Source: an uncultured Thiotrichales bacterium
Lineage (GTDB): Bacteria > Pseudomonadota > Gammaproteobacteria > CAZUMV01
DNA: 48,046 nucleotides
Assembly (NCBI GenBank): GCA_938041655.1
Contig: CALISW010000084.1
Location: forward strand, 1 to 48,046
Direction of reading: 5' to 3'
Of the stretch, positions 1-48,046 are shown in pieces. Every line of letters starts with the position of its first letter. The first letter of the stretch is position 1. The notes beneath the pieces are model-generated. The model did no database searches, was not told where the DNA came from, and saw only the letters and a program-made list of their open reading frames with translations. A program made the position numbers and the translations under genes.

Positions 1-510
1 CTCGCTTGCAGTTGCTGCGGTGTGTAACTGCATCGGAAATTCACTGGTATCACAACCCAGTTCTGACGCCAGATGTCGATACTCAGACCCGATCTGATCC
101 TGATCTCCACCCCGCTCAATTACTTCGGTCATCAAATACTGGCTAGCCTCTTTTGAACCCAAACCAACACGTCGTTTCGCACCGCTAAGCCAGGCAAGGA
201 AACCACTTTTCAATAGCCCCTGACAATCCAGCACCAGATCATATTCTTGTGCTCGAAGTTCGGACTTGAACATACGGATTTTTTTAAAGAGCTGAAAAAA
301 TTTAAAGCCTTTACGCAATTTATCCCAGCCGCTTTTGTCCCAAATGACCACTTCTTTGAGCTGAGGATGATCACGCAGCAAAGGCGCTGACTCTGGCTGC
401 ACCAGCCAATTAATCTCAGCATTAGGAAAGCGTTGTTGCAAGGCATCAACCAACGGGCTTGCCATGACAATATCGCCAATCGCACTCAAACGAATAATGA
501 GTATCTTCAT
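1..510 (-). CDS. Glycosyltransferase family 9 (LPS heptosyltransferase, WaaC/WaaF-like), runs off the window start
   Basis: Not in the ORF track. Manual translation from the ATG at 510 gives MKILIIRLSAIGDIVMASPLVDALQQRFPNAEINWLV...YDLVLDCQGLLKSG, the GT9 N-terminal signature. The start overlaps the stop of the upstream gene (ATGA, 507-510). Confidence 0.9.
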   Translation of the reverse strand, partial: MKILIIRLSAIGDIVMASPLVDALQQRFPNAEINWLVQPESAPLLRDHPQLKEVVIWDKSGWDKLRKGFKFFQLFKKIRMFKSELRAQEYDLVLDCQGLLKSGFLAWLSGAKRRVGLGSKEASQYLMTEVIERGGDQDQIGSEYRHLASELGCDTSEFPMQLHTAATASE

Positions 511-1823
511 CGCTGATCCGAAAAACGGTCACTTACCGTAATCAGCAACAACAGCAGTACCAGCGTGACCGGCAAATTTCTAAGAAACAACCATGAATTA
601 AATAGGCCAAACACCAGATTGAATATCACCAAACCCAACCCGGCCAAGCCGGCAAATACCTGGGTTTGTGTGTGACTGTCGAACAGTGTTCGCCAAAAAT
701 ACAGGCCCGGTAAAATGAATACTCCCAGCATCATTAATAGAAAGCCAAGTAACCCTGTAGTGGCAAGCACGTCAACGTAAATATTATGAAATATAGCAAA
801 AGAGGCTGTGGACAAAGACACTTCACCCTGCTGGATCAAGCGATCCAGATCTTCTTGACCATCTCCGATGCCGGTTCCGAAAACAGGTTGCTTATTCCAG
901 ATATGGTAGCCACCTTGCCATAAATTAAGACGGGCACTCACTGAATTATGCTGAACCTTACCTTCCGTATATTCCTGAACTTGGGCCGCTGTCGAGACAT
1001 ACCGCTGACTGAAATACTCGCTCTGACTAAAAACAGCTGTACCTATTAAAAAAGCACATAGCGAGATGATAATAAATTTATTATGCCCACCGGGTTCTTG
1101 CATGGATTTCAATATAGCCAGAATCAATATCATTAGAGCTGTACAAACTGCCGAAATAATCACGCCACGCGAACCAGCGGCGAGTAACGTGTAAACGCCC
1201 GCAACCACAACAATCAGCAATGGGATTCTGATCCGGTTATCAGAAACACTGACGAACAACGCCAGCACTACCAACCAGTACAAGCCAGCCAGATAAGCAA
1301 AAATATTGGGATTATAACCAGTAAACACCCCCGCTCTATACAAACCCTGAACCTGCAACTGATAAAAAGAAAAGACAAACATAAGGCTGGTAGAAAAAAC
1401 CACCGCAATGGCTATTATATTCGCACTCAGGCCAGCCTGAATTCTATGAAAGGCGAACAGAATTAAAATGACACCAGTGAGAAAGAAGGGATAGTAACTG
1501 TCAAAGCGCCAGCCAGCCGCCTGTAAATCAGCATTGTTAACCAGACTGCTGATCGAACTAAGAAAATACAACAAGAAACCAGCATACAAGAGACGTACCG
1601 CAGCACTGGGGAAAGTGACAGAACCTTTTGCTGACCAGTAACGCTTGCCAAAACTAATCATTGCCCATAACGAAATGATGGCTGCACCATTACTCGCCAC
1701 CTTGGAAAATAAAGGTGAGAACGCCAGAATCAGGCAGACACTCACGGCCAGAATCACCGCAATCTTGTCAGGACTCTCGCTCTGATCTGGGTATAATAAG
1801 TTTTGTAACAACGACGGGCGCAT
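507..1823 (-). CDS. O-antigen ligase family protein (WaaL-like)
   Basis: Many hydrophobic helices; GSRG, SARLNLW, PVFGTGIG and HNIY motifs of the Wzy_C/O-antigen ligase domain; LPS gene context. Confidence 0.85.
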   Translation of the reverse strand: MRPSLLQNLLYPDQSESPDKIAVILAVSVCLILAFSPLFSKVASNGAAIISLWAMISFGKRYWSAKGSVTFPSAAVRLLYAGFLLYFLSSISSLVNNADLQAAGWRFDSYYPFFLTGVILILFAFHRIQAGLSANIIAIAVVFSTSLMFVFSFYQLQVQGLYRAGVFTGYNPNIFAYLAGLYWLVVLALFVSVSDNRIRIPLLIVVVAGVYTLLAAGSRGVIISAVCTALMILILAILKSMQEPGGHNKFIIISLCAFLIGTAVFSQSEYFSQRYVSTAAQVQEYTEGKVQHNSVSARLNLWQGGYHIWNKQPVFGTGIGDGQEDLDRLIQQGEVSLSTASFAIFHNIYVDVLATTGLLGFLLMMLGVFILPGLYFWRTLFDSHTQTQVFAGLAGLGLVIFNLVFGLFNSWLFLRNLPVTLVLLLLLITVSDRFSDQR

Positions 1824-1895
1824 ACACGCTCCTGTATTTCACAGCCGGATTGTACTGACCATCAACTACTCTGACCAGCAACTAAAGCCCAAGCC

Positions 1896-3713
1896 ATGTG
1901 CGGAATAGCGGGAATCATCTGCAAATCGGGCGCTCCAGACCCTATTGATCTTGAGGAAAGTGCCCGACAACTGGCACATCGCGGCCCTGACAATCAGGAT
2001 TATGTGATTCGCGAGAACGTGGGGCTGGTACATACCCGGCTTTCTATCATTGATCTCGAGGGTGGCGATCAGCCATTGTATAGCGACGATCAGCGGCAAG
2101 CACTGATAGTGAATGGTGAAATTTACAATTACCCTGAATTAACTGATCAGCATAAAAAATCAGGCAATAAATACATTACCCACTCAGACTCGGAAACTAT
2201 TCTGCACGAGTTAGAGCTCAACGGGGTAGCCGGAATTAAAAACCTGCATGGCATGTTTGCTTTTGCGCATCATGACTTGCGTAGTGGCACCCTGATACTG
2301 GCAAGAGACAGGTTGGGCATCAAGCCTCTGTATTATGCTCGGGAAAATGATCGCTTGGTATTTGCTTCCGAAATTAAAGCATTACTACCATTACTCAATT
2401 CTACTCCAGACATTAATGAAGCCGCTTTGATCCAGTTTTTACAAAACCAGTTTTCAAGCGGTCGTGACACCATTTTTAAATCAATTCATCGCCTCTTGCC
2501 CGGTGAATATTTACAAGTGGATAAAAACCTGTCACCGCAGATAAAACAGTATTGGTCAGCTTTGGAAGTTAAGCCGCGAAGCATAAACTATCAACAAGCA
2601 GCCGAAGAATTTGATCCACTATTTGAGCAGGTAATCTCCGAGCACATGCGTTCTGATGTTCCTTTTGGACTATTCTTGTCTGGCGGGGTTGATTCCGCAG
2701 TAGTGCTCGCAATGCTGCATCAATTTAATGCTGCCAGCATCAATAGCTATGCGGTTGGCTTCAAGGCTTCGGGCATGCATCATGAGGTCAATGGCGCCAG
2801 ACAAATGTCGGAACTGTTCGGCACCACACATCGGGAAATTGACGTCACACCCGAGCAAGCCTTTGCTCAATTACCCCGAGTAATATGGGCCTGTGATGAT
2901 TTGATGCGCGATTACGCCTGCTTACCCACTGCCGTGATGTCTGAAATTGCCGCGCAGGATTTAAAGGTGGTTTTTACCGGCGAAGGTGGAGATGAAGTAT
3001 TTGCCGGTTATGGCCGCTATCAAAAGTCGAATCTGGAACGCCGCTTAAGAAGCTTGTTGCACCCGGGCAGTGGTGGTTTTAGAACTCGCGGCCAACTTAA
3101 ATCGAAAACCTACAACAACTTGATAGGCTCAACGCTGACCCCGGCTACGCCAACGTACCGCCAGCCCTTTATTGATGCCTGGCAAGCAACACCGGCACGC
3201 TGGTCGAATATTACGCGCAGTCAATATACAGATTTAACCACCGCGCTGCCTGACAACTTATTGAATAAAGTAGACCGCATGACTATGTCATTTGGCCTTG
3301 AAGCCAGAGTCCCTTTTCTGGATCATCGCATTGTCGAGTTTGGACTGTCTCTACCTGACGAATTAAAAATTAAATCCGGTCAGGGTAAATGGTTCCTCAA
3401 ACAATGGGCAGAAAAGCATATTCCCAGAGAGCATCTACAACACAAGAAAACCGGCTTTAACGTACCAGTCAATGACTGGCTGGATGATGCGCTGTTAAAA
3501 AATCTTTCACAGCGTCTGCCGCAACATCGCTCAATTACAGAACGCTTTAATATTGATGCCGTGAAAAATCTGTTTACCGCCCAGGCTCAAGGCAAAAATC
3601 GACGACGCGAAATCTGGTGCCTGATGCAATTTGCCATCTGGCATCAACTATTCATCGAGTCACCAGGAAAAATTCCTGACAGCAATGAGAGTTTGCTTGA
3701 ATGGATACACTAA
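1896..3713 (+). CDS. asnB: Asparagine synthase (glutamine-hydrolysing) family amidotransferase, probably glycan-modifying
   Basis: N-terminal MCGIAG (Ntn Cys), HRGPD, RLSIID, NGEIYN, LSGGVDS, TGEGGDE, EARVPFLD. Confidence 0.9.
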   Translation: MCGIAGIICKSGAPDPIDLEESARQLAHRGPDNQDYVIRENVGLVHTRLSIIDLEGGDQPLYSDDQRQALIVNGEIYNYPELTDQHKKSGNKYITHSDSETILHELELNGVAGIKNLHGMFAFAHHDLRSGTLILARDRLGIKPLYYARENDRLVFASEIKALLPLLNSTPDINEAALIQFLQNQFSSGRDTIFKSIHRLLPGEYLQVDKNLSPQIKQYWSALEVKPRSINYQQAAEEFDPLFEQVISEHMRSDVPFGLFLSGGVDSAVVLAMLHQFNAASINSYAVGFKASGMHHEVNGARQMSELFGTTHREIDVTPEQAFAQLPRVIWACDDLMRDYACLPTAVMSEIAAQDLKVVFTGEGGDEVFAGYGRYQKSNLERRLRSLLHPGSGGFRTRGQLKSKTYNNLIGSTLTPATPTYRQPFIDAWQATPARWSNITRSQYTDLTTALPDNLLNKVDRMTMSFGLEARVPFLDHRIVEFGLSLPDELKIKSGQGKWFLKQWAEKHIPREHLQHKKTGFNVPVNDWLDDALLKNLSQRLPQHRSITERFNIDAVKNLFTAQAQGKNRRREIWCLMQFAIWHQLFIESPGKIPDSNESLLEWIH

Positions 3714-4819
3714 GACCTCATCTGGCGGTATTCATTTCTCTTTCAGGCGCTGGTGGCGTCGAACGAATGGTCATGAATTTGGTGCGCGAATTTTCGCGTT
3801 ACCCTATTAAACTTGACCTGCTGACATTAAAGGCCAACTCAGAACATTTCGCTGATATCCCGTCTACTGTCAGAATCATTCAACTTAAATCGAACAGTTC
3901 GGTCACCTGCATACCTGAACTCAAAAGATATTTTCAGCAAGAGCAACCTGACGCAATGCTGGTGGCAAAAGATCGCGCCGGACGTGCTGCCTTAAAAGCT
4001 CGAAAACGTGCTAGCAGTAGTACTAGAATAGCCATCAGGCTGGGCACTAACCTGTCGAGTGCCCTTACCAAAAGATCCGTTTTGAACCGCTGGTACAGAT
4101 TAAGACGCATCCAAAAAACATATCCACTGGCTGATACCATCATCGCCGTCTCCAATGGTGTGGCTAATGACACGCATACCCTGAGTCATTATCCACTGGA
4201 AAAAATTCAGGTCATCAGAAACCCGGTGATTACCGCTCAGATGCGGGAACAGGCTAAAGAATCAGTCCCGCATGAGTGGTTAAACGATGAGATCCCGGTT
4301 GTAATGGGGGCGGGAAGATTCACCGATCAGAAAGATTTTGATACTCTAATCAACGCCTTTGGTAAACTGTCCGAGAATCGTAATGCACGACTGATAATAC
4401 TGGGCGAAGGTAAGTTACGACCGGAGCTGGAAGCACTAATTGACGAGTTACAGCTCCACGACCAAGTTATTCTCCCCGGCTTTCAATCCAATCTTTATGC
4501 GTGGCTGGCGCACGCCGATCTTTTTGTTTTATCTTCTCGTTGGGAAGGCTCACCGAATGTCTTAACCGAAGCTCTGGCACTGGGCATTCCCAGTGTCTCA
4601 ACTCGCTGCCCCAGCGGGCCCGATGAAATATTACAAAATGGGAAAGTGGGTCCATTGGTAGAGATTGGCGATGTCAATGCTCTCGCGACAGCAATGCAGA
4701 CTACTCTGGAAGCCCCACCTGAAAAGCAGCTGTTGCAAGCTGCCGTCGCCGAGTATACTGCTGCTGTATCCGCACAACGCTATCTAAAAGCCCTGAACAT
4801 TGATGCCACACCAGACTGA
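3701..4819 (+). CDS. Glycosyltransferase family 4 (GT-B)
   Basis: GGVER N-terminus, GRFTDQKDF, SSRWEGSPNVLTEALALG; overlaps the asnB stop. Confidence 0.9.
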   Translation: MDTLRPHLAVFISLSGAGGVERMVMNLVREFSRYPIKLDLLTLKANSEHFADIPSTVRIIQLKSNSSVTCIPELKRYFQQEQPDAMLVAKDRAGRAALKARKRASSSTRIAIRLGTNLSSALTKRSVLNRWYRLRRIQKTYPLADTIIAVSNGVANDTHTLSHYPLEKIQVIRNPVITAQMREQAKESVPHEWLNDEIPVVMGAGRFTDQKDFDTLINAFGKLSENRNARLIILGEGKLRPELEALIDELQLHDQVILPGFQSNLYAWLAHADLFVLSSRWEGSPNVLTEALALGIPSVSTRCPSGPDEILQNGKVGPLVEIGDVNALATAMQTTLEAPPEKQLLQAAVAEYTAAVSAQRYLKALNIDATPD

Positions 4820-4821
4820 TC

Positions 4822-5508
4822 ATGCTGCTCTCTAATCGATTTAATTTCTTGTTTGTACACATCGCCAAGACCGGCGGCACTAGTGTACGTGCAGCCTTGC
4901 AGGGATTGAGATGGCGAGACCCTGTCTACTACCCAATGTTCATTGCCAGTCGTTTGAGTCACCTCACCGGTCACAAGATTGCCAGCAAGCTTCCTCGACA
5001 TGCAAAAATAGTGGCAGCCCAGCAGATGCTGCCGGAAGAATATTTCAAGCAGCTCTATAAATTTACTTTTGTCAGAAACCCCTGGGATTTACAAGTCAGT
5101 TCATTTCACCACATACAGCGAGAACGCCCACATGTGATGAATGGCATTACAGACTTTAAAGAATTTTTATTGTGGAAATTCGATCCTGAAAGACCATACC
5201 AATATCATATTGACACTTCGATAGAGTTGCAGAGTGACTACTTGATTGACCTGCATGGCAATCCTTTAACGGATTTTATAGGTCGTTATGAATCACTGGC
5301 TGAAGATTTCAAACACGTCTGCAACAAAATCGGCCAACCAAAACTAGAGCTGCCGCATAAACGTAAAGCTACCAATCGCAAGAAAGATTATCGAGAATAT
5401 TATAATGATCAGACAGAAGCACTGGTCAGGGAAAAGTTCGCCGCTGATATAGAACTATTTGAATACAACTTCAACGATGGCAAGACTCAGAGCGACTCAG
5501 CTAGCTAA
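4822..5508 (+). CDS. Sulfotransferase family 2 protein
   Basis: 5'-PAPS loop FVHIAKTGGTSV, 3'-phosphate motif FVRNPWDLQVSSF, DFIGRYE. Confidence 0.85.
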   Translation: MLLSNRFNFLFVHIAKTGGTSVRAALQGLRWRDPVYYPMFIASRLSHLTGHKIASKLPRHAKIVAAQQMLPEEYFKQLYKFTFVRNPWDLQVSSFHHIQRERPHVMNGITDFKEFLLWKFDPERPYQYHIDTSIELQSDYLIDLHGNPLTDFIGRYESLAEDFKHVCNKIGQPKLELPHKRKATNRKKDYREYYNDQTEALVREKFAADIELFEYNFNDGKTQSDSAS

Positions 5509-5701
5509 AGGTATATTTGGTTCCGCAGTAGGGACAACAGTATTCTGCGCCCACTTTTTCATCAATCGGTAAAAATACACGTGGGTGTGAAGCCCACGCA
5601 GAAGAAGCATCCATCGGGCAATGCAACGGAAGATCGGCTGCCGTAACGGTGAACTCAGTCGCATCGCTGGGCATAGGGTGGCTGGATTGCTTGTCTTTCA
5701 T
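5501..5701 (-). CDS. Small zinc-finger (zf-CHCC-type) protein
   Basis: LPLHCP...HPRVFL...CPYCGT; this family commonly follows ilvE. Confidence 0.85.
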   Translation of the reverse strand: MKDKQSSHPMPSDATEFTVTAADLPLHCPMDASSAWASHPRVFLPIDEKVGAEYCCPYCGTKYTFS

Positions 5702-5706
5702 AGTCG

Positions 5707-6630
5707 TTACTCTACCGGGGTCAGCCAGTGTTTATAATTATCGTCTTTGCCATGCACGATTTCAAAAAATTTCGACTGGATTTTTTCTGTAATCGGGCCA
5801 CGGCTACCAGCACCAATAGTTCGATTATCTACTTCGCGCACCGGCGTTACTTCTGCCGCAGTGCCGGTAAAAAACACTTCATCGCAAATATACACTTCAT
5901 CTCGAGTGATGCGTTTCTCGACAATTTCATAGCCCAGCTCTGATGCGATCGCGAATACACTACGACGCGTAATACCATTCAATGCAGAAGTTAAATCAGG
6001 TGTGTAAATAACACCATCTTTAATCAGGAATATATTCTCGCCACTGCCTTCGGCCACATAGCCCTCATTATCCAGCAACATGGCTTCATCATAGCCGTCT
6101 GCCACGGCTTCCTGTAAGGCCAGCATGGAATTAATGTAGTGACCATTCGCCTTGGCTTTGCACATGGAAATATTAACGTGGTGTCTGGTGTAAGACGAGG
6201 TCTTGATACGAATCCCTACTTCCATCCCTTCATCACCCAGATAACTACCCCATTCCCAGGCGGCAATACTCAGATGAACATTCAAATTATCGGCTCGTAT
6301 ACCCATTCCTTCTGAACCATAAAACGCCATCGGGCGTAAATACGCTGCCTCGAGGTTATTTAATCTGACGGCATCCAGCTGGGCTTGCATAACAATATCT
6401 TTATCCCAACGCATGGGCATTTGCATGATCTTGGCAGACTCAAACAAGCGATTAGTATGGGCTTCCAGTTGGAAAACAGCGGTGCCAGTCTCAGTCTTGT
6501 AGGCGCGCACCCCTTCGAATACGCCCATGCCGTAATGCAATGTATGGGTGAGCACATGCACATTGGCTTGACGCCAGGGTACAAATTCGCCATCCATCCA
6601 GATTACACCATCACGGTCAGCCATACTCAT
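5707..6630 (-). CDS. ilvE: Branched-chain amino acid aminotransferase
   Basis: LHYGMGVFEGVRAY, AKANGHY (PLP Lys), EGSGENIF, GTAAEVTP. The ATG at 6630 (MSMADRDG) has a GGAG RBS and is preferred over the TTG at 6648. Confidence 0.95.
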   Translation of the reverse strand: MSMADRDGVIWMDGEFVPWRQANVHVLTHTLHYGMGVFEGVRAYKTETGTAVFQLEAHTNRLFESAKIMQMPMRWDKDIVMQAQLDAVRLNNLEAAYLRPMAFYGSEGMGIRADNLNVHLSIAAWEWGSYLGDEGMEVGIRIKTSSYTRHHVNISMCKAKANGHYINSMLALQEAVADGYDEAMLLDNEGYVAEGSGENIFLIKDGVIYTPDLTSALNGITRRSVFAIASELGYEIVEKRITRDEVYICDEVFFTGTAAEVTPVREVDNRTIGAGSRGPITEKIQSKFFEIVHGKDDNYKHWLTPVE

Positions 6631-6727
6631 GGATACTGCTCCACTCAAATTTATTAAAGGCTATCTATTCTCTCGGAACACGGGCATGAGATCAAACAGT
6701 ATTGATCAATTAATTTCTCACGCAGAT

Positions 6728-7852
6728 CTAAAATTCGTTATCCGAGATTTGGGAAGTAAACTGGGTATCTACCAGAGTACCTGAAAGCGTTGTCTCGCCG
6801 GTTTCCGGACCACCGAATGCAGACTTGTTAAAGGCTTTCAAATAAGCCTCTTCAGAATCAATGGTACCTGCACGCAACAACTTCTTGAGTGTACCATCCA
6901 TGGTTTGCATGCCGGAAGCCTTGCCACTCTGCATGGCTGATTCCAGTTGATCACTCTTACCTTCACGAATCAGATTTGAGATGGCGGAGTTGTTGATCAT
7001 GATCTCAATCGCAGCTACCAGACCACTACCATCAGCACGTTTCACCAGTTGCTGAGAGATAACAGCTTTGATCGAAGTTGAAAGCATTGAGCGCACCTGC
7101 GCCTGCTTCATTGCTGGAAACGCATTGATAATACGATCAACTGTCGAAGAAGCGCGATTGGTATGTAAAGTACCCATGACCAGAATTCCAGTTTCAGCTG
7201 CGGTTACTGCCAAGCTGATAGTTTCCAGATCACGTAATTCGCCCACCAGAATTACATCCGGATCTTCACGCAAAGCCGAGCGCAAGGCCGCAGCAAAACT
7301 CTCGGTATGCTGACCCACTTCACGTTGACTGATTAAACACTTGCGACGTTGGTGTACAAATTCAATCGGATCTTCGATACATAAAATATGACCCTTGCGA
7401 TTTTTATTCACTTCATTAATCAAAGCCGCCATCGTGGTTGATTTACCGGAACCGGTTTTTCCAGTCACCAGTATCAAGCCCTGTTTGTGATTACACACCG
7501 ACTTCAACACTTTGGGCAAACCCAGCGCGTCTATACTCGCTGCTTTAGCCGGGATGGTTCTAAACACAGCACCCAGACCATTCAAGTGGCGAAACACATT
7601 GACCCTAAAACGCGACAAGCCTTCAATTTCGTAAGCAAAATCGACGCCGTCTTGTAAATCAAATTGTTGCTGAGCGAAATCGGACATAATCTCGTTCAAG
7701 TAGGCGGCCAGATCATCATTTTTGACTTTTTCGTCACTGATCGCTTCCAGCTCACCATAAATACGCATACGTGCCGGCTCACCTGACATCAAATGCAAAT
7801 CAGAACCATTTTTTTCAATCAGCTCACGCAGTATGTCATCTACTTTATTCAT
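6728..7852 (-). CDS. PilT/PilU-family ATPase (paralog 2)
   Basis: SDLHL, RFRVN, Walker A GKTGSGKST, EDPIEF, LREDPDVILVGELRD, GTLHT, AISNLIRE. Start is the ATG at 7852 (or 7858), overlapping the upstream stop. Confidence 0.92.
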   Translation of the reverse strand: MNKVDDILRELIEKNGSDLHLMSGEPARMRIYGELEAISDEKVKNDDLAAYLNEIMSDFAQQQFDLQDGVDFAYEIEGLSRFRVNVFRHLNGLGAVFRTIPAKAASIDALGLPKVLKSVCNHKQGLILVTGKTGSGKSTTMAALINEVNKNRKGHILCIEDPIEFVHQRRKCLISQREVGQHTESFAAALRSALREDPDVILVGELRDLETISLAVTAAETGILVMGTLHTNRASSTVDRIINAFPAMKQAQVRSMLSTSIKAVISQQLVKRADGSGLVAAIEIMINNSAISNLIREGKSDQLESAMQSGKASGMQTMDGTLKKLLRAGTIDSEEAYLKAFNKSAFGGPETGETTLSGTLVDTQFTSQISDNEF

Positions 7853-8933
7853 CGTCATACTCCGGTAACAAACTCGCATCAGTTATGTAACGCCTGAACT
7901 TCTTTGGCTCTAACGCATATTGGTAGGCATCATCCGGATCCACTTCTTTATTTTGTATTGCCTCCAATAGAGCCTGATCCATTAACTGCATACCTTTATC
8001 TTTGCCCGTCTGGATTTGCGAGGCAATCATGTGAATCTTGTCTTCCATAATCAGTTTACCAATCGCCTTGGTCATAACCATAGATTCAATCACCGCTTTA
8101 CGCCCCCTGCCCTCGGGCACTTTCACCAGAATCTGGGTCATGACACCCAGCAGGCTTTGCGCTAAAAACGTTTTACTCTGATCACGTTGCTCAATCGGCA
8201 CCGCATCAATAATTCGGTCGATACTTTTCACTGCAGTTGTGGTGTGCAATGTTCCAAGCACCAGATGGCCGGTCTCTGCAGCCGTCATTGCCATACCAAC
8301 TGATTCAGCGTCACGTAATTCACCCACCAAAATAACATCTGGGTCTTCACGCAGTGCGGCACGTAATCCCTGTGCAAAACCTTGCACATGCGTTCCAATT
8401 TCGCGCTGGATGACTTGTGAACGTTTACTCTTGTGAATAAATTCTATCGGATCTTCAAGACTGATGATGTTGTCGGTGCGGGTTTCATTAATGTGGTTGA
8501 TGATTGCTGCCAGCGTGGTGGACTTACCAGTACCGGTAGCACCAGTGACCAGAATCATGCCTTGCTGATGATCGATCAAGGAAGTGACTACATCGGGCAA
8601 ATTCAAACTCGCAATGGTAGGAACTTCTGGTGGGATATATCTAAACACCGCACCAGGACCGGTAGATTTTCTAAAGTAGTTGGCGCGGAAACGACCCACC
8701 TCTTCAGCACTGTAGGAAAAATCGAGGTCGTTGCCATCCTGATAGTATTTCTTTTGATTGGGAGTGAGAATTTCCAGCAAGTAAGAACTAAGCTCGCGTT
8801 CTTCCATTTCCCTGAATTTGATTGGCATCAAATCGCCACTCATGCGCAGCATCGGTGGCATACCAACTGCCAAATGCACATCAGAACAGCCTTGTTCTCT
8901 ACCCAGTTTTAAAAACGCGTCCAGTCGTGCCAT
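7845..8933 (-). CDS. PilT/PilU-family ATPase (paralog 1)
   Basis: SDVHL, RFRAN, Walker A GATGTGKST, EDPIEF, LREDPDVILVGELRD, His box TGHLVLGTLH. Confidence 0.92.
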   Translation of the reverse strand: MARLDAFLKLGREQGCSDVHLAVGMPPMLRMSGDLMPIKFREMEERELSSYLLEILTPNQKKYYQDGNDLDFSYSAEEVGRFRANYFRKSTGPGAVFRYIPPEVPTIASLNLPDVVTSLIDHQQGMILVTGATGTGKSTTLAAIINHINETRTDNIISLEDPIEFIHKSKRSQVIQREIGTHVQGFAQGLRAALREDPDVILVGELRDAESVGMAMTAAETGHLVLGTLHTTTAVKSIDRIIDAVPIEQRDQSKTFLAQSLLGVMTQILVKVPEGRGRKAVIESMVMTKAIGKLIMEDKIHMIASQIQTGKDKGMQLMDQALLEAIQNKEVDPDDAYQYALEPKKFRRYITDASLLPEYDDE

Positions 8934-9023
8934 GTATTCTCAACTTAAACAGGTAAACGACCTGTTTTATGATTATGCTGAAAATTATAGCACCGCGACC
9001 TGAAATGTCGCAGCAGAGAGTGG

Positions 9024-11453
9024 TTAAACTTCGTAATCGCGCAAGGTTTCTTCGAGCTCTTTCATACTTTGGAACCTGTCTTCAGGTTTGACTGCCATCA
9101 TTTTCATGACGATATTGCTCAATGGCAGTGGCACTTTGTCATTCACTTTGTGTACTGGATCGATTTTTCCATGCACGTGTTGGTATAAAACCGCCATATT
9201 GTCATCACCGGCAAAAGCGGTGATGCCGCTCAGCATTTCATAAAATATGATGCCCAAACTGTAGATATCTGTGCGGGGTCCCAGGTCTTTACCCAAAACT
9301 TGCTCAGGCGCCATATAACGAGGGGTACCGATCAAAATCCCCGTTTTGGTAAGTTTGGTATCACTACCGGTTTGTGCAGCGGAAATACCAAAATCGACGA
9401 TTTTCACCTGATCTTTATTATCGACCAGAATATTACCTGGCTTGATATCGCGGTGGATAACGCCCATTTCATGCGCCACTTCCAGTCCGGCAGCAACATC
9501 CGCCGTAATATTGATGGCGCGCTGAAAGTCCATCGGTTTATGCGCTTCCATATCAGCCGAGAGACTCAGCGACGGGAAGTACTCCATGGAAATCGCATAC
9601 AGGCTGCCAACCTGCAAGAAATCATAAATTCGAATAACATTTTTATGCTGGATTTTTCGTGCAAAGCGTAGTTCACGTATAAAGCGTTTGATCATTGATT
9701 CTTCGAGCGCCATCTTTTGATGCAACACTTTGAGAATCATCTGCTCATCAATCACTGTATCCTCTACCAGCAATACGGTACTGAACGCACCCTTACCGAT
9801 GCGTCGCACAAAGGTGTAACGATCTGACAGCTCATCACCAGGACTGAGACCTTTAATATTGACCTCACCCTCATTATTAATAGTAAGCGTCTCACCTGGT
9901 TCAGGCTTCGGCTTCGGTGTTGGTTGACCCGTTTTTCGTTTTGATTGTTTCGCCCTACCCGGCTCCTGGATAACCTGACTTAACTCATTTACGCTTTCTT
10001 CGAAGATATCACTAATGTCGACACTCATGCGCTTCTCAATGCGCTCCAGACTTTCGGCAGCTGCCTCTTGCACCTCTTCTACCGAAAGCTTCGCTCGTTT
10101 CTTAATCGCGGTTTTAATATCATCAGCGCGTACACTATCGACTAAGGCCGACAAGGTATACATTGCCTCAATAATAATATTGGGGTCTTCACTTTCCAGC
10201 ATTTGCTGTACTTCAGGCACCGACTTGGAATCGGCTAAGGTACTTAAACCACGCAACACCACGGGTGCTGCCTGGGTATCGCGCTTCATCAAATTAATCA
10301 GACCAGGGACGGCTTTGGCGTTGCCAATATTCGCCAGCGCATCAATCGCACGTTCGCGCACCCACCAGTCAGAATCATCCAGTGCTTTAATCAGCTCGTC
10401 GAGCGCTGCTTCACTTTTAGTCGAATTAAGAATTTCAATCGCGGCACGACGTACATATTCATCTTTGCTGCGAATCAATTTAACCACGGCGTTAACCACA
10501 CGCGGTCCACCAATCTGCGCCAGCGCATCGGCTGCTCGGGCACGCACCCACCAATCGGTATCTTTGAGCGCACCGAGCAAATCTTCGATCGCATTGGGGT
10601 ACTGCATGCCATTGAGGACTTCAACAGCACCACGCCTGACGTATTCAGACTCGTCTTTAAGCAGGTCGATTAAGTATTTTACTGTTTTAGGGTCATTGCG
10701 CTTGATTACGGCATCAACGGCGCGAGTCTGGATATTGTAATCATCATCCTTGATCAAGGTACACAAGACGCCAATGTCTACCTTGGTATTGATTTTTTCC
10801 AATGCCTCAAGCGCCTCAAAACGTATGGTTTTACTCTTATCTGTTAAGCGGCCCAACAAAGCATTACGTGATTGCGGTGTATTGAAATGCGCCAGCAACT
10901 TAACCACGCCTAAACGAGTATTCGGGTCTTTAGCCGAGACACGACTCACCAGTTCAGGCACGATTGCCTCATCCTGGCAATCTTCCAACAAACGAAACAA
11001 CGCCAGTCGCTCACCGGGCTGCAAGGTACCGGTTTTACGAATCAGTGCAACCGGGTTAACCCGGTTTTTATGCGCGCGAAGAATTTTTAAGAGCGCTGTC
11101 TTGGCGGTTTCGCTGTTATCGAACAAGGTCAATAAAGCAGTTGGATCATATCCCGTGTTTTTTGAGAGTACGTCAACCGTGGTAGCAACAACTTTCGGGT
11201 GCGCCTCGGAGTGCAAACCGCTAAAAAAAGCCGGCAGTGTGGCAGTATCAACCATCTGATCGAGAATCTGATGGATACGTCGGTCGACGCTATCTTCAGC
11301 AGAAGGAATTTTTTCGATGAGTTTGGGAATCGTAGCCGCTGGCTCGGCACGTAATTTACGAATACTGGAGCTGAACCCTGGATCATTTACATCAGGCGCA
11401 GACAAGCACTTATCCAAATGCTTGTCTATCCTTAGAGTTCCGAGTAATCCCAC
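9024..11453 (-). CDS. HEAT-repeat protein fused to a C-terminal Hanks-type Ser/Thr protein kinase
   Basis: About 31-aa HEAT-like repeats (DxxxxVRxxAxxAL). Kinase motifs IGKGAFSTV, ILK, alphaC Glu (RFIRE), HRDIKPGN, DFG, GTPRYMAPE, DIYSLG. No TM segment or signal peptide seen. GTG start. Confidence 0.92.
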   Translation of the reverse strand: MGLLGTLRIDKHLDKCLSAPDVNDPGFSSSIRKLRAEPAATIPKLIEKIPSAEDSVDRRIHQILDQMVDTATLPAFFSGLHSEAHPKVVATTVDVLSKNTGYDPTALLTLFDNSETAKTALLKILRAHKNRVNPVALIRKTGTLQPGERLALFRLLEDCQDEAIVPELVSRVSAKDPNTRLGVVKLLAHFNTPQSRNALLGRLTDKSKTIRFEALEALEKINTKVDIGVLCTLIKDDDYNIQTRAVDAVIKRNDPKTVKYLIDLLKDESEYVRRGAVEVLNGMQYPNAIEDLLGALKDTDWWVRARAADALAQIGGPRVVNAVVKLIRSKDEYVRRAAIEILNSTKSEAALDELIKALDDSDWWVRERAIDALANIGNAKAVPGLINLMKRDTQAAPVVLRGLSTLADSKSVPEVQQMLESEDPNIIIEAMYTLSALVDSVRADDIKTAIKKRAKLSVEEVQEAAAESLERIEKRMSVDISDIFEESVNELSQVIQEPGRAKQSKRKTGQPTPKPKPEPGETLTINNEGEVNIKGLSPGDELSDRYTFVRRIGKGAFSTVLLVEDTVIDEQMILKVLHQKMALEESMIKRFIRELRFARKIQHKNVIRIYDFLQVGSLYAISMEYFPSLSLSADMEAHKPMDFQRAINITADVAAGLEVAHEMGVIHRDIKPGNILVDNKDQVKIVDFGISAAQTGSDTKLTKTGILIGTPRYMAPEQVLGKDLGPRTDIYSLGIIFYEMLSGITAFAGDDNMAVLYQHVHGKIDPVHKVNDKVPLPLSNIVMKMMAVKPEDRFQSMKELEETLRDYEV

Positions 11454-11499
11454 AGTATTATTCCATTAATTCAAATGCAACACAGCTATTCCTTGCGCG

Positions 11500-11967
11500 C
11501 TATTGAGTGGTCACCTTGTTAATAAAATCTTTATTAGCCAGTACGTAATTATTTTCTGTATCAGCGATGGTGATAAACAATTTATCTTCGCGATTCAGAT
11601 AGTCAAACAATCGAGCGCTTTCTTCCGGCAGCAAAGCACTGACATCGCCATGTACTTCACGCTTGTCATTCATCGTAATACAAACACTTGCCGTAAAATT
11701 CTCGACGGCTTGTGGCTGTTTTAGTTCACCGCGTTGATAAATCAACCTCAAAATACTGTCCTTGCCTATAAAACAAATCCCTGCTTGATCTTCATCAAAT
11801 ACGATGAACCGCCTTCGGTCATTGACCAAATCAGCGGGAGTTTCCGGATAGCCGGTTTCGTCTTTCGCAAAATGCAGAAAAACGTTGCCCTTGAGGGTTT
11901 TTTCGTCACGCATCTCCAGCACGACGGGAAAACACTTTTTTTGAACAATAAACCGAGTGTCAACCAT
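11500..11967 (-). CDS. Hypothetical protein made of two internal ~65-aa repeats (resembles DUF6812-type proteins)
   Basis: ATG with GGGG RBS; fills the gap co-directionally. The halves align on V.x.M.D....G.V, D..N....FI and KD.I. The DUF assignment is from memory only. Confidence 0.75.
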   Translation of the reverse strand: MVDTRFIVQKKCFPVVLEMRDEKTLKGNVFLHFAKDETGYPETPADLVNDRRRFIVFDEDQAGICFIGKDSILRLIYQRGELKQPQAVENFTASVCITMNDKREVHGDVSALLPEESARLFDYLNREDKLFITIADTENNYVLANKDFINKVTTQ

Positions 11968-12049
11968 ATAATTTTACCCCTAAAAGCAAAGCAGATAAGG
12001 CCTCATTATGAGAGCAATTACACCAAATACACATGTTTTTTACATCTTG

Positions 12050-14851
12050 TCAGCTTATACGCTCGTTTAGCTTCCAGGCAGCCGTTGCCGGTGCTTTGGC
12101 ACCCAGAATCATCTCACAAGTCTCTTCTCTACTCAGATTTTGTAACAATCTTGGTTTTGAGATAACGTGGCCCTGCGCAAAATCCACATCCAGACGGGCC
12201 AACTCGTCCCTGACTTCTTCAGATTCTACATATTCTGCAATAGTCTGCAGACTCATAGTATGACCGACATCATTAATTGCGCTGATCATGGCCCGGTCGA
12301 CCTTGTCTTCAAGCATATCCAGAACAAAATTGCCGTCTATTTTGAGAAAATCGACTGGCAAGGTTTTGAGATAGGCGAATGAACTCAAGCCACTACCAAA
12401 ATCATCCAGCGCAAAACGGCAGCCCAGCTGACGCAACTCACGCATAAACACCGCTGCCGAGGCTAAATTCGAGATTGCTGCAGTCTCTGTTATTTCAAAA
12501 CAAATCGAAGAGGCTGGCACCTGGTACTTCTCAAATAATGACTTGATGTAATCCAGTGTGGTGGTCGAATTGATGGTCAAACCGGATAAATTAATCGCCA
12601 TGACGAGTTCAGTTGAATAGCCTTCAGATTCGTACCACTGGAATGCTGAATTCACCACCCAACGATCTATCTCAGGCATCAAACTGTAGCGTTCGGCCGA
12701 AGGCAAAAAGGCGCCTGGCAAAATAGAATTGCCATTTTCATCGCGCATGCGCAATAAAATCTCGATGTGTCTTTGCGCTATTGCTTCTACCCGGCTGACC
12801 GGCACGATATCTTGGTAATACAACTCGAATCTTTGTTGCTCCAAAGCCTCTGTAATTCTTGAAGCCCAATCCATCTCGGCACGTCGGCGGTGTAAATCTT
12901 TATCGCTTTCCAGATAGGTGTGAATGCGATTACGCCCTAAATCTTTCGCCGCGTAACATGCGATGTCTGCCGCACTCAAAAGTGACTGCACGCCCTCGCT
13001 ATGCTTGGTGACCGGCACCAGTCCAATACTGGTACCCACATCAAATGATTTCTCGCCCCAGACAAAACGAAATTCTTTCGATGTCATGCGTAATTTGTCA
13101 GCAATCTCTTCGCCTTTTTTAATCGAACATCCTGGTAGTAAAATACCGAACTCATCACCACCTAATCGCGCCAGCACATCACTACCACGCAAGGTCTCTC
13201 TAAATAATTGGGCTATCTGTTTTAACAACTCATCACCGGCGCTATGACCACAGGTATCATTCACCAGCTTGAACTGATCCAGATCAATATACATGAGCAC
13301 ATGTTCTTCTTCGGTCTGCTCGGTACTGTTGAGCAAGTTTTGTAATCGACTTTCAAACTCGCGTCGATTCATCAGACTGGTGAGCGCATCGTGCCGCGCC
13401 TGATACTCGAGTTCTTCCTGCAGCGCACGTTTTTCGGTGACGTCATGAAATACAATGACATAACCAATAACCTTGTCGGCTAAATCCCGAATCGGAGAAA
13501 CGTTGTAGTTGATGACCGCGATACTGCCATCCAGAGAATAAAGCTCACCCAGCAATTGGCGTGACTCATGGTTACTACCAGACTCACTGAAAAAATTATT
13601 GATCGGGTCATCCAGCCACTGCCCTAGAACTTCCGAATGCACTTTGAATACATCGGCCAGAGGTTGATAGCGCGCCTCGGTGTGCGACCAGCCGGTCAGT
13701 TGTTCTGCCACCTTGTTTAGAAAATCTATTCTGCCGTTGGTATTGGTCGTGACTACCGCGTCACCGATCGACTGCAGCGTCACCATGGCACGTTCGCGTT
13801 CTTTATCCAACGCTTCATTTATCGCATACATCGAAGACATGTCCAGCAAATAGCCATCCAGATGCTTGAGCTTCTTCTTTTTATCAAACACCGGCATGCT
13901 GTAGTTACTGACCCAGCAATAACTGCCGTCTGCTTGCTTAAGACGATAGTCAACACGCACGTCGGTCTGGTTTTTTTCCATGTCGAGCATAACTTTTTCG
14001 ACTTGTCCGAGATCGGTCGGATGAATTAACGAGGCAAACTCAATTCCGGCTGCCACCATTTTCTGGCTGTCATAACCAAACTGTCGAATATTGTCCGAGA
14101 CCCACTCCAGCAACCAGTTGCCACCAGCAACACAACGGTACATCACCACCGGTCCTTGCCTGAACAAACGTCGATCACGATTAAGTTCTGTTTCAGATTC
14201 CAGTCGCTGTTTGATCTGGGCTTCCAAATCGGAGTGATTACGCTCCAGCTCATTGGTGAGCTGCTTGTTATGACGTCGCAGTACATAATCATTATTGAAC
14301 AAACTACTTACCTGATTCACCAGGTAGAGCAACAAAGCACTAAAGCAGGTCAGCAATACCGCCACCCACTTGAAACCACCAGGCGCATCGACCAAACACC
14401 AAAGTATAACCGGCAGCATCATTGGCAACAGGAACAACCAGAAACCCAATGGTCTCGGTGCATGAAGAAACATCGCACCAAGGGCAACACCAGACAAAAA
14501 CAAGATGACACTAAAGTGTAGTGTCTGCGTGTTTTCAGGTGGCATAAAGAAAATCAGCATGCCCCAGATACAGCCAGCAATAAACGTACTAAAGTTGAAG
14601 AGTTGTATATTAACGGGGCGATAGGCAACAGGCGTTAGCGCCACCAGCTTGGTAATCCAGTAATACCGACCAGCATTGATTAGCAAGTGCGCCGCCAGCC
14701 AGTAATGCAACCACGCATCTTTGGTTTGAAACCAGAGAAATAAATATATAGCCACGCCAAAACACAATCCAGTCAACTGAATATTGGCGGCATCTTTTGA
14801 AACCTGCCTGTGATTATCTAGCGCGGAGGCTGCTGAGCCATCACCGAACAA
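12050..14851 (-). CDS. Membrane-bound PAS-PAS-GGDEF-EAL diguanylate cyclase/phosphodiesterase
   Basis: N-terminal TM helices, coiled coil, two PAS domains, DLDQFK, RGSD I-site, GGDEF, EILLR, EITET, DDFGSG, KID, AEYVE. The TTG start is uncertain. Confidence 0.92.
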   Translation of the reverse strand: MFGDGSAASALDNHRQVSKDAANIQLTGLCFGVAIYLFLWFQTKDAWLHYWLAAHLLINAGRYYWITKLVALTPVAYRPVNIQLFNFSTFIAGCIWGMLIFFMPPENTQTLHFSVILFLSGVALGAMFLHAPRPLGFWLFLLPMMLPVILWCLVDAPGGFKWVAVLLTCFSALLLYLVNQVSSLFNNDYVLRRHNKQLTNELERNHSDLEAQIKQRLESETELNRDRRLFRQGPVVMYRCVAGGNWLLEWVSDNIRQFGYDSQKMVAAGIEFASLIHPTDLGQVEKVMLDMEKNQTDVRVDYRLKQADGSYCWVSNYSMPVFDKKKKLKHLDGYLLDMSSMYAINEALDKERERAMVTLQSIGDAVVTTNTNGRIDFLNKVAEQLTGWSHTEARYQPLADVFKVHSEVLGQWLDDPINNFFSESGSNHESRQLLGELYSLDGSIAVINYNVSPIRDLADKVIGYVIVFHDVTEKRALQEELEYQARHDALTSLMNRREFESRLQNLLNSTEQTEEEHVLMYIDLDQFKLVNDTCGHSAGDELLKQIAQLFRETLRGSDVLARLGGDEFGILLPGCSIKKGEEIADKLRMTSKEFRFVWGEKSFDVGTSIGLVPVTKHSEGVQSLLSAADIACYAAKDLGRNRIHTYLESDKDLHRRRAEMDWASRITEALEQQRFELYYQDIVPVSRVEAIAQRHIEILLRMRDENGNSILPGAFLPSAERYSLMPEIDRWVVNSAFQWYESEGYSTELVMAINLSGLTINSTTTLDYIKSLFEKYQVPASSICFEITETAAISNLASAAVFMRELRQLGCRFALDDFGSGLSSFAYLKTLPVDFLKIDGNFVLDMLEDKVDRAMISAINDVGHTMSLQTIAEYVESEEVRDELARLDVDFAQGHVISKPRLLQNLSREETCEMILGAKAPATAAWKLNERIS

Positions 14852-14997
14852 ATTCTTGCGACTGGAAATAACTGGATCCTTTACTTTGAAAGAACGGGCT
14901 GTGATTAGTGAACCGTATTTAACACAGACGCGTAAAGTGGCGAATAGTATATAAAAAAAAGACGCTCACACACAGCGCCAACAAGCTGCTGACCCAT

Positions 14998-15033
14998 AAA
15001 AAAGCCCTGTTTAACAAAGTTAAACAGGGCTTT
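14998..15033 (-). terminator. Rho-independent terminator of groESL
   Basis: Perfect 15-bp stem AAAGCCCTGTTTAAC/GTTAAACAGGGCTTT with a 3-nt loop, ending in a T-run on the minus strand, just after the groEL stop. Confidence 0.9.
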
Positions 15034-15051
15034 AGGTGTAAAGCGGATGGT

Positions 15052-16743
<1,692 letters not shown>

Positions 16744-17037
16744 TTAACCGACAACCGCAATGATGTCTTCTTCTTTCATGACCAGCAGTTCTTCACCATC
16801 AATTTTGACCTCAGTACCTGCGTACTGGCCAAACAGAATCTGATCACCCACTTTTACGTCGAGTTCATAGACAGTGCCATTCTCAACTTTGCCGTTACCA
16901 ATCGCGAGCACTTCGCCGCTGTTTGGTTTTTCTGTTGCACTACCAGGCAGCACAATTCCACCTGCACTGACAGTTTCTTCTTCTAAACGACGCACAATTA
17001 CGCGGTCGTGTAAGGGACGTATTTTTAACTTAGCCAT
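16744..17037 (-). CDS. groS: Co-chaperonin GroES
   Basis: [19 protein letters not shown]; directly upstream of groEL. Confidence 0.99.
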
Positions 17038-17101
17038 ATTTCACCACTCCTAAGTGATTGAATTAAATAATTATTATCTTAATTTTGATGCTATTTATGC
17101 A

Positions 17102-17128
17102 TTAGCACTCTATTTAAGAGAGTGCTAA
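17102..17128. promoter_or_regulatory. CIRCE element (HrcA operator)
   Basis: Exact TTAGCACTC-N9(TATTTAAGA)-GAGTGCTAA, about 65 bp upstream of groES. Confidence 0.95.
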
Positions 17129-17156
17129 TAATAGGGCCGAAACAGAAGAAGTCAAG
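17128..17156 (-). promoter_or_regulatory. groES promoter: sigma32-like CTTGAC-N14-CCCTAT overlapping sigma70-like TTGACT-N16-TATTAT
   Basis: The minus strand reads CTTGACttcttctgtttcggCCCTATtat immediately before CIRCE. Confidence 0.65.
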
Positions 17157-17619
17157 TCTTGTCGTGATCGTCAGTAGATTTCCGGGTGTGGTCTTCAAAA
17201 ACTCGACCGGAAGAAGACTGCTGTCCGGGAGGCTGGTCGGGTCTCAAGACCGTTGTTCTGGCTTTGATATAGCCACCGAAGCGAGCCATTAGCCAACGTA
17301 TAATCGGCTTACGCGTGAATGGAATCAGACATAAAAAACCAATCGTATCGGTGACAAACCCCGGTGTCAGCAACAGCGCCCCACCAAAAACCAACGCCAC
17401 ACCTTCCAGCATTTCCTGTGCAGGAATCTTGCCACTCATAATAGTCGACTGATAGCGACCGAGCATGGCAAACCCTTGTTGCTTGAGTAACCACACGCCG
17501 GTAACCGCGGTGAAGATAACCATGAAAATGGTAGGCATCGTACCGATGAACGTATGCACCTTGAGCAGCACATAAATCTCAAGAATCGGTAAACCTATAA
17601 ATATAAAGAGAAGAGGCAT
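17152..17619 (-). CDS. fxsA: FxsA family membrane protein
   Basis: PILEIYVL, GGALLLTPGFVTDTIG; conserved position upstream of groES. MPLLF (ATG 17619) is the likely start. Confidence 0.9.
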   Translation of the reverse strand: MPLLFIFIGLPILEIYVLLKVHTFIGTMPTIFMVIFTAVTGVWLLKQQGFAMLGRYQSTIMSGKIPAQEMLEGVALVFGGALLLTPGFVTDTIGFLCLIPFTRKPIIRWLMARFGGYIKARTTVLRPDQPPGQQSSSGRVFEDHTRKSTDDHDKT

Positions 17620-17743
17620 TTTTATAATGTGGGTGCAGTGCAACAGAATTGCAAGTGAAAGAATCGAATTTCATGCATCAAGAGAATGAATCCGGTAGGA
17701 TTGCTGCCGGTATTTTGATGAAAAACAAAAACAGGAAAAAAGC

Positions 17744-18850
17744 ATGAGCAAGTACAAGATAGCCATTTTGGCGGGTGATGGAATTGGTCCGGAAATCACA
17801 GAAGAAGCCATTAAAGTGCTCAAAGTCATTGAGCAGCGTAACAATCTTGAACTGGAACTCATGCATACACCGTTTGGTGCCAGTGCCTATTTCTCTCATG
17901 GCCACCCCTACCCGGATGAAAGTAAAGCGGTTTGCGACCAGGCCGATGCGATTCTCAAAGGGCCGATAGGCTTAAGCCACGAGGCCTCCAAAGAAATACC
18001 TATCGATTTACAACCGGAACGCGGCGCCCTGTTACCAATGCGCGCCCGCTATAACACCTATGCCAATATTCGCCCGGTATCACTACCTAAAGGCTTGGCA
18101 CACTTCTCGCCACTCAAGCCCGAAGTCATCGGTGAAGGCATCGACATGATCATGATTCGTGAGCTGGTTGGCGGCCTTTACTTTGGCAGCAAAGAGACCG
18201 GCGTCAATGACGAAGGCCTGCGCTATGTCAAAGAAGCGCTTGAATACGATGAAAACCAGATTGCACAAATCCTGCACGAAGGTTTCAAAATCGCCATGCG
18301 TCGCAAGAAAGTATTGCACAATATTCACAAGAGTAACGTCCTGAAATCCAGCGTCTTGTGGAACGAGATCATGGATGAAGTAAAGCAGGAGTACCCCGAA
18401 GTAGAAGTCATACACATGCTGGTAGATGCAGCTGCCACTCATTTGTGCCTGAACCCAACCCAATTTGATGTAATGGTGATGGAAAATATGTTTGGCGACA
18501 TCCTCAGCGATCAGGGTGGCGGCATCCTCGGCTCACTGGGCCTGATGCCCTCTGCATGCCTTGGCCCTGAAAAAGCCTATTACGAACCTTCACACGGTTC
18601 GGCACCGGATATTGCCGGCAAAGGCATCGCCAACCCCTACTCAATGATTGGCTCAGTCGCGATGATGCTCGAATACAGCTTTGATATGTTTCAAGAAGCG
18701 GAAAATGTCTGGGCAGCCATGCAGGGCGTATTTAATGACGGTTATTCTACCGCTGATCTTTCCAAGCCCGGCGCTGGGGTCAACATGATTAGCACGGTAG
18801 AATTTGGTGACAAGGTAGTTGAGAAATTGTCGGCTATGCCAACGATTTAA
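17744..18850 (+). CDS. leuB: 3-isopropylmalate dehydrogenase
   Basis: LAGDGIGPEI, RELVGGLYFG, NMFGDILSD, EPSHGSAPDIAGKGIANP. Confidence 0.93.
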   Translation: MSKYKIAILAGDGIGPEITEEAIKVLKVIEQRNNLELELMHTPFGASAYFSHGHPYPDESKAVCDQADAILKGPIGLSHEASKEIPIDLQPERGALLPMRARYNTYANIRPVSLPKGLAHFSPLKPEVIGEGIDMIMIRELVGGLYFGSKETGVNDEGLRYVKEALEYDENQIAQILHEGFKIAMRRKKVLHNIHKSNVLKSSVLWNEIMDEVKQEYPEVEVIHMLVDAAATHLCLNPTQFDVMVMENMFGDILSDQGGGILGSLGLMPSACLGPEKAYYEPSHGSAPDIAGKGIANPYSMIGSVAMMLEYSFDMFQEAENVWAAMQGVFNDGYSTADLSKPGAGVNMISTVEFGDKVVEKLSAMPTI

Positions 18851-18954
18851 TGTCAGATGCCACTAGAGATTAGTCACATCTAGAGAAAAATTTACTAGCA
18901 GATCTAAAATACTGGGCATTCGCGCTGCGTATCTAAAACTCACAACAGTAGTAT

Positions 18955-20091
18955 GTGAGTATGAATATACAGTCTGCATTTAATAAGTTCACTGACTTAC
19001 CTCTTCCTGCCAGCATGGGTAGAAAGCTTGAGGCGTATGCGATGCATGACGTCATCACCGTTGGCAACGAAAAACAAAAAACATATCAAGGTACTGTTAA
19101 CTTTTGCGCCTGGAGTTGCATTTTCTGTATATGCATATCCACTTACTTCGGCTTCAACAATAATCTGGTTGGCTCATTGTTTCCTTTGCCATTTTTCATG
19201 ATCTCTGTTTGGGGTTATTACCTATTTAAACGCCTCAGCCAGAATCTGGTATTTGACTACATTAATGGTATCTACCACCACGGACAAATAAGCAATCACC
19301 ATCAAAAAAAACCAAAAGGACAAGGTGATATTCGAGAAATACAATGCCTGATAATTTCCAGAAAAAGAAACTCAGGTCACTATGACGAAGACACGAACAC
19401 CAGTAGCGAAGACTATGATTCCTACCGTTTGGAAATGGAGCTTCTAAATGGAACTAAAAAGGTCATTATGCATAGAGCGCGTTCAGGAAAACCTGTGTAT
19501 GCAACAGCAGCGCATCTAGCACAACGTATTGGGATTCCAGCCTATGATGCCGATGGGTTACTTAATACCTCAGATCACGATTTAGTTAAACAAACAACCA
19601 CCAAATCATCTCGCATTAATATTGACGATCAGGAAAAATACAAAGACAAAAAAAATTGGTTCGCAACTATCCTGATAGCCACGTTACTGGCTGGCGGATG
19701 GCATATAAGCTACAACAAAAATGAAACCAATGATGAAGTCAAACCTGAAACTGTAGTCAAAGCACCTCATGTGAGCGAAACCCTGCATCCACAAGTGTTG
19801 GAAAATCAGATCAAGAAATTTTATGCCACACGCCTGGGTCGCAATTACGTGATGACGTCAATTGATAAAATTGCCATCTTACCAATCGATGAGAAGTATT
19901 TTGAAATGCATGTGCGCTATCAGTTCGCACCGTCCAGACCAGGTGTTGGTTATGTTGGATCAGATCAACGGACATTCAAGGTGCGCATTAATAGTTATGA
20001 TGCCAATTCAGCCAGTATTTCAATATTGTCTATGGGCCAACATAATTCAGCAAATTTCGCTGTTGCAGAACTTAAGAAAGTGCTTAAATAA
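18955..20091 (+). CDS. Hypothetical membrane protein
   Basis: 378-aa ORF filling the gap, with two N-terminal hydrophobic segments and one central one. No recognised family. Start is GTG 18955 or ATG 18961. Confidence 0.7.
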   Translation: MSMNIQSAFNKFTDLPLPASMGRKLEAYAMHDVITVGNEKQKTYQGTVNFCAWSCIFCICISTYFGFNNNLVGSLFPLPFFMISVWGYYLFKRLSQNLVFDYINGIYHHGQISNHHQKKPKGQGDIREIQCLIISRKRNSGHYDEDTNTSSEDYDSYRLEMELLNGTKKVIMHRARSGKPVYATAAHLAQRIGIPAYDADGLLNTSDHDLVKQTTTKSSRINIDDQEKYKDKKNWFATILIATLLAGGWHISYNKNETNDEVKPETVVKAPHVSETLHPQVLENQIKKFYATRLGRNYVMTSIDKIAILPIDEKYFEMHVRYQFAPSRPGVGYVGSDQRTFKVRINSYDANSASISILSMGQHNSANFAVAELKKVLK

Positions 20092-20096
20092 AAGGA

Positions 20097-21650
20097 CTAA
20101 GCTCCGAGCGACTTTAACTTCTGTTGTTCACTCAACTGAATATTAATCAGTCTTATGGTGGCCAGCATGGCAGCAAACACCTGGTTGGAATGTACGCCAC
20201 GCGTACGCAAGGTTTTACCCTCGTTGATCTGCCAGGTAATAATACATTCGGTTAATGCATCGGTTCGACCGCCCTTGGGAATGCGCACTTCATAATCTGC
20301 AAGCTTGGGTAAGGTGTAATCATGTTTGCGCAGCATCACTTCGTTGGTCGCATGAATGAAGGCATCAAATCCGCCGTTACCAGCACCGGTGCCGCTGCAT
20401 TCTTCATCATCAACCGACAACACCAGCTCGGCATTCGACTCGCCTTTCAGCGAACTACTGACCACACAATCAATCAGTTTCACAAATTGAAACTCGGCAC
20501 TTTCCATGACGTCGGCGATGATGAATGGCAGATCATCCAGACTCATGTTTTGCTTGGAATCACCCATACTGACAATGCGTTGCAAGACTTTCTTTTGGTC
20601 TTCTTCAGATAAAGTGATTCCAAGTGCTTCCAGATTTTTTGAAAGAGAGGCCTTACCGGCCAATTTACCGAGTGCATAACTGCGCTCACGAGAAAATCGT
20701 TCGGGGCTTAAACGCGTTTCGTACAAACCACCTTTTTGATCACCATCCGCGTGTATGCCTGCGGTCTGGGTGAATACGTCAGCACCTACAATAGGCGTAT
20801 TGGCTGAAATCCATTTCCCGGAAAAGGTTTCCACCATATCGCTGACCACAGCAATTTTGCTCTCGTCAATTGTAGTCCTAATCCCCATTTTATCGCGCAG
20901 CACGACCGCTACTTCGGCGACTGAAACATTGCCCGCGCGCTCACCCAGGCAGTTTACGGTGCAATGAATAGAAGTGATACCCGCTTTGACTGCCGCCATC
21001 ACATTGGCAATCGCCAGGCCGTAATCATTGTGTGGGTGGAAGTCAAAATGACAATCCGGATAACGACTGGTCATATCTTTGAGGCTGCTATAGACCTCGT
21101 CAGGGGATAATACACCCAGTGTATCGGGCAACATAAAGTGCTCGATAGCAAGGTCTTTAAGACCTTCCATTAAGGCAAACACATACTCGGGGCTATCAGC
21201 ATAGCCATTGGACCAATCTTCCAGATAGACATTGACTCGCAAGCCTTGTTGTTGCGCATATTCGACGGTTTGAACTATTTGAACCAGATGTTGCTCAAGC
21301 GTTTTTCCCAGTTGCTGAGTGCAATGTTTTTCACTGCCTTTGGTAAGGAGGTTGATAACTTCACCACCGGCATCTTTGATCCAGTCAACGCTGCGCTGAT
21401 GATCAACGAAACCCAACACCTCAACCGCACCGCCATAACCATTTTCTCCAGCCCATTCGTTGATAGCCTTGACTGCCGACTTTTCGCCTGTGGACACACC
21501 CGCCGACGCGACTTCGATACGATCGAGCTTCAGCGTATCGAGCAAGGCTTTAGCTATGTTGAGTTTTTCCTGGGGAGAAAAAGAAACACCCTGAGTTTGC
21601 TCACCGTCCCGCAGGGTGGTGTCCATCAGGGTGATTTGTGTGGCTGTCAT
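20097..21650 (-). CDS. cimA: (R)-citramalate synthase, Leptospira/Bacteroidetes type (DRE-TIM LeuA family with regulatory domain)
   Basis: DTTLRDGEQTQGVSFS, NLLTKGS, NVYLEDWSNG, LPDTLG, HNDY, FTQTAGIHADGD, YALGKLAGKAS, DYEVRIP.GG.TDAL. These match Leptospira CimA as I recall it rather than proteobacterial LeuA. Confidence 0.8.
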   Translation of the reverse strand: MTATQITLMDTTLRDGEQTQGVSFSPQEKLNIAKALLDTLKLDRIEVASAGVSTGEKSAVKAINEWAGENGYGGAVEVLGFVDHQRSVDWIKDAGGEVINLLTKGSEKHCTQQLGKTLEQHLVQIVQTVEYAQQQGLRVNVYLEDWSNGYADSPEYVFALMEGLKDLAIEHFMLPDTLGVLSPDEVYSSLKDMTSRYPDCHFDFHPHNDYGLAIANVMAAVKAGITSIHCTVNCLGERAGNVSVAEVAVVLRDKMGIRTTIDESKIAVVSDMVETFSGKWISANTPIVGADVFTQTAGIHADGDQKGGLYETRLSPERFSRERSYALGKLAGKASLSKNLEALGITLSEEDQKKVLQRIVSMGDSKQNMSLDDLPFIIADVMESAEFQFVKLIDCVVSSSLKGESNAELVLSVDDEECSGTGAGNGGFDAFIHATNEVMLRKHDYTLPKLADYEVRIPKGGRTDALTECIITWQINEGKTLRTRGVHSNQVFAAMLATIRLINIQLSEQQKLKSLGA

Positions 21651-21665
21651 TACATTATTCCTGAC

Positions 21666-22283
21666 TCAGGCTGAATGCCATAACCACGGCAATTCCTTTT
21701 TCTGTCGTTCTTCAAAATCAGTGATATGAGATTCTGCCTGCAAGCTAACGGCGATATCATCCAGACCTTCGAGCAGGTTGCGCTTGCGCACCTGATCAAG
21801 ATCAAACTTGAATTCGGTACCGCCTGGTGTTTCCAGCATTTGTTGTTCCAGATCAACACTGAATTGCACACCTGGGAAACGTTCTACCTCGGCGCGTAAC
21901 ACATCCCATTGTTCCTGTGTCACTGTGATCGGCAAGATGCCGTTCTTGAAACAATTGGCATAGAAAATATCGGCATAACTGGTTGAGATAATGGTATTGA
22001 AACCATAATCTTCAATTGCCCACGGTGCATGTTCACGTGATGAACCACAACCAAAGTTGTCGCCCACCAGCAAAATACCTGCACCTTTAAATTCAGGTCG
22101 GTTTAATTCAAATTCAGGGTTATCACTCTCGTCTTCAAGATAACGCCAGTCAAAAAACATGGTCTCGCCAAAACCCTGCCGAGAAACACGCTTGAGAAAT
22201 TGCTTGGGCACGATTTGATCGGTATCTACGTTGGCTCGATTCATCAGAGCAACAACGCTGGTATGATTTTTATAGGGTTCCAT
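21666..22283 (-). CDS. leuD: 3-isopropylmalate dehydratase small subunit
   Basis: NVDTDQIVPKQFL, NFGCGSSREHAPWA. Confidence 0.96.
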   Translation of the reverse strand: MEPYKNHTSVVALMNRANVDTDQIVPKQFLKRVSRQGFGETMFFDWRYLEDESDNPEFELNRPEFKGAGILLVGDNFGCGSSREHAPWAIEDYGFNTIISTSYADIFYANCFKNGILPITVTQEQWDVLRAEVERFPGVQFSVDLEQQMLETPGGTEFKFDLDQVRKRNLLEGLDDIAVSLQAESHITDFEERQKKELPWLWHSA

Positions 22284-22295
22284 AGTGTTCGCTCC

Positions 22296-23699
22296 TTATA
22301 GTTGACGAATATCGACGAAAGTACCAGCACCAGCCGCTGCTGCTGCCATGGCTGGAGAGACAAGGTGTGTACGACCACCCTTGCCTTGCCGACCTTCGAA
22401 ATTTCGGTTTGAAGTTGAAGCACAACGTTGACCAGCTTTTAGCTCATCACCGTTCATGGCCAGACACATGGAACAACCTGGCTCGCGCCATTCCCATCCT
22501 GCCTCGGTAAAGATTTTATCCAGGCCTTCTTCTTCCGCCTGCTTTTTAATCAGTACTGACCCTGGTACCGCAATCGCCCTGACATGCTCGGGTACTTTAG
22601 TACCTTTAGCAATTGCTGCGGCGCTGCGGAAATCTTCCAACCTTGAGTTGGTACATGAACCAAGAAATACAAAGTCAATCTTCAGATCACTTAATTTTGT
22701 GCCTGGCTCCAGACCCATGTACTCAAGCGCACTTTCACACGCTTTGCTCTTACCTTCTGAATCAAAATCGCTTGGTCCAGGGATAGGCGTGTTCACACCG
22801 ATCACCTGCTCGGGTGAAGTTCCCCAGGTAACCTGTGGCTCTATATCTTCTGCTTTGAGCTTCACGATCGTATCGTATTTTGCACCATCGTCACTGGGCA
22901 AACTTTTCCAGTAACTCATCGCCTTATCCCAGTCATCGCCTTTGGGTGCATATTCTTTACCTTCAAGAAAGGCGTAGGTTTTTTCATCTGGCGCTATCAA
23001 ACCGGCAGGCGCACCAGCCTCAATTGCCATGTTACAGAGCGTCATACGCCCTTCCATAGTCAGAGATGTGATGGCAGATCCAGCAAACTCGATGACATGA
23101 CCATTACCACCAGCAGTTCCTATTTTTCCAATCACCGCCAGCGCTATATCTTTAGCAGTACTGTGCTTGTTTAGCTCGCCATCAACTTCAACCAACAAGG
23201 TTTTAGATTTTTGGCGCGGCAAGGTTGAAGTTGCTAGCACATGTTCAACATCCGAGGTACCAATACCAAATGCCAGCGCACCAAACGCGCCGTGGGTAGC
23301 AGTATGGCTATCGCCACACACAGTCACCATCCCAGGATGTACAAAACCATGCTCAGGTACGACTACGTGGATAATGCCATTGTGCTCGCTATCCATGTCA
23401 TACAAAGTCAAACCATGCTCTTTGCAATTATCCATCATGGTGACAATCTGCGTATTCGCAATCGGGTCAGCCACCGGCAAACTTCGATTAGCGGTCGGCA
23501 CACAATGATCCAGTGTTGCCAGAATGGCATGCGGGTTGCGTAATTTTCGTTCAGCCAGTTTCAAACCTTCAAATGCTTGCGGGCTGGTGACTTCGTGCAT
23601 CAAATGTCGATCGACATATATCAGAGGTGTTTGCCCTTCTGCTTCGTGGACGAGATGGCTATCCCAGATTTTTTCGTACATGGTTTTCGGGCTGCTCAT
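22296..23699 (-). CDS. leuC: 3-isopropylmalate dehydratase large subunit
   Basis: [42 protein letters not shown]. Confidence 0.97.
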
Positions 23700-23830
23700 G
23701 AAAAAACTCTACCGGTATGGATCGACCGCATAGTTTATCCAGTTTTACCCTCAGGTAAAATGCTCAATTTGAATATTTCAGTGATTTAAGCAACATAATT
23801 TGGTGGTTATCATCTGTCGGGATGCTTTTT

Positions 23831-23858
23831 AAAAAAAGAGCCACAACTTGTGTGGCTC
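23831..23858 (-). terminator. Rho-independent terminator of the psp operon
   Basis: Stem GAGCCACA/TGTGGCTC with a 5-nt loop, followed by 7 T on the minus strand, downstream of pspC. Confidence 0.85.
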
Positions 23859-23902
23859 AATCGAGAGGAGTCTCGCTAAAATTTAATCTCAGTTAGTCAC
23901 TC

Positions 23903-24286
23903 TTATAACTGCTCAAATTCCTTACGCAGACTGTATTTCGAAGAAGTCACTACCCTTTCAAGGTCTGCAATGCGGCGATTGATTCGCTCATAGCGCGTAC
24001 TCAGGTTATCACTCATCTCCGAAGGTGAACGCCGATAACTGCGCCAAAAACGCTCTTCAACCGCACCGTCATAAAGCTGCTCGGGACGCGGATCCAGAAT
24101 CACCCAAAGTACGACGTAGGCAATCAGGAACGGGAAACCACCGAAAATAGTTGTTACTACCATTCCAAATCTGATCCAGCCAACACTGATGCCGAAAAAA
24201 TCACTCAAGCCGGCACATACGCCTGTTAACTTTCCTTTTTCACGGTTCTTGTACAACTTGTTAGGATTATTTTCATACATTGTCAT
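23903..24286 (-). CDS. pspC: Phage shock protein C
   Basis: GKLTGVCAGLSDFFG, AYVVLWVILD, C-terminal LERVVTSSKYSLRKEFEQL. Confidence 0.93.
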   Translation of the reverse strand: MTMYENNPNKLYKNREKGKLTGVCAGLSDFFGISVGWIRFGMVVTTIFGGFPFLIAYVVLWVILDPRPEQLYDGAVEERFWRSYRRSPSEMSDNLSTRYERINRRIADLERVVTSSKYSLRKEFEQL

Positions 24287-24503
24287 TACTCCTATCTACG
24301 TTATTACTTTCTAAAATTGATTCCAGATTATCGAGCCGTTCTTCCATTACTGTTGCCAGCTTCCATAGCTGTTCCATATTTTCTCGATCTTCCGGCGTCG
24401 CACTTTTCATCTTTTTTGCCTGGGTGGCGTAATGCATAAAGACCCATAGTGGCGCCACAAAAATCATAAACAGGATAAATGGCGCTATAAATATTTCACT
24501 CAT
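24273..24503 (-). CDS. pspB: Phage shock protein B
   Basis: LFMIFVAPLWVFMHY, MEERLDNLESIL. Confidence 0.93.
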   Translation of the reverse strand: MSEIFIAPFILFMIFVAPLWVFMHYATQAKKMKSATPEDRENMEQLWKLATVMEERLDNLESILESNNVDRSNDNV

Positions 24504-24748
24504 AATCTATCTCCCGCTGGCTTTTCCAGTTCACTTAATTCCTGGCGCAACTCATAACTATTACTGGATACAATTTCTTCTACTACACGCATCCGCTGCT
24601 CCATATTTTCCAACTGCCTCAGAACCTCTTCTAACTTGCCATCACTGAGCGTGCCCTGGTTTTTGGATCGGTACTTCAGATACTTTTCAAGCAATCCAGC
24701 CGCCAGGCCTAACGCTACAATGGCTACTACCATTTCAAAAACTTCCAT
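24500..24748 (-). CDS. Psp-associated small membrane protein (one TM plus coiled coil)
   Basis: GGGAG RBS; ATGA overlap with pspB; N-terminal TM; tail resembles the PspC C-terminus. Confidence 0.8.
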   Translation of the reverse strand: MEVFEMVVAIVALGLAAGLLEKYLKYRSKNQGTLSDGKLEEVLRQLENMEQRMRVVEEIVSSNSYELRQELSELEKPAGDRL

Positions 24749-24776
24749 AACTTATCTCCCCGTAAGTCAGTATTCG

Positions 24777-25433
24777 TTATTCGCTGTCCGCTTTAAGATC
24801 GGCCAGCTCGGCATCAATCTGCTCTGACACTTCAAGTTCGGCAAACTGATCCTGCAAGCTCGGGTTGCGGCCCATTTCATAGGCATCTACCTGACCTTCC
24901 ATTTTGTCGATCTTGTTTTCCATCCGATCAAAACTGACCATGGCGTCATCCAATCGACTGTCATAGATGCGTTGCTTGGTCTTGAGACGATTTCCAACGG
25001 CACTGTTCTTCATCAGAATTGTCTTTTGACGCGCTCGTGCATCGTCCAGCTTTTCCTGCAAACGACCAATGTCATCATTCAACTTAAACAGCTGCTCTTC
25101 CAGAATGTCCAGATCCTGTGTGAGATGCTCAACCGTTTTAGCCAGGTTATGCTTCTCAACCAAGGCGGCTCTGGCTAAATCTTCACGATCTTTGCTTAAA
25201 GCCAGCTTCGCTTTGTCTTCCCAGTCTTCTACTTCAGCGGTCATTCTGTCAATACGGCGTTGCTGCTTTTTCTTGTCAGCGATCGCTCGTGCTGCCTCTG
25301 ATCGAACTTCAACCAAAGTATCTTCCATTTCCTGAACTACCAGCCGAATTATCTTTTCGGGGTTCTCTGCCTTGTCGAGCATCGCGTTCAAGTTCGAATT
25401 TACAATATCATTTAGTCTGCTAAAAATTCCCAT
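24777..25433 (-). CDS. pspA: Phage shock protein A
   Basis: MGIFSRLNDIVNSNLNAMLDKAENPEKIIRLVVQEMEDTLVEVRS; long coiled coil. Start is 25433 or 25439. Confidence 0.96.
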   Translation of the reverse strand: MGIFSRLNDIVNSNLNAMLDKAENPEKIIRLVVQEMEDTLVEVRSEAARAIADKKKQQRRIDRMTAEVEDWEDKAKLALSKDREDLARAALVEKHNLAKTVEHLTQDLDILEEQLFKLNDDIGRLQEKLDDARARQKTILMKNSAVGNRLKTKQRIYDSRLDDAMVSFDRMENKIDKMEGQVDAYEMGRNPSLQDQFAELEVSEQIDAELADLKADSE

Positions 25434-25473
25434 GATCATTTCCTCTGTTGCTATTAAATAGTCTAACGGTTAA

Positions 25474-25755
25474 TTACTTGGTGGTACTATGAGCTTCTGA
25501 TTGCAGGTGTAAACGCTCAAGGTCGACACGCTGATTAAACTCAATCTGGTTATCTGCTTCGAGTCGTTCAATTAGGTTCTGCTGACGCAGATTCAATTGC
25601 TCGAGCAGTGTTTGATTCGCCTGGTACTCCGCTTCAACCTTGATTGCATTACTGACTTCAATGTCTGCACTCAAATGTGAATGAGGGGTTGCAAACGACA
25701 TGCTTGTGGCTGTCGCTAGAAACACGGCGAAAAGTATTTTTTGCGTTGTATTCAT
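25474..25755 (-). CDS. Hypothetical secreted protein, apparently the first gene of the psp operon
   Basis: GGAG RBS; Sec-type signal peptide (KILFAVFLATATSMSFA); lies between the sigma54 promoter and pspA. Confidence 0.75.
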   Translation of the reverse strand: MNTTQKILFAVFLATATSMSFATPHSHLSADIEVSNAIKVEAEYQANQTLLEQLNLRQQNLIERLEADNQIEFNQRVDLERLHLQSEAHSTTK

Positions 25756-25803
25756 CTTGTCACTCCGTTTTGTTGTACATATTGCTTACTTACCTAATGC
25801 AAT

Positions 25804-25818
25804 ACAATTTGCGTGCCA
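25804..25818 (-). promoter_or_regulatory. sigma54 (-24/-12) promoter of the psp operon
   Basis: Minus strand TGGCACGCAAATTGT, with GT in place of GC at -12 as I recall for the E. coli pspA promoter; divergent from pspF. Confidence 0.88.
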
Positions 25819-25948
25819 AGAAATACAATTCATTCTAACTAACTGTTTTTATTTGATTATTCATCAATAGCAACTTAAGAGAAGTTTCTTAAAATGGTCA
25901 AATAATCCAATTATTGTATTTAAAGGATCACTGGGATAACGTTCGACT

Positions 25949-26986
25949 ATGAGAGACCAAGAACCCCAAAAATTACTCGGCGACGCGCCTGCTTTTCAGG
26001 CCGTACTGGAGCATGTATCCAGCGTTGCGCCACTCAACAAACCTGTGCTGATAATTGGCGAACGCGGTACCGGCAAAGAATTGATCGCCTCACGCGTACA
26101 CTATCTGTCGCAACGCTGGGAAGAGACGCTACTCAAGATCAATTGCGCGGCCCTGCCTGAATCACTACTGGAATCTGAATTATTTGGTTACGAAGCCGGT
26201 TCCTTTACTGGTGCTGGTAAAAGACATCAGGGTCGATTTGAACGAGCCGACGGTGGTACTTTGTTTCTGGATGAAATTTCCAGCATGTCGATGCGCGTTC
26301 AGGAAAAATTGTTACGCGTGATCGAATACGGTGAGTTTGAGCGTGTCGGTGGCACTGAAACCCTGACAGTTAATATTCGTATCATTGGCGCCGCCAATGC
26401 GGATCTGCCTGAGATGGCACGTAACGGTAAATTCAGAGAAGATCTACTCGACCGCCTTTCATTCGATGTGATTACCCTGCCCCCATTACGCGCCAGAATC
26501 GAAGATATAGAGCTATTAGCCACGCATTTCGCTACGGGCATGGTTAAAGAACTCAAACGTGAGTTGTTTCAGGGCTTTAGCCAGGCAGCTATGAAAAAAC
26601 TCGAAGACTACGCCTGGCCGGGTAATATTCGTGAGTTGAAAAATGTAGTGGAACGAGCGGTCTACAGAAATGATGGCAAAAAACTGATTAGTGAAATTGA
26701 GTTTGACCCGTTTAATTCTCCCTATCGACCGGGGAAAAATACCGCTAGCTCCAACCAGACTGAATCTAAAGAGATTCTTACTGTCGTACCCACTAATGAG
26801 ATTAGCGACTTCAGACAACATATACGCGACTATGAGATCAGTTGTTTGCAAAATGCTTTGGAAACAAATCGTCATCACCAGCAAAATACTGCCAAAGCAT
26901 TGGGTCTAACTTATAACCAATTACGTAGTTATCTACGGAAATATAATGATGAGCTGGTAGACGACGAGGCTCAGGCGACAAAATAG
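25949..26986 (+). CDS. pspF: Phage shock operon sigma54 activator PspF
   Basis: No receiver domain; GERGTGKEL, YLSQRW, GSFTGA loop, LFLDEI, WPGNIRELKN, C-terminal HTH LGLTYNQLR. Confidence 0.95.
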   Translation: MRDQEPQKLLGDAPAFQAVLEHVSSVAPLNKPVLIIGERGTGKELIASRVHYLSQRWEETLLKINCAALPESLLESELFGYEAGSFTGAGKRHQGRFERADGGTLFLDEISSMSMRVQEKLLRVIEYGEFERVGGTETLTVNIRIIGAANADLPEMARNGKFREDLLDRLSFDVITLPPLRARIEDIELLATHFATGMVKELKRELFQGFSQAAMKKLEDYAWPGNIRELKNVVERAVYRNDGKKLISEIEFDPFNSPYRPGKNTASSNQTESKEILTVVPTNEISDFRQHIRDYEISCLQNALETNRHHQQNTAKALGLTYNQLRSYLRKYNDELVDDEAQATK

Positions 26987-27115
26987 GTGATTTGAGACAA
27001 TCTCCGAAATTGTGTCAGAGATTCTATACACCATGAATAGCAGCAGACTATAATTTTAACCACGAGTAGCAGTATTGTTTGCAATACTCCTAATAATAAC
27101 CCGGACACCCACTCC

Positions 27116-29416
27116 ATGCTTCGTGCGATCAACCTGTTTTTAATACTGTTACTGGTCTTGCCGCTGACATCTCGCGCGGAAATTGATCCGGATGATCTAC
27201 TCACCGCCAAAGAAGCGTTTGTCCTACAAACACCAACAGCCAGTCAAGGGCTGTTACGTCTGACCTGGACGGCGGCTGAGAATTATTATCTTTATGATAA
27301 TCAGCTTGAGGTTACCAGCAGCAATGCAAATTTAACCCTCGGAGAGCTGATCACGCCAAAAGGTGAAATGAAGCTGGATGAACTGTTTGGCGAAGTAGCA
27401 GTGCATCGCGGTGAAGTTGAAGTTCTTGTCCCCTATCAATATAGCGGCACGGCACCTGAAGTGGAGATACAGACACGATCTCAAGGCTGCGCTGATCTCG
27501 GCGTTTGTTATCCACCACAAAAAGAGAGCTTTAAGGTAACACTCCCAAGCAACGCGACGGCCCTCGATCTCAACAATAGCAGTGCAAAAAAATCTTCTCT
27601 GGCGAGCCGCATTGGCGCTATCGGGAGTGAACCTGAGTTACTGACTGCGGCAGAAGCATTCAAGTTAAGCCCCGAGATTGAAGGCGACAGTTTGATTGTT
27701 CGCTTTCAGGTAGCCGATCAATATTACATCTATCGCGATAAAATCATGATGGCGTTTGAGCATCCGGACGTTTCAGTTGATGTCGCTTCATTCCCGCCAG
27801 GCGAATGGGTTGATGATCCCGAGTTTGGCATGGTTGAAGTTTTCCGCAATGAAGTGACTGGCGTCTACCCCATTATCGGGCCGGCTGGAGATTACCAATT
27901 AACATTAATGGCCGACCATCAAGGCTGCGCCGATGCAGGACTGTGTTACCCACCGGTTAAAGAGACCTTTAACTTGTCGGCATCACTGTCTGGTACTCAA
28001 CGTACTGCCTCGGTGGCAAACGCTGTGAATCCAGGTGGAAATGGTGCAACAAAAACCACAGCCAACAAAGAAGACTGGTTTTTCGACACTTTGCAAAATG
28101 GCAAGCTTTGGCATGTCTCCCTGGCGATGCTGGGTTTTGGATTATTACTGGCATTTACTGCCTGCATGTATCCAATGATTCCGATTTTATCCGGGATAAT
28201 TATTGGTCAGAATAATGCCGACCTTAGAAATGGTGCAACCATCGGCGCGTCCAAATCATTCAAACTGTCTGTGGTTTATGTGTTGGCAGTTGCGCTTACC
28301 TTCGGAGTTATCGGGGCAATTACTGCTGTGCTGGGAAATGGTATTGGCATACAGGCGTATTTTCAAAGTCCGTGGCTACTAATACCTTTTACGATTCTGT
28401 TTATTTTACTGGCATTAAGTCTGTTCGGGCTCTACGACATTCAGGTACCAAGTGCTTTACAAGGAAAACTGAGAGCATATTCCGACCAACAAGAAGGTGG
28501 TAAGTACACCGGTGTCGCTATCATGGGAGTATTTTCTGCGCTGATCATTGGTCCGTGTGGAGGCCCCATTCTTATTGCCGCATTGGGTTATGCAGCAGCA
28601 TCCAGCAACCTTGTCTCTGGTTTTGTATCCCTGTTTTTTCTAGGCTTAGGTATGGGCCTGCCATTACTGATAATTGGTGCTGGCGGTTCTAAACTACTAC
28701 CTAAAGCTGGCGCTTGGATGATCGGCGTCAAAGCCTTCGGCGGCGTCATACTATTAGCTGTTGCACTATTAATGCTGGAACGAATGCCAGGTATATTCCC
28801 TACCAAATTAGTGATGGCATTGTGGTCATCATTGCTCGTTATAAGCGGCTTCTTTTTAATGGGCATAGATTCAAGCAAACACTCGTCGATGGAACATACA
28901 GCCGGCAAACATTTTTTGCGTGGGCTTGGACTGATTGCCATTATCTACGGAATGCTGGTGATGCTAGGTGGGTTGACCGGTGGCAGCCGCGTCACCGATC
29001 CTTTCACTGGCTCATCTCTGACAATGGTTGCTGGAGCTTCCAGCCCCCAGACGAAGACTGAATTCATTACGGTTAAATCGATTGATGATCTGAACACAGA
29101 AATTGCCCGCGCCAATACCGCCGGTAAAAGTGTGATGCTGGATTTTTATGCGGACTGGTGTACCTACTGCAAAAAATACGACGCCTATGTTTTCCCTGAT
29201 CCACGCGTGCAGTCGGCGCTCGCTAATACAGTGTTATTAAAAGCCGATGTCACAGACATCGATAGTGTTGATAAAGCACTCATGCAATCGCTCGAAGTTG
29301 TCCTGCCACCGGCTATTTTGTTCTTTGCTACTGATGGCAAAGAAATCCGGCCTGCCAGAGTTGTGGGTGAGCTCAATGCTGATCAGTTTTATCAGCATGT
29401 GTCACAAGCACTATAA
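27116..29416 (+). CDS. dsbD: Protein-disulfide reductase DsbD with duplicated N-terminal domain
   Basis: Signal peptide; two QGCADxGxCYPP motifs; TM domain with two Cys; C-terminal DFYADWCTYC thioredoxin domain. Confidence 0.93.
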   Translation: MLRAINLFLILLLVLPLTSRAEIDPDDLLTAKEAFVLQTPTASQGLLRLTWTAAENYYLYDNQLEVTSSNANLTLGELITPKGEMKLDELFGEVAVHRGEVEVLVPYQYSGTAPEVEIQTRSQGCADLGVCYPPQKESFKVTLPSNATALDLNNSSAKKSSLASRIGAIGSEPELLTAAEAFKLSPEIEGDSLIVRFQVADQYYIYRDKIMMAFEHPDVSVDVASFPPGEWVDDPEFGMVEVFRNEVTGVYPIIGPAGDYQLTLMADHQGCADAGLCYPPVKETFNLSASLSGTQRTASVANAVNPGGNGATKTTANKEDWFFDTLQNGKLWHVSLAMLGFGLLLAFTACMYPMIPILSGIIIGQNNADLRNGATIGASKSFKLSVVYVLAVALTFGVIGAITAVLGNGIGIQAYFQSPWLLIPFTILFILLALSLFGLYDIQVPSALQGKLRAYSDQQEGGKYTGVAIMGVFSALIIGPCGGPILIAALGYAAASSNLVSGFVSLFFLGLGMGLPLLIIGAGGSKLLPKAGAWMIGVKAFGGVILLAVALLMLERMPGIFPTKLVMALWSSLLVISGFFLMGIDSSKHSSMEHTAGKHFLRGLGLIAIIYGMLVMLGGLTGGSRVTDPFTGSSLTMVAGASSPQTKTEFITVKSIDDLNTEIARANTAGKSVMLDFYADWCTYCKKYDAYVFPDPRVQSALANTVLLKADVTDIDSVDKALMQSLEVVLPPAILFFATDGKEIRPARVVGELNADQFYQHVSQAL

Positions 29417-29422
29417 AAAGTA

Positions 29423-29980
29423 ATGAACGCCATAAAATTATTCGGTCTCGTTATAGTGTCAGCATTGATTGGTATGCTCGCATTTCAATTTACGCAACCC
29501 AAACCAACCAATAAGACGCCCACATCAGAAGTTAACAAAACGACAACAAAGGTAACTACCCTTGGTCAACGGCGACCGGCCTTTTCACTTCCGGATTTGC
29601 AAGACCAACAACACAGCATTGACGAATGGGATGGGAAATTATTGCTGATAAATTTTTGGGCTAGCTGGTGCCCGCCGTGCATCAAAGAAATGCCGGCACT
29701 TGATACATTGCGTACCCAATATCAGAATCAGGATTTTGAAATACTGGGTATTGCAGTAGAACCGGCCGCTGATGTCGCACTTTATCTGGATAAGTCTCCG
29801 GTTAGTTATCCGATTTTGTATGGTGAAGTGAATGCCGACCGAATAGCAAAACAATACGGTAATGCCATAGGCAGTATCCCCTTTAGTGCACTGATTAACC
29901 GCGATGGCATCATTATCGAACATTATTTCGGTGAAATTGATATTCCAGCACTGGAGCAAACCCTCCTCAGCCATCTCTGA
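29423..29980 (+). CDS. TlpA/ResA-family thiol-disulfide oxidoreductase
   Basis: N-terminal anchor; INFWASWCPPCIKEMP. Confidence 0.9.
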   Translation: MNAIKLFGLVIVSALIGMLAFQFTQPKPTNKTPTSEVNKTTTKVTTLGQRRPAFSLPDLQDQQHSIDEWDGKLLLINFWASWCPPCIKEMPALDTLRTQYQNQDFEILGIAVEPAADVALYLDKSPVSYPILYGEVNADRIAKQYGNAIGSIPFSALINRDGIIIEHYFGEIDIPALEQTLLSHL

Positions 29981-30046
29981 ACTCTAGAGATAAAAGCCGC
30001 TAAATTCTTCTAAAACACCACTAAAATCGCTAAACGTGTTTATTTC

Positions 30047-30075
30047 TGGACACTTTTCAAATACTCATGCACAAT
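30047..30075 (+). promoter_or_regulatory. Possible sigma70 promoter of accBC
   Basis: TGGACA-N17-CACAAT, about 40 bp upstream of accB. Confidence 0.4.
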
Positions 30076-30115
30076 TCGCTGCCCAACGTATAACTAAAAG
30101 TAGCGGCAGCAAAAT

Positions 30116-30577
30116 ATGGACATTAGAAAAATCAAGAAACTCATCGAGCTACTCGATCAATCGGGCGTAGCAGAAATTGAAATCAAAGAAGGCGAAGAGT
30201 CTCTGCGAATAAGTCGTGGTAGCACTACGGTTGCCGCCCCTGTTAATGCTCCAGCCGCCGTGCCAGTTGCAGCAGCGCCGGCAGCTGTAAGCAACAATGC
30301 CAGCTCGCTATCCCCACCGGTCACTGAAAGTAACTTACCGGCTGGCCATGTGGTTGAGTCACCCATGGTAGGTACATTTTACTCCGCTCCTTCTCCTGGC
30401 TCTGATCCTTTTACTAAAGTAGGCGCCAGCGTCAATGTTGGCGATACGCTATGCATCATTGAAGCGATGAAAATGATGAACCAGATCGAAGCTGACAAAG
30501 CGGGCGTGGTCAAAGCAATTCTGTTACAAGATGGACAACCCGTTGAATACGGTGAACCATTAGTTGTGATCGAGTAG
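30116..30577 (+). CDS. accB: Biotin carboxyl carrier protein
   Basis: [12 protein letters not shown], Ala/Pro linker, EAMKM. Confidence 0.98.
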
Positions 30578-30581
30578 TGGC

Positions 30582-31934
30582 ATGATCGACAAAGTACTAA
30601 TAGCGAACCGCGGTGAAATCGCTCTGCGGATTCTGCGCGCCTGTCGCGAGATGGGCATAAAAACCGTTGCTGCGCACTCCGAACCAGACCGTGATCTAAA
30701 GCACGTGCGTCTAGCTGATGAAGCTGTGTGTATTGGCCCGGCTGCCTCACTCAAGAGCTACCTTAATATCCCGGCGTTAATCAGTGCGGCCGACGTGACC
30801 GAATCAACCGCTATTCACCCGGGCTATGGCTTCTTGTCTGAGAGCGCTGATTTTTCCGAGAAAGTTGAATCCAGCGGCTTCATATTTATTGGCCCGACGG
30901 CTGATACGATTCGGCTCATGGGTGACAAAGTATCCGCCAAGGCTGCGATGCTCAAAGCCGGCGTCCCATGTGTACCAGGCACGCCTGATGCACTGGGCGA
31001 TAATGATAAAGAAAATCTTAAACTCGCCAGAGAAATTGGCTATCCCATCATTATCAAAGCTTCGGGTGGTGGTGGTGGGCGCGGTATGCGTGTGGTTGAG
31101 AAAGAAGAGGATCTGATCAAGTCTATTGAACTGACCCAGTCAGAAGCACGCACAGCGTTTAACAATGACAAGGTTTACATGGAAAAATACCTGCAAAACC
31201 CGCGGCATGTGGAGTTTCAGGTAATTGCTGATGGCCAGGGAAATGCGATCCATCTCGGCGAACGTGATTGCTCGATGCAACGTCGACACCAGAAAGTAGT
31301 CGAAGAAGCCCCTGCTCCGGGCATCAGTGAGAAACTGCGACAGAAAATTGGCAAGCGCTGTGTGGATGCCTGTAAGTTAATCAATTATCGTGGCGCCGGC
31401 ACTTTCGAATTCTTATTCGAAAACGAGGAGTTCTACTTTATTGAGATGAACACCCGGCTACAGGTTGAGCACCCGGTAACAGAAATGATCACCGGTATTG
31501 ATCTGGTAAAACTTCAACTGCAAATTGCTGCCGGCGAAAAACTGAGTCTCAAGCAAAGTGATATCAAACTGCAAGGGCATGCCATTGAATGCCGCATCAA
31601 CGCAGAAGACCCGGCCAGCTTTATACCCTCACCAGGCACCATCTCACGTTATCACCCTCCGGGTGGGCCTGGAGTCAGGCTCGATAGCCATGTGTATTCG
31701 GGTTATGCCGTACCTCCTTTCTATGACTCCATGATAGGCAAGTTAATCGTGCACGGTGAATCTCGCGAGGTAGCTTTAGCCAGAATGGCCGGTGCACTGG
31801 AAGAGATTGTCATCGACGGCATTAAAACCAATATTCCGTTGCAGCGGAACATCGTCACCGATTCACATTTTTCGGCTGGCGGCGTCAGCATTCACTATCT
31901 GGAACAAATGTTGGCTGAGCAACAGACCCCTTAA
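30582..31934 (+). CDS. accC: Biotin carboxylase
   Basis: [36 protein letters not shown]. Confidence 0.98.
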
Positions 31935-31941
31935 TACTCCT

Positions 31942-32823
31942 ATGGCCTGGTTAGAAATTCGCTTTCAAGGGGTCGCCACTGATCTGGATGAAACCGAACA
32001 CCTGCTCAATTCACTGGGCGCCCAGGTAGTCTCTGTCTATGATGCCGGAGACCAGCCGCTACTCGAACCCCTACCCGGCGAACTACCGTTGTGGGACGAT
32101 CTTAAAATCAAAGCCTTGTTCGATCAGACTACCGAAATCAAAACCCTGACCCAAACAATTTCATCAGAACTCAATATACCTGCCGACAGCATTGAGCATG
32201 AACATATTGCTGACCAGAACTGGGAAACCGCCTGGATGGAAGATTTTGAACCGATGCAGTTTGGCGAAAAATTATGGATCTGCCCCAGCTGGCTGGAGCC
32301 GCCTGAACAGGATGCTATAAATTTAATGCTGGACCCGGGATTGGCCTTTGGGAGTGGTACGCACGAGACCACTTCCATGTGCATGGAGTATCTCGATAAA
32401 CATCCACCTCGGGATAAACAAGTACTGGATTATGGCTGTGGCTCTGGCGTTTTAAGCCTGGCGGCAAGCTTGCTTGGAGCCGGTCATGTAACGGGCGTCG
32501 ATATAGACCCTCAGGCAATACTCGCCGCCAATGAAAATGCTCATAAAAATAATATCGACAATTCGAAATTCAATTTCTACCTGGTAGATGAGCTGTCTGC
32601 CATGCAAGTTGATTTATTATTGGCTAATATTCTCTCGGATACCCTGCTCTCGCTAGCACCACAACTTACTCAACTGGTCAAAACAGGTGGTACAATCATC
32701 CTCTCCGGTATTTTGGAGTATCAAACGGACGAGATTGTTAATACCTATTCACACTGGTTTGATATCAATGAAGTCTGTAATCAGGAAGAATGGGTCATGA
32801 TCAGAGCGACCAAAGTCATTTAG
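31942..32823 (+). CDS. prmA: Ribosomal protein L11 methyltransferase
   Basis: LDPGLAFGSGTHETT, LDYGCGSG, ANIL. The real start is MAWLEI at 31942; the ORF-track start overlaps accC. Confidence 0.95.
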   Translation: MAWLEIRFQGVATDLDETEHLLNSLGAQVVSVYDAGDQPLLEPLPGELPLWDDLKIKALFDQTTEIKTLTQTISSELNIPADSIEHEHIADQNWETAWMEDFEPMQFGEKLWICPSWLEPPEQDAINLMLDPGLAFGSGTHETTSMCMEYLDKHPPRDKQVLDYGCGSGVLSLAASLLGAGHVTGVDIDPQAILAANENAHKNNIDNSKFNFYLVDELSAMQVDLLLANILSDTLLSLAPQLTQLVKTGGTIILSGILEYQTDEIVNTYSHWFDINEVCNQEEWVMIRATKVI

Positions 32824-32826
32824 TTT

Positions 32827-34413
32827 ATGTATATAGAATGCCCTCACTGTAGCGCTATATTTACCCTGCCTACCGGGCTGGATCAGCCTAAAGTACGCTG
32901 CGGTGAGTGCGGCACTGTTTTTGACAGCAAACAAGCCGAATCTGGACTCGTGCCCGAAGAAAGCGATACTGAGTTTAGTGATACCACCTCTCTCGATAGC
33001 CACATTGAAGATGAAGTTGAAGATGCACTGGACCTGACTTCATCGGAACTTGATGCTATAGAAAATATAGATATTTCCATCAGCAATGAGCTCGATGCCG
33101 AACTCGATAAATTCACCTCAACTAAACCTAGCGCTGATGAGTTGGAATCTGAAGCAGCACTCGATGATGACTTTTTGTTTGAATCCAGAACTCTCAAGAA
33201 ATTAAGTGACACCTTGGAATTGCCGGTTCTGGATGATATGGACTACAGCGATCATTCTGACGCACTGCGTCGCAATGAACTGGCACAAACTCTGGATGAG
33301 GCTGACAGCGAAGCGCTCACCGATGATATTTTTGAAGAGTTTATTTCCAGTAACCAAATCGTCGGCAACATCACGCCCTCTGAAGGTATTACTTCGAAGA
33401 ATACTGGCGCGAATATTAATGATGATCAGAGTTTGTTACCCGATCTTGATGAAACTATCGCGGCAGTTGAAAGCACACCTACGATAGACAAACTGGCCGA
33501 AACTGCTGATGACATAAGGATTCTTGAATCAGCACCCAATACTGTCTTTGGCGATCTTGATAAAGAGACTGAAAAAGACTTTAGTATGACGGATGAGATT
33601 GCAGTACCTGATCTGGATCAGTTGCCAACATTACAAAATGATGTTGATCAAATAGTGGATCAACTCCCTTATGCTGCAATCAATGATGATGTGATCAATG
33701 ACGTTCCATTTCCACCGGACGAGCCTTCATTCACACAACAACAAATGTTGCTTGAGCCTCAGGATGAATTACCCGGCCTCGACGAGCCAGATGTTGAAGA
33801 TAGCTTGGAAGACAACCTGCTAAACAGCTCATTTGACAACAGCTCGGAAACACCATCTGACACATTGATCTCGTTACAAAATGCAGAGTTCGATGAGCCA
33901 ACAGTACAAACCCGGTTTTCTAAACGCGAATATCTGTATGACAATCGTGCTCTGTTCAGCTCTCTGGCGGTGTTGTTATGTTTAACCTTGCTGCTGGGCG
34001 CACAACACATACGTCACAATCGCGATAAATTCAAACTCTATGGGTTCACCCGACCTATTGCCAATGCAATCTGTAGTGTCAGTGGTTGCAACATTGTTCC
34101 TGCTCGTGAGCCGGATAAAATCACGATACAGGAAAGCAGCACCTATCCACATAGCAACATTGAAAATGCCTTGACCATCAAAGCCAAAGTCGTCAATCAA
34201 ACCGGAGACGATCAACCCTTCCCAGTATTAGAAGTCAACTTCCTCAATTTAACCGGAAAAATAATCGCGACACGCAGGTTCGGACCACAGGAATACCTGA
34301 ACAAGCTGCCACGCCGCAATGGATTGATGCCACCCGATGAGCCTGTCTTTTTTGAGATCAATGTTGCTGATCCCAGCCGGGACGGCGTCTCATTTGATCT
34401 CCAAATTCGTTAA
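32827..34413 (+). CDS. Zinc-ribbon + acidic linker + TM + DUF3426 protein
   Basis: CPHC...VRCGEC N-terminus, long D/E-rich region, TM, C-terminal domain with CSVSGC and RRFGPQEYL; conserved position between prmA and dusB. Confidence 0.85.
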   Translation: MYIECPHCSAIFTLPTGLDQPKVRCGECGTVFDSKQAESGLVPEESDTEFSDTTSLDSHIEDEVEDALDLTSSELDAIENIDISISNELDAELDKFTSTKPSADELESEAALDDDFLFESRTLKKLSDTLELPVLDDMDYSDHSDALRRNELAQTLDEADSEALTDDIFEEFISSNQIVGNITPSEGITSKNTGANINDDQSLLPDLDETIAAVESTPTIDKLAETADDIRILESAPNTVFGDLDKETEKDFSMTDEIAVPDLDQLPTLQNDVDQIVDQLPYAAINDDVINDVPFPPDEPSFTQQQMLLEPQDELPGLDEPDVEDSLEDNLLNSSFDNSSETPSDTLISLQNAEFDEPTVQTRFSKREYLYDNRALFSSLAVLLCLTLLLGAQHIRHNRDKFKLYGFTRPIANAICSVSGCNIVPAREPDKITIQESSTYPHSNIENALTIKAKVVNQTGDDQPFPVLEVNFLNLTGKIIATRRFGPQEYLNKLPRRNGLMPPDEPVFFEINVADPSRDGVSFDLQIR

Positions 34414-34415
34414 TA

Positions 34416-35456
34416 ATGCGTATCGGTCCCTGGCAGCTGGACAACCAGCTGATACTTGCACCCATGGCTGGCGTCACTGACCTGCCTTTTCGCTTGATGT
34501 GCAAGGAATTAGGGGCTGGTTTGGTGGTATCTGAGATGGTCACCTCGGACAAATCCTTGTGGAATAGCAAAAAAACCCGACTCAGGCTCGATCACAGCGG
34601 TGAACCTGGCCCTATCGCGGTTCAAATAGCCGGTACAGAGCCTGATCAAATGGCAGAAGCGGCGATTTATAATGTTGCCAAGGGCGCCCAGATTATCGAC
34701 ATCAACATGGGCTGCCCGGCTAAAAAAGTATGTAAAAAAGCAGCCGGTTCAGCATTGCTTCGAGATGAAGCTAAAGTCGCAAAAATTCTTGCGGCAGTAG
34801 TCGACGCCGTTGAAGTGCCTGTCACTTTAAAAATCAGAACCGGATGGAGCCCGGAAGAAAAAAATGCTCTTGAAATAGCGCGCATTGCAGAACTGGAAGG
34901 CATACAAGCACTCGCCGTTCACGGCAGAACCAAAGCTTGCGGTTACCAAGGTGTTGCCGAACATAAAACTGTTACAGAAATCAAGCAACGCGCCAACATT
35001 CCAATCATTGCTAATGGCGACATTAATAGTGCTGCTGATGCCATCAATGTTTTGCGCTCCACCAACGCAGATGCAGTCATGATTGGGCGTGGTGCGCAAG
35101 GCTGGCCCTGGATATTTCAAGAGATCCAGGCAAGCCTGACTCATGACTCAAACTACCAATCTCCAAGCTTAATTGAGCAGCAAAAAGTAATAATCAAGCA
35201 TTTACATAGACTCTATGAATTTTACGGAGAATTTATGGGAATCAGGATTGCACGCAAGCATTTGGGATGGTACCTTGATAGAAAGCTCGGAACTGATAAT
35301 TATAAAAATAAAATCAATCGGGCGGAGAGTGTTTCACAACAATTAAAACTAGTGGATTCATTCTTTAATAACAACAAACAAACTCGGGAGAAACCAGGGC
35401 ATGTCAGCAGCTTCAGCCCGGAAACTGAATCATCAGCGCGAAGAGCATCTGTGTGA
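34416..35456 (+). CDS. dusB: tRNA-dihydrouridine synthase B
   Basis: LAPMAGVTDLPFR, DINMGCPAKKV, HGRT, RKH. Confidence 0.96.
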   Translation: MRIGPWQLDNQLILAPMAGVTDLPFRLMCKELGAGLVVSEMVTSDKSLWNSKKTRLRLDHSGEPGPIAVQIAGTEPDQMAEAAIYNVAKGAQIIDINMGCPAKKVCKKAAGSALLRDEAKVAKILAAVVDAVEVPVTLKIRTGWSPEEKNALEIARIAELEGIQALAVHGRTKACGYQGVAEHKTVTEIKQRANIPIIANGDINSAADAINVLRSTNADAVMIGRGAQGWPWIFQEIQASLTHDSNYQSPSLIEQQKVIIKHLHRLYEFYGEFMGIRIARKHLGWYLDRKLGTDNYKNKINRAESVSQQLKLVDSFFNNNKQTREKPGHVSSFSPETESSARRASV

Positions 35457-35667
35457 TGCTGTTGAAAACGCACTGCATAATTATTTTGAGCATCTAAACG
35501 GTCATGACTCACATGGTCTTTACGACATGGTGATCGGCGAAGTAGAAAAACCACTGCTGGTTTGTGCGCTGGAACACTTCAGCAACAACCAAACCAAAAC
35601 AGCAGAGCTACTCGGAATTAGCCGAGTCACTTTGCGTAAAAAACTCAAAAAATATCAACTGATTTAA
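35401..35667 (+). CDS. fis: DNA-binding protein Fis
   Basis: LYDMVIGEVEKPLL, NQTKTAELLGISRVTLRKKLKKY; follows dusB with a 56-nt overlap. Confidence 0.92.
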   Translation: MSAASARKLNHQREEHLCDAVENALHNYFEHLNGHDSHGLYDMVIGEVEKPLLVCALEHFSNNQTKTAELLGISRVTLRKKLKKYQLI

Positions 35668-35750
35668 TCGACCTCGATAAGTAGCTTTGGTGCAAGCCAA
35701 AGCTGGTGTACTATTGCGCCTGTAGAACGTCACGGAAGAGAGCAAACAAG

Positions 35751-37337
35751 ATGCAAAATAATGAACCCTGGCCAATTGCACGGGCACTGATCAGTGTCTC
35801 TGACAAAACAGGCATCCTCGATCTGGGTGCAGGCCTAAGACAAAACGGGGTTCAGATTCTCTCCACTGGAGGTACCGCCAAGCTCCTGAAAGACAACGAT
35901 ATCCCAGTCAAAGAAGTCTCTCAACACACTGAATTTCCTGAAATTATGGATGGCAGGGTCAAAACTCTACATCCACGCATTCATGGCGGCATTCTAGCCA
36001 GACATGGCGTTGATGAAGACGTGATGCAAGAACATAACATTGATCCGATTGCTCTAATTGTTGTCAATCTCTACCCCTTTGCTGAAACCATTGCCAAGCC
36101 GGATTGCACTCTGGAAGATGCGATCGAGAATATTGATATTGGTGGTCCAGCCATGATTAGAGCCGCCGCGAAAAACAATAACAACGTCACTGTGATTGTT
36201 GATCCAGATGACTACCCTGCCGTGTTGCAAGAGATGACAAAAAATCGTGGTGTTATTTCAAGAGCAACGCGTTTTCGTTTGGCAGCAAAAGCGTTCGCAC
36301 ATACCGCCGCCTATGACAGCATGATCGCAAAATATCTTGAGCAAAAAACATCCGTAAATAGCTCCGTGCAAGCAATCAGTCTTGATGATGTACTCCAACT
36401 AAAATTAATCAAGAAACTGCAAATGCGTTACGGTGAAAACCCGCATCAGCAAGCGGCCTTTTACACCTATAGTAATGACAACAATACCGGTTCTATTTCT
36501 GGCGCAGAGCAGCTGCAAGGCAAAGAACTTTCCTACAACAATATTGCCGACACTGACGCGGCGATTGAGTGTGTCAAACAATTCAAAGAACCTGCTTGCG
36601 TTATTGTGAAACATGCCAATCCTTGCGGTGCTGCTGAAGGTGACTCTATCTACGAAAGCTATGAACGCGCCTATAGCACAGACAACGAATCAGCGTTTGG
36701 CGGCATCATTGCCTTTAACCGAACGCTCGATCTCAAGACTGCCGAGAAAATCATCAACCGACAATTTGTTGAAGTGATTGTTGCACCAGCGATTGATGAA
36801 GATGCACTACCTGTATTGGCAGAAAAGAAAAATGTGCGGGTGCTGAGTATTGGTTCGTTAGAAAGTAACACCGAAGCCAAGCTTACTTTTAAAAGTGTAA
36901 ATGGCGGCATCCTGGTTCAGTCTGATGACCTGCTCTTGCATGAGGAGCTGGAAACCGTGAGTAAGCGTGAAGCCACCCAGCAGGAATTACAAGATCTGCT
37001 GTTTGCCTGGAAAGTAGCAAAATACGTAAAATCCAATGCCATCATCTATGCCAAAGGGCAGATGACGATAGGCGTTGGCGCCGGTCAAATGAGTCGCGTG
37101 AATTCAGCGCGCATTGCCGCGATCAAAGCAGAGCATGCCAATCTCAGCGTGATGGGCTCTGTGATGGCCTCTGATGCCTTCTTCCCGTTCCGGGATGGCA
37201 TTGATCAGGCTGCGTCATCCGGAATATCAGCCATAATCCAGCCTGGTGGTTCAATGCGTGATGATGAAGTTATTAGCGCCGCTGACGAGCATGATATGGC
37301 CATGATATTCACGGGAATGCGTCACTTTAGACACTAG
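35751..37337 (+). CDS. purH: Bifunctional AICAR transformylase/IMP cyclohydrolase
   Basis: [37 protein letters not shown]. The ATG at 35751 is preferred. Confidence 0.97.
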
Positions 37338-37438
37338 CGTTTACACTCTTACGACAGGCCTTTGCTACCCTGTTCACATCATTATCAAGCCACCGACAGT
37401 AAAATTGTTATGAATAGATCGCCTAAATACACATAACA

Positions 37439-38173
37439 ATGATCAACAAAACCAATATTTGTGGTTTTGATATATCCACGGGGAATCTCAAACACCACCT
37501 TGAGCTGATACACAAGCGTATCGCAGACAAGAGTGGCGCCTGGATTGTCACACTCAATACTGAAATGCTATCGCGCATTTCCGGTGATAATGAATACCGC
37601 AACTTATTATTACAGGCTGACGTAATGGTTGCCGATGGTATGCCCATCGTCTGGACCGCAAATCGTAAAAATCCTACTGAAAAAATTGAAGGTCGAACTA
37701 CCGGGGTGGATTTGGTTGAAGGACTATTAACCGAAGACAACATCGTGCCATATGCAATAATTGGTGGTGTCGACCCTCTGACGACTATCCAGCAATACCC
37801 GAATGCGGAAGCCGGCTGCAAGTTCATTTTCACTGGTATAGTCGATTTAAGCGAAGAACAAACCAACAGCTTTGTAACCGAATTAAAAGAAAATGATGTG
37901 CAAATTGTTTATCTTGCACTGGGTGTACCAAAGCAAGACAAATTAGCTCTACAATTACGTGAAAAATTACCGCATTTAGTATCAATGGGCATTGGCGGTA
38001 CTTTTGAAATACTGTCACCCTCTGGTGGTCGCGCACCAAAATGGATGCAAAACTCGGGGCTCGAATGGTTCTATCGCCTGACGCGTGAACCGGGCCGATT
38101 ATGGAAACGCTACGTTGTTAACTATCCAACCGGCATCAAGATGCTGGTCAAAGATTTTTTAAAGGCTGAATAA
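37439..38173 (+). CDS. WecB/TagA/CpsF (WecG-like) glycosyltransferase
   Basis: TLNTE, ADGMPIVW, LGVPKQ, RAPKWMQNSGLEWFYRLTREPGRLWKRY. Confidence 0.9.
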   Translation: MINKTNICGFDISTGNLKHHLELIHKRIADKSGAWIVTLNTEMLSRISGDNEYRNLLLQADVMVADGMPIVWTANRKNPTEKIEGRTTGVDLVEGLLTEDNIVPYAIIGGVDPLTTIQQYPNAEAGCKFIFTGIVDLSEEQTNSFVTELKENDVQIVYLALGVPKQDKLALQLREKLPHLVSMGIGGTFEILSPSGGRAPKWMQNSGLEWFYRLTREPGRLWKRYVVNYPTGIKMLVKDFLKAE

Positions 38174-38175
38174 CC

Positions 38176-39603
38176 ATGAAAATTATTCCCGTTATACTTT
38201 CCGGTGGTTCTGGCACACGTTTGTGGCCACTATCGAGAGGCACCTACCCAAAACAGTTTCTTGATCTGCTCGATGGTCGCTCACTTTTTCAGGCCACCCT
38301 CGATCGTCTCGGAGAACTGAAAACAGCAGCACCCATTGTAGTGGCATCCGAGCCACATCGGTTTCTGGTAGCGGAGCAATTACGCCAGCGAGATGTTTTA
38401 GGCGCCTCCATCATTCTGGAGCCCGAAGGTCGTAACACCGCACCTGCAATTGCCGTTGCTGCTGAACTGGTCAAGAGTCAGGGTAATGACTCTGATAGCC
38501 TGCTTCTGGTCTTGCCTGCCGATCATAATATCAAAGACATTGCTGCCTTTAGTAAAGCTATCGAGACTGGCAAGCAAGCTGCTGCCGAGGGCAAGCTGGT
38601 CACTTTCGGTATTAAACCCGACGCACCCGAAACCGGATTTGGTTATATACAATCTGGCAATGCCATGAGTGACGGTATTTTTGAAATTTCACAGTTCGTA
38701 GAAAAACCTGATACCGCTACCGCACAAAAATATCTTGATGCTGGTGATTACTCATGGAACAGCGGCATGTTCTTATTCTCAGCGGAAAAATTTCTATCCG
38801 AGTTACAAAGCTTTCAACCAGAAATGGTCAGCGCCTGTAAAAATGCCGTCGCTGGAGGACATGAAGACCTGGACTTTTTCAGGCTCGATGCGCATGCCTT
38901 CAGAGCATCACCTTCAGACTCTATCGACTATGCAGTTATGGAACAAACCAAAGATGCTGCGGTTGTGCCGGTTGACATAGGCTGGAGTGATGTCGGCTCG
39001 TGGGGATCGCTAGCAGACATTTACGATCATGATACTGATGGAAATACCACCCATGGTGATGTGCTTCTTCAGGACTGTAAAAACACCATGGCGTATAGCG
39101 AAAACAAATTGGTGACTGTAGTCGGTGTTGAAGATCTGGTTATCGTTGAAACTCTGGATGCTGTACTGGTGACACACAAAGATAAATCTCAACAAGTCGG
39201 CGAACTGGTCAAGCATCTAAAGTCAGATGATCGTCTGGTTGCTACTGAACACCGCAAAATTTATCGTCCGTGGGGAAGCTACGACTCCATTGATTACGGC
39301 GACCGCTTTCAGGTTAAACGGATCACCGTTAACCCAGGCGCAGAATTATCGCTACAAAAACATCACCACCGCGCTGAACACTGGATTATTGTCTGCGGTA
39401 CCGCTGAAGTTACCTGTGATGAGAATGTGATGATGATGGAAGAAAATACATCCACCTATATACCACTAGGTTCAGTACACAGACTCGCTAATCGTGGCGT
39501 AATTCCACTGGAATTGATTGAAGTTCAATCCGGCAGCTATCTGGGCGAAGATGATATCGTTCGTCTTGAAGATAACTATGGCCGAAAAGGTACCAATACT
39601 TAA
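38176..39603 (+). CDS. manC: Mannose-1-phosphate guanylyltransferase/mannose-6-phosphate isomerase
   Basis: [30 protein letters not shown]-terminal cupin HHHRAEHW. Confidence 0.95.
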
Positions 39604-40958
39604 TGAGTACTATTGATTGCTTTAAAGCCTATGATGTTCGCGGCAAAGTCCCTGAACAACTAAATGAAGATGTCGCCTACCGGATTGGGCGAGCTTTCGC
39701 AGAATACTTTTCCTGCAAAACAGTGGCGGTCGGCTATGACATCCGCGAAACCAGCCCGATTCTGACTGATGCGCTGGCCAATGGTTTGATGGCCAGTGGC
39801 TGCGATGTGCTTGACATCGGTCTGTGTGGCACTGAAGAAATTTATCACGCCACCAGTCACTTAAAACTGGATGGCGGCATTATGATCACTGCCAGTCATA
39901 ATCCGATTGAATATAACGGCATCAAGTTTGTACAGACTGATTCAAAACCTGTCAGCGGAGATACCGGCTTATTCGACATCAAAAAACTGGCCGAAGACAA
40001 TGTCTTTAAAGAGCCTGGAAAAACCGGTGCGCGCAAACCACTGGCAGCCAGAGATGCATATATAAAACATTTGCTAACCTATATTAAGCCAGCGAACCTC
40101 AAACCTCTCAAGATAGTCTCCAACCCTGGCAACGGTGGTGCCGGCATTGTTGTAGATGCCATCGAGTCTCATTTGCCACTGGAATTCATTAAGATACAAC
40201 ATGAGCCAGATGGAACGTTTCCCAATGGTATTCCAAACCCGCTATTAGTCGAACGACGTCAAGCGACTATTGATACAGTCATTGAACAAAAAGCAGATTT
40301 CGGCATTTCCTGGGATGGTGATTTTGATCGCTGTTTTTTCTTTGATGAAAACGGACGCTTTATCGAAGGCTACTATATAGTCGGTTTACTGGCTGAAGCA
40401 TTTTTGGCCAAACATCCTGGTGCTAAAATCATTCACGACCCACGCCTCACATGGAACACAGAAGAAGTTGTAACTAACGCAGGTGGAGTTCCAGTGGTTA
40501 GCAAAACCGGGCATGCCTTTATTAAAGAGCGGATGCGACAAGAAGATGCTATATACGGTGGCGAAATGAGTGCGCATCATTACTTTCGTGACTTTGCCTA
40601 CTGCGACAGCGGCATGATTCCCTGGTTACTGGTTGCTGAATTGATCAGTGACAGTGGTAAAACGCTATCTCAATTGATCGATGCACGAATGGAAGCATTC
40701 CCTTGCAGCGGCGAAATCAATTTCAAAGTCAAAGATGCCCCAGCTTGTGTTCAACATATTCTGGAGCACTTTACCGATCAAGCCAAAGAGATCACCGAGA
40801 TTGACGGGCTTGGTATGGATTGTGGAGACTGGCGCTTCAGCCTGCGCTCATCCAACACCGAGCCATTACTGAGGCTCAATCTGGAGTCACGGGCAGATTA
40901 CGACTTAATGCAACGTCAAACGACTGTCATGACCGAACTGATCAAAAAATTCTCGTGA
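39603..40958 (+). CDS. manB: Phosphomannomutase
   Basis: [29 protein letters not shown]; TAATG coupling with manC. Confidence 0.94.
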
Positions 40959-41037
40959 TTCCTGTGCTCACTGTTCTCTTGTGAGTATTCAATTGCCCTG
41001 ATTTACGCGATAATTAGCGTCTAATCAGGAGTGAAAA

Positions 41038-42327
41038 ATGAAAGTATTGTTAGTAGGCAGCGGTGGCCGTGAACATGCGCTGGCCTGGAAAATTGCACAA
41101 TCAGAACTCGTCAGCCAAATATTTGTCGCACCCGGCAACGCTGGTACAGCAACTGAATCCAAATGCACCAATGTAGATACCCAAGCTGAAGATCTGGATG
41201 GCTTACTCGCTTTTGCAAAAAGTGAAGAGATAGGCCTAACGGTAATTGGCCCGGAAGTGCCACTGGTTGCGGGCATCGTCGATCAATTTACTGCTGCTGG
41301 ATTGAAATGCTTTGGCCCATCAAAGGGAGCCGCACAACTGGAAGGCTCCAAAGCCTACACCAAAGACTTTTTAAGTAAGTACCACATCCCCACCGCCGCT
41401 TATGGCAACTTCACCCAAATAGATGAAGCAGTTACGTTCATCAAAACGCATGGGGCACCTATCGTAGTGAAAGCTGATGGCTTGGCGGCCGGCAAAGGCG
41501 TGATCATCGCCCAAACGATTGAGGAAGCAATAGCTGCAGTAGAGGACATGCTCGCTGGCAACGCTTTTGGCGATGCAGGTCATCGCGTGGTAGTAGAAGA
41601 ATTTTTAGAAGGCGAAGAAGCCAGCTTTATCGTCATGGTCGATGGTGAACACATACTACCTATGGCCTCCTCACAAGATCACAAAGCACGTGATGATGGA
41701 GACTCGGGGCCGAATACCGGCGGCATGGGTGCCTACTCCCCTGCCCCTATCGTTGATCAGGTCATGCATGATCGTATTATGGAAACGGTGATCAAGCCAA
41801 CAGTGAAAGGCATGCAGTCTGAAGGCTTTCCGTTCACCGGCTTTTTATACGCCGGAGTAATGATTAATGATGATGGCATACCGAAAGTACTGGAATTCAA
41901 TGTTCGTTTTGGCGACCCGGAAACACAACCCATCATGATGCGCCTGAAGTCTGATCTAGTAGAGGCCATGCTCGCTGCAATTGACGGTAAGCTTAATGAA
42001 ATTGAGGCAAGCTGGGATGACAGAGCTGCGCTTGGTGTTGTCATGGCTGCCAGCGGATACCCTGAGTCTTATAAAAAAGGCATGGTGATATCAGGGCTTG
42101 AACAATGCAGCGATGATGACTGTAAAGTATTTCATGCCGGCACCGATAACAATGAAGCTAGAATTGTTACTAGCGGGGGACGAGTATTATGTGTCACCGC
42201 ATTGGGCGATACTGTTACCGCAGCCCAGCAGGCTGCCTATGCCGGTGTTAACGCAATCAAGTGGGACAACTGCTACTTTCGCAATGACATCGGGCACCGA
42301 GCCATTGCCAGAGAGAAAAACAGTTAA
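41038..42327 (+). CDS. purD: Phosphoribosylamine-glycine ligase
   Basis: [38 protein letters not shown]. Confidence 0.98.
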
Positions 42328-43583
42328 GAGCGCTTCATCGAATCAAAGAACTCATCATTGGTTTTAGTACCAGTGAGCTTGTCGAGCAAGAATTCCATTG
42401 AATCTATTTCATCCATCGGGTGTAAGAACTTGCGCAAGATCCAGAGCTTCTGCAGCTCTTCCTCATCCGTTAATAGTTCTTCACGGCGTGTGCCAGAACG
42501 ATTGATGTTGATGGCAGGATAAATTCGCTTCTCGGCAATCTTTCGATCTAGATGAACTTCAGAGTTACCGGTTCCTTTAAATTCTTCGTAGATAACTTCA
42601 TCCATCTTCGAACCGGTTTCGATTAAAGCGGTCGCCAATATCGTCAAACTGCCACCCTCTTCGATGTTACGAGCCGCACCAAAGAAACGCTTGGGACGCT
42701 GTAGTGCATTGGCATCAACACCACCAGTCAAGACCTTACCCGATGATGGCACTACCGTATTGTAAGCTCGTGCTAAACGCGTGATCGAATCCAGCAATAT
42801 GATTACATCATGCTTATGCTCTACGAGACGCTTGGCTTTTTCGATTACCATCTCAGCAACTTGTACGTGTCGAGTTGCTGGTTCATCAAAAGTAGAAGAA
42901 ACAACCTCACCTTTGACCATGCGAGACATCTCGGTTACTTCTTCCGGACGCTCATCTATCAATAATACAATTAAATATGCATCTGGATAATTGGAAGTCA
43001 GACTCTGGGCAATGTTCTGCAGCATGATGGTCTTACCAGCCTTCGGCGGGGCAATTATCAAGCCACGTTGTCCCTTACCAATCGGAGAAACAATATCTAT
43101 AATTCTTGCGGTTATATCTTCAGTACTGCCATTACCGCGTTCCATTCTCATCCGCTCATCTGGATGTAGCGGTGTAAGGTTTTCAAACAATACCTTGCTC
43201 TTGGCATTCTCGGGTTTCTCAAAATTAATTTCAGCAACTTTCAACAAAGCGAAATAACGTTCGCTATCCTTTGGTGGACGAATTTTTCCGGAAACAGTGT
43301 CGCCAGTACGCAAACCAAAACGCCTGATCTGGCTGGGTGATACATAAATATCGTCCGGACCCGCAAGATAGGAACCACCAGCAGAACGCAAAAAACCGAA
43401 CCCATCTTGCAAAATTTCCAGCACACCATCTCCAAATATATCTTCACCACCTTTGGCGTGTGCCTTGAGAATTGCGAAGACCAGGTCCTGCTTTCTTTGG
43501 CGAGCGACGTTGTCCAGCTTCATTTTGTTAGCGAGCTTGACTAGCTCAGACGGAGATTTACTTTTTAGTTCAGTTAAGTTCAT
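42324..43583 (-). CDS. rho: Transcription termination factor Rho
   Basis: [32 protein letters not shown]. Confidence 0.99.
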
Positions 43584-43762
43584 TTATGGTCTTCAGGATA
43601 GGTTTTGAGAAATTATTTGGTGCCCACAGGGCCAGGGAGATTTAGTTACTTTGGTATTTTTTTATTATCGACGCACCGGGAGGTGCATCGATCAAGATGT
43701 ACAAACTATAGACTGAATATTCTTATGCGTCTACTAATTATTTCGATATTTTTGACTGAAAA

Positions 43763-44089
43763 TCAGAGGTTTTGGTCAAGAAATGCCGCTAATTGAGACT
43801 TGGATACAGCACCCATTTTAGTCGCTTCAACATTACCCTCTTTAAACAGCATCAAAGTTGGAATTCCACGTATTCCATAAGTCTTGGCAATTTCCTGATT
43901 ATCATCAACGTTCACTTTGACGATCTTGAGCTTGCCCTCATAATCCCCGGAAATATCTTCCAGTATTGGGCCTATTAACTTGCAGGGACCACACCATTCC
44001 GCCCAGTAATCTACCAAAACCGGCATTTCCGAGTTAATAACCTGATCATCAAAATCTGCTTCTTTTATATTACTAATATTATCGCTCAT
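43763..44089 (-). CDS. trxA: Thioredoxin
   Basis: WAEWCGPCK, GIPTL; rhlB-trxA-rho synteny. Confidence 0.97.
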   Translation of the reverse strand: MSDNISNIKEADFDDQVINSEMPVLVDYWAEWCGPCKLIGPILEDISGDYEGKLKIVKVNVDDNQEIAKTYGIRGIPTLMLFKEGNVEATKMGAVSKSQLAAFLDQNL

Positions 44090-44215
44090 GAGCTTAAATT
44101 CATCCTCGTTGCTTTGTAACTAATGTGCCGCTTAAAGCATGTAATTTCAAGGCTAATATAGATAAATGCCTCGATTAAACGCGGCTAAGTTCTCATAACT
44201 GCTACACTAGCGCCC

Positions 44216-45361
44216 ATGAGCAAAACATTCCTGACCAAGACCGCTTTTCGCGATCTAAATCTACATTCTGATCTCTACCAGGGACTGGACAAAGCTGGTT
44301 TCAGCAACTGCACCCCGATCCAGGCTGAAACCATTCCCATCGCCTTACAAGGTGATGATGTTGCCGGACAAGCACAAACTGGCACGGGTAAAACCGCCGC
44401 CTTTTTACTGATATCAATGCACCGTCTACTAAATAATACACCTGAGAAAAAGTTAACAAGTCCTCGCTGTATCATCCTCGCTCCGACAAGAGAACTGGCG
44501 ATTCAAATCCATAAAGATGCAATGCAGTTAGGCGGGCATACCAAACTGAAATTTGGCTTGGTTTATGGTGGCGTCGATTACGACAAACAACGAAAAACTT
44601 TACAGAACGGTGTAGACATTCTAATCGGCACACCGGGTCGAATTATTGATTATTTCAAACAAAAGGTATTTCACCTTCGCAACATAGAAGTCATGATTCT
44701 GGACGAAGCTGATCGCATGTTTGATCTGGGTTTCATCAAAGACATTCGTTATTTACTACGTCGTATGCCCAAACCCGAGCAACGCCAAAACATGTTGTTC
44801 TCAGCAACACTTTCATACCGGGTTATGGAACTTGCCTACGAGCATATGAATGACCCAAAGAAGGTCACCATAGAAACCAGAGAAATTACAGCTGATAGTG
44901 TTGAACAACGACTTTATTATCCAGCCAACACTGAAAAAATCCCGCTACTTCTCGAGTTATTTGAAACTTTATCGCCTAGCCGCAGCATAATATTCACCAA
45001 CACCAAACATGCCGCCCGAAAAGTCGCTGACAGATTAAATAAAAAAGAAATAAAAGCAGGACTACTCTCAGGCGATGTACCTCAAAAGAAAAGAGAGAAG
45101 CTACTCAACCGCTTTAAGAATGGCGAATTCAAAGCCATGGTAGCCACCGACGTCGCAGCAAGAGGTATTCACGTTGATGAAGTAAGCCACGTATTTAATT
45201 TTGACTTACCGCAATCGGGCGAAGATTATGTCCATAGAATAGGACGAACCGCCAGAGCCGGCTCAAGTGGAATTGCCATTAGTTTCGCCTGTGAAGACAC
45301 CTCTTTTTATCTTCCAGACATCGAAGACTATATCGGTAGTGCGATACAAGTCGCAGGCTGA
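44216..45361 (+). CDS. rhlB: DEAD-box RNA helicase RhlB
   Basis: [29 protein letters not shown]; divergent from trxA. Confidence 0.92.
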
Positions 45362-45456
45362 GTAATTAGAGAATTTTTTTCGATAAATTCAGGTTTTCAT
45401 TGCTCGTATCAAACATTATTCTAATCGATAGTAAATAGAGTTATGGAGCTCCAACC

Positions 45457-46992
45457 TTGAGACAAGATCTTCAATCCATTTTTATGGTACTTGTAGCCAC
45501 CATAATGGCGTATTTCTTAATGCGCTTCATGGGTCTGACTCGCAAAGAAAACAAGAGCTGGTATTTTGTTTGGATGTGCATAACGTGTTTAGCTTTTTTG
45601 CTGCACAACTTCTACCTAATTGTTGGCTTTCTTGTTCTGCTAAAACTGTTTTGGGTTAAAAATGATCTGGACAAAAGCATACTTCTATTTTTATTTTTAT
45701 TACCATGCCTTCCTACTGTCCAATCCTATTGGCTTCCTATAGACGCGATACATATTTTATTTACAGACTATAGAGAAGCACTAATACTCATCCTTATTTT
45801 CCCATTGCTTCCCAAGTTGGTTAGACAATCCAGCATTGATAGTCGAAATATTATTTTCTATCTACCATTGCTTTACTTAATAGGATTTGATGTTTTTGCA
45901 ATGCTTGATTCTGAAATCAACTTAACTCAATCTAAAAGAGCAGCTATCATTGAGAACACTTGGACAAATCAAATCAGAGGTTTGGTCACAGTACTTATTT
46001 TTAAATACCTACCGTTTTATGCAGCTGCAGTTTGGTGCACTTCCACCAGAAAGGTAATGAAAGCAATGCATGCCATTGCTTCATCAGGAATTATATTATT
46101 GGTTTTAGCTGTTCCTAGCGCTCTACTCGGCTGGGATATCTATCATGGCTTGAATCTCGGTGGCAACCTACCTGATGCTCCATTATATGAACGCGGATTG
46201 TTCATTCGCATTAAACTAACTTCAGTACATCCAATCATTTTTGGTAAATTAGCGTTTTTAACACTAAGCTGCCTACTTGGTTTGCTGATGATTAAAGGCA
46301 TAAGGATAAAACTTTTTATATTTGCTTTGTTAATAACAGTTCCAGCAATATTTCTGACTGGGTCGCGATCCGCTTATATTGGAACTCTAATTGTAGTGAT
46401 AGGATATTTCTATTTCTCCATGCGACAACAATCTCGCAAGCTTACAGCCTTTGCATCAATTATCTTAGTTGCAATTATCGCGGTACCCTATGCTTTAGAA
46501 ACAGGTTCAGTTGAAGCGACAGATTTTTCTGCAGTAGATTCAGAAGGCACATTTGACTATCGCAAGCGTTTACTACTAGCTGGAATGGCTGTTATACCTG
46601 ACAATCCATTTTTCGGAAATCCTGACTTTATTAATGAGCCTGAATTTTTGGCACTCAGACAGGGTGAAGGAATTATAGACACTCTAAATAAATGGCTAAT
46701 TATGTCCGTCGAATATGGCTTGATTTACACTTTACTTTTTTTGATCTTTTTTATACGCGTCCTAAAATATTCCAAGAAACTCGCAATAAGTGGATGGGAC
46801 AATAATCGCACTACCAATATCAGTCTCGGTGCTGGACTTTCGGCATGTTTAGCCGCTTTTGCTGTTACCGCAGTGTTTGATAATTTTTCAGATTATTTGT
46901 TCTTGTTATATGGACTCTGTTTCGGGATTGGACACTCTCTACAAAAAGATGAAACTCAAAATAATAAACAAACAATAAGCTACTCGTCTTGA
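45457..46992 (+). CDS. O-antigen ligase/polymerase (Wzy_C) family membrane protein
   Basis: Multi-TM; HPIIFG, TGSRS, YRKRLL, PFFG; TTG start with a GGAG RBS. Confidence 0.75.
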   Translation: MRQDLQSIFMVLVATIMAYFLMRFMGLTRKENKSWYFVWMCITCLAFLLHNFYLIVGFLVLLKLFWVKNDLDKSILLFLFLLPCLPTVQSYWLPIDAIHILFTDYREALILILIFPLLPKLVRQSSIDSRNIIFYLPLLYLIGFDVFAMLDSEINLTQSKRAAIIENTWTNQIRGLVTVLIFKYLPFYAAAVWCTSTRKVMKAMHAIASSGIILLVLAVPSALLGWDIYHGLNLGGNLPDAPLYERGLFIRIKLTSVHPIIFGKLAFLTLSCLLGLLMIKGIRIKLFIFALLITVPAIFLTGSRSAYIGTLIVVIGYFYFSMRQQSRKLTAFASIILVAIIAVPYALETGSVEATDFSAVDSEGTFDYRKRLLLAGMAVIPDNPFFGNPDFINEPEFLALRQGEGIIDTLNKWLIMSVEYGLIYTLLFLIFFIRVLKYSKKLAISGWDNNRTTNISLGAGLSACLAAFAVTAVFDNFSDYLFLLYGLCFGIGHSLQKDETQNNKQTISYSS

Positions 46993-47008
46993 ATTAAAAG
47001 GTCGGAAA

Positions 47009-48046
47009 CTACTGGATTTTGGCTTTTAGAAAAGCCAGCCCACGCGACGCATATATTTTATACAAATATATACTCAGCAGCAGAGAAGTGATCAATAAAC
47101 CAAACCATTGAAAATACAACTTATTTTGGAACAGCCTTTCGACACTTAAATACACGATCAAATAAATAATAATAAACCCCGATAATTTAAGTGAATACAT
47201 CCACTTAAGCCCCAAGCGCCTCTTAATTGAAAAATACTCTAAAACGAAGCCTATTATTGAACCAATACCCAAGCCACCCATAAATCCTACCAAGTCAAAA
47301 TAATAGTAACCAAATATACAACTCACTATCCTGAAAAGTGAAGTGATACAGGAGAAACCTGCCGCCAATTTAGGTAATTCGAAAGCAATATATGTTCTAT
47401 TGAGTATGGAATATAACAACATTGACCAACTTACAATAGACATCACCTGAGTTACTATACCTGCACTATGATATGCCTCCGAATAAAGATACGTAAAAAA
47501 TAATGGTGAAGAAGCAAAAACCATTAATGTTCCAGATAAAGCTATTGGCATAAAACCCATCATTGTTTTTTCGATTTCAAAATCCAATTCTTCCCCAATA
47601 ACATTATTCCTAGATAGTCTTGCGACCTGTGGGTATATTATTTTTTCATTCAAGACTAATGCAACACCAAAAATGATCGCTCCTAACATTAGCCCTAAAT
47701 TATAAATTCCAGTAGTAGTTGTATCACTTAAGCGTGCCAATATTAATCGATCAGCATTAACTATTAAAAAGGTAAACAATGTTGACAAAAGGATCCATTT
47801 ACCAACTGAAAATATTTCTGACACATACTTTAGGTTTAGCTTGCTAACCGCAATGCCACTTGGACGATAACTCTGCCCTAAAACTAATACGATCATAACT
47901 GAGATAGATGAAGACATTACTAAAGGCCAAACATTTCTATATTTATAAGCGAGAATAACTACTATTACAGTAGCTAAGAACTGCGATAAAAACTGAATTA
48001 GTACACCTGGTATCACTTTCATATTTCTTTGAAGATTAATAATTCT
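47009..48046 (-). CDS. Polysaccharide flippase (Wzx-like), 5' end outside the window
   Basis: Multi-TM; DRLILARL and GIYNLG motifs. The frame stays open from 48022 to the window end (RIINLQRN-MKV). Confidence 0.8.
   Translation of the reverse strand, partial: RIINLQRNMKVIPGVLIQFLSQFLATVIVVILAYKYRNVWPLVMSSSISVMIVLVLGQSYRPSGIAVSKLNLKYVSEIFSVGKWILLSTLFTFLIVNADRLILARLSDTTTTGIYNLGLMLGAIIFGVALVLNEKIIYPQVARLSRNNVIGEELDFEIEKTMMGFMPIALSGTLMVFASSPLFFTYLYSEAYHSAGIVTQVMSIVSWSMLLYSILNRTYIAFELPKLAAGFSCITSLFRIVSCIFGYYYFDLVGFMGGLGIGSIIGFVLEYFSIKRRLGLKWMYSLKLSGFIIIYLIVYLSVERLFQNKLYFQWFGLLITSLLLSIYLYKIYASRGLAFLKAKIQ

What the first reader, a model, noticed from the sequence alone, without database searches (positions are those of the whole stretch)
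6728..11967. Candidate undescribed system: tandem-repeat small protein + HEAT-repeat Ser/Thr kinase + two orphan PilT ATPases
Seen: four co-oriented genes with gaps of 46 bp and 90 bp and an 8-bp overlap. They encode a 155-aa two-repeat protein, an 809-aa soluble HEAT-kinase with intact catalytic motifs, and two PilT-family ATPases. No pilin, PilC platform or secretin gene is in the window. Known: canonical gammaproteobacterial pilT-pilU normally sits next to yggS/proC, which are absent here, and PilT is a hexameric retraction motor. Inference: a phosphorylation-controlled, possibly hetero-hexameric motor module in which the HEAT solenoid scaffolds the ATPases. It could be an alternative pilus-retraction switch or a pilus-independent remodelling machine. 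I know of no characterised operon with this composition.
Basis: partly seen in the sequence, partly recalled or inferred. Interest (0 to 1): 0.85.

Follow-up and report, generated by a model that had tools for sequence, protein, structure and literature searches.

The report
Kinase-coupled pair of extra PilT motors
A marine gammaproteobacterium carries, besides its normal pilus-retraction motors, a conserved gene set of a HEAT-repeat protein kinase, two extra PilT-type motor ATPases and a small two-barrel protein; the set is inherited together in many related bacteria and has not been studied.

Summary
Four co-oriented minus-strand genes encode a 155-aa two-repeat protein, an 809-aa soluble HEAT + Hanks Ser/Thr kinase, and two PilT-family ATPases (T1 362 aa, T2 374 aa, 8-bp overlap).

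The same genome keeps a canonical pilT-pilU locus beside yggS-proC on another contig, so these ATPases are extra copies.

The association is strongly conserved. In a sample of 300 genomes of the class, the kinase orthologue and the T1-type ATPase occur in the same 40 genomes and in no other. The small protein occurs in 33 of those 40, always beside the kinase. Kinase-T1-T2 are collinear in 36 of 42 and 67 of 80 fetched loci; most exceptions are contig ends.

T1 and T2 are two separate old clades on the PilT side of the tree, not PilU. Both keep the ATPase motifs, and the kinase keeps its catalytic motifs. The small protein is a divergent tandem DUF6812 protein with two Sm-like barrels. Flanking genes are housekeeping, which argues against a defence island.

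A complex prediction gives weak support for the HEAT solenoid binding T1.

Most likely this is a kinase-coupled accessory retraction-motor pair of the type IVa pilus. Phosphorylation, hetero-hexamer formation and the pilus link are inferred, not shown. My full-text searches found no description.

The parts
11500..11967 (-). Small protein (155 aa): a divergent tandem-DUF6812 protein with two small Sm-like beta-barrels. It is an accessory first gene of the module.
   Evidence: ORF. Pfam DUF6812 scores 22.4 bits, below the 27.1 cut-off. A profile of 40 orthologues finds 1349 representative proteins. I scanned 10 of the distant ones and all 10 hit DUF6812, 5 over the cut-off. AF2 model pLDDT 90.2, pTM 0.84. 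Fold matches are weak: YaeO Z 4.5, Hfq/LSm Z 3.3-3.8. It lies directly upstream of the kinase in 33 of 40 carrier genomes, one copy each.
10023..11453 (-). HEAT solenoid of the kinase (residues 1-477, about 30 helices). The central repeats (about 241-390) carry repeated DWWVR.RA.DAL..IGG motifs.
   Evidence: Pfam HEAT_2 2.7e-58. Model. The central repeats are as conserved as the kinase core, both in loci with and without the small gene. Weak support for binding T1.
9024..10022 (-). Disordered linker (residues 478-527), Hanks-type Ser/Thr kinase domain (about 540-809) and stop codon.
   Evidence: Pkinase 1.2e-52. GkGAFG, the ILK lysine, HRDlKPaN, DFG and YMAPEQ are conserved in 111 orthologues. 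Linker and activation loop (691-706) have pLDDT below 50.
8934..9023 (-). 90-bp spacer between kinase and T1 with a 9-bp-stem hairpin (9015-8991) followed by CTATAATTTT. It could be a partial terminator, a processing site or an internal promoter.
   Evidence: Consensus scan and sequence. These are pattern matches only.
7845..8933 (-). T1: a specialised PilT-clade ATPase (362 aa) with a conserved C-terminal tail.
   Evidence: TIGR01420 414.8 bits. Forms its own clade with 100% SH-aLRT. Walker A (GsTGTGKS), Asp box, Walker B and His box are conserved in 102 orthologues. It has 32 clade-specific conserved positions, and the tail carries a near-invariant Thr. Best solved relative is P. aeruginosa PilT 3jvu, E 1.6e-92.
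6728..7852 (-). T2: a PilT-like ATPase (374 aa from ATG 7852; the longest ORF starts at 7879).
   Evidence: TIGR01420 461 bits. Forms its own clade with 98% SH-aLRT. Motifs are conserved in 96 orthologues, but the first His of the His box is Ile. 3jvu E 1e-102. Start and overlap.
12050..14851 (-). Upstream neighbour: a membrane-anchored PAS-PAS-GGDEF-EAL protein (933 aa). It is linked to the module only in the window's own family.
   Evidence: Pfam. GGDEF, EIL and DDFGSG motifs are present. Found upstream in G001, G002 and G003 but in none of the other 39 loci of that set at that position.

Best explanation
This is a conserved, chromosomally stable module of a subset of environmental Gammaproteobacteria. 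Titles of the related records name Thiotrichales-labelled MAGs, Thioalkalivibrio, Ectothiorhodospira, Woeseiaceae, Steroidobacteraceae and Chromatiales.

The core is three genes. The first is a soluble Hanks-type Ser/Thr kinase with a roughly 480-residue HEAT solenoid at its N-terminus. The other two are catalytically competent PilT-clade hexameric ATPases: T1, which is specialised, and T2, which is PilT-like. A tandem-DUF6812 two-barrel protein is a frequent fourth member, and an FHA protein a less frequent fifth.

Most likely mechanism, with each step marked:
- T1 and T2 are a second, accessory pair of retraction-type motors for the cell's type IVa pilus machine. This is inferred from family membership and from the presence of PilB, PilQ, PilT and PilU in the genome.
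- The kinase is held on the motor through its conserved central HEAT repeats, which bind T1. This has weak computational support.
- From there the kinase phosphorylates the motor or a neighbouring machine or adaptor protein and so switches the pair on or off in response to a signal. This is inferred.
- The small protein is an adaptor or regulator. It is probably not the conserved phospho-acceptor, since it has no invariant Ser or Thr.
For: 1. Phyletic pattern. In 300 sampled genomes of the class, the HEAT-kinase orthologue (E<1e-70) and the T1-type ATPase (E<=1e-110) occur in the same 40 genomes and in none of the other 260. The small protein occurs in 33 of the 300, all among the 40, once per genome and always beside the kinase.

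2. Gene order. Kinase-T1-T2 are collinear in 36 of 42 loci and 67 of 80 loci; counts. The two sets share some genomes. The median T1-T2 gap is 13 bp (93 of 103 are <=30 bp) and the median kinase-T1 gap is 18 bp.

3. Extra copies. Six PilT-family genes pass the cut-off in this genome. The canonical pilT-pilU plus a third copy sits next to yggS-proC-yggT on C103.

4. Tree of 30 PilT-family proteins from 6 genomes. T1 (100) and T2 (98) are separate clades that group with canonical PilT (100), apart from the PilU-like clade (100).

5. Motifs. ATPase motifs are conserved in 102 T1 and 96 T2 sequences. Kinase motifs are conserved in 111 sequences.

6. HEAT conservation. The central HEAT repeats are as conserved as the kinase core, with or without the small gene. 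This argues for a universal partner.

7. Complex prediction. The HEAT part (residues 181-470) was scored against T1 plus the small protein. The verdict was weak support. The score was 0.55 (runs 0.55, 0.51, 0.65) and the best of 3 controls was 0.00. One control replaced T1 with an unrelated protein while keeping the small protein, and it also scored 0.00. The mark was reached by 58 of 80 solved complexes and 2 of 110 mismatched pairs. At 0.60 or under, it was reached by only 7 of those 80 and by both mismatches that passed. The runs agree in at least 61% of contacts and the partner's pLDDT is at least 78. I used my own alignments and three chains, which differs from the calibration.

8. Pilus machinery in the genome: PilB and PilQ.

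9. An FHA gene directly follows T2 in 15 loci.

10. Precedents. Passages of PMC13584747 report tandem PilT paralogues MXAN_6705/6706 in M. xanthus, with a partial S-motility defect when MXAN_6706 is deleted. Passages of PMC7690835 report that the Sm-fold protein Hfq binds the pilus ATPase PilB1 in Synechocystis.
Against: - Nothing here shows phosphorylation, a substrate, ATPase activity, oligomer composition or any pilus phenotype.
- The pilus link rests on homology. PilQ is found in 38 of the 40 carrier genomes but also in 208 of the 260 others, so co-occurrence does not discriminate. One 98%-complete carrier, G048, had no PilQ match at E<=1e-60.
- The C-terminal AIRNLIRE-type helix of PilT (motif recalled from memory; the PilT consensus is seen) is degenerate in T1 and only partly kept in T2. 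T2 also has Ile in place of the first His-box histidine.
- The complex score is in the weak band, no contacts were returned, and the job design differs from the calibration.
- The module can be split. In G197 the kinase lies on one contig and T1-T2 on another.
- No PP2C or FHA gene is in this window. The genome's one PP2C match is on contig C27.
- The small protein has no invariant Ser/Thr and its partner is unknown.
Confidence: 0.5

Rival explanations
1. The parts are the same but the signal runs the other way. The T1/T2 motor, docked on the pilus machine, reports its nucleotide or load state to the HEAT-kinase bound to it. The kinase then phosphorylates downstream targets that FHA proteins read. 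The module would be a surface or mechano-sensing output of the pilus, not a switch of retraction.
For: The kinase is soluble, has no sensor domain other than the HEAT solenoid, and its most conserved non-catalytic surface is predicted, weakly, to bind T1. An FHA protein is encoded after T2 in 15 loci. The small protein and T1/T2 have few clade-specific conserved Ser/Thr: one in the T1 tail and one in T2.
Against: No target is known and no transcription factor or FHA gene is in this window. The data cannot tell the direction of signalling. The T1 tail Thr could equally be the acceptor in the best explanation.
Confidence: 0.2
2. A pilus-independent machine. T1 and T2 are PilT-fold hexameric ATPases recruited to another task under kinase control, such as remodelling a protein complex or powering a different envelope system. 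DotB, a PilT-like ATPase, works in the Dot/Icm secretion system in this way.
For: There is no pilus gene in the window. T1 has 32 clade-specific conserved positions, a degenerate AIRNLIRE-type helix and an extra conserved tail. One near-complete carrier lacked a PilQ match. Flanking genes are unrelated housekeeping genes.
Against: Both proteins exceed the PilT/PilU family cut-off by about 100-140 bits and score far below the DotB, TraJ and GspE cut-offs. They branch with canonical PilT, closer than PilU does. 38 of 40 carriers have PilQ. No alternative platform, secretin or substrate gene is conserved beside the module.
Confidence: 0.2
3. An anti-phage defence system built on a Ser/Thr kinase (as in PD-T4-6 or Stk2-type systems) with ATPase effectors.
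For: The kinase domain matches many PADLOC PD-T4-6 and mad6 models (E down to 2.7e-81) and the NCBIfam MADS6 kinase.
Against: These are matches of the generic kinase domain only (residues about 540-807), and all NCBIfam scores lie far below the cut-offs. The ATPases and the small protein match no defence model beyond P-loop noise. The module sits between housekeeping genes: apbC/dcd and metG in many lineages, and groEL, leu and a class IV aminotransferase here. It is single-copy, T1 keeps 54-80% identity across families, and I saw no mobile-element genes.
Confidence: 0.05
4. Chance adjacency of unrelated genes, with no functional unit.
For: Nothing supports this beyond the absence of experiments.
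Against: Identical phyletic pattern of kinase and T1 in 40 of 300 genomes. Conserved order and very short gaps in more than 100 loci.
Confidence: 0.02

Closest known systems
PilT-PilU tandem retraction ATPases of type IVa pili (P. aeruginosa, V. cholerae)
   Same: Two adjacent, tightly coupled genes for PilT-family hexameric ATPases with intact Walker A/B, Asp and His boxes. The best solved relative of both is P. aeruginosa PilT 3jvu. One member (T2) is more PilT-like and the other (T1) more diverged. This echoes a primary motor plus a dependent accessory motor (abstract of PMC6762196 as shown in the listing).
   Different: T1 and T2 are clades of their own, and neither belongs to the PilU-like clade. 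They are not beside yggS/proC; the genome's canonical pair is. They are invariably co-inherited with a dedicated HEAT-kinase. The AIRNLIRE-type helix is degenerate in T1.
Tandem PilT paralogues MXAN_6705/MXAN_6706 of Myxococcus xanthus
   Same: An adjacent pair of extra PilT paralogues, conserved across a large group and present beside canonical PilT and PilU. Deleting one gives a partial pilus-motility defect (PMC13584747, passages read).
   Different: The passages I read mention no kinase partner.
Hanks-type Ser/Thr kinases with repeat-domain sensors (PknB/Stk1 family)
   Same: The catalytic domain has all motifs and an activation loop with conserved Thr.
   Different: It has no membrane segment and no PASTA domains, and the NF033483 score is 280 bits against a cut-off of 450. 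Instead it has an N-terminal HEAT solenoid joined by a disordered linker. It is genetically tied to PilT-type ATPases.
Hfq bound to PilB1 in Synechocystis; PilZ-FimX-PilB in Xanthomonas (the latter recalled)
   Same: A small beta-barrel protein working with a pilus ATPase. One barrel of the small protein superposes weakly on Synechocystis Hfq 3hfo (Foldseek TMt 0.65 over 63 columns, E 0.23; Z 3.8). A GGDEF-EAL protein is encoded just upstream in this family.
   Different: No sequence relation to Hfq or PilZ: there was no Pfam hit to either at E<=0.01. The fold matches are in the range of common small barrels. No binding to an ATPase has been shown. The GGDEF-EAL neighbour is confined to one family.
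DUF6812 (PF20660) proteins
   Same: The small protein's wider family of about 150-aa tandem-domain proteins reaches the DUF6812 cut-off in 5 of the 10 distant relatives I scanned. The nearest Atlas cluster is named DUF6812.
   Different: The window protein itself scores below the cut-off (22.4 against 27.1 bits). Only 28 of the 1349 representative proteins reach E<=1e-30; these probably include the kinase-linked orthologues, but their gene context was not examined. The one distant subgroup I examined lies next to inorganic pyrophosphatase and malic enzyme, without kinase or PilT.

Membership tests
PilT/PilU family type IVa pilus ATPase (TIGR01420) | Whole-protein score over the curated cut-off (319.1 bits) | tested here: met
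   T1 414.8 bits and T2 461 bits. The whole-genome search agrees.
PilT/PilU family type IVa pilus ATPase (TIGR01420) | Walker A, Asp box, Walker B and His box intact | tested here: met
   Conserved in 102 T1 and 96 T2 orthologues. T2 has Ile for the first His-box histidine and keeps the second.
Canonical PilT (retraction motor) | Membership of the canonical PilT clade, and a locus beside yggS/proC | tested here: not met
   T1 and T2 form their own clades. The canonical pilT is C103:10774-11811, next to yggS-proC-yggT.
Canonical PilT (retraction motor) | C-terminal AIRNLIRE helix (motif recalled from memory) | tested here: inconclusive
   The PilT consensus here is AIRnLIrE. T2 reads Av.NliR (window: AISNLIRE). 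T1 reads AIa.Li (window: AIGKLIME).
PilU | Membership of the PilU clade | tested here: not met
   The PilU-like clade (100% support, 12 rows) excludes T1 and T2.
Pilus retraction function | Powers pilus retraction in vivo and binds PilC/PilM | not testable with these tools
   Needs genetics and imaging.
Hanks-type Ser/Thr protein kinase (PF00069) | Score over the cut-off, and the catalytic Lys, HRD, DFG and APE motifs | tested here: met
   179.4 bits against 31.7. Motifs conserved in 111 orthologues.
Stk1/PknB PASTA kinase (NF033483) | Curated cut-off and PASTA domains | tested here: not met
   280.2 bits against 450. Only the kinase domain (residues 540-806) matches.
Defence kinases (PADLOC PD-T4-6, mad6; NCBIfam MADS6, PglW) | Full-length match, and a defence-system gene context | tested here: not met
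   Kinase-domain-only matches. NCBIfam scores are far below the cut-offs. Flanking genes are housekeeping genes.
HEAT repeat proteins (PF13646) | Repeated HEAT_2 matches, and an alpha-solenoid model | tested here: met
   194.7 bits in 6 stretches. About 30 helices at residues 1-477.
DUF6812 (PF20660) | Score over the gathering cut-off (27.1 bits) | tested here: inconclusive
   The window protein scores 22.4 bits. Of the 10 distant profile relatives I scanned, 5 pass. The nearest Atlas cluster is DUF6812.
Sm/Hfq-like small beta-barrel fold | Structural superposition well above background | tested here: inconclusive
   Best Z 4.5 (YaeO, rmsd 3.1, 61 aligned). Hfq/LSm Z 3.3-3.8. No chain reached Z>=5 among the 48161 compared. 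Foldseek found nothing at E<=0.001.
PilZ c-di-GMP adaptor | PilZ domain match | tested here: not met
   No PilZ family at E<=0.01 for the small protein.

The most novel reading that the evidence does not exclude
The module is a new signalling device. A soluble HEAT-kinase rides on a dedicated, possibly heteromeric T1/T2 PilT-type motor and converts the motor's mechanical or nucleotide state into Ser/Thr phosphorylation, or the reverse. The tandem-DUF6812 protein and, in some lineages, an FHA protein act as adaptors. It would be the first dedicated eukaryotic-like kinase circuit wired directly to a pilus-type motor, or a PilT-fold machine that no longer serves a pilus at all.
Probability: 0.2. 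Interest if true: 0.85.

Novelty: new variant of a known kind. Interest (0 to 1): 0.62.

Why it matters
Why many bacteria carry several PilT paralogues, and how retraction is switched, are open questions in pilus biology. Here two paralogue clades are tied by an exact phyletic match to one dedicated kinase. That gives a concrete, testable hypothesis for their control, and it gives a first functional context to a DUF6812 subfamily. The carriers are abundant sediment, soil and marine sulfur- and carbon-cycling Gammaproteobacteria, among them Woeseiaceae, Steroidobacteraceae and Ectothiorhodospiraceae. Some are cultivable, so genetics is feasible. If the kinase docks on the motor through its HEAT repeats, that would be a new way of coupling Hanks-type signalling to a molecular machine.

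Tried and rejected
- Defence-system reading: rejected on context and on domain-only matches.
- GGDEF-EAL/PilZ-type control as a general feature: rejected. The GGDEF-EAL neighbour is confined to the window's own family and the small protein has no PilZ match.
- Small protein as the conserved kinase substrate: unlikely, since 40 orthologues share no invariant Ser/Thr.
- Small protein as the universal partner of the HEAT repeats: unlikely. The repeats are equally conserved in lineages without it.
- Pilus dependence from co-occurrence with PilQ: not informative. It gave 38 of 40 carriers against 208 of 260 other genomes.
- Fused (Rosetta-stone) forms of the small protein: none among the 8000 longer candidates scored. 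The tool itself says this is weak evidence.
- Context of distant DUF6812 relatives: one subgroup only, 7 metagenome loci, with no kinase or PilT. Other subgroups were not examined.
- Phylum-wide sample: no HEAT-kinase orthologue at E<=1e-40 in 350 other genomes. This means not found in those searched, not that it is absent.
- Expression: no RNA holder was listed for the stretch.
- Fold searches of the small protein gave only weak small-barrel matches. The kinase model was not sent to a fold search.
- The class IV aminotransferase downstream and the FHA protein on C42 were considered as module members. The aminotransferase is linked only in the window's lineage and in G197. The C42 protein shares only the FHA domain.
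- Supplementary files of papers were closed. The supplements of PMC13584747 (its alignment and trees of PilT paralogues) could bear on whether MXAN_6705/6706 are relatives of T1/T2.

Full report
OBSERVATION

The four genes exist as described, all on the minus strand:
- a 155-aa protein at 11500-11967;
- an 809-aa protein at 9024-11453;
- a 362-aa protein at 7845-8933 (T1);
- a fourth gene whose longest ORF is 6728-7879 (T2).

T2 most plausibly starts at ATG 7852. That ATG has GGAG 9 nt upstream and overlaps the T1 stop codon by 8 bp, and an orthologue starts at the same residue.

Pfam and NCBIfam give six HEAT_2 stretches and a Pkinase domain (residues 546-798) for the large protein. They place both ATPases above the curated PilT/PilU cut-off (414.8 and 461 bits against 319.1). 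The small protein's only hit is a sub-threshold one to DUF6812 (22.4 against 27.1 bits).

Upstream lies a membrane-anchored PAS-PAS-GGDEF-EAL protein with GGDEF, EIL and DDFGSG motifs. Downstream lies a class IV aminotransferase.

The rest of the window is housekeeping: groEL, fxsA, leuABCD, the psp genes, dsbD, accBC, prmA, dusB, purH, purD, rho, trxA, a DEAD-box helicase and polysaccharide genes. I saw no pilin, PilC or secretin among the 42 ORFs scanned (the four genes plus 38 others).

THE GENOME HAS ITS NORMAL MOTORS ELSEWHERE

The window is contig C84 of a 2.93-Mb assembly of 258 contigs, 84.6% complete. Six genes pass the PilT/PilU cut-off: the two in the window, three in tandem on C103, and one on C27.

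The first C103 gene is divergent from yggS, proC and yggT, which is the canonical pilT locus. PilB and PilQ are present too.

THE ASSOCIATION IS CONSERVED AND THE PHYLETIC PATTERN IS EXACT

Orthologous clusters were first seen in two genomes of the same genus, one of the same family and one of another family.

I then searched a sample of 300 genomes of the class:
- The HEAT part of the kinase (530 aa) finds an orthologue of about 800 aa (E<1e-70) in 40 genomes.
- T1 finds a T1-type protein (E<=1e-110, 54-80% identity) in 40 genomes. They are the same 40.
- A profile of the small protein finds it in 33 genomes. All 33 are among the 40, with one copy each (split in G298), always directly upstream of the kinase.

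One of the 40, G298, is marked unpublished. Without it the counts are 39 and 32.

In the fetched neighbourhoods, kinase-T1-T2 are collinear in 36 of 42 loci. The six others are:
- three contig ends;
- two 27%-identity paralogous HEAT-kinases of G155 with no PilT gene beside them;
- G197, where the kinase is on one contig and T1-T2 on another.

Among the best 80, 67 have all three genes and 6 end after T1. The remaining 7 show the kinase alone: 6 are contig ends and 1 is G197 again. The two locus sets share genomes and are not independent.

Gaps are short. The median T1-T2 gap is 13 bp (93 of 103 are <=30 bp) and the median kinase-T1 gap is 18 bp.

Record titles place the carriers in Gammaproteobacteria: Thiotrichales-labelled MAGs (closest, about 55% identity), Thioalkalivibrio, Ectothiorhodospira, Woeseiaceae, Steroidobacteraceae and Chromatiales. 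A phylum-wide sample of 350 other genomes had none.

CONTEXT ARGUES FOR A CORE-GENOME FUNCTION

In many Woeseiaceae- and Steroidobacteraceae-type loci the kinase is the first gene. It is divergent from apbC/mrp and dcd, and metG follows T2. The GGDEF-EAL and aminotransferase neighbours are confined to the window's own lineage. I saw no mobile or defence genes.

A 223-aa FHA protein directly follows T2 in 15 loci. This window has none. The genome's five FHA proteins and its single PP2C match lie elsewhere.

WHAT THE PROTEINS ARE

ATPases. A tree of 30 PilT-family proteins from six genomes gives four clades: canonical PilT, T2 (98% SH-aLRT), T1 (100%) and a PilU-like clade (100%). T1 and T2 group with PilT (100%).

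- Both keep Walker A, the Asp box, Walker B and the His box across 102 and 96 orthologues.
- T2 replaces the first His-box histidine by Ile and keeps most of the AIRNLIRE-type helix. That motif name is recalled from memory.
- T1 has a degenerate version of that helix and 32 clade-specific conserved positions, against 11 in T2.
- T1 also has a conserved C-terminal tail with a near-invariant Thr.
- The best solved relative of both is P. aeruginosa PilT.

Kinase. It keeps the glycine loop, the catalytic Lys, HRD, DFG and APE motifs, and an activation loop with Thr residues, in 111 orthologues.

- Its model (pLDDT 83.7) is a solenoid of about 30 helices (residues 1-477), a disordered linker (478-527) and the kinase domain. 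It has no membrane segment.
- The central HEAT repeats carry repeated, almost invariant DWWVR.RA.DAL..IGG motifs.
- They are as conserved as the catalytic core, whether or not the small gene is present. This points to a partner common to all carriers.

Small protein. It models confidently (pLDDT 90.2, pTM 0.84) as two five-strand small barrels.

- Fold searches give only weak Sm/Hfq/LSm, YaeO and tandem-Tudor matches, with Z at most 4.5.
- Its profile finds 1349 representative proteins, 28 of them at E<=1e-30.
- I scanned 10 distant relatives and 5 of them pass the DUF6812 cut-off.
- The nearest Atlas clusters are DUF6812 or unnamed, from Gemmatimonadota, Pseudomonadota and Myxococcota.
- One distant subgroup lies beside inorganic pyrophosphatase and malic enzyme, with no kinase or PilT. 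The link to the module is therefore specific to this subfamily.
- Its 40 orthologues share no invariant Ser/Thr.

BINDING TEST

I sent the HEAT part (residues 181-470) as the scored partner, together with T1 and the small protein. The verdict was weak support.

- The score was 0.55 (runs 0.55, 0.51, 0.65). The best of three controls was 0.00.
- One control replaced T1 with an unrelated protein and kept the small protein. It also scored 0.00.
- The mark was reached by 58 of 80 solved complexes and 2 of 110 mismatched pairs. At 0.60 or under, it was reached by only 7 of those 80 and by both mismatches that passed.
- The runs agree in at least 61% of contacts and the partner's pLDDT is at least 78.
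- My own alignments and the three-chain design differ from the calibration, and no contacts were returned.

I read this as a modest rise in the odds that the solenoid docks on T1, and as saying nothing about the small protein.

MECHANISM

Shown: a co-inherited, co-ordered unit of a competent-looking kinase and two competent-looking PilT-clade ATPases, additional to the canonical motors.

Inferred:
- T1/T2 act on the type IVa pilus machine as an accessory motor pair.
- The kinase sits on T1 through its HEAT repeats.
- Phosphorylation couples a signal to motor activity. It could equally run the other way and report motor state to downstream targets.
- The small protein is an adaptor.

The pilus link rests on homology only. 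PilQ co-occurrence does not discriminate: 38 of 40 carriers against 208 of 260 other genomes.

Two precedents support the plausibility. An adjacent pair of extra PilT paralogues in M. xanthus shows a partial motility defect for one member (PMC13584747, passages). The Sm-fold protein Hfq binds the pilus ATPase PilB1 in Synechocystis (PMC7690835, passages).

COMPARISON AND NOVELTY

The parts belong to known families. The closest known system is the PilT-PilU tandem. The composition is the new element: a dedicated HEAT-kinase, two private PilT clades and a DUF6812 protein.

Full-text searches found no paper describing it:
- 'DUF6812' gave 0 papers;
- 'PilT' with 'HEAT repeat' and 'threonine kinase' gave 0 papers;
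- 'PilT paralog' with 'kinase' listed 5 of 6 papers, none on this;
- 'PilT' with 'Hanks-type' and 'type IV pil' gave 2 unrelated papers;
- 'PilT-like ATPase', 'protein kinase', 'gene neighborhood' gave nothing relevant among the 12 listed.

Subscription journals and supplements were not searchable.

I rate it a new variant of a known kind, of moderate to high interest. The conservation result is solid. The mechanism is open and testable in cultivable carriers.

LIMITS

Kinship among genomes inflates the counts, so they describe distribution and are not a statistical test.

Noticed in passing
own genome contig C27 (L196): 5975-7174, 9344-11929, 16051-16776; C27:25492-25701: A second Ser/Thr-signalling neighbourhood. 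It holds an 861-aa kinase fused to a caspase (Peptidase_C14) domain, the genome's only PP2C match, an FHA protein, and a PilU-like ATPase next to inorganic pyrophosphatase.
   Followed up: partly
own genome contig C103 (L197): 8279-11811: Three PilT-family genes in tandem (pilT, pilU and a third PilU-like copy) beside yggS-proC-yggT. G153 and G026 show the same triple arrangement.
   Followed up: partly
L239-L245 (metagenome contigs): A distant tandem-DUF6812 subgroup sits divergently next to inorganic pyrophosphatase and upstream of a malic enzyme/PTA fusion. In the window's own genome a PilU-like gene is also next to ppa. This may be coincidence.
   Followed up: no
L090, L091 (G155:C28 and C31): Two paralogous HEAT-kinases of about 800 aa (about 27% identity to the window's) with no PilT genes beside them. 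A sister family with another partner?
   Followed up: no
window 8991-9015 (-): A hairpin of 9 pairs followed by CTATAATTTT in the 90-bp kinase-T1 spacer. It matches both the terminator-like and the -10-like patterns.
   Followed up: no
T1 C-terminus, window about 7848-7910 (-): A conserved tail beyond the PilT core, consensus F.RFVTDP.LLP with a near-invariant Thr (window: FRRYITDASLLP). It is a candidate docking or phospho-acceptor site.
   Followed up: partly
L066, L069-L072, L075, L076, L078-L081, L083-L085, L155: A 223-aa FHA-domain protein directly downstream of T2 on the same strand in 15 loci. L078 has two copies.
   Followed up: partly
L065 (G122), G117:C9:13393-13854: T2 is split into two ORFs in G122. 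The small gene carries an in-frame stop in G122 (TAG) and in G117 (TAA). These are either decay or assembly errors.
   Followed up: no
window 18955-20091 (+): A 378-aa ORF between leuB and leuA with no Pfam match at E<=1e-5.
   Followed up: no
window 507-1823 (-) and 45457-46992 (+): Two Wzy_C (O-antigen ligase-like) proteins amid glycosyltransferase, sulfotransferase and polysaccharide genes at both ends of the window. G+C falls to 0.36-0.40 after 44 kb.
   Followed up: no
window 23903-26986: A phage-shock cluster: pspC, pspA and a divergent sigma-54 activator (pspF-like).
   Followed up: no
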